NCBI GenBank assembly: GCA_015680685.1
Contig: MNCI01001941.1
Coordinates: forward strand, 1,308-65,307
Reading direction: 5' to 3'
Length of the DNA stretch: 64,000 nucleotides
Source of the DNA: Gnetum montanum
Lineage: Eukaryota; Plantae; Gnetophyta
The notes below the pieces were generated by a model. That model was not told where the DNA came from. It did no database searches and worked only from the letters and a program-made list of their open reading frames with translations. Position 1 is the first letter of the stretch, and every line of letters begins with the position of its first letter. Below, piece by piece: positions 1-64,000 of this stretch. The position numbers were made by a program, and so were the translations under genes.

Positions 1-430
1 AAAAAATGAAATGCATAACTCACAGGACCATGACAAAGAGGCTGAAATCTTTATTCTAGCAAGCCATCTTGCAAGCAATCGTTCACGATTTCTTTACAAA
101 GCTCTTCTCAAGACCTTAAGTATGTCTCCGAGTGAGAGCCCAAGTGTGATCCCAATGTCTTCTCAAAAGTGTGATGTATGAGACCCCAATGTGATCTTCT
201 CCTTCCTTTTTTCCCCCTTGACCCCTGAAGCCTTTTTATAGGGTTCAAAGGTAGGTAGGAAAGTTACATATTCAAAAATATCTCACCTAACTTCTCTCCC
301 AAGTAACTTGGCCAACCAATTAGAAGATTACTTGCCCAACAAGTTAGGAGGAAGTTATGTAGTTGGGGAGTTAGGAAGTTATACATAAAATTAGGAGAAT
401 TTTATGCTAACTTTAATATTTATATTAAAT
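1..430 (-). mobile_element. Truncated LTR-like remnant
   Basis: Minus-strand TATA-like CCCTATAAAAAGG (~231-243), CT-rich tract and short repeated AAGTTA/TAACTT motifs, as in plant LTR U3/R regions. No partner LTR in the window. Confidence 0.35.
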
Positions 431-601
431 GTAATTAATGTTTATATTAAATGTAATGTGATATTACAAATAAATATTTTAAATATCAATATTGCAAATA
501 TTTTTATGGATAGTAATTTATATATAATAACGTTTTAAAATAATATTTATGACTTGGGATAATTAAAGGCAAATTTTTAAACCAAGGCTTCACACTATGG
601 G

Positions 602-634
602 TATATATCTATCTATATATATATGTATATATAT
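602..634. repeat. Imperfect (TA)n microsatellite
   Basis: tatatatctatctatatatatatgtatatatat within an AT-rich stretch. Confidence 0.8.
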
Positions 635-689
635 GTTGGTTAATTTGGTTAATTTGTGATTATTTTAAAATTTTATTTGATAAACTGCA

Positions 690-1545
690 ACTCCGATTTA
701 CCAGCATCGGCCAAAAATATCTCATGACACTTGTCTTGATGTGCCTCTGTGCCTTTGTTGCCGTATTCATCGGACTGGTATGCGATATCGAATGCATCGG
801 CATTGGGCGTGGCTACTGTTTTGGAAGGTAGGTTCCAGGAGGAGTGAATGACGTACCGCCTAAAATTTTGAAATGAGTCCTTCGGAAGGAAAAACCCCTA
901 TTTGGCAAGGAAATAACCTACACAAATTATTGGAAGTTACAGGGACGAGCTAGAAACGCGCCCTTCGTTGGAACTAATTTTTTGCAGCCTTTGTTTTCAG
1001 CCCATGGATTTTGCAGTGAAATCACAGCCAAACCTTTACGTGGGATGAAGGTGATCATTTTTGCAAATGTGCACGGAATAATAAGGATCAGAATGTTAAA
1101 ACACAGGTTCAGATTTGAGGGTTTGGGCCTGATCTTCTGGGTGATTTTTTTTATTCCGGGGTTTGAATCTATAGAATTGCAGGAGTGTTTGTACATACTA
1201 TCCCCGACCAGAGCCTCCCAGCATCCACTTTGAAGTTCACATCCTAAACAACATCGGCGTTGGCAGCGACAAAGAAGTAGACCCATTGGCTGCGTTCATG
1301 GTAGGAAGAAAAGGAAAAACGAATGCCTTGAATGCCAGATGGGTGGTTTATGCTGCCACCAAGACCATCGACACCGATCAGAGCCATTTCAGAGCCATTT
1401 CAAGAAAAATCCTGATAATAATCCAGTTGTGCCCGATATTTGCGGATTGAGAAGAACACTTCTATTGCCGCGCTGACTGTTTTGGAAAATGACGCTTCCC
1501 GGCAGAGTATTTTTGCAAGGCAGGGTCAACCGTGAACTAAATAAT
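690..1545. other. CpG-retaining island (likely unmethylated genic or regulatory DNA)
   Basis: About 30 CpG in ~850 bp by hand count, whereas the next ~30 kb has very few. No retroelement motifs recognised. Confidence 0.6.
724..1450 (+). CDS. Candidate 2-exon small protein (123 aa; exons 724-827 and 1183-1450)
   Basis: ATG at 724 gives hydrophobic MTLVLMCLCAFVAVFIGLVC. The donor AG|gtaggt (828) and acceptor ttgcag|G (1182) are phase-compatible. Exon 2 reads SVCTYYPRPEPPSIHFEVHILNNIGVGSDKEVDPLAAF to TGA at 1448-1450. No family recognised. Confidence 0.2.
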
Positions 1546-1574
1546 GGTTAACAAGGATTTTTAATTTTTAATTT

Positions 1575-2487
1575 TCAACTCCAATTTCCTCCTTTCATTC
1601 TTTGCCAGTACCCATATGATCGATTCCTGAACATATTTCTGACAATGAAAAATTCCTTGCTTGTTAATTCATTCTTTATTGCCACATTATCTCTTGCAAT
1701 CTTTATTCCTTGTTGTGCATCATTATTTCCACCAATAATATTATGGTCTCCCTTAGATCTCATACCAATGGTATGAAATAACACACTTTCACTCTCCCAT
1801 TCTTTCAATAACATTTAAAATGAGTCTTACTGTTCCATGAAATGGCCAAATGTGCCAACACTATTCTTCATTCATATTACAAGAAAGGCCCTTGGCTTCT
1901 ATTTATATCTTGATGAGTGAAGAGTATTTGCAACTCCTTCTCATGTAGGACTAACTTTTATTCTCTTCCTTTTATCTTTTTATCATAAAAATATGCTTTC
2001 CTAAGGTTTTCTAGCTATTTTCTTCTATATTTCATTGGCTTTTAGCCTTCATTAATACATAACTTCTGAACATAAAAACTCTAACTACTTAACTTTGGAG
2101 AGATTGAGAAAATAATAAATATAAAGTTGGAAATTGTCCAAAATCTTGACATAAGGACTCTTCTCTTGTTAGTGTTGCACCCCCATAAGGCTAGTAGTAT
2201 ATCCAAAACCATACTATCTAATAGCCTTGCAATCCATTTATGCATTTCATGTTCTAACTTCTCTATGTATTGCACATAAAAAATGCCATTTTTTATAATG
2301 GTCCTTACACCCAACACCTAGAAAACTAAAATTTTTATTTCAAAAGAAAAATATGTGCAATGCACAATAGTGTAAATGGTGCAACATATTATTTTCACCC
2401 TCCTTTCTTCAAATTCCTTAAGATCTATGTTCTTCTTTTCTCCCCTTTCTTTACTAATCTATGATAATAAACAATGCAAACATGGCC
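1575..2487 (-). pseudogene. Decayed coding-like segment, probably the continuation of element D's antisense ORF beyond the CRM insertion
   Basis: Minus-strand ORF fragments (1575-1814, 2081-2317) and acceptor-like ttttctag sites. Contiguous with 14486-14864 once the CRM element and its TSD are removed. Confidence 0.3.
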
Positions 2488-2492
2488 CTATG

Positions 2493-3074
2493 TCATGATG
2501 ATCTCCCTTGAATTTCATAATCCAAGATCTCTGAATTCAAAAAATAAGCCAATTTAAATAAGAAAAAAAGGAAAAATATTTATTCTTGCACAAAATGAGA
2601 ATTTACAACAAAAAGAAAGCACATGCTCCCTGAGATAGACAAGAGATTTAATAAAATCCTCACATAACACTTAATCAAAGTAGTCACACACACACAAGAA
2701 TGATAACCAAGGTAATTAGCCAAGACTATCTCTCTCTCAACTTAGCTCCTAAGCTTTCTCTATCTCCCCCTAGACTTCTTTTAACCAATATGAAGGCTCA
2801 AGAGCTCTATTTATACTTTTCCCCTTATCTCTTCATCTTTCCTACCTCTTAAATTCATAATTTGAATCATTAAAAATTTGCACAAAAATGTCTCATGTTT
2901 GTCTAAGATGTCTTGGAGGAAAGTGAAATATCCTAAGTAAAATTTGAGAATTTTTAGATGAAACATCTTGGATCAAATGGGTACATCTTTCTAAAAGCTA
3001 AGAAATCTTGGGGTTTATAGAGATATCTTAAAAGTAGCTAAGACATCTTCAGCACAAAGAATACATCTTCATCA
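2493..3074 (-). repeat. 3' LTR of CRM-like element (shorter copy)
   Basis: Aligns without gaps to 13651 onward (12 mismatches in the first 50 bp). Ends ...cttcatca next to the PPT complement tctctccc. Confidence 0.85.
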
Positions 3075-3887
3075 TCTCTCCCATCATTACAAATTTGAGC
3101 TTGTCCTCAAGTTTGTTGTATACTTAGAATAATATTAAGCCCTCACAAAGCTAAGTATTTCTCATGGATCCAAATGGTATTCTTAGGCCCTTCATCATTC
3201 CAGTGCACCAAGTACTCATGCATGTTTCTACCTCTGATGCTTCTAACCTTCCTTGCTTATATCATAATTACTTTCTTTAGTGGCTTGGTTGAGTTTGATT
3301 CTTCAATTACACCCCTGAATATTTCAAAAATATCCTCCAAGTTTGATGCAATTACATTCCCATAGTATGGGCTCAAATTTGAAACATTAAAAATAAAAGA
3401 AATAGGTAAATCAATTTCATAAGCATTTATATTGATTTTGACCCTGATTTTAAATAGATAAATTCTTCTTGATTTGAGCTTGTAGAAGTGAACATTCTTT
3501 TATCTCTCCTTATTCAAGTAGTTCTAAACATAATCATCAATCTAAAAATTAATTATCCTCTTATCCTCATTAGCCTTCAAAGACATAATCTCTGTCTTTT
3601 TCTCTAAGTGAGACCTAACTTTCTAATGCAATTCTTTCATTTTCTTAACAAAATATGAACTTGAAGAGGCATAATCTTTAATTTTCCTTAACTCATCAAC
3701 CAGTATTAGTGAAAAATCATAGTTTGCCATAAATTGACTCTTACCAATGCTAAAATGCAAAGCATTATTGTATGAGAACTCAACATGGGCCAACATGTTT
3801 TTCCATATTTTGGGCTAATCCTCACACAAACATCCCAATATCTCAATAAAGACCTATTCAAAACTTCAGTTTTCCCATTTTTTTGAG
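3075..3887 (-). pseudogene. pol: CRM integrase C-terminus and chromodomain
   Basis: Minus strand reads AYEIDLP..FNVSNLSPYYG, then HEYLVHWNDEGPKNTIWIHEKYL (chromodomain), then LEDKLKF running into the PPT. Confidence 0.8.
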
Positions 3888-3892
3888 GATGA

Positions 3893-4951
3893 TGCTGACC
3901 TTTTCTTATGTCACAAGCTTAGAGAAAATGGATAATATGGAAATGTGTTTGTAATCTAGCAGGGTCATAAATAAGTAAGAACTTCAGAACAAGAGTTAAA
4001 TTTGAAAATGAGATCTATGTTGAGATGTCATGAGATCTATGTAGAGATGTCATAGAGATGAAGATTACATGGATGAAAACAAAGGCTACAAATCAAATGA
4101 AGATGCTCAAAGGACTAGCAAGAAGGTAAATTGATAGCTCAAAAGTTGAGACATCTCCTAAACATAGTAGACGTATACATTCTAGAATTGACATCTCCCT
4201 AGAGATGTTCCAATCTAAAAGGAGATGTCTCCCCAAAGTTGAAGTTGATTTTAGAAAGACATTCCAATATTGAAGGAGACATCTACGCTAGCTATTAGAT
4301 AGCAATCACACAAATTTCAAGGTGTTTTTGGAAACTCGAATGCTATAAGAAGACTTCAAACTCTTGGGAATTATGCAAGAGTTGTCAACATCAAAGCAGT
4401 CATTATCTATTCTATTCTCTTGTACTTGTGTACTTCATTTGTCATATCATTTTCTTAATTATTTGTAGAGTTTTATTTCATTATACAAGGAACCTGTAAA
4501 TTGACTTACATTCTTTCATTGTAATTTCTTTTGTTTTTTTGCTACCCTAAGGGATTGATGTGCTTCTTGTGAGAAGGCATCCTTTTAAAGCTTGTCAGGA
4601 TCCTATAAGATTGAGTTTTTTTGCTACATCAAAATAATCTAGAGTAGAGTCCTATTTTTTATAGGTTATGGGATCATTTAAACCACTCTTGAACTTGTTG
4701 GAACCTTACGGAATTAAGAGTTATCACAACAACGAAACTCTGCTTAGTAGAGCTCAAACATTATATGGGTTGTGGTGTTCTCTAAGCCATATTTTGGAAG
4801 GAATAAAATTTTGAGGTGTACAAGGAATCTACCCTCCAAGTGTGGAGTACCCAAGTTGGGAAACCATGTAATTATTATGTTTTTTGTAATAGGTGTTTCT
4901 TGCAATTTTGGAAACTTATTCATCCTCCCCCTTCTAAGTTCTTAGTCCTCA
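3893..4951 (+). repeat. 5' LTR of SIRE-like element
   Basis: TG...CA ends; collinear with 8584-9616. Confidence 0.9.
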
Positions 4952-4953
4952 AG

Positions 4954-4965
4954 TGGTATCAGAGC
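4954..4965 (+). promoter_or_regulatory. Primer-binding site, tRNA-iMet
   Basis: TGGTATCAGAGC, 2 nt after the LTR end. Confidence 0.95.
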
Positions 4966-5007
4966 CTAGTACTCCTGGTTTCAAGTGTAACATCTTGGGA
5001 GTGAACA

Positions 5008-6270
5008 ATGGAAGGAGAATCATACATCAAGTCATCAATGTTCAATGGGATCACCTTTACATGCTAGAAAACTCAAATGCAAAAATTATTTAAGTACGTG
5101 AGGTTCATAGGTTTGGTATTCATCTTGGATGGATGCACTCAACTCATCAACAGCATTTTAGGCAACAAATGTAAGAGTAGAAGTAAGCAATATAAACTTT
5201 CAAATTTTGATACTTTTTCTATGGAATGCTAGGTATGTAGTGGAAGAGGTCATATGGCCTCCAAATGTCCCAATGCTTACAAGTTTCAAGAGAAAGAGTA
5301 TAGTGAAGAAAGGAGAAGAAGTAACATCCATACAAGCTAGGATGAAAATACAAAATATCTACACTAGCTAGGATGATGGAGACCAAAGCGAGATCAAGGA
5401 TGAAGCAAAATATTCACATCTCATTTGTATGGCTCTCATAGATGATGACGCTAGCCTCCCAGATGATGATCAATTTGAACATGAGGAGGAGAGGTATGAC
5501 TTATTGTGTAAGGAACTTCTATATTTTCAAGCCTTTGTATGAAGTTGAATAAGCAAATAAAAACCAAGTATCAAGACATTTCTTCATTAAATATAATGAT
5601 TTTAGATTTCACAAAAAATATCTCAGACCTAAGGGCTTAGAATAAAAACCTAACCCTATCTCATAAGCAGATTAAGAAAGAACTTCATATGATAAACTTG
5701 TAAATGAGAGGCTGCTCAAAGGAAAATATTCTCTTTGAATAGTTCTTGCACAAGGAAGGAGTCCAAATGATAAAAGAGGACTAGGATGTTGCCAACAAGA
5801 ACAAGTATCCACAACAACCTCAACTGAATAAGAGACCACTTCAAAAATTAAGGTAACTACTAGTACTACAAGTAACCAAAGGGTAACTCCAAGGTTTGAT
5901 CAATTTAACCAAAATAAAAAGGTTAGATGTTATTACTATAATAGGTTTTGGCAGAATCAATGTAATTACATCTTAAAATATTATCACATGAATATGTGGT
6001 CATATCATAAGACTCCTTAGTCTTACCCAAATGAACCTAGAAAGGAAATCTTGCAGGGGAAAAATGGACAAAGGGCAAATCAAAAAGGTAAAAAAAACAA
6101 AAAGGTGTGGAGAATTAAGAGAAAAGAAGAAAGTGAAAGAACTCTCAACAATTTTGTTAAATGAAAAAAGACATTAGAAATAAATGAAATTGATTTAACA
6201 AGAAAAACTTCATAGGAGGAACCTCAAGTCCAATCTCCTTAGACCTCTTGATCTCCATTAACAAGAAAGG
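5008..6270 (+). pseudogene. gag: Decayed SIRE-like gag
   Basis: MEGESYIKSSMFNGITFTC*KTQM; CCHC knuckle C*VCSGRGHMASKCP (5227-5271); HLICMAL; coiled coil; SPNDKRGLG; KKVWRIK. Confidence 0.7.
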
Positions 6271-8569
6271 TAAGTAATGGTAAGTATAGTTATAATCATT
6301 ATACCTTGACTTGATGGCATTAGACTAGATTAGTTTATTTTTATGGTTGAATAGAAGCTTGTGCTACTTTTAAAGTTTTTATTGATAAATCATCTTTTGG
6401 GTTCTTAACTAGAATGTATTGGTTTCAATTAGTTAAAAACCCTTGGCTATAATTCATGGAGCAAAAGCTTTTTGTTGAACATTCATTATTGTTTAAACAT
6501 ATATGTCTTCTATTCCATATGATATGGCATTATTGCTTTCCTCTAAAATCATAAAGTCCAATTGCTTTTAGAAGATTTTTGATGTATGATAATTGAAGCA
6601 TTTGTATTGGTACCTTTAATATAATTCATGTAAAGAAACATCAAAAGGAATTCCTTGATCATATGAATTATTTACTATCTTTATCATAAGATAATACTAA
6701 TGAAAGGTCTTTCTTTCAAAAGTCTCTAAACTTGATCTTGATGTAGCACTCTAGATTTATGGAAACTTCACCTAGTCCCTTGTGTAATTCTCAATTAATG
6801 TGTGATGTTTAAGTCTATTTTCTTGTGTTGATTTTCTTTTGATGATTTCAAGGCATTTTTCCATGTTTGGAGCTTTTTTAGACTTATTTTGATGAGTTTA
6901 GAAGGTTCTAGGATTTATGTGGACTTGTTGGAAGGCATCTGAAGGCTCCCAACATCAAAACAAGCATTTTTATTTTTGGCATCTATAGGATTGATGTCTC
7001 TCTCGAAAGATAGACGTCTCCATAGAGCCATCTTCTCTAAAGTGTAGACATCTCAAGACCAAAGTAGATGCCTACCAAAAATAGTAGACATCTCTCTCAA
7101 AAGCATGGCTTTCAGATGAAACAGCTACATGGAACTAGAGACATCTATGTCAACAACAAAAAAGGGAAAGATTTGATGTGTCATTTCAAATGGAAAACAT
7201 CCAAAAGATTTCAAATCCTTATGGGAAACATCTAGGAAGAAATTGCTTGCAATAATCGTTAAAAATATTTACATCTTCATTGTTGAATGATTCACTAATG
7301 GGAGAGACCTTAGTCTTCACACTTGAACCTAGAATTTCTATGCAATATGAAGATCGTAAAAGGCTTAAGGAGAAAATACCAATCTCTCTACATCAAATGT
7401 ATTATGACCAAAAAGACTAAGAAAAAATTCAAGCATGTATGTAAGGGGGAGCCTATACCTCATCAAAAATTATCATCTTGTAGGCCATCAGTGTAGGGGG
7501 AGTCCTTTGAGACTTTTACAAAAAGAGAATCAAGTAGCAAAACTTCATACTCCAACACCCATAGTTAAAAATGTGTAAGAAGAGGAATATTTATTTAAGA
7601 GTATGGTATAATATCCAAGGTAAAAGTATGAGTTAAATTTTGGTCAAGATAACTTTTGGATATTTTACCTTGTGATGTATTTCTTATTGCTGGCATTTAA
7701 AATTGACATGGCTATATACAAATTGCTATATGAACATCTTGTTAAGAATCTGTTTGGTTATTTTTAAGATATTTAGAATGATAAGTTATGTTGCTTTGAC
7801 CTTTCTTGTGAGTATATGATCTAATTCTTTAAAGTTAGATAAACATATATTTACTCTCTTGCCATGGAATTGCTATGCCTTTTTCTATTGTTGAAGCTTC
7901 AAAAAGAGTAGAATATTTAGTGAATATAGAATCATGAAATATTGGTTTATTTGTCACTAATGGGATAATTGGTTTAAAATATAGATTACATGATTCTCAA
8001 TGCTCAAAATTTGGACTTTAGCTTTTGGTTTTAAATACTTTTGGCTTGGCTTAGTTGTGTTTGGATCGGTTGTAGCTCATTAATTTTAACCTTGTGAATA
8101 CATAAGAGGTATCTCTTAATGGAAATTGGTTTGACATCGTCAACCTTATGAAATCAATGTTAAGAGATGTGTACTATTTAACTCATTTTCTTCCTTAGCT
8201 AAATGTTTGTATCTCTATGGGATTGTCATATGATGTTATGAATGTTTATGTTATGGAACCTTTTCTTTCAGATGTTTGAATAGGTGCTTTTCATGATCTC
8301 CTTTTTTTTGATACTATCCAAAAGGGAGGAGAGTTTTTGTGATAATGGTCATGCATACTATATGATGTTGCCCTTTTTATGATATATCTTTAGAGAAAGG
8401 TTTATGTGCATTAATGAACATAAATTTTATTTTTATAATTAATGAAGACAAATTGTATTTTTCTATATATATACACACATGCACACACACAAATGTTTGT
8501 GCTTTTATTAATTATCATATAATGTTATGATATTATGCTCACTCATTTCCTTAAGTTTTGGACATCATA

Positions 8570-8583
8570 AGAAAGGAGGAGAT
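8570..8583 (+). promoter_or_regulatory. Polypurine tract (extra PPT-like copies near 7443, 7494 and 8320)
   Basis: agaaaggaggagat immediately before the 3' LTR. Confidence 0.8.
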
Positions 8584-9616
8584 TTTTGACCCTTTGGTAT
8601 GTCAAAACCTTAGAGAAAATGGAGAATATGGAAATGTGTTTGTAATTTAGTAGGGTTATAAATGAGAAAGGACTTCAGAATAAGAGTTAAGTTTGAAAAC
8701 AAGATCTATGTTGAGGTGTTATGAGATCTACATTGAGATGTCATAGAGATGAAGACTACATGAACAAAAAAAAGACTACAAATCAAATGAAGATTCTTCA
8801 AGGACTAGTAAGAAGGCAAATTGACAACTCAAAAGTTGAGGAGATTTCTCCTAAAAACAATATATGTCTACATTCAAGAATTGACATCTTCCTATAGATG
8901 TCCCAATCTAAAAGGAGACATCTCCCTAGAGTTGAAGTTGATTTTAGAAAGATGTCTCAATATCAAAGGATATGGATACACTAGCTGTTAAATAAATTTT
9001 GAGGTATTTGTAGAAACTCTGATGCTATTAGAAGGCTTCAAACTCTTTGGTATTATGCAAGCATTTTCAACATCAAACCAATCATTGTCTATTTGTGTAC
9101 TTCATTTTTCATAGCATTTACTTGATTGTTTATAGAACTATGCTTCATTGTAGAAGGAACTTGTAAATTAAGTTACACTCTCTCCTTGTAATTGCTTTTC
9201 TTTTCTTGCTACCCTAAGGGATTGATATGCCTCTTGAAATAAAGCATCCTTTTAAAGATTTTTGGAATCCTATAGAATTGAGTTGCTTTGCTATGTCAAA
9301 ATACTCTGGAGTAGAGCTCTATTTTGTATAGGTTGTGTGATGCTTTAAACCACTCTTGAGCTTGTTGGGACCTTGCGAGGTTGAGACTTATCATAGTGCT
9401 GAAACTCTCCTTAGTGGAGCTCAAACTTTTTATAGGTTTTGGTGTCTTCTAAAACACATTTTGAAAGTAACAAAGTCCAAATGTATGCAAGGAATCTACC
9501 CTCCAAGTTTGGAGTATCCAAGTTGGGGAACCACATAATTCTTGTGTTTTGTATAACAAGTGTTTTTTGTGATTTGGGAAACTTATTCATCCCTCCTTCT
9601 AAGTTCTCAGTCCTGA
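8584..9616 (+). repeat. 3' LTR of SIRE-like element
   Basis: Collinear with 3893-4951; followed by TSD GATGA. Confidence 0.9.
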
Positions 9617-9621
9617 GATGA

Positions 9622-12600
9622 TACATTGTAGAAAAAGATAACTTGGTTCCAAGTAATTTCCAAAGTGATCTCTAGAAATGGCTAGTGAATTTAACATTCC
9701 TATCGCTCACAATGCTCAAGGGTATGTCATGTAATCTCATAACAATCTAAAATAATAAATGAGTAACATGAGAAGCATCACTGCTTTTATTACATGGAAT
9801 AAAATGTTCCATCTTAGTAAATTTATCTACCACAAAAAATATGGATTCATGAACAAATTGTATCTTAGGAATTCCATAAATAAATTCCAAAGAAAAGCTT
9901 TCTCAAGAAGCATTTGAAAAGAGTAAAGACAAATAATGACCATAAATACCCTTTCTCAATTTAAACTTTTGACATACATAATATTATTTTATAAATTTAA
10001 CCACATCTCTATACATGCCTAGCCAAAAGTAAATTTTACTTACTAATTCCAATGTCTTTATCTTGCCCATATATGTAGCCATGTCACTTTGATGTTTCTC
10101 TTCAGGAATCTTGGATCTAAATACATATTTTTCCATCCTTGAATTAAATCCCATTCTTTACATGATAAGATTTTCATTTATCAATCATTCCTAGTAATTC
10201 ATAACTTAACTTTTTCCAAATTTTAGAAAAATCATTATTATTAGGGTACAATGAACCAAAAGAGTCAAAACCTTGAATTTCCACATTAGAAGAAATAACA
10301 TGAACTCTAGACAAAGCATCAATCATAACATTAGATTTTTCACTTCTATGTTTCAAAGAAAATGAAACTCTTGTAATTTATCTCCTCATTTCTTATGCTT
10401 AACACTCAATTTCTTTTGAGAATTCAAAAATTGAAGTACTCTATGATCAATGAATAGAATAAAATCTAATCCTAGCAAGTAATGTCTCCAATCTTTAAGA
10501 GCTTGATGTATAGCATATAATTCCTCCTCATATATAGTATACTTTGATCTAGATTCTTTTAATTTTTCAAAAAATAAATCAATTTTCTTACCCTCTTGAG
10601 AAAGCATACCTCTAATAGCAAGTTCACTTGCATTCACTTCGACTTCAAAAAGTTTTAAGAAGTTTGGAATTGCTAAAATTGGACCACTACAAATTTTCTC
10701 CTTCAATGCTTAAAAGGATTTTTCTTTTTAATCTTCCACAAAAGCTTGAAATTTTCTTCAAACAAGATATCATAGGTCATGAAATAGAATTGAATTTTTT
10801 AATAAATCTCCTATAGAAACTATCCAAACCAACAAAAGATCTTACCTCTTCCACATCTCTAGGTGGAGGCCACTCCTTGATTACCTTAATCTTACTTGGT
10901 TCCATCTTAACTTGATTATTGGAGACAACATGACCCAAGTAAATAATTTCATTTTTCATAAAATTTAATTTCTTATCTTTGATCACCAATTTAGCCTCAT
11001 GCAACTTTGAGCATACTAATCTCAAATTTTGCATATTTTCTTCCTCTTAGGAATAGTACAAAAGAATATCATCAAAGAAAACAATGCAAAATTTAATAAT
11101 AAGATCCCTTAGACCCTCATGCATAAGCCTCATGACAGTGGCTAGAGCATAAAAGGCTTGAGTAACAATTTATACAAGCAACTCTTTAAATGAATCTTGG
11201 AAAAAATCTTAACATTTGCAAGTACATTAAGAATGTCATCCATTCTAGGAATAGAAAACCTATACTTAATAATAATCCTATGAACAACCCTGGAACTAAG
11301 ATAGCTAGAATGGCACAAGGAGATATGGATTTCTTTATGAAGCCACTAGAGAATAATTTACGTACTTGTTAAATGGATCTCATTGGTGGAAACCCTTCCA
11401 ATTTTCCCTTAAAAACATTAGTGAATTCCAATGCTAATGGTTGCACTGCTAAAGGAAGATCATTTGAAGGATCCTCTTCACTTGTTACAAGTGTTCACAT
11501 GATGAAAAAACCATGCCTAACCTCTTCATATGCTTATAGATATTCTTTCTCACTTAGCAACATTAATATAGTGTTTGTAGGAACATTTTCCTTATACTAA
11601 TACTAAGTCATAGGGATTAATTTATGTATCTCATCTTCCCTTGATATTGACCAAACATCTCTTACATCATAAAAAAACATTGTTATTAAAATTCCAAGGT
11701 CTTCCTAAAATGAAATTAGCACAATCAACTAGAATAATATCACAATATACTTTATCTTTAAAGGAACCAATCTTGAAAGATAAAATACACTTCTTTTTTA
11801 CTTCTTGAAAATGATCTTTTGAAAGCCAATGAACTCTATAGGGCCTAGGATATAAAAATGTCTTCAAGCCAAGCGTAGCCATAGCCTTATAAGAAATCAC
11901 ATTTTCTTAAGCACCACCATCAATCAAAATGTGTATCCATTTACCACTATCAAGATACCTAGTACTAATCCTAAAGAGAATATTCCTACTAGGATCATCA
12001 TTGACATTCCAATTTTTCATAAAAGTGTAAGAATTATTTTTAGCTACATCTTCAATAATAGGAGCATGATGATTATCTTCATTAGAGAATTCTTCTTTTT
12101 CTAAGGTTTGAAATTTCTTTCCTTTGAAAATATTTGATTTTTTACACTTCCATTAATTGTGTCCCTTTTCACCACAATGGAAGCATTAAAGTTTGGAAGC
12201 ATAGCCATTCCCTAATCTTTCCCTTTCTTAGAGTAGTCTTTCTTGAAATTTTGACCCTTGTTTTACTTCTCTTGCTTCTCATTTTTGTCTTCTTTGGCAT
12301 TTCCATTTTTGGCTCTCTTCTCATCTTTAGAAGATTTGGAGTCCTTTCCCTAAGAGCTTTAGAACATCTATTATAGCCTTTAATTTTCTTGTCAACCTTA
12401 AGAGCTAATTGAAAAGCCTCATCCAATGTTTGGGGCTCATAGAATATTAGCTCTTATTAATACTCCCTCTTGGGTTCCCCTTGAAAGTTTGATGCTTACT
12501 TATAGTCATCCCAATGAGCTTTTTCTAGCTAAAAGCCCTTAAAGAATCCATGTAAAAGTCTTTCATACTCTTATAACCTTATCATAGGTAGTTTAATTTT

Positions 12601-13289
12601 TGGATGGCATCTTATCTATGATGATTCTTCTCAAATTTTTTCTTAAGCATGAACTACATTAGAGACCAATATTTGACAGAAATACCATTATTCACCTTAT
12701 AAGAACGAGTTTTATTATACCATCATACACATGCCATAACTTCCAATTTTGTTTTAGCATATGTCACCTTTTGATGATTCTCCACATCTTTAAGTTCAAA
12801 GTACTTGTTAATCATTTTTAGCCAAGAGATCAAATATTCAATTCCTTCCATGCCATTAAAGGATTTAACTTGAACATGAGGCATTCTTGAAGCATGTTTG
12901 AAAGCCTTAGTAAGAGTAACCTCAATTTGTTCACCTTACCTCCTTTGAGGATTAAAGGAGAGTACTTTCTTCCCTTTCCTAGGAAAGATAAATCCTTAAG
13001 ACTTATTCTTAATACTAGGAGAATGAAGGCATGATATTAATCTTTATCTTCTTTGAAGTCTTTATTTCCAAAAAAAAACATTATCTTCAATGGATGGAAT
13101 TAAGGAATGTATTGAAGGTCTTGATGAAGAATTACTTGAATCATTCACTGGCTTAGATGCTTTTGGTAGAGAAGTATGTCCTTTTTTCTCTTTAAGCTTA
13201 TTAGGTTTCTCAACAATGAGCTTGAAAGTATTTCTCATGTCATCCATGTATTTTAATAAATCTTGAACTATATTCGCCTTTTGAGGCAT
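9622..13289 (-). pseudogene. pol: CRM gag-protease-RT-RNase H-integrase N-terminal part (decayed)
   Basis: ORF fragments 13062-13289, 12169-12426, 11667-11900, 10777-11034, 10386-10706 and 10174-10356 carry gag, PR, RT and RH motifs. Many stops and frameshifts. Confidence 0.9.
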
Positions 13290-13635
13290 GATGAAAAGTT
13301 ATCTAAAAGGAAAATTTCACAAAATACTATAAGGAAAGGTAAAATATTTAAGATTTCTCAAGGAATGAAACAAGGAATGCTTAAATCTTAAGAGAAATGA
13401 GTTCAAGATCTTTAAACCTTAGCTATTATAAGCCAATGAATGTTCAATTCTATAATTATCTTTAAATTCTTTAAAACTATGATAACTTAGGAGTAAAAAG
13501 TGAATTTCTGCAACCGTAAGATGAGTGAAATAAATCATAAGAGAGAATTCACACAAAAATTAATAATTTAAAGTGATTCCTTGCAATTGAGGTGACAATT
13601 ATTCACTTAAATGCAATTGTCTTCAATTTCAAGTT

Positions 13636-13647
13636 GCTATGATACCA
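13636..13647 (-). promoter_or_regulatory. Primer-binding site, tRNA-iMet (one mismatch)
   Basis: Minus strand TGGTATCATAGC, 3 nt from the LTR end. Confidence 0.85.
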
Positions 13648-13650
13648 ATC

Positions 13651-14485
13651 TAATGAGAAACTTCCTTGGATTCTACAATCTAAGCTCTCTCAATTCAAAA
13701 AAACAAGTGAATTTGAACAAAAAAAAGGGTAAAAGCTTTATTTTTGTTCAAAAGGAGAATTTAGAGTACAAAGAAAGCACACACTCCCCAAGATAGAAAA
13801 TATATTCAATTTAATCCTCACATAACACTCAAATAAAGTAATCACACAAATACAAGGATGATGGCCAAGACAATTGGCCAATAATCTCTCTCTCTCTCTC
13901 AACTCAACTCCTAACCTCTCTCTATCTCTTTCTAGAATCTCTCTTAATCAAAATAAATGCATAAGGAATCTATTTATACTTTTTTCTCTATCTCTTCATC
14001 TTCTCTACCTCTCAAATTCATAATTTGAATTGTTAAAAATTTGAAAGTGAAACACCCCAACTAAAAGTTAGCAATTTTTAGATGAGATATCTTAGATTAA
14101 GGAAAGATGTCTTCCTGAATACTAAGACATCTTAGTGTTAATTAAGACATCTTGCTAAAGGCTAAGATATCTTGGGGCTGATTAAAATGTCTTTCATGAG
14201 ATGTCTTAATAGTAGCTAAGACATCTTAAGAAAAAAGGAGACATCTTGGTTCTATAAGAGGCATCTTGTCTCTAATGAAGAAGTCTCTCCTACCAAACAT
14301 ACAAAAAACCAAGATTCTTTCTATAAATTCCTAAGCATATGGGCACCTCCAAATCATTCTCACATAAGCTAAAACACCTTGGAATCATCACAAATAAGAC
14401 CTATATAAGAAACACACACAAACACACTACAAGACATACACAAATACATTGAGGATTACACATGGATTAGGTAATGTCCTCATCA
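13651..14485 (-). repeat. 5' LTR of CRM-like element
   Basis: Homologous to 2493-3074; ends cctcatca; followed by the TSD. Confidence 0.85.
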
Positions 14486-14490
14486 CTGTG

Positions 14491-14864
14491 ACTAATAAAT
14501 AAATGAAGAACATAATAAGGGTTTGGAACATTCACTGCTTCTCCTTTGGAAGAAAAATCATCAGCTCCATATCTTTCTCATTTTTTTGCTCTACTACTAT
14601 TATAGTTTTCTTTGACCACATCTTCCTTGACTTGTCTCATGACATGTTTCCACATACCATCTTGTTTTGATTTATACTTTATAATTATAGATTTTCATCC
14701 TTTTCCTTTTACTTTATCTTCACTACCTACACAATGATGCATCAACATTAGTAGGTGATGTCGGTATAAGCTATGTTACCTCTAGGAGGGACCCAACATC
14801 TTAAATTCTTCATTATTTTCCTTTATCTTGGCCCCACACCAACTTGAACCTTGGTCCTTGCCAT
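14491..14864 (-). pseudogene. 5' part of a decayed antisense ORF upstream of element D's RT (starts MARTK)
   Basis: ATG at 14864 reads MARTKVQVGVGPR*RKIMKNLRCWVPPR, followed by purine-rich coding-like sequence. Same position and orientation as the antisense genes of B and C. Confidence 0.35.
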
Positions 14865-15189
14865 TTTTTCTAGATACTAATAAACTTTTAAAATACCTTA
14901 AATTATAAAAATTATAAAAATTTAAAATTTAGATATCCAAAAACTAATTGGAAATTAAAATATCCAAATCCATAAAAAACATAAAATCTAAAAAGCTCAA
15001 AAATATATAAAAATTTGAAAAATTTAAACTCATAAAAATGTTTAGTTATTATTTTTATTTCACCTTTACCATTGTCTCATCTCTCTACCCTATATTATAT
15101 TTTCTCTTTATCTCCATATATGATAGCCTAACTTTATCTTGTTTCCCTTGCTTAATTCATCATCTTATGACCAATATTTCCTTTTACTT

Positions 15190-18100
15190 AGAGGTTGCTA
15201 TGGCCTCCATGGTACTTACCCAACTTTGCATGTTCCTTATCCTTAACAAGCCTAGCAGCCAAATCATTAAGATCCTAAATGAAGACCTCATTAATCTATC
15301 TTTCTCATCTTCATCCTTTGAAATCTCATCATCTTCCTGGACCTTGCTAAAGAGGATCACATCTCAACTTCTGGGATAGGGAGTTGTCCTCACCAATAAT
15401 CTTTTCATTGAGCTCTCTATAGCTAATCACAAATACATCAAGAAGATTCTTCAATTCGGGGAAAACATACCTATTAATCTTAAAAATGTTATCCTAGACG
15501 TCCTTTAGAAGAACTACATAGTATTTTCCTAGGGATATGATAATGTGATAGGTTTACATTCCTCCTTAGTTCAATACAATATCATCCTAAAGGGAGACAC
15601 CATACTAATTAAGAAAAAGGATCAAAAGATCAAAATATACTTAGCCCTCAATAAGGATGAGATTACAAACTTCATCTACTCAATAATTTACGTGGAATAT
15701 ATCTCTAACATGGTAGTAGTTCCTAAGAAGAATGGAGTCATTAGAATATGTAAATACGTTCATGATCTCATTAATGTGACAATTAAGAATTCCTTGCTAA
15801 CTTTCATGGATGGCTTTTCAAGCTACAACTAGATCCAAATTAACTCAAAATATCAATGATATATCATCTTCATGATCCCTTGGAAAACATTTTAAATAAG
15901 GATGTCATCAAGCTTTAGAATAATGGGGTCACACACCAATGGATCATGACTTACATCTTCCATAACATGATGTTCAAATTCATCAATGACTATGTAGACG
16001 ACATCACTACTAAATCAATCATAGTACCTCATCATCCCAAGAATCTAGATGTCATCTTAGCTAGTTGTAATATGTATACTCTCTACTTGAATTCCAAGAA
16101 GTGTCTCTTTATAGTAGAAATTGGTAAGATGCTAGGATTCCTCATCTTATCCAATGTGATCATTGTAAACCTAGATTAGATTAAGACCATCTTAAATATT
16201 CCTCTACCTATGTGCCTTAAGGACATGTGCACCTTATAAGGTTTTCTACAATTCATTTTTCATTTCATATGTAATCTTATTAACAAATTTCATGTGTTAT
16301 CGCATCTTCTTAAGAATTATACTCCCTTCAACTAGAACTCAAAGTACAAGAAAGCTTTTAATGTAATTAAGCATGTACTAATAAATTTTCTAGTGCTTCA
16401 TCCACCACAATTTAAGCTCTCATTTTATCTTTACTTATCTAAATCTAATCATTCTATTGTAGCCATGATTTACCAATAGCACAAATATGTCATGGACCTT
16501 CTAGTCTATTACATCTCTCATCTCTTTTTTGACTATTAAACATGTTACACAGATATAGAGAAGTCCTTTCTATACTTATTATTTACTCCAAAGAACTAGA
16601 AATACTATTTGATAGGGATAGGAATCTTTGTTATTTATCATGATAATGTTTGGTACATTATCACTACCAAACCTTATGATAACAATTACATGTCCAAATG
16701 GAAAATGCATTTAATGGAATTTAATCTTCTATGCCTTTTGTAATACTTTAAGGGTAAATCCATCACGGACCTTCTCACATCCACTCCTATATCAAAATCA
16801 TCTAGTATGATTTTGCAGATACATGCTAATCAATCTAGCATTACTAAATGTAAGAAATATTCTACCAAATATTTAGTACCTAATGACATTAATGATTATT
16901 TTACTTTCATGAATCTCATATAGCTTAAGGCTCTAGTATCACTTGCATTCTAAACTAGAAGGTAAAGAAGCTAAATATTAAATGTTCAATTTTATCTTCT
17001 CGTATATGAATAATGTAGTGGAATACACAAGTCTCATCTAAGGCTTACTCAATGTCCTTCAACTTAGTGTAAAAAGAGTTTTGGTTCATGGGAACTTTTA
17101 GTTAGTAATTTGGCAAATAAAAAACAAGTACATTTATAAGGATAAGCACCTCTAGCCTTACCTAGAACTATTTAAGAACTTTGTTTTACAATTTGATGAA
17201 TGTGTCTTAACACATATCAAGTATTTCAAGAACATGCTCATAGATGCGTTAGCAACTTTTATACTTATGATTGATCTAGTCTTCCACAAAGATTGGTTAT
17301 TCCACTCAACTTAAGATGTACTGATCACTCATAGAAATGCTCAATGAGATAGCTTCATTAACTTGAAATAATAAAAATAGTGTTGTAACATCATTTGATA
17401 CCTTCAAATAAGAAAAACTCCTGAGAACTTATCTACCTCTCAAAAGCAACCTCTTCACAAATGCTTAAAATATTCTTGCATCATAGATCTTGATATTCTT
17501 TGTCATTTCCTCGCATATATTATCCTACTACTTTGTCTAAGTTATGAGAAAGCCCAAATGATCTTAGAATAGATATATTTACATATGTGTCATGGACATC
17601 TAAAATCTCAATCTCTTGCATCTCACATTATCTCATTAGGATATTTGTGGCCTACCATGTTTAGAGATGTTCATAAAATAGTTAAAATATATGGCATGTG
17701 TCAAATGCATGCATCCCTTATTTATTTTCCATCCCAAAAGATTTGTACATCAAAGATAATATGACATCAAAAAATAAGAATTGAACCTCATAAGATCCAT
17801 CAACCCTTCTTCTTTTATAAGTTACCAATTAATCTTAACTACTAATTTGTATTTTACTAAATAGTTGAGTCTATTTTCCATAAATCAACTACTTTCAAAC
17901 TTATTGTTCATTTTATCTTAGATAATATGATCACTTATTTTAGCATCCCACTCCATATTATCACCAACAATAGACTTTAGTTCAAGAGTAAAGAAATTGT
18001 CAAATTCTTCAATTAATATCAAATCATCAAAGCCTTTTCTTTATCTTATTATCCACAATCCAATGGTTAAGTTGAGTCAACCAAGAAATCCCTTATCTAA

Positions 18101-19580
18101 TTGCTCAAAACCAAGGTTGAGCAATCCTAAAATAACTATCATATTCAACTAGCTAATTTCCTATGGGTTTATCAAACCACCTTTCATAATGTCATTGTAA
18201 AAATTCCTTTCCTACTCACCTATGAGTTTGAGATCATGCTACCAATTAAACTAGACATGCCTTCTCTATGGACAGCCTTGAACAATTGAATCTTTTATGA
18301 GAAAAATGAAAAGTTTGAAACAGGTTCACTCCAATAGAAAATAACCTTCAACCCCACTAAATCTAGATAATATGAGAGATAATTCAATATTCTAGAAATC
18401 AAGAAAACTAGTTATCTTTAATTATTGCATAGAAGATTACAAAGAGTTTAACAATCCCCAAAACATCCACAACCTCTCAAAAATTACTCAAATAATGCTA
18501 TAAAGCATGAGGCTCTCCAAGCACATAATAGTTGTTCTCATTGCAAGACACAATCGATAGAGAATATTTTCCACAACCCAAGAATGAGATCTCAATACAC
18601 ACACAAGACACAAGAACACATAGGTCAATACAACACACAATAGACCTTGGAGCTACAACTACATATGCACTTATTCAATGTGCTCTCGTATATTCTTACC
18701 ACACATCAACTCACCTCTCATGAGCTCTCTCCATGACATATCATTAAGAATTATATTAATATTTATTGAAAAAGAGAAGATAAGAAATATAGAAACCTTT
18801 CCCCACCTTAACTTGATAACATTAGGCTACTTCCATATTTTTCTTCATCATTTTGACTACTTTCAAAATTGTAACAGGAAATTTCGAAAGTTTTCCTACT
18901 CTTTTGAATCATCTCTAATCTCCCTGGGTCATCTCACTATTAACGTTTTTGGTAAATGGAACATTTCACATATTCCCAAGAAATCTCCACTATAGCTAAG
19001 ATGTCTCAAGAAGACCTAGGACATCTCAATAGAGATATCTCATCATTTTTTAGACATCTTACTTTCCTTTGAGACATCTCACATGAGATGACTATTTCTT
19101 AGCCAAGACATATCTCTTAAACCTAGAACATCTCATGCAGGCTCAACTCTTAGCCAAGTCATCTCTTGACTTCCAAGACATCTCTCTAGAGCCCAAAAAC
19201 CACTATAGGACAAAACACAATGGAATCTAAAGAGGCATCCCTACACCACAATTACAATGTGTTGAGCTAAACATACTCGAGAAAAATTGAAGACTCATAA
19301 TAATTAATCTTAAGAAACATCAAGAGGTGTAACATCATCATGATAAGCATGTCTAATTCAGGGACATCAAAGAAGATGACCTTATTTTATGATATTTCCC
19401 TAATGTCAAAACCATGAAATTCTCTTTTAATTAGTTAGGTTCCTTTGTTTCTGATAAAAGCCAATAAAAATTAACATTTAGATTGTTGAATCATGCTTAG
19501 ATCAAGAAGTAATTCATCTCACTACATCTTATTAAACAGAAAGATATATATATATATTAATCATCAAGCTTACTATATAA
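15190..19580 (+). pseudogene. pol: Element D: highly decayed Ogre/Tat-like RT-RH-aRH-integrase
   Basis: MIGLHSSLVQYNII; ISNMVVVPKKNGVIRIC; FMDGFSSYN; INDYVDDI; aRH NNVVEY; HHCC (CHGHL..GYLWPTMFRD..GMCQMHA); YPQSNG; IKEDDLIL. Preceded by an AT-rich spacer and acceptor-like ttttacttag. Confidence 0.85.
18300..19245 (-). mobile_element. Solo or truncated LTR-like insertion in element D's integrase
   Basis: The integrase frame stops near 18295 and resumes near 19246. The insert ends ...ctaca and carries AGACATCT-type repeats. No TSD resolved. Confidence 0.55.
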
Positions 19581-20444
19581 TTTTCTTTCCTTTATCTTTA
19601 TATCTTATTACCTTATTTGCTTCCCTCTTTATTCTACTATTCTTTTTTCTCCCTCTCTATTCTATATTATCATTCTTCCTTATTTTTCTTTTCATCTTTA
19701 CATGAATTTTCTTTCTTCTTCTGTTCTCCATCTATCTCATTATCTTCATTATTATTCTCTAACATATCATTTGGTGAGGAATGCTCATAAGAAATCTACT
19801 TCATATAGTAAGCCCTAAGCATTTTGTAGTTTTACTCCATGTGAGGATGTGTTGATTTTTATTAGGATAGAGAAGCATAATTATTAACATCATAATCAAT
19901 ATCAAAAGATTATGGGATTTAGTCATCCCCTAGTTCTATGGCATAGCACCTAAACTTGGTGTATAGGTGATGTTTCATATTTTTTCCCTATTTTATTTAT
20001 TTTTTATTTTTAAAAATCTATCATACCCTTTCCCCTCATTCATAATTCTCACTTCTTCCTCTAACTCTCATTTCCATCTCTATTCCCTACATCATTATAC
20101 TATCAATGAGGATTGCGTGAAATTGCTATTTTTCAAAGAGGATGTGATTAAGTAGGAGTAATATAGAAAAAGAAACATCATAAATGACATTTTTTTAGTT
20201 ATCTTGTATGTAAGACTTAGTCATACCCTACTTCTGTGATATAGCACCATCATGATAACTAGTGTATAAATGATGTTCTAATTTTCTCTTTGTATCTTAC
20301 TTCTTTGTTCTTTCCTTTTACAAATATAAATCAAACATCATCATTTTACAAATCTTCTCCTTCATATCTTTAGCAATATCCATCAAGAAGAGCTAATCTT
20401 GTACCTACTTTTTTGCCTCATTATCAATTTTGACAAGGCATGGA

Positions 20445-22516
20445 TGTAGCATTGTGTAGGCATCTTTGACATCAAATCATCATGTCTTATAAAACCTTTA
20501 ACCATAGTTTTTAATCTCTTTGAGGCCTCTAAATATGCCTTAGCTAGTCAAAGAAGAACTCTTACATTTGATGATAGTTTTATCAGGTGTTTTAAAGGTC
20601 ATTTAGAGTGTCCCTAGCTAGGTGATGCTAATGCTAATGTTAGCATCAATGTCAATGTCAACATTTGGGACTTATTAAATTAACTTATCCTAGTTTAATT
20701 TTAGCATTAGCAATATCTCATAGTTGAGTATTAAAGATTTTACTAATGATTAGCATTAGACTAAGCATCACTAGGAGCATAAATAGGAAAAATGAAAGTT
20801 ATAAAATATAGGCGACATAGGTGTTGATGCTAGAATCAATGTTAACCTCACCACCAAGTGATGTTAGCATTAACATCACTTAGCCATCATCTAACCCTTT
20901 TGAAATTTTTAAGTGAAACTAGAATATGAAATGGTTAATTTTCCTGTTCCATTTCAAAAAAAATTGGAAGTTTTGAATAATAAATATCTTACGTTTCCAC
21001 TCATACTAGACATTTCGGCAATCTTACATTCCTTACATTTTAAGAACACCTTGGAGAGAGCATAGCATTACCAACATCACCTCTAGCATATTGGCCTTCA
21101 CCTTAGCATCTTAACACTATTCTAGGCCCATTACAACATCCATTTCAAATCTCATTAGCAACACTTGATATCTTGCTAATGCCAATGTTACCTTTCCTAT
21201 AGCCAATATCATCAATGTCATCTATTGATGTCACCCATGTAGTGACCTTGAAACAAAAAATTTTGACCCCTAAATTAATATTAGATCATAGCAACAACAC
21301 TTTTGGCCCAACCTATCAACTGTAAGACCTAAGCACTTATTGTTCTAACATCATTTGGCCTTCATTTTAAGGATTTAATTTTTGTTTCATTCCTATTCCC
21401 AACACTTTTCATTTGTAGTTTTCTACTTAAACCAATATTCTCTTATGTTAAATACTAGCTAGCCTAATTAGGATTTTTCCTACTTCTACTTTAATCCTTT
21501 AAGTAGGATTTATTATAAGATGCTATAATCATTTAAATTTTATTAATTCATTTATTTTTAAAAAGAGGATGCAAAGCCTTCCCCCTCAACCCTCTCTCAC
21601 TCTCTCCATATCATATCTCTCCATGGCTTCAAATTATACACTATATCATATGTATTGTTGCCTTAAATGCATCAATGTTTTATCAAGTTATATTATTTTC
21701 TCATTCCATCACACACTTAGTTCTATATTTTTCTTGCTATTTCTTGATCATGGCTAGTAGGCTAAGTCCACATTTAATTAAAAAATTGTACTCCTTCATG
21801 TCATTATCATTGGCATATTGAAGGCTACATTGCTTGGAAGATTATTTGTGGATGTAAATTAGGCACTAGTTTTTTTAGTTCATGGAGGTGTTCTAACAAA
21901 GTCGTTTGAAATAATTTTACAAGAACAGGTATGTTGATAATCTTAATCATGTTTTACACAAAAGATCTATCATAAACATAATAAGATAAACTATGTTCTA
22001 ATCTTTACAATGCCTTATAATCTCATGTCATATGACTAGTATATATGATTATAAAGGTTCTAGTAATAATAGTTGAGTATGTGTGGAAATATAGATTGGA
22101 CCAACATTCAATTTTCTAGGTGCTCGTAGATACCTTGTAATAAGTAGTGGGTATTTTATATGCCAAAAAAATGAGTCAATAGCATATACACATACTCTAG
22201 TTGAATTCCCTAGACTATGGTTTACTTAAGTGGCCAATATCATTAAATAGTAAAAGATGTGATTCGCTAATCATTCTCTTTCCAACCCATACTAGTGTTA
22301 ATTAGTGAGTATGGTTGAGTGTGATTGATGTGTAAGATATTCATTTTTATAATTTTTATTATGTTTTGTATTTTCTAAATGATTAAATAAATTAATATTT
22401 AATGTTTAAATTAACTCCATAATTAACTAACAAGCCTAAACATGGAGCATCTATTCCTACTTTCGATATACATCTTGAATGTATATTAATGTTGTTGTCT
22501 TACCAAGTATCCACTC
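20445..22516 (+). mobile_element. Decayed LTR-like sequence (possible 3' LTR of D plus a second LTR fragment from ~21238)
   Basis: TGTAG starts at 20445 and 21238; decayed GATGCTA/TAGCATC palindromes; TATA-like and CT-rich tracts. Boundaries uncertain. Confidence 0.35.
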
Positions 22517-23971
22517 TGAATCACCACCAAATTCACATGTTGTAACCTTTGTAACCCCATCCCATAAAACCTAAGGAAAAACTTCTTTGTAAATGTGAAA
22601 ATTATAATCCATGAGATGCAATCTCATATACTTTATACTTTTGGAACTGAAAAATGCCTCATAAGTGGTCCAAGCCTCATCCCCCAAGTGAAAAAAATAA
22701 TATGATGTCTATATTTGGGATTTTGGAGTTTAAAAATTCCTTTTGGGATGCCAAAATTAGAATTTCAATGGGTTTTATGGTAGGTTATAGCATTTTCTAT
22801 GCTATAACATGGAGGGGTGTGATGGCATCTATGCCTAGTGTGAAGGGGTGTGATAGCATCTATGCTCAGCATAGAGTGCTCTAGCATCACCCATGGCCAA
22901 CGTGGGTAGTATAGCCCTTACCCCCCAACATTAGCACATCAACCTCCTAGAATTGATACATCATCCCCCCTAGCATTGATTCAACATGGCCAAGATCTCA
23001 ACACATCACCAACTCCAATGAGGATCTTGCATGTTAACGTTGTAGTTGGAAGGCCCAACATGGATGGACAAAGCCAGCATGAATAAAATTTCCATTTACT
23101 ATTTTTAGTAAATAGAATGGCCATGGGGGTATGGCACTTACCATATATAGTAACCCCCCTTGATTTGAACACCCACCTCACCTATGCATAGCAAAAATTT
23201 GTAGCCAATTTATCAACAATTTGCAACCAAGATTGCAACTAAATTAGTGGCCCAAAACCTATAAAACCTAGGCACAAACACCATTTATAAGTTCCATAAT
23301 TTTTTCGTTTTTCACAATTTGGCACTCTAAATGCTTGAGAGCCCTTGCAACCTTGCAAAAACACAACTTCTCAAACCCCCCACCATGGAACCCCCATAGC
23401 CTATTATCCCCCTTGAGATCTATGAGAGCCTTTAGCATCCACTCTAAGCTTCAGGGACCACAAATCCCAACATTGCTCACTTTGGTAGCCTCAGTCCCTC
23501 ACACCTCTCATCCCCTTACATAAAAAATGTAGTAGATCTGATGTGGTAGTAGTGAAGGTTCAAATGCATCAAGACTGGCAGGACTTGTGGATTGTGGAGT
23601 TGATCATAGTGACTTTACTGGACCCTGAACCCCCATAGAAGTGAACCTCCCTCTTGCTACAACAAGCCATCTTGTATACATTTTTTCTACTTCCTTTATT
23701 TCTTTGAAATAAAGTTTGTAGTTCCATTTGTGTACAATTTTCATTCATCAACTTTATTTTGGTGCAATTTACATTTAGATCTGTATTTCACATCTGCATT
23801 TTTTTTATCCCATTTTTCATCTTGTAAGTCCCTAGGTGATCTACTAGACTGTACACAACACCATAAATCTTTTTTTTTTTTTTTTTGCAGAGGCCTTGGA
23901 TATTTGAGGTTAAAAATTACATCACCAGGAATTCTTGGTCCCTCCAACAACCAAGATTTTCAATCACATTA
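22517..23971 (+). repeat. 5' LTR of element A
   Basis: Starts TGAATCACC; reverse-complement homologue of 25690-26960; its 3' end is homologous to the end of element C's LTR. Confidence 0.8.
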
Positions 23972-23978
23972 GTTTTTC

Positions 23979-23995
23979 TAGTGCTAGAAGGAGGG
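23979..23995 (+). promoter_or_regulatory. Primer-binding site, tRNA-Asn (decayed)
   Basis: TAGTGCTAGAAGGAGGG, a decayed TGGCGCTAGAAGGAGGG, complementary to the plant tRNA-Asn 3' end CCCTCCTTCTAGCGCCA. Confidence 0.8.
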
Positions 23996-25471
23996 CCTCT
24001 GTCCAATTTCTACATTAAAATCTATTTGCCCCATTGCCAACATTGCTTTTTTTTCAAAAGCTTTAACTTTTACAACAAAAACCTTTAAAATATTCATAGC
24101 AACAAACACTATCATTCATATCCTTGCAACAAAAGTCTGAACGTGGAAGTTGAAGGTGTTTGGTTTTTAGATTTTCACAACACCTGCTATGAATTTCATG
24201 TCCAAATCCAGTGTTAACACCATACCCCTCTTGCTACCAAAATTTTCTCAGTAAAGACCAAAACTGGTGGATTTACCATCCAAATCCCCATCCCCTTTCT
24301 CCTTTCTATGAAAATTAGTAGCTTGCCAAAGCCATCTTTTTGTGGGAAGTCAAAGTTTTCACCTTGGTTTCCAACCCATCTCTCCATCACAACATTGAAT
24401 AGAAAGGTGTAAGACCTTCCATCTTACCCTCCCTTTCTCTCCCTCTACTACACCTAGCATAGGTGCAGCTAGGAAGCCTAGAGTGGGTGGAGTTTGATAC
24501 CACTTTCCAAAAATGTAAACCCCTTCCCACTAACATTGCTAAGAAAGGTGTGAAATCTTTCCATCTTACCCACTTTCCTCCCCCTTTTCTCTCCTAGAAT
24601 TAGTGTAGTTGCTAGCTCAGTGTGGTTGGCATTTGATACCCATTGTTTATCATTTTTAATAAAGGAATATATCCCTCTTTGAGATCCACTTACTATTTAT
24701 AATAGGTAATTTTTTTTTCACTTGTTTTTGCCCTTTTTAGCTATTTATAAATTCTTCTTACTAAAATTTACACTCTTTTCAATCTTTTATAACTCATTTT
24801 AGCCATTTTTAGTACTTTTTTCACCATGTCATTTGCAAAATCAACCATCTTACTATTTAACTTTACTCATAATGTGTCTAACCAACAAGTCATGAGGTTT
24901 TATGACTCCAAAGATCCTACCGTAGCTGAGTGTAGGCAATCCTTACAACTTAGGGGTCAAAGTCCTAGATTCTTGGTGATAAATGAAGATCACTACAACT
25001 ACATTTATGCCAAAATCTAGCCTGGCATACTGATTCCATGTATGAAAATGGAGACATAAAGGTAGTAGGAGCTCATACACCGAGATGAGAAGGAGTATAT
25101 TCCTTCCCTGAATGATCAAATATCCCTTACTGACACCTATGCCAACATCTTATCTTAGTTAATTGAGATGAATGAAAAGGATGAAAAGGTTAGCTTGAAT
25201 GAGCACCAACAAAAAAAGGTTGACAAGTTTAGGGTAGAATCTAAACATGAAAACATCCTAGATGGGTTTTTTCAACAAGAAACCCCCAATGTCATAGTGC
25301 CTACCTCCACTCCCTTTGTCTCCTCTATGGAAAAAATGCCACCATCCTCTACCCCCTCTTACCCAACCATGTTCAAGCCCACGCTAATCATAGTTGTGCA
25401 CCAAACACAATCAATGTCATAGTCTACCACATTCCAATTTTACATGTCATTTGCCACCCAACCTAGGTCAA

Positions 25472-26960
25472 TGTGATAGTCATTGATTGTGGTCACAACC
25501 ACCAACCCTCTAATCACTCTATTAGGATCCACCATGGAATCCTAAGAAACCCAGGGGTCACACATCCCATTCATTCCATGTGTGCCACAAATATTCACAT
25601 AAAAGTCATTCTCTTTGTTTGGTCCACTGACCACCACAATAGCATAACCTCTCCCCTTCGTACCACAACTAATAGCAAGGCCACATAAACAAATATAAAA
25701 TGCACATAAAATAAACTATAAAATTTATTAATTAAATAAAGAATGAGTTTAGAGATTTTCACAAAAGTTCTTATAGGATACCAAAAAGGAGATTCACTTG
25801 GGTGGGGATTCCAAGTCCGTTGAAGAAGATAGAATCTACTCCACAATCCAAATGCTCAATCACTTCCTATGTTTTCAAACCTCCTCTACTACTATTCAAG
25901 ATCTAAAAATTTGGTTACTATTAGGGTTGAGAAATGTGAAGGATTAGCATAACTAAGATGCTCCATGCTGAGATTTGGGGATCCCAGGGGGTAACGTTGA
26001 TACTCTAGGTGCATAAATCCCAAGGGGGGTAACAAGGGTAACAAGGCTATAATGGTTCTACATTGGCAGGCCCTAAGAAGCTGCATTTATACTAGGAAAT
26101 AAGAGCTCTTGGCTACCAAAAATGTAAAAATGCCAAGTGTATGCAACTACCAAGAGTTTGGGACCTTAAAATGGAGTGAGGATTTGGTTTATATAGATCT
26201 TTGGTAATGATTTGGTCTACAAATTTGCTACAAATGGCTAATAAATTGGGCTACAAATTGGCTGCAAATTTCTATCATGTTCAGGGGGGTTGGTGCCCAA
26301 AATTTGGAAGTTACCATATATGAAAAGTATCATACCCCCATGGCCATTAGATTTACCAAAAATAGTAATAGGGGTGCACCTTCTATGTTGGATTCACTCC
26401 TTCCATGTTAGCTTTGCAGAGTCCTTGCTAGAGTTGATGTCAAAATCTTGGCCATGTTGCTTCCACACTGGGGAGGAGGTGTCAACATTGAGGGGATGAA
26501 AGATCAACACTAGGGGTGAAGATCAAATTCCTCCAAGCTAAGTTACTTCCCTTCTACACTAGGAGTAGGTGAGATCCACCCCCTTGTGCCTCTTCATGTT
26601 GGTTGACTCCTCCATGCTAGGGGTAGGTAAGATTTACCTCACTCTAGGTTAAGTTACCCCTTACATGAGTTTCCCAACGTAGAAAAGTGTATACACCCCC
26701 ATAAAACCCATAAAATTTTCCTTTTGGCATCCCAAAAGGCATTTTGACCTCCCCAAGCCAAAATATAGATACTAGATGACAATTTTTACTTGGGGAAGGA
26801 GGATTCAATCACTTATGAGGCATTTTTCAGCCTCAAAAGTATGAAATATGTGAGATTACCTCTTATGGATTACAATTTTTACATTTACAATGAACTTTTA
26901 CCTTGGATTTTATGGGATGGAATTACAATGGTTATAACATGAAAATTTGGTGATGTTTCA
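25472..26960 (-). repeat. 3' LTR of element B (left boundary approximate)
   Basis: Minus strand starts TGAAACATC after the PPT-like aaagaggcaccaa, the same junction as element C at 37386. Homologous to element A's LTR. Confidence 0.75.
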
Positions 26961-27804
26961 TTGGTGCCTCTTTATTGGTGTCTAGAGGATTAACCCAAGA
27001 GGCACCAATAGAGAATACAAAGCACCACTACATTTTCACCATTAATGTTTCCTCTCTACACTTAGTCTAGTTGTGTCAAACCATGATGAAGAGTACTTGT
27101 GGTAATAGGATAAGACTATGATGAGATGGTGGTAATGGTCATTAGGGAGATGGTCATGGAGGCTAACAATGCATTCCAAGTCTTGTCATCATGGCTATAG
27201 CATGACACTAATATGTTTTAAAGTGTTGTTTACTCGACAAATATGTTTGATGAGCTAATCAATTCACTCCAAGATTTCTTCAGCCATTAGGCTTATTGGC
27301 TATTCATCCTCTTGGTAATTTGCATCCCTTTTTCTTTATTTTCTTTCTTTTTTCTTGTGGGGTGAGACCTTCATTGGGTCTCATTGCTAGGGCCAATTTG
27401 ACATAACTTTCCCATTGAGTGAGTTTTGTTACACTCAATGGACTTGGTGGTTATCCCATCGAACAAGATGTGTTACTCTCAATAGACATAAGGTTAACAT
27501 TTTTTTCCAAGATATTGAGGTCATAATGAGGTTATGGGGCTAGACTTAAGAAGTGATGCTAGATGGAGGATAATGGAATAAGCATTCTTGACATATCAAG
27601 ACAAACTCACCAAATCTTACACATTGAGGTCATGTAGTAACTTACTGCTTCAATGAGTTGCACCTTTGTGATGACTCTAGGCTTTATCTTGCAAACACAA
27701 CTTCAAGAAGACTAGAAAACCAAGAAAATAGATCATGTTATAACATTACAATGCATATAGGCCACATAGAATTATAAAACCAAGCTACCCAAGTCACCAA
27801 CATT

Positions 27805-28100
27805 GCTAGTTTAAGGCCATGGAAAGCCATGGTACTAATTTAATACCCTGGTAGGCCATGTTGCCAGTTTAAGGTCATAGCAAACCATGGTGCCAATTTT
27901 AAGGCCTTGGTAGGCCATGGATTCATCAATTTTAGGCCTTGGTAGGCCATGTTACCAATTGAAGGCCTTAGCAGGTTGCATTGCTAGTTTAAGTCCTTGG
28001 CAAGCCACATTACCAATTTAAGGCCTCAGTAGGTTGCATTACTGATTTAAGGCCTCAACAAGCTATATTGTTAGTTTAAGACCTCAGTAGGCCATGGTAA
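27805..28100. repeat. Tandem array (~30-40 bp units) with GCYAGTTTAAGGCC core, 3' of B's integrase
   Basis: About 9 repeated gctagtttaaggcc / gccagtttaaggtc units. Confidence 0.85.
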
Positions 28101-28157
28101 ACTAGGCTTACTTATTGATTATTGTTAATGTCATGGCTATTGTAGGCTACATGTAGG

Positions 28158-31100
28158 TCACATGTAATAAGGTTTTAGATAAGAATGGTTGACCGAATTA
28201 GCCAACTCATTTCTATCCATATCTACAATCCTAAATGCTCCATTATTGTAGGCCTCAATGATAAGGAAGGTTCCTTCCCAATTAGCTGAAAATTTATTTG
28301 CATGCTCATAAACAGCTTTGAGAACCAGGTCATCCTCCTTGATCGTACACTTGGTCAAGTTATGGTGGTGCTACTATTTTCTCCTCTCTTGATAGTTCTC
28401 GACATGGGTAAGCACTTGCATACACTACTCCTCCACCAAGTCTAGGTCCACTATCTGCGACTCCTTAATTTTTTCATTGTTGATGAAGTTGGTCAAGGTC
28501 ACTCGAAGTGATGGGACATGCAATTCAAGAGGTAAAATAACTTCAAAACCATAAATCAAGCTATAAGGTGTTACGCAAGTTGTTGTATAGTAAGTCATGT
28601 GATAGGCCTAGAGTCCATTGACAAGTCACTCATGCCATCTGCACTTACTATTGTTGAGCATCTTCTTGAGCAAGTTCATGATGGCCTTATTGCTTGCTTC
28701 TACTTGTCCATTAGCTTGAGGCTAATAAGGTGATGAGAAAGAATGCTTAATACTTAGTCGTGACAAAAATCCTTTGTTTTTTGGCTACTAAATTATGGTC
28801 CATTATTTGTAACTATGGTCATGGGTATGCCAAAATGGGCTATAATATTACCTAAGATAAATTTACAAACTTGTTTGGATGTTGTCTTTTTCAGGAGAAT
28901 AACTTCAACCCACTTAGTAAAGTATTCAATTGTGGTGATGATAAAGCTATGCCCTGTGGAAGACTTAGGCATTATAGGCCCAATGATATCCAACCCCCAT
29001 CATTAAAATGGCCAAGTTATCTAAGTGGTATGAAACTCAATCAATGGTACATGTATAAGGTTACTATGCTAATGGCACATGCCACAACACTTAACCTTTT
29101 GTAATAATATCCTACCTATCTAATCTTAAAGGCCATAGCTCTAGGTCCTATATGTCCCCCACAAATACCCTTATTAACCTCCTCTAAGACTATTCTAGTT
29201 TCAATTTTACCTAAGCATTTTAATAATAAACCATTGTAGGGCCTTCAACATAATGTGTTATCACCGACAATGACATCCTCTTTGATTGTTTGCGTATAGC
29301 ATCCTTTTGAGCAGTGGTCAAGACTTGTGAGCATTTACCATGCATAAGGTAAAATTTGATATCATCATACCACTCCCTAGCAAGAGAATTATGAACTATG
29401 ACCACAAAGGTATCTTCAATGCCCTATGTGATGGGGATAGCACAATCCATAGTTAAGGTGAACAACTCACTAAACACATCTAGCATCACATTGAAGGCTA
29501 ATATTGCAATGGCATTGGCTATGGAATTCTCATTTTGGGGTATATATTTGATATCAATGTTTATAAATTGTTATAACAATTGCTCAACTAGGTCATAGTA
29601 AGCTTGTAAATATTTGACTCTACACACATAGACCTTAGTCACTTAGTTAACCACAACATGGGAATTGCCTTTAATCATTAAGCATCTATTTCCTATGTCA
29701 TAAGCTACCATGATCCCTCTGATCAAACCCTCATACTCTGTTATGTTGTTGGTACATGGAAATCCAAAACAATAGGTGAAGTGTTGGATTTCATCATATG
29801 GAAATGTTATGATAGCAGCAACACTGGCACCATGGGTAGTTGAATCTTTGTCAAAGTGCATCACTACCTCATAAGCCTAGGGCACTTAGCTAATGGTGTT
29901 AATATGCTCATCAAGAAACTTAGGATCTATGGCTGCTTGGTCATCAACAGGTGATACCGTGAGTTGTATGGCTATAGCTTGAACTTTCATTGAGGATTAA
30001 GAGATGTAATGTAGGTCAAACTCTATTGTTATGGTTTTCCATAAAGCTATATAGCTACTTTCATAGATGTTGGTCATTATGGCTTTGAGTACATTATCTT
30101 TGCAAATGATGTTGACTTAGCTTTTGAAGAGGTAGTATCTTGACTTCTTCAATGACAAGAATAGTGCTAGAAAATACTTCTCCACTTTGGTGTATCGGGT
30201 CTCATGGGAAACTAATGCATGGCTAAGGTAGTATACTAGCATTTCTACTCCATCATCATATTTCTGACAAAGTAGGGAGGAAATGGATGTGTTGGAGATG
30301 GCAAGGTAGATGTAAAATAGTTTACCTTCTTGTAGAGAATAGACTATTGGTAGTTATGATAACTCTTTCTTAAGGTTTTCAAAGACCTCTTGGCATTAAG
30401 CCATCCACTCATAGTGAACCCATTTCTTAAGCAAGTATTACATGAGCTGTAACTTATTTGTAAGCGTAACGATAAACCTACAAATAAACTACAACATGCC
30501 TTGTAATCCTTGAAGCTCCTTAAGGTTGGTAGGCATTGCTAATTTGGATATGGTCTTAACCTTATCCAGATCGAAATGTATCCCTACTTCAGATACTACA
30601 AAGCTCAACATCGTACTAGTCTTGACACTGAAGACACATCTCTTAGGATTAAGCCTAAGCTCATACTTGAGGCACTATTTAAGCACAAGATCTAGGTCAT
30701 TAGCATGGTCATTGACCATTTTGGACTTAATGACTATATCGTCTACATAATTGTTGAGCAAACCTAGCATGTAATCATTGAAGATATAGGTCATGACTCG
30801 TTGATAAGTTACTCCTACGTTCTTAAGGCCAAAGGGCATCATTGTATGGTAAAAGGTACCCCAAGGGATCATGAAGGTTGTGCTAAGTTAATGTTCTAAG
30901 TTGATCCTAATTTGGTTGTATCCCAAGAATCCATCCATAAAGCATAGAAAGGCATGCCCAGCTATATTATCAATAAGTTGTTTAATACAAGGCAAAGGGA
31001 AGTCATCCTTGATAGTTGCTTTATTTAGGTCTTAGAAATTGACAAAAATACATATACTCCCATTCTTCTTAGGGACTAAAACTATGTTGGATACCCATTC

Positions 31101-31655
31101 TAGGTAGTTAATGGCTCAGATGACACCTTCTTGGTATAGTTTTGAGATCTCATCATAAACTACTAAGGCCAAATCAGGTCTAATCTTACACACCTTTTGC
31201 TTAGCTACTCTAATTCTAGGATCTAGTATGATGTTGTGCTAGACTAAACATTGATCTATGCCTAGGATATCTTCATATGAACAAGAAAAGGCCTTAATGT
31301 TACCTTGTAAGACCTTGGTGATGTCTTAAGACTATAGAGGTTCCAATGAGAAACTTAGTTTTAGTGTTTTCTCCTCACCGCTAGGTGTTGTGATAAGAAC
31401 CCCAACTAGAGGATCTTTGGTTATGTCTTTTACCTCTAATTCAAGGGTTTTGACTAGGTTATCAAGCCATTCTAGAGGTTTCTCTATCAAGGCTACATAG
31501 TCAACAAGACCCTCAGGCTCAAGATCTAAGCAATCGGGGTCGATATACCATTCAACATCACCATGAGATCTAGTTAGGCTCAAAGGTAGACTAATCTGCT
31601 CTCATGTACTCATACTTCAATCTTGCATGTCAACCATAAGCACATTAAGTGGCAC
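28158..31655 (-). pseudogene. pol: Element B RT-RH-aRH-integrase
   Basis: MIPWGTFYHTMMPFGLKNVG...NYVDDI; aRH MHFD...CTNNITEYEGLI; INT DIIGPI...EYFTKWVE; KFSANWEGTF...LKPYYM. Confidence 0.95.
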
Positions 31656-32299
31656 CTAGGTAAATATGAATAAATAATTCTAAAAGGCTATGAAATTAAG
31701 CCAAAATATGCTGTTATGATACAAAAAAAATGCAAAAAAGGTCATATAAAGCTATAAACAAAAAGATAGAGATAAGTAAATGACATGGAATAAAGGCTAA
31801 ATCAAGGTCACAATGGGTCATAAACTTGCCAATTTTAGGTCTTAGTAGGCCATGATGCTAGTTTAAAGCCTTAGTGGGCCATGATGTTAGTTTGAGGCCT
31901 TAGTGGGTCATGGTTACATGGTGCCAAATAGTGGTCAAGAAAGGTCAAACTACACTATTTCATACCAATCAAAGCCTAAATAGAGGCAAATAAGGCTATA
32001 ATAAGGAAAATAAAGAAAATATAAAGCTATGTAAAGGTCATACTAAATCAAGATAGTCAATAATGCCACATAAGACAAAAAAATAAGTCAAAATGTCATG
32101 CAATAAGGTCAAATTAAGCAAAATAAGCTACATAGTATGAAAATTGGATAATATAGGTCAAAAAGGATTAGGTTTTGCTAGTTTTAGACCTTTGGGGACC
32201 ATGGTTTAAGGCTATAAGGATCATAGGTAAGTTTAGGCATTAGTGAGGGTTGTTTCTAAGTTGTTTAGGCCTAAAAATCAATGTTTCTAAGGCTTCCAT

Positions 32300-35200
32300 G
32301 CTAAAACCCCATGTTTCCACATTGGCATCATACAAGGAGCGATTTCCAACATGGATAGAACATCCAAATAATTTCTCATGATTTTTTTATTAATTTTAAC
32401 CTTTTGATGGCTTGCATGTCAATGCAATTGACTAGGGAAAGAAATGGGATATTTTGGCATTAGTTTAAACCTCCGAGACTCCTCTTTTGAACCTAAAGCT
32501 ATCTTCCATGTTGGTTCCACACTAGCTAGTGTGGAGCCAATGTGGAGACCAAGGAAAACATGTTACATGACATCCAAAGGATAGAAATTGAGGTTCCATT
32601 TCCTTCCCAAGGTAGTGTAGGCTAGATCTGCCAAATTTGGGCACTTTTGAGGTAAAAAAGGACCAAAAAGTAGCTTTTGAAGTTACTTCTGGGCTAGATC
32701 TCCACATTGACCAGCATGGAGGGGAGGGGATTTAGCATGGATGATGGAAATGTGAGCTAACACAAAGTCAAACAAGATTGCATCTACATCCTTAACCAAG
32801 ATCTAGTAATTGTGCATCTCCTAGTTACATCTTGAGGGCATTTTGAATGGGCTTTAAGCATTAAATCAAGCCTTAGACAGTCTCTACACTTGATCCATGC
32901 TATCTAGCATGGCACCAGTGTGGAGTAGAGGGAGTGCCATTACCTTTTGGTCTTAGGATAATCTGAGGTGCAAATAAACTAGATTTCTAGGCTCCCAAGG
33001 CTATAAACTTCAATTTCTTAAATTTTTTGTTCATGTTGGTTACATTTGAAGGTTATTTAAGGCTATGAAAGGTCATACACCCTTTATGCATGCTAAGGGG
33101 GCTGCTTCAGCATGGACAAAGGGACTTTATGGGTTTCAAGGGTCAAAATAAGGTCAAATGAGTGCAATCTTCAAGCTATGGGGTCTTAGGCTTTCCTAGT
33201 GTGGGTTCTTGGTCTCTTGGAGTGTCAATTTGATGTCTAAGAAGAAAAGGTAGCTTCTTCATGCTAACTCCACACTAGCCAATGTGGAAGAAGGGGTTCC
33301 CAACATGGAAGAGCTATAGATCTTAGATATAGATCAATTTTGACAATGATTAACCATGCATGTATGCTCCTAGGGTTGCTAGTGTCAAGGGCTAGGGTTT
33401 GAAGTTAAATTTAGTAGTCTCCAGGGTTTCTAAGTGATTTTTTGGATTACACCCTTGGTTCCACATTGGCTCAATGTGGAACCAACTAGGAGGATCAAAG
33501 CAATTAAATTTTGGCTATATTTGGCCAATTTCTTAAGGTTTGAAGGCTTTAGAGGGTGTTGGTAGAGTTCTATAGTGCATACAAGGTCATATGATATCAT
33601 TCTAATGTGTTTTTGAGTCCCAAATAAGCCTCCCCCTCAATCTCCATGCTAGCTAGCATGGAAGAGAGAGTTCTTAATGTGGAAGAATTAAAAACTTCAA
33701 ATCTAGACCAAGTTTGATCTTAGTTGACCATGCATGTGTGCTTCCAAGGTTGCTAGGGTTGACGGTTAGGGTCTAAGGTCAAAACTAGTTAATTTGAAGG
33801 TTTTCTAGGTGGTTTTTGAAGTCATTCTTCTTATTCCATCCTAGCTCCACGCTAGCCAGCATGGAACAAGCTAGGAAGATAAAATGGAATCAGTTATTTA
33901 GCTATTTTGGTTAACTATATTCATGCATGTGTACCTTCAAGGTTTCTGATGTTGAGAAGTATGATTTTAGATCAGAATTAGCCAATTTGGAAGGTTACTA
34001 AGTGATTTTGAAGGTTACCCCCTTGGTTTCATGTTGGCTCCATGCTAGCCAACATGGAACCAGCTAGGAGGATTCCAAAGGGTTGATTTTTGACCAATTC
34101 TAACCATTTTTGGTAACGCGTGTATGCTTTCAAGTTTGCTGGAGTCAATAGTAAAAGTCTAAGGCTAAAATTTGGCAGTTTTTAAGGGTTTGAGATGATT
34201 TTATGAGCTTCCCTTATTATTCCACGTTGACTTTACACTAGCCAATGTGCAACCAACTAGGAGGATCTTGGAAACCATGGAAAAATATCATTCTTATTAA
34301 TTTTTAACTACCAGAGTCCTTGGGAAGGTTGAGATGTCATCTGGAGTTCATTCTGAGACAAAAATTTGGGATTTTAACCATCCCCCTCCATCCATGCTAG
34401 CCAATGTGGAAGAGGATCTCCTGAGCATGGAAGATCAATAGGTTAGGTTTTGAATTACTTTTAGTAGGTTTTAACAAATTTTTGAAGCTACTAGGGGTTA
34501 TAGAGATCAAGAGATGAGATTTGGCCTTGAGATTCCTCGATTTTAAGGCTCCTTGATGTTCATGTAGCTATCTTTCTTTTACTCTATGCTAGGTAGGATG
34601 GCCCTAGCATGGATGGTAGGGGGATTATAGATTTTTGACATTTTTGACAAGTTTCAAGACATCTAAATGTTTCAACAAGCTCTAGCAAGATCTAGAGGTT
34701 ACTAGGGTAGGAAATAGGGCTATTTTAAGTCATAGAGATGAGTTTCATGGCATCCCCCATAGCATCCATGGTGGCTCCATGCTAGCCAACATGCAAGAGG
34801 GGATGTTAAGTGTGGAACAAGGCCAAGGTATCCAAAAAAAACTAAAATTTTGAAGGTTATTGACTACCAAAGGTCATAGATGGATACTAGGGCTATTAAT
34901 GTACATTATATGGTGACTTGGCACTCCGAGGATGGTTTTTGATCATACCTCCTAAACCTCCATGCTAGCGCCATACTAGGTAGCATAGAGGAGGGGTTGA
35001 TCAACATGGAAATTAATTTAAGATTGAAAATTAACTGGTTTCAATGCAAAACTAGGCTATCAGAGGCTGTAGAGGAGTGTTAGAGCTGAAAATGGCAATT
35101 ACGTGCTCAATATTGGTTATTTAAGATCACTCCCCATCCATCTATGCTAGATCCATGCTAGCCAACATGGAGGGAGCCTACTCAATAGGGAAGAACCAAA

Positions 35201-35541
35201 TCCAAAGGTTTTGATCACTTTCAACTAGGTTTTCCAAGGTTTCAGAGCTGTCGAAGATAACTGGAGGGGTTATGGGTTATGTGGGACCACCTTAGGGGTC
35301 ATATCTAAGCTTGATAAACATTGGTGGGTAAGAATAGATGTTACCCACTTTTCTTCATGCTAGGCTCCTTGTTGAGGAGTGGTACCTCCTACCAAAAATA
35401 GCAAGATTTGTTCAAGTGTTACCTCCTACCAAAGTCTAGGGTTCATGCATGTTACTGGCAAGTGTCAAAAATGGTAAGGAGAGTTAGGTCTCATCGTTAT
35501 AGGAGGTAGTAAGCATGCATCCATGCTAGATCGACACTATG
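32300..35541. repeat. ~190-bp tandem array with palindromic core inside B's PR-RT spacer
   Basis: TCCATGCTAGCCAACATGGA-type core near 33276, 33468, 33650, 33853, 34046, 34239, 34398, 34590, 34783, 34977, 35159 and 35360. Confidence 0.8.
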
Positions 35542-37386
35542 TGTTACGACCAAAAATGTTCATGGCTGGAAACACTGAGAGGTTGTCGGTCAGACACTCT
35601 TTACCCCAGATCCGTGCGAGGGTCATGCTAGATAAAATGGAAATGAGGTGCCCTGAATGGTCTAGTCGGTCACATAGGGACTTAGTCAGTGTCACTAAAC
35701 CTTTTGCAAACGTGTAATTTGAAAACAATGTTTATAGCATAAAATAATAATTATTATATGCGAGGAAAAGAAAATAATGTAAAATGCAATGATAAGCAGG
35801 AGAATAAAGTAAACTGGAGTTAAGAAATGCATCGCTTCAAGACTACGGCTTTACTTTGTCAAAGTGGATATAATTGATTGCGGAACACTGGGAAGCATAG
35901 AGATCCCAAAAGTAAATAAGACGTTCAAAGCAAGCCAACTGTGCACTTGAACACGGATTCAAGAGCTAATGATGCAAAATGCTACAAAGGAAATAGAAAG
36001 GAGCTAACAGAATGCCAAATGGGAATGCCAACTATTTAATTTTTGTCAACTCATAAAATGTTTACAATGCTCAATATTGCTAACTCTTTTAATTTTGAAA
36101 TTGCCAACCATTCCAAATTTTCCAACTTTCCAACCCATTCAAATCCCCTTTGAATTGCTAATTTTCCAACTTGCCAACTTGCTAACAGATTTTTCAATTG
36201 ATTTGCCAACCCCTGGAGCATTGCTCATTGGGGTATTTATAGGACTAGGAGCATGTGAGAGATGTGGTTTGGATGCCACATGTCCTGGACCCACAAGAGG
36301 TTGATGTGTCCATGTTGCATGGACATGCAAAGCTGATTGATGGGCCTATGGGGTTGCAATCATGCTGTCAAAACTAGAGATGCTGGGATCAGGTGTGCCA
36401 ACAATGTAGACAAGGAGTCAAGCACAACGATGTAGCGTAGCCACCTACTATGCTGTGGAGCATAGCCTATTAGCATAGCGTAGCTACTTGCTACGTTGTG
36501 CTACGCTATGTAGCATAGCATAGCATAGCTGCTTACTACGTTGTGCTACGCTATGTAGTGTAGCATAGCGTAGCTGCTTACTACGTTGTGCTACGCTATG
36601 TAGTGTAGCATAGCGTAGCCACCAGTTCAAAGAAGAAATTTGCATTTAGAGTTAATTTCATGTGTTGGAAGCCTTTGAAGTATATTGGCTGGTTCTACAT
36701 GTTTGCTACGCTACGCTATGCTACGTAGCGTAGCATAACGTAGCAGTTGGCCTTAACTGTGATTTGTACTTAAGTTGCAAACTTTTGTTTGATGATCATG
36801 CTGACAATCTATAATCTTTGTTTTCTGTGATGTGAAGCCTTTGAACTTGCTAATCCTATATTTTGAGATGCCTTTTGTCTTTCTTGCATCATCGCTACAC
36901 TGTGCTACGCTGCATAGCATAGCATAGCATAGCAGCCAACATAGCCTGCTTTTCGCTTAATCTGCTACTTTTCTAGTAAGAGGAGCTTTGCTGGAGGACT
37001 TGAAGTTGAGCAAATTAATTAGTTTTAAAGGTCAGATGTGCTTGCTGAGTGCAATTGAAATCACTAAGTAAGTTGGACCTTTCTGTCTTGCTTTTGCTAC
37101 GTTGTGCTACGCTGGGTAGCGTAGCACTTTATCTTGCAACAGTTCACAGTTGATTGCCTGAGCAACTATCTCCCGAGGCCTACTATGCTACATAGCATAG
37201 CATATCATAGCAAACTTCTTAACTAGAAAACTTGCAGAATTGTTTCGTTGATCCTGAGCACCATCGACAACTCTTAGCATCCTTCGAAAATGTCATGAGG
37301 CTACACTTGTGGGTATGTGAGCCTCATGTCCAAGACCTTGGTGACCCTAGTGAAGCAAGAGTGCCTTGAATATTTAGGATGTTTCA
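35542..37386 (-). repeat. 3' LTR of element C
   Basis: Collinear with 53089-54845; minus-strand TATA (plus-strand tatttatagg ~36234); TAGCG/CGCTA palindromic arrays. Confidence 0.95.
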
Positions 37387-38736
37387 TTGGTCCCTCTTTG
37401 TCAATGTCTGGAGGATGGACCCAAGAGACGTCGACAAAGAATACGAAACACCATGGAAGATAAAATGCTAACATTGCTCTTCAGTGATCGCCAAGATGTC
37501 GCTCAACTATGCTTGAGAGTGCTGCATTGGTTATATGGAGAAGAGGGAAGGTTTAAGCAAGGGGAAGGATTTTAAGCAAGGGGAAGGAGGTTAAGTAAGG
37601 GGAAGGAGGTTCAGGAAAATGGTAAAGATGAACTTAGGGAGGTTCCTCGTCGGAATTCTTGTGAGGGAGTTATTTGCACAGTCATCTTTTCTTTTACTAA
37701 CCTTCGACCTCTCGTCGGAATGCTTAGAGAGGATGATTGTGAAACAACTTATGTGTCATTTGTTTTAGGCACGGTTTTGTTTTGTGAGCTTCGCTCTTTT
37801 ACGCTTTTATTTTTCTATTTTGAATTTTACATTTTCAAACCACCTTGTCACAGGATAGGTGTTTCTTTCCCAAGATGAGTTGTGTTACATCCACATGGGG
37901 CTTTAACCTGCCTACAAATGCTTTCCATGCAGCGAGCTATGTTATGCTCATCATGGACTTTTTGGTTGAGCATATGGGAGGGCTTGATAGGTGTTGGGAA
38001 AAGCTTGTAAAAGAGGGGAGAGAGTGGATTGAGAATGTAAGAAATGAGAGAAGGTAGGTAAAGGGGAAGGATAGGATGTGCACTCCAAAGTAGCCAAGCT
38101 AATCAAGAAGACCACTTTGTAACGATGTAGTGTTCTGCCTCCGTGGTGGAACGCACCTCTAACTGATGCCCCTCTGGAACACACCCTGCAAAAACAACAA
38201 AAAGCAAACCAAGAGAAACAACGATGATGCAAAATGAAGGAAAAGATCTTGCTTACTATGGACATTTCTAGAGCTTTAGACATTGTTACTGAGGCATGCG
38301 ACGTCCAAACTAGGAAGGCTAGCAGTGGCCTTGGCAGCATCAATGTGGGGGAGTTGGCACCGAGGAGGCTAGGAGTTACTGTGAATGGAGATGCTTAGGA
38401 ATCCCTGCCCAAGGAAAGCATTATCAGTTCAGCTATGAGATGGGCTACCCAGAAACTAAACGTCTCTTGAGCTCAAGCACTAGCAGGGGCTGGAGGATAA
38501 CAATATTGTGGCTGGGCCACAATACTACTAGAACTCTAGCAGTAAGCAGGATGTCATACGACATCTCGAGAGGATCAGCAAAATGCCAGGAGTAGTGGCA
38601 CTACATATGTTCTAGAGGGTGTTTTCTTGGCATCGTGAACTGCATTCTGGAACTGCAATGTCCCACCCTATGTCATCACTGTGCATGCTAGCTTATTGTA
38701 TACTGGCATAGATGCATGCTAGGGACATGCCGTGAA

Positions 38737-39235
38737 CCTAGTTTAAGGTCCTGGTAGACTATGGTATGCTGGTTTAACATCTCAATAGACCATGGTGCAC
38801 TAGTTTAAGGTCCTAGCAGACCACTATGTTGGTTTAAGGTCCCAGCAAACTGTTGTGCTAGTTTATCGTCATAGTGGATGATGGATGAGCTAGTTTAAGG
38901 TCCTAGCAGACCTTCTGTGCCATTTTAACATCATGAAAAATTGTCTGTGCCAATTTATAGCCATAGTGAACTATTTTTGCCAGTTTATAGTCATAGCGGA
39001 CTGCTTTGCCAGTTTTACATCATAGTGGATAAGCTTTGCCAATTTTACATCATAGTGGACGTCTGCTCACCTTTGCCAGTTTTACATCATAGCAGACATT
39101 GGTGAAGCTTTGCCATTTTTATGTTGTAGTGGATGTTGGTGAAGCTTTGTCAGTTTTTCATCATAGCATATGTTTGTTTTCCAGTTTAACATCGTAGTGG
39201 ATGATTGCTTGCCAATTTTATGTCTTAGTGGACAA
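38737..39235. repeat. Tandem array (~33-41 bp units) with GCYAGTTTWA core, 3' of C's integrase
   Basis: About 13 ctagtttaaggtcc / gccagttttacatcatagtgga units. Confidence 0.85.
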
Positions 39236-39255
39236 TTTCTTATCGTGTTCATGCT

Positions 39256-42200
39256 TCAAATGTAGTACAGCTTGAGATATGAGTGATTCATCAAATTTGC
39301 AAACTCGTTACCATCCTTGTCTACCAGCTTGAAGGCCCTATTCCCAAAGGCTTTTATGACCATGTATGAACCTTCCCAATTTGCTGACAATTTGTTCAGA
39401 TGCTCATGGACAACCTTGAGAATGAGGTCTCCCTTTTGTATTGGCCGTTGATGTAGATTTACATGATGTTTTTTTCATTGCTTATTCTGATAGTGCACTA
39501 TGTGACCCAATGTTTGTGCACGCTCCTCCTCTATTGAGTCAAGGTCGATGATCCTCGACTCGTTGTTCTGGGCTTCGCTCATGACATTCGATAGGATCAT
39601 CCAGAGTGATGGCACCTACAACTCAAGAGGTAACATCGCTTTAGATCCATAAACAAGACTATAAGGTGTCTTACCTTCGTAGTCCTACATGTCGTCCTGT
39701 AAGCCCACAGTACATAGAGGATTTGCTCATGCCATTGTCTCTTGTTGTTGTTAAGAATTTTCTTTAGCAAGTTGATGATGGACTTGTTTGTAGCCTCTGC
39801 TTGTCTGCTCACCTACGAGTAATATGGTGAGGAGAATAATTTTTTGATGCCAAGATTACTGCAAAAGGTTCAGGTTTCCGCACTACTAAACTGTGGCCCA
39901 TTATCAGTCACAATAGTCATTGGAAGCCCAAACCTTATCATGATGTTGTCCAAGATGAAGTGGCAAACCTGCTGAGATGTAGTCTTCCTCAAGGGGATAG
40001 TTTCCACCCACTTAGTAAAATACTCAGTGGTGGTGATGATGAAGTTATGCCCCACGGAGGACTTAGGTGTGATAGGTCCTATGAGGTCTAGTCCCCATCG
40101 TTGGAAAGGCCACGTGATCTACATTGGATGTAGCTCTGTAGGTGAAATGTGTATGAGATTTGCATATCATTGGCACGTATCACACATCTTGACTTTGGCC
40201 AGGCAATCATGCTCCATGTGAGGCTAGTAGTACCCTAGATGTCTGATTTTTGTAGCCATAGCCCTAGGTGCTATATGTCCACCACACAGTCCCTCGTGTA
40301 CTTCATTAATCACCTTCTGTGCTTGCTCCTCATTTATGCATGCCAGCCATATCCTGTCATAGGAGCGTTTGCACAGAACATTGTCTCCCATGAGCACATA
40401 TTGCTGAGCATGCTTACAAATCGCATCTCTCTAGGCAGATGTCAATCCGCTTGGGGGCTCGCCATGTTGCAGGTAGGCTTTAATCTTGGCATACCACTCC
40501 TAGGTACTTGCAGCACTGATAGAGGCTACATGTACCACCTAAGTGATAGGCTTCACACACTCGGTAATCGAGGTTGGTAAACTTGCGAACAAGTGTGATG
40601 GAATATTTAACGCTAGGGTGGATAGGGCATCTGCTATGGTGTTTTCGTTGCATCGCACGTGTTGCATGTCTGTTGTTACAAAATTTTTGAGTAGGCTTTT
40701 CACTAAGTCGTAGTAGGGTTGCAGGTGTGTAGCCTTGCAGGCATAGACCTCAATGATTTGATTCACAACTAGTTGTGAATCTCCGCGAATCACCAAGTGT
40801 TGTATGCTTAATGCTTAGGTTGCTAAGAGGCACCTAAGTAACCCCTCATACTCTACCACATTGTTTATACAAGGGAAAAAATGATAAGTAAAAGGATGTA
40901 TTTCCCCAAAGGGGAACGTAATGACAATAGTTGCACTACCCCCTCGTGTGTTTGAGGTGCCGTCGAAATGTAAAGTAGCTTCAAGATGCGATGGGATGGT
41001 GTTGACAGTGCTAACATGTTCATCTGGGAATTCGGGATCTATGATTGTCTGGTCATCGATAGGTGAGGTCATAAGTTGCATTGCTATGGCTGACCTTTCG
41101 TTGACGATTGGCTCACATAATGCAAGTTGAATTCCGTTGTTATTTCTTTCCACCGGGCTATCCTACTGCTTTCATACAGATTGTTTGTGATAGCTCGGAG
41201 TATGTTGCTTTTGCAAATAATGTTAATCTTGCTATGAAATAGGTAGTGTCTCCACTTCTTCAATGCAAACACTAAGGCAAGGTATTTTCTCTCCACCTCA
41301 TTGTATTTTTCTTCATATGCTATCAGTGCATGACTTAGGTAGTACAATGGTATCTCAAAATTGTCATCTCGTTTCTGACATAATAGTGCTGCGATTGACA
41401 TGTCCAAGGTGGCAAGATAGATGAAGAAAGGCTTATCCCTCTGTGGTGGGTAAACAGTTGGGAGGTATAAAAGGTCTTTCTTCAGATCATTAAAGGCTTG
41501 TTGGCATTGTGGTGTCCATTCAAAGTTAACCCCTTTATTCAGTAGTTGTTGCATAGGGTGTAACTTGTTGGTTAATTATGCTATAAACCTTCTAATGAAC
41601 TGTACTCTACCTTGTAACCCACATAATTCCTTAAGATTTGTAGGTGGCACCAGGTTAACGATGGCCTTGACTTTGTCAGGGTCCACTCATATTCTAGCCT
41701 TTGATACTACAAACCCTAACATGCGTCCAGTTCTTACCTTGAAGACACTTTTTAGGATTGAGGTGTAAATTGCGCATTTGGAAACACTTGATGACTACAC
41801 CTAGATCATTGGGATGATCAAAGACTTCTTTATATTTCACCGCTATGTCATCCACATAATCGTTCAGCGTTTCTAAAATGTAGTTGCTAAAGATGTAAGT
41901 CATGGCTCGCTGGTAGGTTGCTCCAGCGTTCTTGAGCCCAAAAGGCATCATAGTGTAACAAAAGGTACCCCATGTGGTCATGAAGGTTGTTACCTGATGC
42001 TCTGGGTTAATGTGAATTTGGTTGTAGCTGGAGAAACCATCCATGAAGGATAACAGAGCATAACCAACCGTAGTGTCAATGAGTTGATCGATACTCGAAA
42101 GTTGGAAATTTTCTTTGATCATTGCCTTGTTCAGATCTCGGAAGTCTATATAGATTTGTATTCCTCCCATTTTCTTAGAAACTACAACAATGTTAAACAA

Positions 42201-42727
42201 CCATTCTGAATAATCAACTTCCTGGATGAAACCAACCTCATATAGCTTGGTGATTTCATCCTGTACGGCCAGTGCAATCTCTGGTTTAACCTTGCGAGCC
42301 TTCTACTTAACTGCTTTCATGCACGGGTCTAAGACGATGTTGTGATGTATCAACCTTGGGTCTAAACCTGGCATGTCGCTATATGACCATGTAAAGACTT
42401 CAATGTTATCTTTCAAAATTTTGGCTACATCTTTGTGCATCTTTGAATCTAGTAGGGAACTATGTTTCAATGTTTTTATCTTCCCCCTAGATGTGGTCAT
42501 AGGCATTTCGATGAGAGGGTCCTCAGTTACATCCTCGACCTCTAAATCTAGGGCTTGGACCAGATGCTCAGGCTAGTCTAGGGATGCTTCTAAGGATGCT
42601 ATGGTGCTAACTACAAGTGATTCCTGGTCCATTAGCTATGGGTTCAGTTGTCTAGCGAGTTTGCCATGTGGACCTACTAAAGCTAAAGGTGAAGGGAGAT
42701 CATGATGGATTTCCATTCTTGCTCAAC
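39256..42727 (-). pseudogene. pol: Element C RT-RH-aRH-integrase
   Basis: WSYSDMPGLDPRLIHHNI; DFRDLNKA; FMDGFSSYNQI; MPFGLKNAGATYQRAM; DYVDDI; RH PFFIYLA; aRH LHFDG...NNVVEYEGLL...GDSQLVVNQ; INT EYFTKWVE...DNGPQF. Confidence 0.97.
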
Positions 42728-42822
42728 CTACCAAAATGAGATGAAATTCTATTCATTTGAAAAGTAGCAATGAAATATAAGCAATAGAGATAAAAGGAAA
42801 GTATGATAGAAAGCTTAAGATT

Positions 42823-43290
42823 TGCCAGTTTAAGGTTGTGGCGGACTGCCTGGAAGTAAAAATGCAAAAATGCTAGTGTAAAAATGCAAAAACGCTAATG
42901 TAAAAATGTGAAAGCTACTAGTTTAACATCTTTGTAGACTTCCAATAGGTTAGAGTACTAATTTAAGGTCATTGCGGACCACTAGAATGAAAAATTTGTA
43001 AAGTGCTAGTTTAAGGTCTTTACGGACTGCCTAGACATAAAAATACAAAATTGCTAGTATAAAGAATGGAAAACTGCTATTGTAAAAATGCAAAACTGCT
43101 GGTGTAAAAATGTGAAACTATTAGTTTAATGTCATTGCTAACTGCCAACAAGTAAAAGGTCAAAATTGCTAGTTTAAGGTCTTTGTGGACCACTAACTAG
43201 ATTGAAACTATGCATTAAAATTGCTAGTTTAAGATCTTTACGAACAGCTAACAAGATATTTTTGTGAAGGCAAACAGCTAGTTTGAAGCA
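42823..43290. repeat. Tandem array with GCTAGTTTAAGGTC core at the RT-proximal end of C's spacer
   Basis: Repeated gctagtttaaggtc and gtaaaaatgcaaaa subunits. Confidence 0.8.
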
Positions 43291-43427
43291 TGTCAAGGCT
43301 TTTCATCCAAGCCCACCTGTCTTAATGCGAACAGTGCTACTACTTCGTGGCAGGCATGCTACGCTGCACGGAATACTCCACATTAAATGGGAAGAGAGAA
43401 TGACAAGTTTCCTTTTCACCATTGCAG

Positions 43428-43438
43428 CTATAAATAGG
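43428..43438 (+). promoter_or_regulatory. TATA box of the internal antisense promoter
   Basis: CTATAAATAGG, ~135 bp upstream of ATG 43568, in a relatively CpG-rich stretch. Confidence 0.6.
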
Positions 43439-43567
43439 GATTAACCCCTGGTAAACTCGTCATTTTCACCATAATAGTGCAAAGCCCACATTCGAAACGC
43501 AAAGCGTTTGTGCCAATAGAGAGCAAGGTGATTCGATGTAGCAACGAAAAAGAAGTTGCCAAGCGAG

Positions 43568-46500
43568 ATGATGGCTTCCAGGAAAGAACACAAACACCTG
43601 GCACTCACCAAGGTCAATGAAGGCGTGTGTCGCAGGCACGCGTCACGGTTCGAGAGGAGACACCGTTGGCCCGATAGGCATGCTATGCTTCCTCTATTTT
43701 TCCTATGCCTCTATTATTATTTTTTCTTTTCTTGTTTTTGTTTCTGCAATTTGTTTTAGCTATCTATGTTTTTTTGTCATCCTATTATTGTTTTTTTGGC
43801 CCTTACAGCATCACTATTGTCGTTTCGGCCACGATGGATGTACGAACACTACACTAAGGTTGCATGCAATGTCGCCTAGATCACCATCGCTGCGGTTGCC
43901 ATTTCCTTAAAGGCTTGAAAAATTTGAGCCACTGGCATGCAAATAGTGTAGCGTACAATCCTCAAGAGGGTTTGGCCATGTGTGTGATGTGACAAAGTAA
44001 CATGTGTTCTATCATGGTGTGATGCTACTCGCTTTTTTAGGCTAATTTGTTGAACGAATGCAGTGTATCAAATTCTTCTTTGTTTAAAGATACACCTTTA
44101 GTTTTGTTTTTGCTACACCAAGCTAACTTTGCTACACTATTGCATTCATATTTTTTGCTACGCTATGTGTATGAAGAGAATTGTGCTATGCTATTTGCTA
44201 AAAATGCTAGTTTTGCTACGCTATATGTGCATTCCACTCAGACATGGTGTTAACATTTGTTATTGTGTTGTGTAGGGTAGCGCTAAGGCCAATTTTGATT
44301 ATCCTAGAAATCGTCAGGGTCCTGTGCTGTGTGAGAGAACTAGTGGCCAATGTTCCTCCACCCCATACACATGTGGGATAGCAGGCGGTCTGGTTCTAGG
44401 AGGGAGCGCATGAGTTCTTGCAATTTCTCCTCCAACGCTTCAGTGTGATCGTTTGGTCACACCTAGCGGAGGNACATGAGTTCTTGCAATTTCTCCTCCA
44501 ATGCTTCAGTGTGATCGTTTGGTCACACCTAGCGGAGGAGGTAGTGGCCACTATAACAAAAACCCTATTGCCTAGGGCAAATCAAGGTATTCTGAGATTT
44601 TTGAGGGATGGAGCAATTAGCAGCGGGCAAGGAGAAGGATCGAGTCAGCACTTTAGAAATTTGAGGTGTCTGTCCTAGATCTAGGAGATGCCTGAGTATA
44701 ATTACTACCATCCCTACAACACCTTGTTTATTGCAAGGGACATGGGAACGTGCTTCCAAAACCCACCAGAAATCATTTACAGTGCTAGTGGGTGAGTTTT
44801 GTAGCCATGTTCCGCTACACTATGCAATGTTCGCTACACTAGCCAAATGTTAACAGTATCTTTTTGTTACCAGGTTTTTCATCAACAAGAATGGGCTTCA
44901 CTATGATACGGATGTGTTGACCTTAGCATAGATGGCGCTGCGGGAGTTTTCTTCTGCTGAGAATATGCGCACAGGTGTGATAGGCCAATGCAGGGGTGAA
45001 TACAAAACCTACCCAACTTTATATTTCAGACTCTATGACAGATGTAAGGAATTTGGTTGGTTGGATGAGGGATGGGCACCCTTTAAACCAATCACCATTG
45101 AAGATTTCTTGGTTAATCTTCCACCATTCCCATCACCATTTAAACCTGGTAAGCTAAACAGTAAGTTACTGCATGTTCAAGTGTCATTCCCATTTTTTCT
45201 GCTATTTGTGCTTTACCTAACTTTTTTTTGCCTTTTTTTCCTTTTTGATTTTTTTTATTTTTGTGTTAATTTCTATAGGGGTGAAGAAGTCCCAGGAGGT
45301 GATGCTGATTACCTTTGGGAACCATGAGACCAACATCTATGTCAAATACAAGGAGGTAGATGAGAGCCAACATTGGATATGCAGCATGGCCTCAGAATCC
45401 CTGATCAAGGACCTTCAAGATGCTTGGCTCATGGATTTGTTCTTAACCCCAACTCCAAGCGTCCCTACTACTGAGATGCTCACCCTAGCGAACTCCTTTT
45501 CCGAAAAGGTTGATTGCTTCCGCACACATCTACACGATGTGCAGGTGGTCCTTGAAATCAAAGACCAACTATTCGTGGACCTTTTCGATGTCCCTACTGA
45601 TGGCCTCCCTATAGGGTTAAAGACCAAGAAAGAGGTGAACCGTCAGAGGGAGGACATTGAGGAGTGGCTAAGGGTTGCAAAAGGATGAAAGGGGATCCTC
45701 ATGAAGAAGGTTAAGCCAAGAGCTGCCAAAGATTTTTATCCTATCTTCCGTGCCTGTGCCTTCCCCCAGCTACTTTCCTAAGAAAAGGTCATTGGGATTG
45801 AGCAAGCTTGGGTGATGTGGGAGGTCATGGAAGAGGGGGCTTGCTATAACTAGGCTAGGCATATGTGCAAGGGCCTGCAAACTAAAATGGTCAAACTTTA
45901 TAATAAGCAAGAGTCCCATTTCAACATGCGCTATGCCTTTAACATAGCCTACTTGTGGTGTTTTGCAAAGTTTTTGGTAGATGTGAGAATGGAGTCTGGG
46001 TTGTGCGAGATCGTAACCAGATTTCCAAACCATGGATTTTCCAAATCCTCTGGACCACCCGAGCCCAAGATCGCCTAGAAGCTATTGGGGATTCATTTTC
46101 TATGAGAACTAAGGATTGAGTGGCCCATAAAGTTCGTGGCTAGGATAGCATGGAAGAGGCGCCACCTGCTACTACATGTAGCATATCATAGGGGAAATGT
46201 CTCATCGCCAAAACAGTGTCCACTAAGTTGTAGCGAAAGAGGCCTCGTCTAGCTAAGGATACCCTCTGTACGGAAGAAGAAGAGGGGTGGATACTACAGT
46301 TCAAGCTACACAAGATGCAACCCCCCATTGGTAAATTCTTTTGCTTATGTTTATTTCTTCGCCTATTCTGTTAATGCTTGCTACGCTAAGCAGCATAGCA
46401 TAGCGTAGCACCTACTTTAAGGTAACTTTCCTTAAGCTAATGTGAATACGTCTTTGCTATCAAAGGAAGAAGAAGAAGACAAAGACGACAAAGAAGTGTC

Positions 46501-48297
46501 GGCCTCCAAAATGGGGGTGGCTAATGAAGACGCAAAGGCCCTAGCCACCAAGAAAAGGGCCCTAGTCAAGAGAGAAGAAGGGTCCCCCATCACAAGGGAA
46601 GGGGGTCCCGTCAACAAGGAAGATGCTCCTACTAAAGAGGAGGACATTTTTGACGATGAAGAGGATGCTGGGGTCTTACAAAGAAAGGCCCCGGTTAATA
46701 AAGAAGAAGCCCACATCAATCGAGAAGGGACTTCTGTTAGAGATCCCTTTGCTGAATGCAATTTAGCATTGGGGGAGCAGACGAATGCTAAGGGTACTGC
46801 CATAGTTTTGAGCTAGAAAGGAGGGGAGCTATAATTAGATGCTGGTGAGTTTGAAAATATATTCAACGATATGTCGATGGGTGATCCCCCCGTTATCACC
46901 CCCAAGGATTTACTGGGTAGGAGCCCTTATACTGTCGTTCATGTTACTCATAGCTTTATTGCAGTCCATCTCAGTCATTACTGACACATTTGGTTGTATG
47001 ACAAAAATCATTGTTAATACTACAAGACCTCCTCTGATTCACCTAGAACCATGGGCCAAGACCCCCGACAAGCTTACATTCATGTAAGGGGTTGTCGATG
47101 ACATGATCGGCTGCCTCAGACAGGTCGATCCTGAAGTGAGTAAGTAAAGTAGCTCCGCTAGGCTTTTTGAGGTTGCTACGCTAGACTTCTTGAGTTGCTG
47201 ACTTTGCTACACTAGTGTGACTAATGCGATCTTTGTGTGGTCATAGCCTCTTAACTCAAGTGGGACTCAACACGGGCATTGAAAGTCAGCGTCATGCCTA
47301 CATTCCCACTTGAAGTGGCCGAGGTGCCTTGTCACATATATGATGAGGCAAGCAAATGCACTTTGCACTCAACATGCTCCTTGTGGGAGTGTAGGCGCAT
47401 CAATGAGAACCTATGGAAATGGGTCCAAAAGGCTAAGAAAGAGAAGGCTGAATTGAGCACCGAAGTGGGAGACCTCAAATCTAGAAATGAGTTTCTCCTA
47501 GCTCGTGATACCAATGATGGTAGTTGGCGCATGGTTGTCATAGATTATGCTAGATACTGGATAGTTGTGCGGCATAACAATGAGGCCACCTAGAAGATAA
47601 TAGAACAACAGATGCAGATGGACTTGTTGGCTCAGAAGAACCAAGACTAGAAATACTACAGTGCCAGATTTTATGAGTGGGCGTAGTCCTAGAAAAACCA
47701 TAAACATATGTATAAACTGGAATGTGCCACCTACTGCAAACTATAGAAGGATTCTTCTATGGAGACGTTTACTTATAAAGCATTGGTAAATGTCATTAGC
47801 ACTTCTGAGGCCTATAATAAGTTCATGGAGTAGGTAAAGGTCACTGAATCTCCTACACATGAAGTGGATCTTCCCACAGGTGAGACTACTACCACCTTCT
47901 TTTCTCTGGGACCGCCGAGATGGATGGCCATCGAAAAGGAGAAAGCTGCTACAGATGCTAAACCAACTGATAGGCATTGGGAAAATATCATGGAAGAGGA
48001 GGTCTGGCACTACCTCAGGCTCAATTTGAATTGCATACCCTTCGAGCCAGATGCAAGGCCATCTCAGGTTAGTCACTTTCTGCTATGGAAAAGGCTTATG
48101 CTCTATTCTAGCTTTCATGTCTTGTTCTAGCTAACTACTTCACTTCTACCATGCAAGTTCCAAGTGAAGATGCAGGGCCTATAGAGGGTGGAAATGAAGA
48201 GGCAGAAGAAGGCAATGCAAAGGAAGATGACATGGAAGGAAACAATGCGGAAGGCAACAATGTTGATGAAGACGATGCAGGCGAAGATGACCTATGA
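43568..48297 (+). pseudogene. Antisense multi-exon accessory gene of element C (FCP1/NIF-like HAD domain, helical domain, coiled coil, acidic tail)
   Basis: Exons 43568-43677, 44276-44791, 44874-45148, 45279-46330, 46437-~46915, ~46964-47135, ~47248-48067 and 48157-48297. Short T-rich introns, phase-compatible where checked. Stops mostly TAG/TGA/TAA, consistent with methyl-C decay. Confidence 0.8.
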
Positions 48298-48463
48298 CAG
48301 CATGGGTTTTTGAAATTTTGAATTTTTGCAAAACTATTGCAAACATTGTTTGATGGAAAAAATTTTAATGAAGGAAGAAAATTTTGAAAGAAAATTGGTC
48401 TTATGCTAGCTTATACATTATCTATGTGATCAATTTTATGTTATGTTTTCATTTTTTATGTTT

Positions 48464-48710
48464 TAGTTTTAGGCCATTTCAGGCCATTGTTGGTTTTAGG
48501 CCATTTTGGGCCCATGCTAGTTTTAGGCCATTTCAAGCCATCAAACGTGATGAAAATAGAAGTCTTGCCAGTTTTAGGCCATTTCGGGCCATCGCTAGTT
48601 TTAGGCCATTTCGGGCCTTCACTAGTTTTAGGTCATTTCGGGCCATCGCTAGTTTTAGGCCCTTTCGGGCCATCGGATAGTAGCATAGTTTAGGCCATTT
48701 TAGGCCATGG
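48464..48710. repeat. 27-bp tandem array (GCTAGTTTTAGGCCATTTCGGGCCATC) at the protease-proximal end of C's spacer
   Basis: About 8 near-identical units. Confidence 0.9.
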
Positions 48711-48829
48711 CATGGTAAAGAAATGATATGCTAATGATTTAGAGAAAAACTAATTAGTACCTATCATAGATGAATGGACGCAAAACAAAAACGCGGTAAA
48801 TGTACAAAGGATGCCAACTGGGCAAGAAG

Positions 48830-51800
48830 TAGTGGGGCTATTACGCTATACGTAATTGCTTCTTGACCCATCGTGGATTGAGCGAGGCTTAAGGCCAAGA
48901 CACTTTGCTACGATCTTCATCTATGTTGTTGTCCTCTACTTGGAAGGGCAACTCAGTCCACGCATTTTCATTTTTTGAACCGGCATGTTGAGCTGGCTCT
49001 TTTACTATATGGTTAGCATCTACAAAGACAGTCGCTTCATTCTCAAAGGTTACGACCTCTTAGCCCTATTCCATATCTATGTTGTTGATATCTTGTGTCA
49101 CTACCTCATCACCATGGATTACCACCTCCCTACATGCATAGGGTATATGGATCTCCTGATGTATGGGCGAAGAGACATCTTGAAGTTGCGCTAACCATGA
49201 CCTCCCCAAGATCAAGTTAAACCTGGGCATCTCTTCAACCATGATGAACGTTGCATTTGTGGAGAACTGGTCCCCTAATATGAAGTTAATATGGACCATG
49301 CCTTTTACCACGACCCATGCCCCATTGAAAGACTTTAAGGATGACATTATTGTGGATCTGATCTGGTTGACCAAACCTAGCTTATCCACAATAGGGAAAG
49401 GGATGACATTTGTGGCAGCTCCATCATCAATGTGTACCCTTCAGATCTTATGTTGGCCAACCTGAATTATGATGAAAAGAGGTGTTATAGTCACCTGACC
49501 CTTTTCAGGGCCTTCCCTAATGGAATCATTGCAAAAAGTCAGTTGGAATAGCTTTGGTTCTGTAGGTGCAGAAGGAAGCATAACCGAATGTATCACCTTC
49601 TCTTCCGCTGGCATGTTCTCGTCAACCAAAATTACTATTAAAATGTGGACCAAAGCCTTACAGTGTGCAGTAGATGTCATGATCAGGTTGTACAAGCTCA
49701 ATGTAGTGTTTTTCTATTTTAGAGCTTGCTTGACCTGGATGAGGGCACTCAAAAGGTCTTGGCCACCTTCCTATTTACTACCTTCCTCCTCTTCTATTTG
49801 TCCCAAAAGATGAATTTCCTGAGGGGTAGTTTTGGATCTAGGTTTAGACTCTCTTGGGCGAAGTGGTAAAGAATGTGCATGCATAGCAACGTTATCCTTC
49901 TGCGATGAGGGCATAGATGCAGGGGGTGAGAGCGTAGGCTTGGAAGCACCTGGGGCAATACTTTCCTTTGACGTCTCACCTATGAAATGCACTTCCAATT
50001 TCTTAGAGCAAGAACACTGTAAAGTTTTCTAATGCGGGGTGGGGGCTTTTGGATGGCTTGACTCCCTGATAACGAATGGAGCTAATGATGTTAGTGTATG
50101 TGATGGTGGTGTAGCTTTGCTAATAGGTGGTGCAGGGGCAGATGCCCAGGGAACAGGTGGTGTAAGGGGAGATGTTCGAGGAGGGACTCTCAAGACAAAA
50201 GGTTGCTACAGGTTTTGGTTAGCTTCTTGTGGTAATAATGTACTACACTGAGGCACGTGGACCACAAATAGCTACTAAGGTGGTCTAGGATTAACTTTAA
50301 CACTGATGGTGTTGATAATGTAACCGGCGTTGTTGGCATTGAGAGGATTAGTGTAGACATGCAAGGATTGATTCTCAGGACGTACTGGATTACTTTTTTC
50401 TAGCACCAATTTTTCTTGATCGATCATCCTTTTGATATCGTCCTTCAATACCCTACAGTAATCTATGTCATGACCACACTATTGATTGTAGTCACAGAAC
50501 CGCTCTAGCTTGAAACCCTTAGGAACTGGGGGCTTGTTGGGCAAAGCCAATGAGGGGTTCTTGAGGAGTTCACAGTACCAATGGTGCTTCCTGGCTCCCT
50601 CTTCCAACATCCTCTTGTGTTGGACGTACCTCGTCACTAGTAATTGCTTCAGAAGATCTGAAGGCTTGATAGGCAACGGGGTATACTTGAGCGATCTTTA
50701 CGCTCAAAGTTTGATTTAGGTGGTGCGGATGTAGAATGTTGAGGTGTGTTGCCCTATTTGGACATGGGGGTAGTTATAGGTGCGGCCGATTTTTTGTTGT
50801 TCTTGTTACTGTTGTTGGGTTTGGCTTCGTTGGCCATAATGGCCACTATGGCTGTTGCAGCCTTACCTTTGTCCTTGTCCTTTTTTGTGAAGGTGTTCTT
50901 GTATGCAATGTAGGCTAGGTATTTGCTTGCCTTAGTGGCATCCTGTATACTCTTAGTCTAGGCAAAAGCCTAACTGAGAGTGCACAGAGCAAGATAATAC
51001 AGCTTAGACTTAATAAAATCATTCACTGCACCCTTAAATATGGCCAGCAAGTGGGCCTTCGCAATGGGCTTGCGGATTTCATTAAGGGTTGCACTCCAGC
51101 ATTGGATGAACTTCTGGACTAGTTCCAGCGGATCTTATTTTACACTCATCAACTGATCCAGCGTGACCTCTGGCCTCAAGTTGTATTTGAAATGCATTAC
51201 GAACTGGGTCAGAAGCTCCTTTAGGGTTGAGATGGAGGACCGTGGAAGTGCATGGTACCAATCTAGGGCTTTTCCGGTCAGAGACATGGCAAAGAAAAGA
51301 ATGATCATGTGTGGCCATTTTTGTAGAAGAAGGGACTTAGACCTAAATGTAACAAGATGTGCATTGGGATCCCCCTCCCCATTGTATTTCATGAAATGAG
51401 GGAGTGACATCCCTAGGTGTAACGTTAGTGCAGGGACTTCCAGGCTGATGGGATCTTCCTGGTAGAAGTTCATGACTTGTACTATATCAAACCCGATAGC
51501 CTTGAGGTATTTTATTTTCTCAGTAAGGGTCTGGATAAGCTAGAACACGTGATCCAGACTTGGGGATGATGTAGGCGTTTGGGGAACCACTGGGGCATCT
51601 CCCATCTGCGGAATGGTAGGGGCAGCAACGTGACCCATCGGTTGTGCCATTGGGATGGCCCCTGTGAACTATGTTGCTTGTGGCGTCCACACCCGATAGG
51701 TGGTGCTGTTGTAGCAGCAACTGAGGGTTGCGCTACGGGGTGGACCATTTGCGTGGCTGGTGGGATAGACCAAAGTCCCGCACTAGGTTGTACCATTTGT

Positions 51801-52234
51801 AGGGCTTGGTAGGTCTGATGGCAAACATAATGAGACATCTGTGATGATAGCGTAGAAAGAGGAGAAGTGAATGGGGTCCACCATGTGGATGGGCGTGGGC
51901 CCACGGCTAATGGTGGGATAGGTGTAAACGTAGGAATGGAAGCAGAAGCTACACAGGACTACGAGATAGGTACTATGTGAACGTGTGGCAAGGTAGCCAT
52001 GATTGGTGCATGATGGGATGCAGGAATGGATTGATGAACAGTTTGTGAAGGAAGAGTAGCTGAGAATGAAATAGGGGAATAGGGGCGTTGATACGTCGAG
52101 GACATGACATGGCTACCCATTGGTGATGTAATCAAGGGTTGCGACAACGTAGGCGTGAACACGAAGGAAGTGGCAGTAGATAACGGGTTCATCCAGAAAG
52201 ATAGGATAGGAGGGATGGTGCTAGGGTTGGTTTG

Positions 52235-52266
<32 letters not shown>

Positions 52267-52680
52267 NNNNNNNNNNNNNNNNTCTTGAAAAGCCTCATCA
52301 TGATTAGACACCATGTCTTGCAACTCCCCAGGCCTAGTCACCTAGATCTATTGATCTATAAGCCATTGGTTCATTTGTGTTAAAGGGATGGAAACATTGG
52401 GAGTGGGAATAAATTCCTTCCCATTGCAGTAAGCAAACTTGAAGCTACATTTGTCTTCAAGTTCTTAAGCATTTAGGAGCAAGTTTTCTTACACCTTAGC
52501 ATAGAGAAAACTATATCACTCGTGTTGCTGAGCTAAGTCCTCAAGTCCTCGGTTTTGGATCCTAAGGAATCGATGTGGCCCTAGCACTGGGCTGGGTGGC
52601 TATTCAGCACCTGCAATGCCTTGAACCATGAGGGAAACCTCAACCTTAGAGGTGTTAGCAACGATGCTTGAGGAAATCAT
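48830..52680 (-). pseudogene. gag: Element C gag-protease
   Basis: Capsid LPHFMKYNGEGDPNAHL...SLTGKALDWY; FCDYNQ*CGHDIDYC; protease VHIDDGAATNVIP...FNLILGRSWL. Contains an N gap at 52267-52282. Confidence 0.92.
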
Positions 52681-53065
52681 TTTCGCAAAGCTAAAAGGGC
52701 TTGCAAACGAGGAAAATAAGGAGATTGGAAGGCAATCAAAGGCTTTATGTCCTACAGGGTTTCAAAGGAACCATCGAAGTGACCGATCTATACCACACGA
52801 TGCATAAACAACCGCAAAAGGGTATCACGTTTACTCTAGCGCATATTGAGGTACAAAAGATGTGTAGGACTACCGTGAAACCAGGGGTTCAAATGGCGAT
52901 CGAAGGCTTTATGTCTTGCAGGGTTCCAAGGGAACCGTTGGAGCAACCAATCTGCACCACACGATGTGTAAACAACCACAAGAGGGTGTCAAGTTTATGC
53001 TAGTGTGTGTTGGGGTATAGAATGCACACAAGACTACTATAAAACATGGAAAGGGTAGTAAAAGG

Positions 53066-53082
53066 CCCTCCTTCTAGCACCA
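53066..53082 (-). promoter_or_regulatory. Primer-binding site, tRNA-Asn
   Basis: Minus strand TGGTGCTAGAAGGAGGG, 6 nt from the LTR end. Confidence 0.85.
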
Positions 53083-53088
53083 GAAAAC

Positions 53089-54845
53089 TGTAGCAACCAA
53101 AAAATTTGGTGGTTGGAAACACCAAGAGGTTGTCAGTCGGATAGTCTTAACCCTAGATTCGTGCAAGGGTTGTGCTGGAAAAAATAAAAACAAGATGCCC
53201 TGAATGGTTTGGTCGATCAGATAGGGACTTGGTCGATGTCACTAAACCTTTTGCAAATGCGTAATTTGAAAATAATGTTTATAGCGTAAAATAATTATTA
53301 TTATATGCGAGGAAAAGAAAACGATGTAAAATGCAATGATAAGTAGGAGAATAAAGTAAAGTGGAGTTAAGAAATGCACCGCTTCAAGACTATGGCTTTA
53401 CTTTGTCAAAGTGGATATAATCGATTGCGCGACGCTAGGAAGCACAAAGATTCCAAAAGTAACCAAGACATTCAAAGCAAGCCAACTGTGTGCTTGAACA
53501 TAGATTCAAGAGCTAACAATGCAAAATGCTACAAAAGCAATAGAAAGGAGCTAACATAATGCCAAATGGGAATGCCAACTATTTGATTTTTTTCAACTCA
53601 TAAAATGTTTACAATGCTCAATATTTCCAACTCTTTTAATTCTCAAATTGCCAGCTGTTCCAAATTTTCCAACTTGTCAACCCATTCAAATGCCCTTTGA
53701 ATTGCTAATTTTCCAACTTGTCAACTTGCTAATAAATTTTTCAATTGATTTACCAACCCCTGGAGCGTTGCTCGTTGGGGTATTTATAGGGCTAGGAGCA
53801 CACGAGAGGTGCATTTTGGACGCCACATGTCCTAGACCCATAAGAGGTTGACGTGTCCATGTTGCATAGACATGCAAAGCTGATTGATGAGCCTGCCGCA
53901 CTGCAATCACGCTGTCAAAACTGGAGATGCTAGGATTAGGTGTGCTATGCTGTGGAGCGTAGCCTATTAGCGTAGCATTGCTGCTTGCTACGTTGTGCTA
54001 TACTATGTAGCATAGCATAGCATAGCCACCAGTTCGAACAAGAAATTTGTGTTTAGAGTTAATTACATGTGCTGGAAGCCTTTGAAGTGTATTTTCTAGT
54101 TATGCATGTTTGCTACACTACGCTATGCTACGTAGCGTAGCATAGCGTAGCAACTAGCCTTAACTGCGATTTGCACTTAAGTTGTAAACTTTTGTCTGAT
54201 GATCATGCTGACAATCTACAATCTTTGTTTTCTGCGATGTGAAGCCTTTGAACTTGTTGATCTTGCATTTTGAGATGCCTTTTGTCTTTCTTGCATCATC
54301 GCTACACTGTGCTATGCTGCGTAGCGTAGTATAGTGTACTAGCCAACATAGCTTGCTTTTTNGTAGCGTAGTATAGTGTACTAGCCAACATAGCTTGCTT
54401 TTTGCTTAATTTGCTACTTTTCTAGTAAGAGGAGCTTTTTTGGAGGACTTGAAATCAAGCAAAGTAACTGGTTTTGAAATTCAGGGATGCTTGTTGAGTG
54501 CAATTGAAATCACTAAGTAAGTTGGGCCTTTCTGTCTTGCTTTTGCTACGCTATGCTACGCTGCGTAGCGTAGCATAGCGTAACACTTTGTCTTGCAACA
54601 ATTCACAGTTGATTGCATAAGAAACTATCTTCTGAGGCCTGCTACACTACATAGCATAGCATAATGTAGCAAACTTCTTGACTAGAAAACTTGCCAAACT
54701 ATTTTGTTGATCCTGAGCATCGTCAACAACTCTCAACATCCTGCCAAACTATCATGAGGCTACACTTGTGGGAATGTGACCCTCATGTCCAAGACCTTGG
54801 TGACCCTGGTGAAGCAAGAGCACCTTGAAAATTTAGGGTGCTTCA
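53089..54845 (-). repeat. 5' LTR of element C
   Basis: Collinear with 35542-37386; adjacent to the PBS; followed by the TSD. Confidence 0.95.
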
Positions 54846-55339
54846 CTATGCAGTATGGATGCAAAGGGGATTAAGGTTAAAAGGATGATAAATGAGTTTT
54901 AATGATTCAAAACTCTAGTGTAGAGGAGGTTTGCAAGCTTAAAAACTATCATCCTAAGGTGGTAATTGGTGGGCCTCACTAGAAAAATATAAATAAAATT
55001 CAAAATTTTGAATTAAGTTTTTTGTTTCCCATCACTCCTAATGTGGAGGACACTTTTCCCCCATGAACTCCAATGCAGTTTTAGTTCCAAGGAATCAACT
55101 TGGCAATGGGGATTTGGGTGGAAATGTTTTGGTTTAGGTTTAGGTTTTTATAGTCAAATCTTGCAAAAAAAAATCATCAAAAATCATCATTCTAACATCC
55201 AACCCCTTAGAGGATAGCCTTAGTATAGATTTTTACAATAAAAATCATCCATCTTCAGCATTAATACCTCAGTTCCTCCTAGCTAATGTAGAAGCTTCAA
55301 CCCTCCTAGTTTTCAAGCCTTTACAACATTGTTGGAGCC

Positions 55340-58300
55340 ATGGTGAAGCAACGTGGAGGTAGCAACAAGAATCCCAAGATTCAAGTAACATATAAGGCAT
55401 CCAAGAAGATATCTACTTTTTAGAGGGTCATTTCCATCTAGGGGTCCTCCTCTATTCCAAGGTATGTCATTCTTGGTATGTTCTCATAGTTTCTTAGCTA
55501 TTTTTATGTTTTCCTAACTAGGAAAAGGTCATTTTCTTCAAATATACTTAAAAGGACTTGATGTAATTAAATTTTAATAAAATACTATTGTATTTTAGCC
55601 ATTTCTATGTAGATCCAAGTTCATTTTATCATTAAACCTTTGGTGGATTTGATTTTGAAAATAGGCTTGCTTTTTATGTGCCTTTTCTAAAAAAAAGCTT
55701 GGGAGTAGAGTTGTTTTTCTTAGATCTAGGCTAAAGGACTTGTTAAAATTAAATTCTAAAAAAATACCACTATTCATTTTGATTCATTTTTTTATGTTTT
55801 TAAGCTATTTTGACTATTTTATCTATGATTCATGGTTAAAACAAATTAGGTTTTATAATATTGGTGTTTTTTAGTTCCTTTTTGGTGCAAAAAGTAGGCA
55901 AAGTTGTGGATTTTTTATTAGGAAAATGACTTGATTTTGGAAAAATATAAAGTTATGGGTTTTTTGGGTTATGTTTAATCTTTCAAATTTCTACAGTCTC
56001 GTATGCTTTGGATTCATAATGACAAAGTTATGGCTATTTCAATTAGGTCATGTAATTAGGGTTTGTGTCATTTTTCAGATTTTCATCCGAGTTTATGACT
56101 TTTTTATGAATAAATAGTAATATTTTTGGATTTTCATTAATTTTAACGTGTAGGGCTTAATTCAAGATTTCAAATGGTGGTAGAATCACTCTATTTGGAG
56201 CTCAAACAAATTTTTGGTAAATTTTTTCCCAACCCTACACAAAAGGGGGCTTATGTTGATAGCTACAATTTTTCTATTTTTGACTATGTTTTATGTAAAA
56301 ATGATTATGTGCTTCTATTTTTAATGTCCATGAATAAGAATCTTAAGATTTCAAGATCCCTTATATGGGGGAATCACTAAAATCAAAGCTTGGAAGAGTT
56401 TTTAATGAATTTTTTATCAAGGTTGTGTCAATTTGGCTTAATCTTGGTTGTAGCACTTTATCCCTTTGGAGATGGATGTTATTAACATACTTAGAGATTT
56501 CTCCTATCAATTTACATTCTCTTAAATATGTAAAATATTCTCTAAAGCTCACTTTGAATGTCATAAGTAATTTTTACTATTTTTGGTAACATGCATGCTA
56601 TTGGCTATTTTCTAGATTTTAAATTTCGTTATGTGTTGATTGAGGTATTATCTAGGCCATAACACCTTGGCTATGATGTATAAAGCTATGAAAGGTTTCA
56701 ATAATTTTGTTGTGGAATTTCTTGAGCATATTTGAAAAAACACCTTAAAGCTTTTTATAGGGGCTAATTTCATCCTTGACTAGGATTTTTTTTTCATATA
56801 AAATTTGTTAAGAAATTCTAAGTGTTCTAACAATGCTTATGTCTTCCCCCCGTAGGGCCCTACTAAAGCATGTACTTAGCATGGTTGAGTTAGTGGGAAT
56901 CTTATGTTGTATCAGCCATCCCAAGGCCAACACCCCTCTTCCTGATTTGGACTTGGAGAAGGGGCCATTATGGTTCCATCTAGGGGTAATAAAATTCCTT
57001 GCCTACCTTTTGCAAAATTTTAGTATGATGATGTGGTCACACTTATCTACAAAGGTGGCTAGTGTCATAGGGGAGACCTTGCTACCTAGGTCTACATGTT
57101 TGGTTGCTCAGTTCATAGCTGATGATCTAGAAACTCAAGTAGTAGGAGAGATAGCGAAGACAAAGGATAACATTGGTGTTCGTTACCTTTTAGACATATG
57201 GAAGATGCTAGAGTATTCTCAATACAACATTAATAATACTCTAATGGTGGCATAAAGATCCCACTCCCTATTCTGGAATCCTCCAAGCACCATGTAACAA
57301 TTATAGAGGTAAGCACAACTATTATAGGTTTTAAGGTTTTGGCTTTGTTTAGTTTGGTCATTTTTCCTAACTTATCAGTTTCACACACATCTTGTAGGTA
57401 CAAGGTCAATGAGCAAGGCTTGATCAAGAATGATCAAACCTTGGTGGTAGCCCACTCAATGTTGAGTGAATTCACCAAAGGCCCCAAGATCTGACATGTT
57501 ATTTTTGAACAGTTGAAGAATGACCTTGATGAATACCTACCAAATTTGACCCTATTTATAAAAAATGTGTGGCTATCAAAATAGTGCATAGCTGGTGGAT
57601 GGCTTCCAAGGCTATTAGAGATATGGGCATCATTGCTAGAAGTCCCACACAAGCTTCATCAAGAAACAAGAAGAAAGGTGAGAAAAAGGATGGTTTTCTA
57701 TGTTATATCTAAGGTTTTATGGCTATGTTGGTTTGAAGTATTATATGGTCTAAATGTAGTTGTACTGATGCTATTTATTTGTCTTTGGATTATAGGGCCA
57801 TCCACTTCTACTGATGTCACTATACCCCTCATTGGATGTTCCGTGAATACTCTCATCCTAAATTTCAAAGATGTGGGGCCAACATAGGAGTGGTTAAGGG
57901 GGTAGGTATCTGAGAAAATCTAGACAAACATCATTATTGTAGGTATGCTTGAAGTCTTTATGATGCCTAGTCCCATCATCCCTTCTATGGAGATGCAAAC
58001 ATCATTGACTCCTTCGACACAGGAGCTAATGTATTCCACACCACAATGTGAGGCATACTAATTACCATTACCATTAGTGCTACTACCTTTTGTACTTTTT
58101 TAGTATTCCCACTGATAGGATAGTAGTTTCCACCAAGCCAACAAAGGAGGTTGACCATCATAAGAAAGTCGAGGAGTGGTTTGATGCCAACAAGGGTCAC
58201 TCCAAACTTGCTTTTGACTTCATGAATCTTGACACAAGGGAGTCCTATCCCTTGTTCAAGTCTTAGGGATTTCCTAAATTATTTTCATAAAAGAAGCTAA

Positions 58301-60563
58301 TCAATATTTCATAGGGATGGACCTTCAATAAGGTCTTAATAGAGGGGACTCATTTTAATTAGGTTGCTTCCTTAGCTACTAGCCTTAAGGAAGAAATCCT
58401 CAAACTCTAGAGGGATCCTCCTACAATAGTCCACATGCACTATGCATTTTTTCCAAGCTATCTAAAAAGGTTGAAGAATTCTTGGTGGTAACGAGGAATG
58501 GATCATGGATGCACTAATTTATAAAAAAACTCTCCAAGCCTTGAATAAAACATCATTATCCAACTATGCAAGCTCAGAATCCACTGGAGGACATGGGAGA
58601 TTCACTATCTGTGACCACCAAGAACCTTGGTGTTAGTCAGTGTGAATGCCCTAACAACATAGGGAAGGAGCCTCTTATGTTCCTGATGCACATCCAAAGA
58701 GCATGATATTTGTGTGCCAAGGTTAATGGGGAAGCTAGGGGTATTTTAAAATGACCGACATAGGAGGCACTACCAATATCATAGCCACCCTCCTAGTATA
58801 GGATCATCTTTAAGATCCCCTACTTAAATCAAGCAGTCATAGGTATGCTTTAACTAATTCTAAATGCCTTTGACTATGTTATTTCTTATGGCTATACATG
58901 CCAACTTGTCTAATAGGTTATGCCTATAGGTCAATAGTTGAACTTAGTGGCCCAAGCTACCATTGCAAAAAAAGAGAAAAGATAAGTAGAGGAGGCACAT
59001 AAACATGTAGAGGAGGAGGAGCAAAGATTTATAGCTACCATAACTGAGAAGGAACAAAGGTGTGTAGAGGAGGCACTCTTGCAACAAGATATGGTCGATC
59101 TAGACAACTTTTTTGATGAGCCATTACCTAAGAAGCCTTCAATCAACATCCTTAGGCATGAGATGAGGATGAAAATGTGAATATGAATGTAAATGTAGGT
59201 ATGCCTATGAGTTACTCATTATTGCCTATGGTTTCATGTTTAATTTCTTAGTTCTTACTTACCCAATGATTGTTATGCTTATCATAGTTCTTGAGCCACA
59301 AGCAGAGGTCCCTACATCCATGTTTCACATGAAACCATGGGTAGAGGTCTCGAACAAGATAGAATTCATGCACATGATGGCAAAGGACATCATCAGTCAA
59401 TTACAATAATTACACCTGATATTGGTAAGAACTATGTTTTTATATGCCTTAGTTGTTTTACTATGAGTTATATTTTATGCTATGGCTACCTTAGGTTGTA
59501 TATCATGTTTATGGTTATATTTTTGTTATTTTTAGTGCCATCAATTATGTGGAACCCAACCCAAGACATAAAGTTTAACTTCTTACCTAAGCTTTCTCTT
59601 AACACCCCAATGTTCCCCTAAAGTTGTACAAAACTATCACTGATCTAGTAGTTTTATGCATGAAAGCTTCATGGGAGATTCAAAGGTCTAATGAATCCCT
59701 ATGAAAATAGGTTGTGGCCTTGAAGAATGAAAATAAAAATCAAGTCAAGAAGATCTAGGATCTTGAGGATCACAAGGCCTTTGAACAAGCCCAAGTGGAT
59801 AACTCAAGGACCTTTCAAACCAAGGAGATCAAGTGGACCCACTACTAGTGCACTATCCATGACAAGGTTTCCCCCTCTTGAGAGTTGCATGAGTAGTAGA
59901 TGCAGATGGATTTGATCTCCCAAAAGGCCAAGGATTGGAAGGATTATAGTGCTTGGGTCCTAGAGTGGGATAAGACATAGAAGGATTACAAGCAAAAGTA
60001 TAAGATCAATTCAAAGGCATATCTAAAGTGGCTAAAGAGAGAGACAATTAAATGAAGAAAAGGAATCTATTTATCTAGGGTATCCAAGCTAAGAGTGCTT
60101 TCAGTCTCTTTGAAAGCACTCTCACAGTAGTTGAGTCTTCCACTCCCTAGATCACTACGGCTACAGATGAGGTTTCTATAGCTACAGGATCATGGGAGCC
60201 ACCATCATGGATGGGCATGGGCAGGACTAATGTCTTCATAGGCATCAATATTAGGGACATTGATTGGGCAAACATGAAGGAAGACTAGATTCTCCAATGT
60301 TTAGAGACTGGCCTTCACCATCTTTCCTAAGAGTTTATAGAGTTGGATTCCCCATAGGTTTGATGGTGTTTATGTTGTACATTTCAAGTTTTAGTTTTGC
60401 ATTTTTTTATGTCATGATTTTGATCATGCTGGTTATTAATTGGTTGTATGTTGTTATGTCACAGGCATCATATCATGTCGGTGGCCCCAATGATGCAGGC
60501 GATGATGATGCACCACCACCTCCTCACCCTCTAGGTGCTCCCTTGGCACCACTGGATGCATGA
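55340..60563 (+). pseudogene. Antisense multi-exon accessory gene of element B, homologue of 43568-48297
   Basis: Exons 55340-55461, 56856-57308, 57398-57677, 57796-58842, 58930-~59198, ~59288-59424, ~59536-60357 and 60465-60563. Peptides align with the C gene exon by exon. Confidence 0.8.
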
Positions 60564-60925
60564 TGTGATAGCCTCTATTAATGATTTTATTTTTTTTCTT
60601 TCATGTTAGACATTGTATGACCCATGTTGGCCAATGCTTTAGTTGTAGAAATTTTGACACTTATGATTTATGGTTTTTATATTTATGTCACAAAGTGTGA
60701 CCATGGCTATATATATATTATTTAAAAATGTTTTAAATTTTTAGTTTTGCCTATATATGTTGTTGATGGCTTTAAGGTTTTAAGGTTATAAATGTTGTAA
60801 TCAAGGCTATGCTACTAATGGCTACCTTGGCTATGTTGAAAATAGTTAAAATATAGGATTATGAATGGTGATAAAATAAGGATTACTTTCCAATTTTTGG
60901 CCATGGAAGGTCACATGTTTATCCT

Positions 60926-61070
60926 TAGTTTAAGGCCAAGGTGGGCCACAACACTAGTTTAAAGTCTTAGTGGACTGTGGTATCAATTTAAGGCCTTGGC
61001 AAGCCATATGTTTGCCAATTTTAGGCCATAGCAATTTGTGGGTTTTGCTAGTTTTAGGCCATAGAGGGCC
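60926..61070. repeat. Short array of the GCTAGTTTWAGGCC motif at the protease-proximal end of B's spacer
   Basis: ttagtttaaggcc, caatttaaggcc, gccaattttaggcc, gctagttttaggcc. Confidence 0.75.
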
Positions 61071-61276
61071 CTCATTAAAAGGAAAGTAATATTTTTAGCA
61101 ATTTTTTGTTTTAAAGTTTTTATGGGTTTTCTAGTTTTGAAACATGCACAAAAGTAAAAAAAATGAAAGGTTCTAATAAACACACAAAAATGCAAATGAA
61201 AGTAAAAACTTAGGCAACATGCATAAAAAGGTAAAATAAAGCACACAAAAAATCATAATAGATCAATAAATAAAAC

Positions 61277-64000
61277 TTAGGTTACATAGCCATTGGTACA
61301 TGTCGCTATATGGTTGTAAGGGCATGGATTGGAAGGCTTGAGGTGTACTTCACTTGTGTAGACTCTTCCTAATCTTTTAAAGATTAGAAAATGTGTAAGG
61401 TCTATTCTACATAAATTTTTATTCACCATATCCTTCATTGATGATATTAAAAGGGAGTTCATCCCAGAATGCATCCCATTGCCCATCGTTGTCATTATTG
61501 GCTTTCTAGAGTTGCTAGATTTCATGGCTAGGAATTTCTTCTTCAAATTCCACTTTAGACCCCTACTCTATGTTTGTGTTGTTAACAACTAGGGGCACTG
61601 TGTTATCACCATGAATGATGATCTCAACTCCCTCATAAGGAAGGTAATCTCTTGATGGATGGGTGAGGACACAACTCATAACTAAGCCAACCAAGGTCTT
61701 CCCAGGATAAGGTTAAACCCTAGTGTCTCTTCCACCACTAAGAAATTTACAATCATGGGGAATTGCTCCCTTATCACAAAATCCAAGGAGATAAACCCCT
61801 TGATAAAAACCCTTGATCTATTGAAGGATTTGAGAGTGGTTGTTGATGTGTGTTGTATCTACTTGGTCAAGCCTAATTGTTCAATGATGGTGCATGGATG
61901 TTACAACCCCATCATCTACATGCACTCAATGCATTTTATAGCAACCCTTGATCCATTGAAGGATTTGAGAGTGGTTGTTGATGTGTGTTGTATCTACTTG
62001 GTCAAGCCTAATTATTCAATGATGATGCATGGAATGACATTTTTGTAGCCCCATCACCTACATGTACTCAATGCATCTTAAACTACCCCACTTGAATCGT
62101 GATGAAAAAAGGAGCCCTAGTTACTTTGCCATTCTAGGAGTTAATCTTAACCTCGCTATTGCTAAATACCAATGATGTTAACTTATTTTACCTTGGTAAA
62201 AAAAGGAACTATTATAGCATAGATGGATTCCTTGTTACCAGGGATGTCCTCACTAATAGGGATAGAAGTCAACATCTTGACTAGCACCTCACGATGTGTA
62301 ACGAAAGTCATGATCAGGTCATACAAACTCAAGGTTGTATTCTTTTGCTTAAGGAACTATTTAAACTATTTCATAGCACTAAGAAATTTTTTATCATTGG
62401 CCATTGGCTTGTCACCCTAGTTGTGCTTCACTTCCTTCATGCACCCCAAAATGTGAACTTTGACATTATGTTGTTGCTATTGAGGTCTCTCCTCTTTCTT
62501 CTAATTTTGAATCTTAAGATCCTCTTGTGGCTTACTAGTTGATGTGGGTTGGGTAGAAGATGTCATGAGCATAGATGATATGGAAGTGGGCTTCCATGGG
62601 TCCACTTCCTTCTATGCCTTAGCTTGCTTTTCACCCTTGTTATTATTATTTTACTTATGCTTCTTCCTTTGGTTGGTTGAAGCCTTTTGGTTGTTTGCCA
62701 TTGGTTTGAGAAAGAGGCTATAGCATTGGCCACCATAAGAGGTTATTCTATGGTTATGTTGGTTATTTGGGCTATATATTGCTAGGTTATAGTGGTTTGG
62801 GACACCCTAATGACAAAATATTCCCTTGCAAGCACTCATGATGGTACTCTCATGACAAAGAAGGATCTTGAGCTAGTGGAAGCTAAAGAAGTCATTTCCT
62901 TAAGAGGGGAACCCAAATCATAAATGGTTCACTCACGAGAGTCTAATTTCCATCTACATTAAATTATGATATAATGTATGTAACATTTTTTATGGTCAAT
63001 GGATCTTTATACACTTACATCAATTGGTTCTATGGTTGGACAAAGTTGGATGCATCTAAAACCAGCTCTCATCTATCTATCATCTTTTGCAAGTCATCCT
63101 TCAGCATAAGGCAAAAGTTTGTGTCATGATCAAGTTGTTGATGATAGTGCAAAATTGGTCAAAACTAAAATATTTAGGAAATTTTTGGACATCTTTTGTT
63201 ACTCTAGTTTGATCTTTGATTATCTCACATAGCCTATCACACGTCTTTTAGGAAGCTTTGATCATCTGCTTATATTGCATGTATCCACTTTTTAGTAGTT
63301 GGTTTAATAGCTTAAATGGTTTTAATGATAGCTTGGTATATTTAGACTTGTCCTTATTTTCAAAGTTGGATCTAGTTGTTGTCAATGTGGTGGCCCTAGA
63401 GGTCGACAGTTGGTTATCTTGGTTATTAGTACAGGCTTTATGTGGGTTGGTCCTTGGCCCCTAGTTAGTGGTCTTAGCCTCTTTGGCCACTATTGCTATA
63501 GCCATGTTGTTTTTTTTGTTCTTATCGTTGTCCCTCCATGTGTGTTGATTTTTTATGTCACATAGGTTGGGTCATGACTGGCCTCCACAGCATCCTCTAT
63601 GTTCTTGGTCTGGGAGAATGCCTGACTAAGTGTCCATGGACTAAGATAGTATAACTTGAATTTAATGAAATCATTCACCACCCCCTTAAACATAGCCAAA
63701 ATATGAGCTTCAACTATATTCTTTGGTATTTCATTTAGCAGGTCATTCCACCATTGGATGAACTTCTACATAGGTTCAAGGGATTCCTTCTTAACCTTTA
63801 TTAGTTGGTTGAGCATAGTATCAGGCTTCAAGTTATACTTACAGTTGTTAATAGATTTGGTAATTAGGTCTTCAAGGGAGGATATAGATCCTTTGGGTAG
63901 GGCACAATATCAATCAAGTGCTTTCCTAGTCAAGGACATAGGGAAGATTCTCATTATGATGTGCAACCATGGTTGTAATAGCAAGTACTTGAATTGAAAG
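61277..64000 (-). pseudogene. gag: Element B gag-protease (truncated by the window end)
   Basis: MSLTRKALD*YCALPKGSISS capsid; protease VHVGDGATKNVIP...FNLILGRPWL; collinear with C's gag-PR. Confidence 0.9.

Follow-up and report, generated by a model that had tools for sequence, protein, structure and literature searches.

The window, by which we mean the whole 64-kb stretch of DNA that was analysed, is a nest of decayed plant transposons, and within it lies a complete Tat-type Ty3 LTR retrotransposon, here called Y. The element has TG...CA termini and is flanked by a 5-bp target duplication, CATAG, at 35537-35541 and 54846-54850; its two LTRs, each ~1.8 kb long, are separated by a K2P distance of 0.135 over 1698 sites. 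The 5' LTR is followed by a PBS-like TGG sequence, which we take to be the Tat-type PBS. The gag and protease regions are interrupted by stops and both of their matches fall under the Pfam cut-off (Retrotrans_gag, E 6.5e-5; gag-asp_proteas, E 0.009). Since its pol has the order RT-RH-aRH-INT with a second RNase H, Y is a Tat element, and the features that define the clade, namely the additional RNase H in pol, the LTRs and the 5-bp target duplication, were all found in it. The gap of ~6.7 kb between protease and RT is occupied by an antisense gene; the sense-strand splice sites of this spacer are candidates only, with phases that disagree.

35542..54845, minus strand: element Y, complete Tat-type Ty3 LTR retrotransposon, 19.3 kb, with gag-PR, a 6.7-kb spacer and RT-RH-aRH-INT
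53089..54845, minus strand: 5' LTR of Y
53082-53066, minus strand: PBS-like TGG sequence
49189..51296, minus strand: gag and protease of Y
48464..48675: 27-nt tandem array, eight copies, between the Y protease and the antisense gene; a related array stands in element Z at 60927-61077
42856..43257: tandem arrays with a 22-nt or related repeat unit, lying between the antisense gene and the RT of Y
39819..42476, minus strand: pol of Y, comprising RT, RNase H, the second RNase H (RVT_3) and integrase in this order, with Pfam matches at 42.2-39.8 kb
35542..37386, minus strand: 3' LTR of Y

Element Z and the RT comparison

As judged from the target duplication, Y appears to have been inserted into the spacer of a second element, Z, which carries an accessory gene at the same antisense address between protease and RT. 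No LTRs of Z were found in the window.

61640..63767, minus strand: protease and gag remnants of Z, which extends past the window edge
57398..60333, plus strand: Z exons 3 and 4 and C-terminal part, homologous to their Y counterparts and more decayed
56856..57308, plus strand: Z exon 2, NIF-like domain, with motif I Glu at 56887 and motif IV Ala at 57250, then a stop
28164..31436, minus strand: RT-RH-aRH-INT taken to be that of Z, Y apparently being located within the Z spacer

The RTs of Y and Z are 54% identical and were joined with support 99 in a quick tree of 41 rows (39 hand-picked from 120 listed matches, plus Y and Z). In this tree, which holds no named reference elements, both cluster with Cryptomeria and Ginkgo rows, apart from the angiosperm rows, at a support of 93-94 that lies under the tool's threshold. 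Among the matches listed, the top RT matches are just 51-55% identical. The domain order of Y and Z agrees with the 'retroviral' Tat structure known in some gymnosperms and angiosperms (PMC13468544; PMC10508981).

Structure and conservation of the accessory gene

The antisense gene of Y is read as six exons on the plus strand, the second of which encodes a domain resembling the FCP1/NIF family.

43429..43677, plus strand: TATA-like box at 43429, then candidate exon 1 (43568-43677, starting at the ATG), with a GC donor in the Y copy and a phase compatible with exon 2
44276..44791, plus strand: exon 2, NIF/FCP1-like domain (44289-44774), with motif I Glu at 44307, motif II Ser kept, motif III Arg and motif IV Ala at 44733; four in-frame stops
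44407..44538, plus strand: 66-nt tandem duplication with an N at 44473, 63/66 letters alike
44874..45148, plus strand: exon 3, homologous in Y and Z (23%), without significant match to the host NIF tail
45279..46330, plus strand: exon 4, a domain matching no known family, Y versus Z 23-32%, with a frameshift near its end, a short basic stretch and a presumed 3' border
46437..48070, plus strand: presumed exons 5-6, comprising an acidic low-complexity stretch, a presumed intron (47136-47260) and a coiled-coil-like part

Three predicted GT-AG introns are phase-matched in Y and Z, and the first two also share their position, one lying ten residues ahead of the motif I Glu and the other eight residues past the NPP word. 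The further introns at 46331-46436 and 47136-47260 and the first exon were placed from splice signals and frame only. Between 44.2 and 48.0 kb, the Y and Z genes match in five in-frame segments at 21-31% amino-acid identity, a sixth match being off-frame; at the DNA level, blastn found no similarity between them. A codon alignment of the two genes, 573 codons in all, was made on protein, which somewhat favours positions 1-2; in it, identity at the three codon positions was 0.49/0.60/0.29, and each of six segments scored higher than all 300 shuffles. Exon 2 of Y has 4 stops in the coding frame versus 15 and 8 in the other plus-strand frames. Thus, the sequence comparison indicates that the accessory gene is conserved and likely spliced, and that its protein is under constraint.

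Searches with exon 4 gave no Pfam match to PMD, Transposase_28 or ATHILA ORF1 (E up to 10 or 1, a weak negative), a best E of 0.17 against the PDB and, in a word-based protein search with its alignment, no relative among 445 candidates, for the 51-349 aa searched; its fold prediction failed (pLDDT 35). The coiled-coil-like part of exons 5-6, which is 25-30% identical between Y and Z, matches bZIP_2 at E 0.05-0.09, under the Pfam cut-off. No RNA-binding domain was detected in any exon of the Y gene, and no DNA-binding domain was shown in the accessory protein. A nested DNA transposon was considered as the source of the gene and rejected, as the gene occupies the same site with flanking arrays in two diverged elements; the stretches scanned gave no transposase match. 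Exon 3, including the word LREFSSAENMR, had been read in the earlier note as the tail of a host NIF protein, and this reading was abandoned, since the alignment did not beat shuffles and its hhalign probability was 0.04.

The 66-nt duplication in exon 2 is likely an assembly join. The only other single N of the window (54362) also lies between two copies of a repeated sequence, there of 42 nt, of which the sister LTR has one. As a family feature the duplication was rejected because it is absent from Z. It also bears on the Pfam result: for 44277-44792 the NIF model (PF03031) gives E 1.3e-6, a score inflated by counting the duplication twice, and without it the two Y halves (E 0.074 and 0.0018) and Z (E 0.097) all fall under the cut-off, which is passed only when the Y duplication is included.

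Exon 2 encodes an FCP1/NIF-type HAD domain

The likeness to FCP1/NIF-type HAD proteins that the earlier note had proposed goes beyond chance, as profile searches are significant where the Pfam scores are not. A profile built from Z exon 2 and the two halves of Y exon 2 gave 22 matches at E up to 0.001 among 1.84 billion proteins. Of these, 21 are Pfam NIF proteins, with a best E of 5e-11, and one is a low-complexity false match; none of the 22 was an element-borne relative. A word-based protein search with the Z NIF stretch gave nothing among 6 candidates, and a metagenome scan yielded 1 locus from 554 candidates, at 26% identity. In the reciprocal direction, a profile of 27 domains from 20 of the matched proteins, which were found via Y and Z and so are not independent, scored 37.1 and 35.7 bits in Y and 44.6 bits in Z, compared to 1.2 bits at the next best place in the whole window. 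Direct comparison of the element domain with the host family by hhalign gave a probability of 99.0 and E 8.8e-18 over 139 columns. Identity to the host proteins is ~17-23% across the HAD core, which is covered from its first strand as far as the NPP word.

In its AlphaFold model (pLDDT 80) the domain is predicted to have an SCP/CTDNEP-type Rossmannoid fold of the HAD class (Foldseek E 2e-4, Z ~13), in line with the fold anticipated in the earlier note; the alignment behind the model holds 18 host rows among 21, so that it is not independent proof. By Foldseek and VIA-align, CTDNEP1 and SCP1-3 rank first for this predicted fold. The phylogeny with host NIF genes, 30 rows in all, joined Y and Z (100/99) on a long branch but resolved no donor. 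The nearest relatives form a eukaryotic NIF subfamily without characterisation, of which the Helianthus members are named 'putative FCP1 domain, HAD superfamily protein'. Together, these comparisons confirm, at the level of sequence, that the exon 2 domain of Y and Z is of the FCP1/NIF-type HAD kind, and they support its host origin.

Replacement of the catalytic residues

In both elements the domain has Glu at motif I, Ser at motif II, Arg at motif III and Ala at motif IV. The peptide words and codons quoted in the earlier note are present (GAA at 44307 and GAG at 56887 for motif I; GCA at 44733 and 57250 for motif IV), and the changes from Asp to Glu and from Asp to Ala indeed require transversions. 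Its reading of a host-derived domain, carried by an accessory gene of retrotransposons and lacking the catalytic residues in each of two diverged copies, is supported. Two further replacements shared by both elements were absent from the note, namely Lys to Arg at motif III and Val at position 3 of motif I, which reads Glu-x-Val rather than DxDxT; motif II is WSH in both. By comparison, 18 host rows, made up of 14 of the 21 NIF matches (seven long tandem-domain proteins omitted) and four cluster members, have Asp at motif I in 17/18, Ser at motif II in 18/18, Lys at motif III in 18/18 and Asp at motif IV in 18/18. Two places past the motif IV Ala there is an Asp in Y, and none in Z.

The motif I Glu was followed in contigs aligned to 44272-44345 at >=80% from four DNA runs, which come from four organisms and one of which may be the window's own source. 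Among 393, 345, 308 and 234 contigs (1,280 total) there was no Glu-codon variant at >=4%, in a check that has rows only near the middle of the stretch, in which contigs drop rare variants and distant subfamilies are not covered. Five variant rows at >=4% lie within eight bases of the Glu codon, of which four are synonymous and one is Val/Ile. These data support that the motif I replacement extends across the family. The motif IV Ala was observed in the two copies Y and Z. The family is high in copy number: 30,451 and 31,330 contigs in two DNA runs match 43300-48300. Two poly(A) RNA runs (of six raw RNA runs; 26% of each) gave 93 and 28 reads, none at 95% identity or above, and no spliced joint was listed in them.

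From its motifs, the domain is predicted to be a catalytically dead pseudophosphatase. The D96E mutant of SCP1 is reportedly inactive and dominant-negative, but it is given no weight here, as a literature search for it found no paper. HAD catalysis requires the first Asp as nucleophile (PMC8346121). The same replacements in both elements, the codon-position constraint and the kept intron phases together argue for an old, selected pseudophosphatase domain. The host subfamily is itself unusual at motif I, as DxD occurs in 0/27 host domains, which have DxN or other variants instead, and Glu is present in 2/27. No assay of this host DxN family was found in the literature searched, and the available part of PMC10924621 gives no biochemical function. 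With Glu at motif I in some host domains as well, the domain may have been atypical before capture.

A 10-bp motif in the LTRs and predicted introns of Y

A 10-bp motif is confined in the window to the LTRs of Y and the predicted introns of its antisense gene.

36499..54661: TGCTAYRCTA, 33 copies: 14 (3' LTR), 11 (5' LTR) and 8 (predicted introns of the antisense gene), the only copies in the window

All 8 copies within the gene lie in predicted introns, which make up 1041 of 4503 bp and of which two that bear the motif are inferred; the number expected in the spacer is 0.02 (100 first-order resamplings), for a motif that was picked after inspecting the data and whose copies form three clusters. 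A relaxed form has 46 copies, all in Y, and its 12/12 gene copies lie within four of the five predicted introns. Neither form was found in Z. A different 9-mer, likewise picked after inspection, has 13 of its 15 copies in the window at 32.3-35.5 kb, a region read as Z spacer. Coding constraint alone may account for the absence of TGCTAYRCTA from exons. In the VANDAL transposons, VANC binds family-specific short motifs in introns and terminal non-coding DNA (PMC5735166), and VANC proteins may derive from captured host domains (bioRxiv 10.1101/2024.04.02.587720). By analogy, confinement of the motif to the LTRs and introns of Y suggests that the accessory protein is a putative VANC-like anti-silencing factor.

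Proposed function and alternatives

We propose that a lineage of Tat-type elements carries, between its protease and RT and antisense to them, a likely spliced accessory gene whose host-derived NIF domain, predicted to be dead, would be the docking module of a self-encoded anti-silencing factor. Having lost both the nucleophilic Asp and the Asp that binds Mg, the domain would be incapable of HAD chemistry. The gene would lie in an Ogre-type untranslated spacer between gag-PR and pol, where Ogre has an intron (PMC6317226), so that it leaves both frames intact; its antisense orientation would let its introns persist when the sense genomic RNA is reverse-transcribed. We hold these two steps jointly to be very probable. 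The NIF fold would then be retained as a protein-binding (docking) surface. This we consider probable by analogy with Tim50 of yeast, whose NIF fold is dead but binds peptides (PMC8346121). Finally, exon 4 or the coiled-coil part would bind the 10-bp motif in LTRs and introns and keep these regions open, countering silencing as VANC does for VANDAL; this step, also drawn by analogy, is possible and is put forward tentatively. The proposal as a whole we regard as a serious possibility that falls a little short of probable, and its most specific form, a retrotransposon with its own multi-exon anti-silencing gene in which a pseudoenzyme is joined to a new LTR-motif-reading domain, as doubtful.

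Other functions were weighed against this proposal. The protein might instead regulate the element's own RNA or particle, with the dead NIF domain as an adaptor and the motif arrays unrelated, through splicing or export of unspliced gag-PR/pol RNA or targeting of the integration complex. The gene does sit in a spacer that must be spliced or skipped for pol, Tat/Rev-like roles have been raised for the antisense genes of Retand (PMC11963269), and CCCH zinc fingers are fused to the NIF domain in 1/21 host relatives; given that no exon has a detectable RNA-binding domain, however, and that the motif common to LTRs and introns is left without explanation, we consider such a role rather unlikely. 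The earlier note saw kinship with Pol II CTD phosphatases and, as a possibility, a binder of the phosphorylated CTD; such a decoy or shield would alter host transcription or silencing. The predicted fold agrees, with SCP1-3 first (Z 12.7-13.1, rmsd 2.5-2.7 over 128-129 residues, versus Z 10.5 for UBLCP1), the motif II Ser is retained, motif III is still basic, and the catalytic Asps of SCP1 are dispensable for substrate binding (PMC7281111). The kinship itself was not upheld, as the donor subfamily has no DxD and thus is not of the DxDxT CTD phosphatases, and its profile is nearest by sequence, among solved structures, to the proteasome phosphatase UBLCP1 (E 3e-13), then to CTDNEP1 and SCP1 (1e-6 to 1e-5). 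A search of the PDB with the elements' own profile matched no phosphatase of this class. The CTD pocket of SCP1 comprises Phe106, Val118, Leu155, Tyr158 and Arg178 (PMC7281111), and 0/4 of the mappable residues are kept in the elements, which, mapped through the profile, have Glu/His, Ala/Ser, Val and Asp at Phe106, Leu155, Tyr158 and Arg178, with Val118 in an alignment gap. Because these pocket residues are absent from the elements and likewise from the host rows, we do not favour a CTD decoy and consider it improbable.

The two remaining alternatives concern the NIF domain itself and are both very improbable in our view. A host gene fragment might have been captured once and have drifted since, its residue losses being decay. 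In gymnosperms, transposons very commonly capture genes (PMC13477047), both gene copies in the window are broken by stops, and the poly(A) runs had neither a read at 95% identity or above nor a listed joint. Against drift, third codon positions approach saturation but the first two positions are conserved, intron phases are preserved, the same three replacements occur in elements whose RTs are 54% identical, and the variants beside the Glu codon are mostly synonymous. Alternatively, the domain might still be an enzyme or a phosphate sensor with changed chemistry, Glu replacing the Asp nucleophile. The Glu is fixed rather than variable, the phosphate-holding Ser and a basic residue are kept, and the Asp beyond motif IV of Y could be invoked; yet the Mg-binding Asp is Ala in both elements, Z is without the downstream Asp, and the nucleophile that HAD chemistry needs is the first Asp (PMC8346121).

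Comparison with known systems

Antisense extra genes of Tat elements are known, and the NIF-like domain and the address between protease and RT appear, from the sequence, to be new; in the mostly non-subscription literature searched, we found no paper that describes a retrotransposon with a NIF/HAD domain or with an antisense gene placed between protease and RT. If the proposal were true, this would be, as far as that literature shows, the first retrotransposon known to have a sequence-specific counter-defence of the VANC kind, and the first transposon known to carry a pseudophosphatase. The function of the Tat extra genes is a long-open question, which a host-derived domain with lost catalysis, an unusual address and a candidate DNA motif together make testable. 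An anti-silencing role, if real, would also help to explain the very high copy numbers that single retrotransposon families attain where plant genomes are large, and it would point towards a host partner for a plant phosphatase family that has yet to be characterised.

The known antisense extra ORFs of Tat elements are located either 5' of gag or downstream of pol, ahead of the 3' LTR (PMC4408406; PMC11963269; PMC6317226), and encode PMD-CC in Ogre, Transposase_28-CC in Retand and PMD in gymnosperm TatIII (PMC4408406; PMC11963269). The gene described here shares with them a Tat-type host, the antisense orientation, adjoining tandem arrays and a likely terminal coiled coil (PMC4408406; PMC11963269). 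It differs in its position between protease and RT, its several predicted introns and its NIF-like domain, and neither PMD nor Transposase_28 was matched in it by Pfam. In the available extract of PMC6317226, the 12 eORF domain rows of Additional file 4 include no NIF/HAD domain; that survey classed eORFs as 5' or 3' only and took at least 250 unbroken codons, and a gene such as this one would be missed. Ogre resembles Y in its gag-PR lying apart from RT-RH-aRH-INT, its 5-bp target duplication and its large size (PMC6317226), but its spacer averages 274 bp, compared to ~6.7 kb with a gene in Y (PMC6317226). As to the Ogre/Retand subclade, the RTs of Y and Z group with gymnosperm rows in the quick tree, at support under threshold, and the address and domains of their extra ORF differ. 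Gene capture as such is common among gymnosperm transposons (PMC13477047).

With the DxN-type NIF (PF03031) proteins the elements share the complete HAD core, first strand through NPP word. Motifs I, III and IV retain their Asp, Lys and Asp in the hosts but not in the elements, and the element domain stands on a long branch, with the host tail not detectably kept. Tim50, SCP1-3, CTDNEP1 and UBLCP1 are, by the predicted fold, of the same fold class at 12-21% identity, but the element domain is without the transmembrane anchor, the ubiquitin-like domain and the SCP1 CTD pocket found among them. Within this class, Tim50 shows that a NIF fold can persist as a module for binding peptides (PMC8346121). 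With VANC of VANDAL the elements share an extra transposon gene and a family-specific motif in introns and terminal non-coding DNA, and just as VANC motifs differ between related families, so do the motifs of Y and Z (PMC5735166). Unlike VANDAL, which is a MULE, Y and Z are retrotransposons, and the likeness to VANC drawn here is one of motif distribution.

Splice-like sites around the antisense gene

The antisense accessory gene of Y, a Tat-type Ty3 LTR retrotransposon, lies in the spacer between protease (PR) and RT, and splice-like sites are present on the sense strand of both Y and Z, the related second element:

48753-48767 (-), donor-like site, 3' of Y PR
42722-42736 (-), acceptor-like site, directly 5' of Y pol
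31651-31664 (-), acceptor-like site, directly 5' of Z pol

These candidate sites hint at an Ogre-type intron, several kb long, which would enclose the entire antisense gene. Their phases are discordant in these decayed copies.

Repeats and probable assembly artefacts in the window

Beyond the coding regions of Y and Z, the window contains the following features:

22517-26960, nested inverted repeats (arms of 230 nt at 78%, plus 59, 43 and 40 nt) enclosing ~4.4 kb
32300-35530, repeat array (unit ~190 nt, core TAGCRTGGA) within what is taken as the Z spacer
15443-18334 (+) and 10425-11148 (-), more decayed Ty3 pol remnants (tblastn)
2487-3049/13645-14173 and 3896-4949/8587-9614, two repeat pairs
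52236-52282, 31 C then 16 N, an assembly gap in the 5' leader of Y

The inverted-repeat structure, close to the 3' end of Z, probably represents a DNA transposon of the type that has long terminal inverted repeats; it has no identified target duplication. The array may be the Z equivalent of the 10-mer TGCTAYRCTA of Y, or else a separate insertion, and the two repeat pairs may be LTR pairs. Each of the two single Ns in the window falls where the two copies of a short tandem duplication meet (54321-54404 and 44407-44538), which points to an assembly artefact; such duplications, 44407-44538 among them, can inflate domain scores.

Degenerate NIF domains in host proteins

Several plant host proteins (P0005, P0008, P0009, P0013, P0018 and P0024) carry tandem FCP1/NIF-type HAD (NIF) domains of which the second copy is degenerate, with Glu at motif I of that copy in one of them and a DUF724 fusion in two. 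The motif I residue is likewise Glu in P0019, an unnamed, stand-alone NIF protein. Pseudoenzyme forms seem to have arisen repeatedly within the host NIF family.
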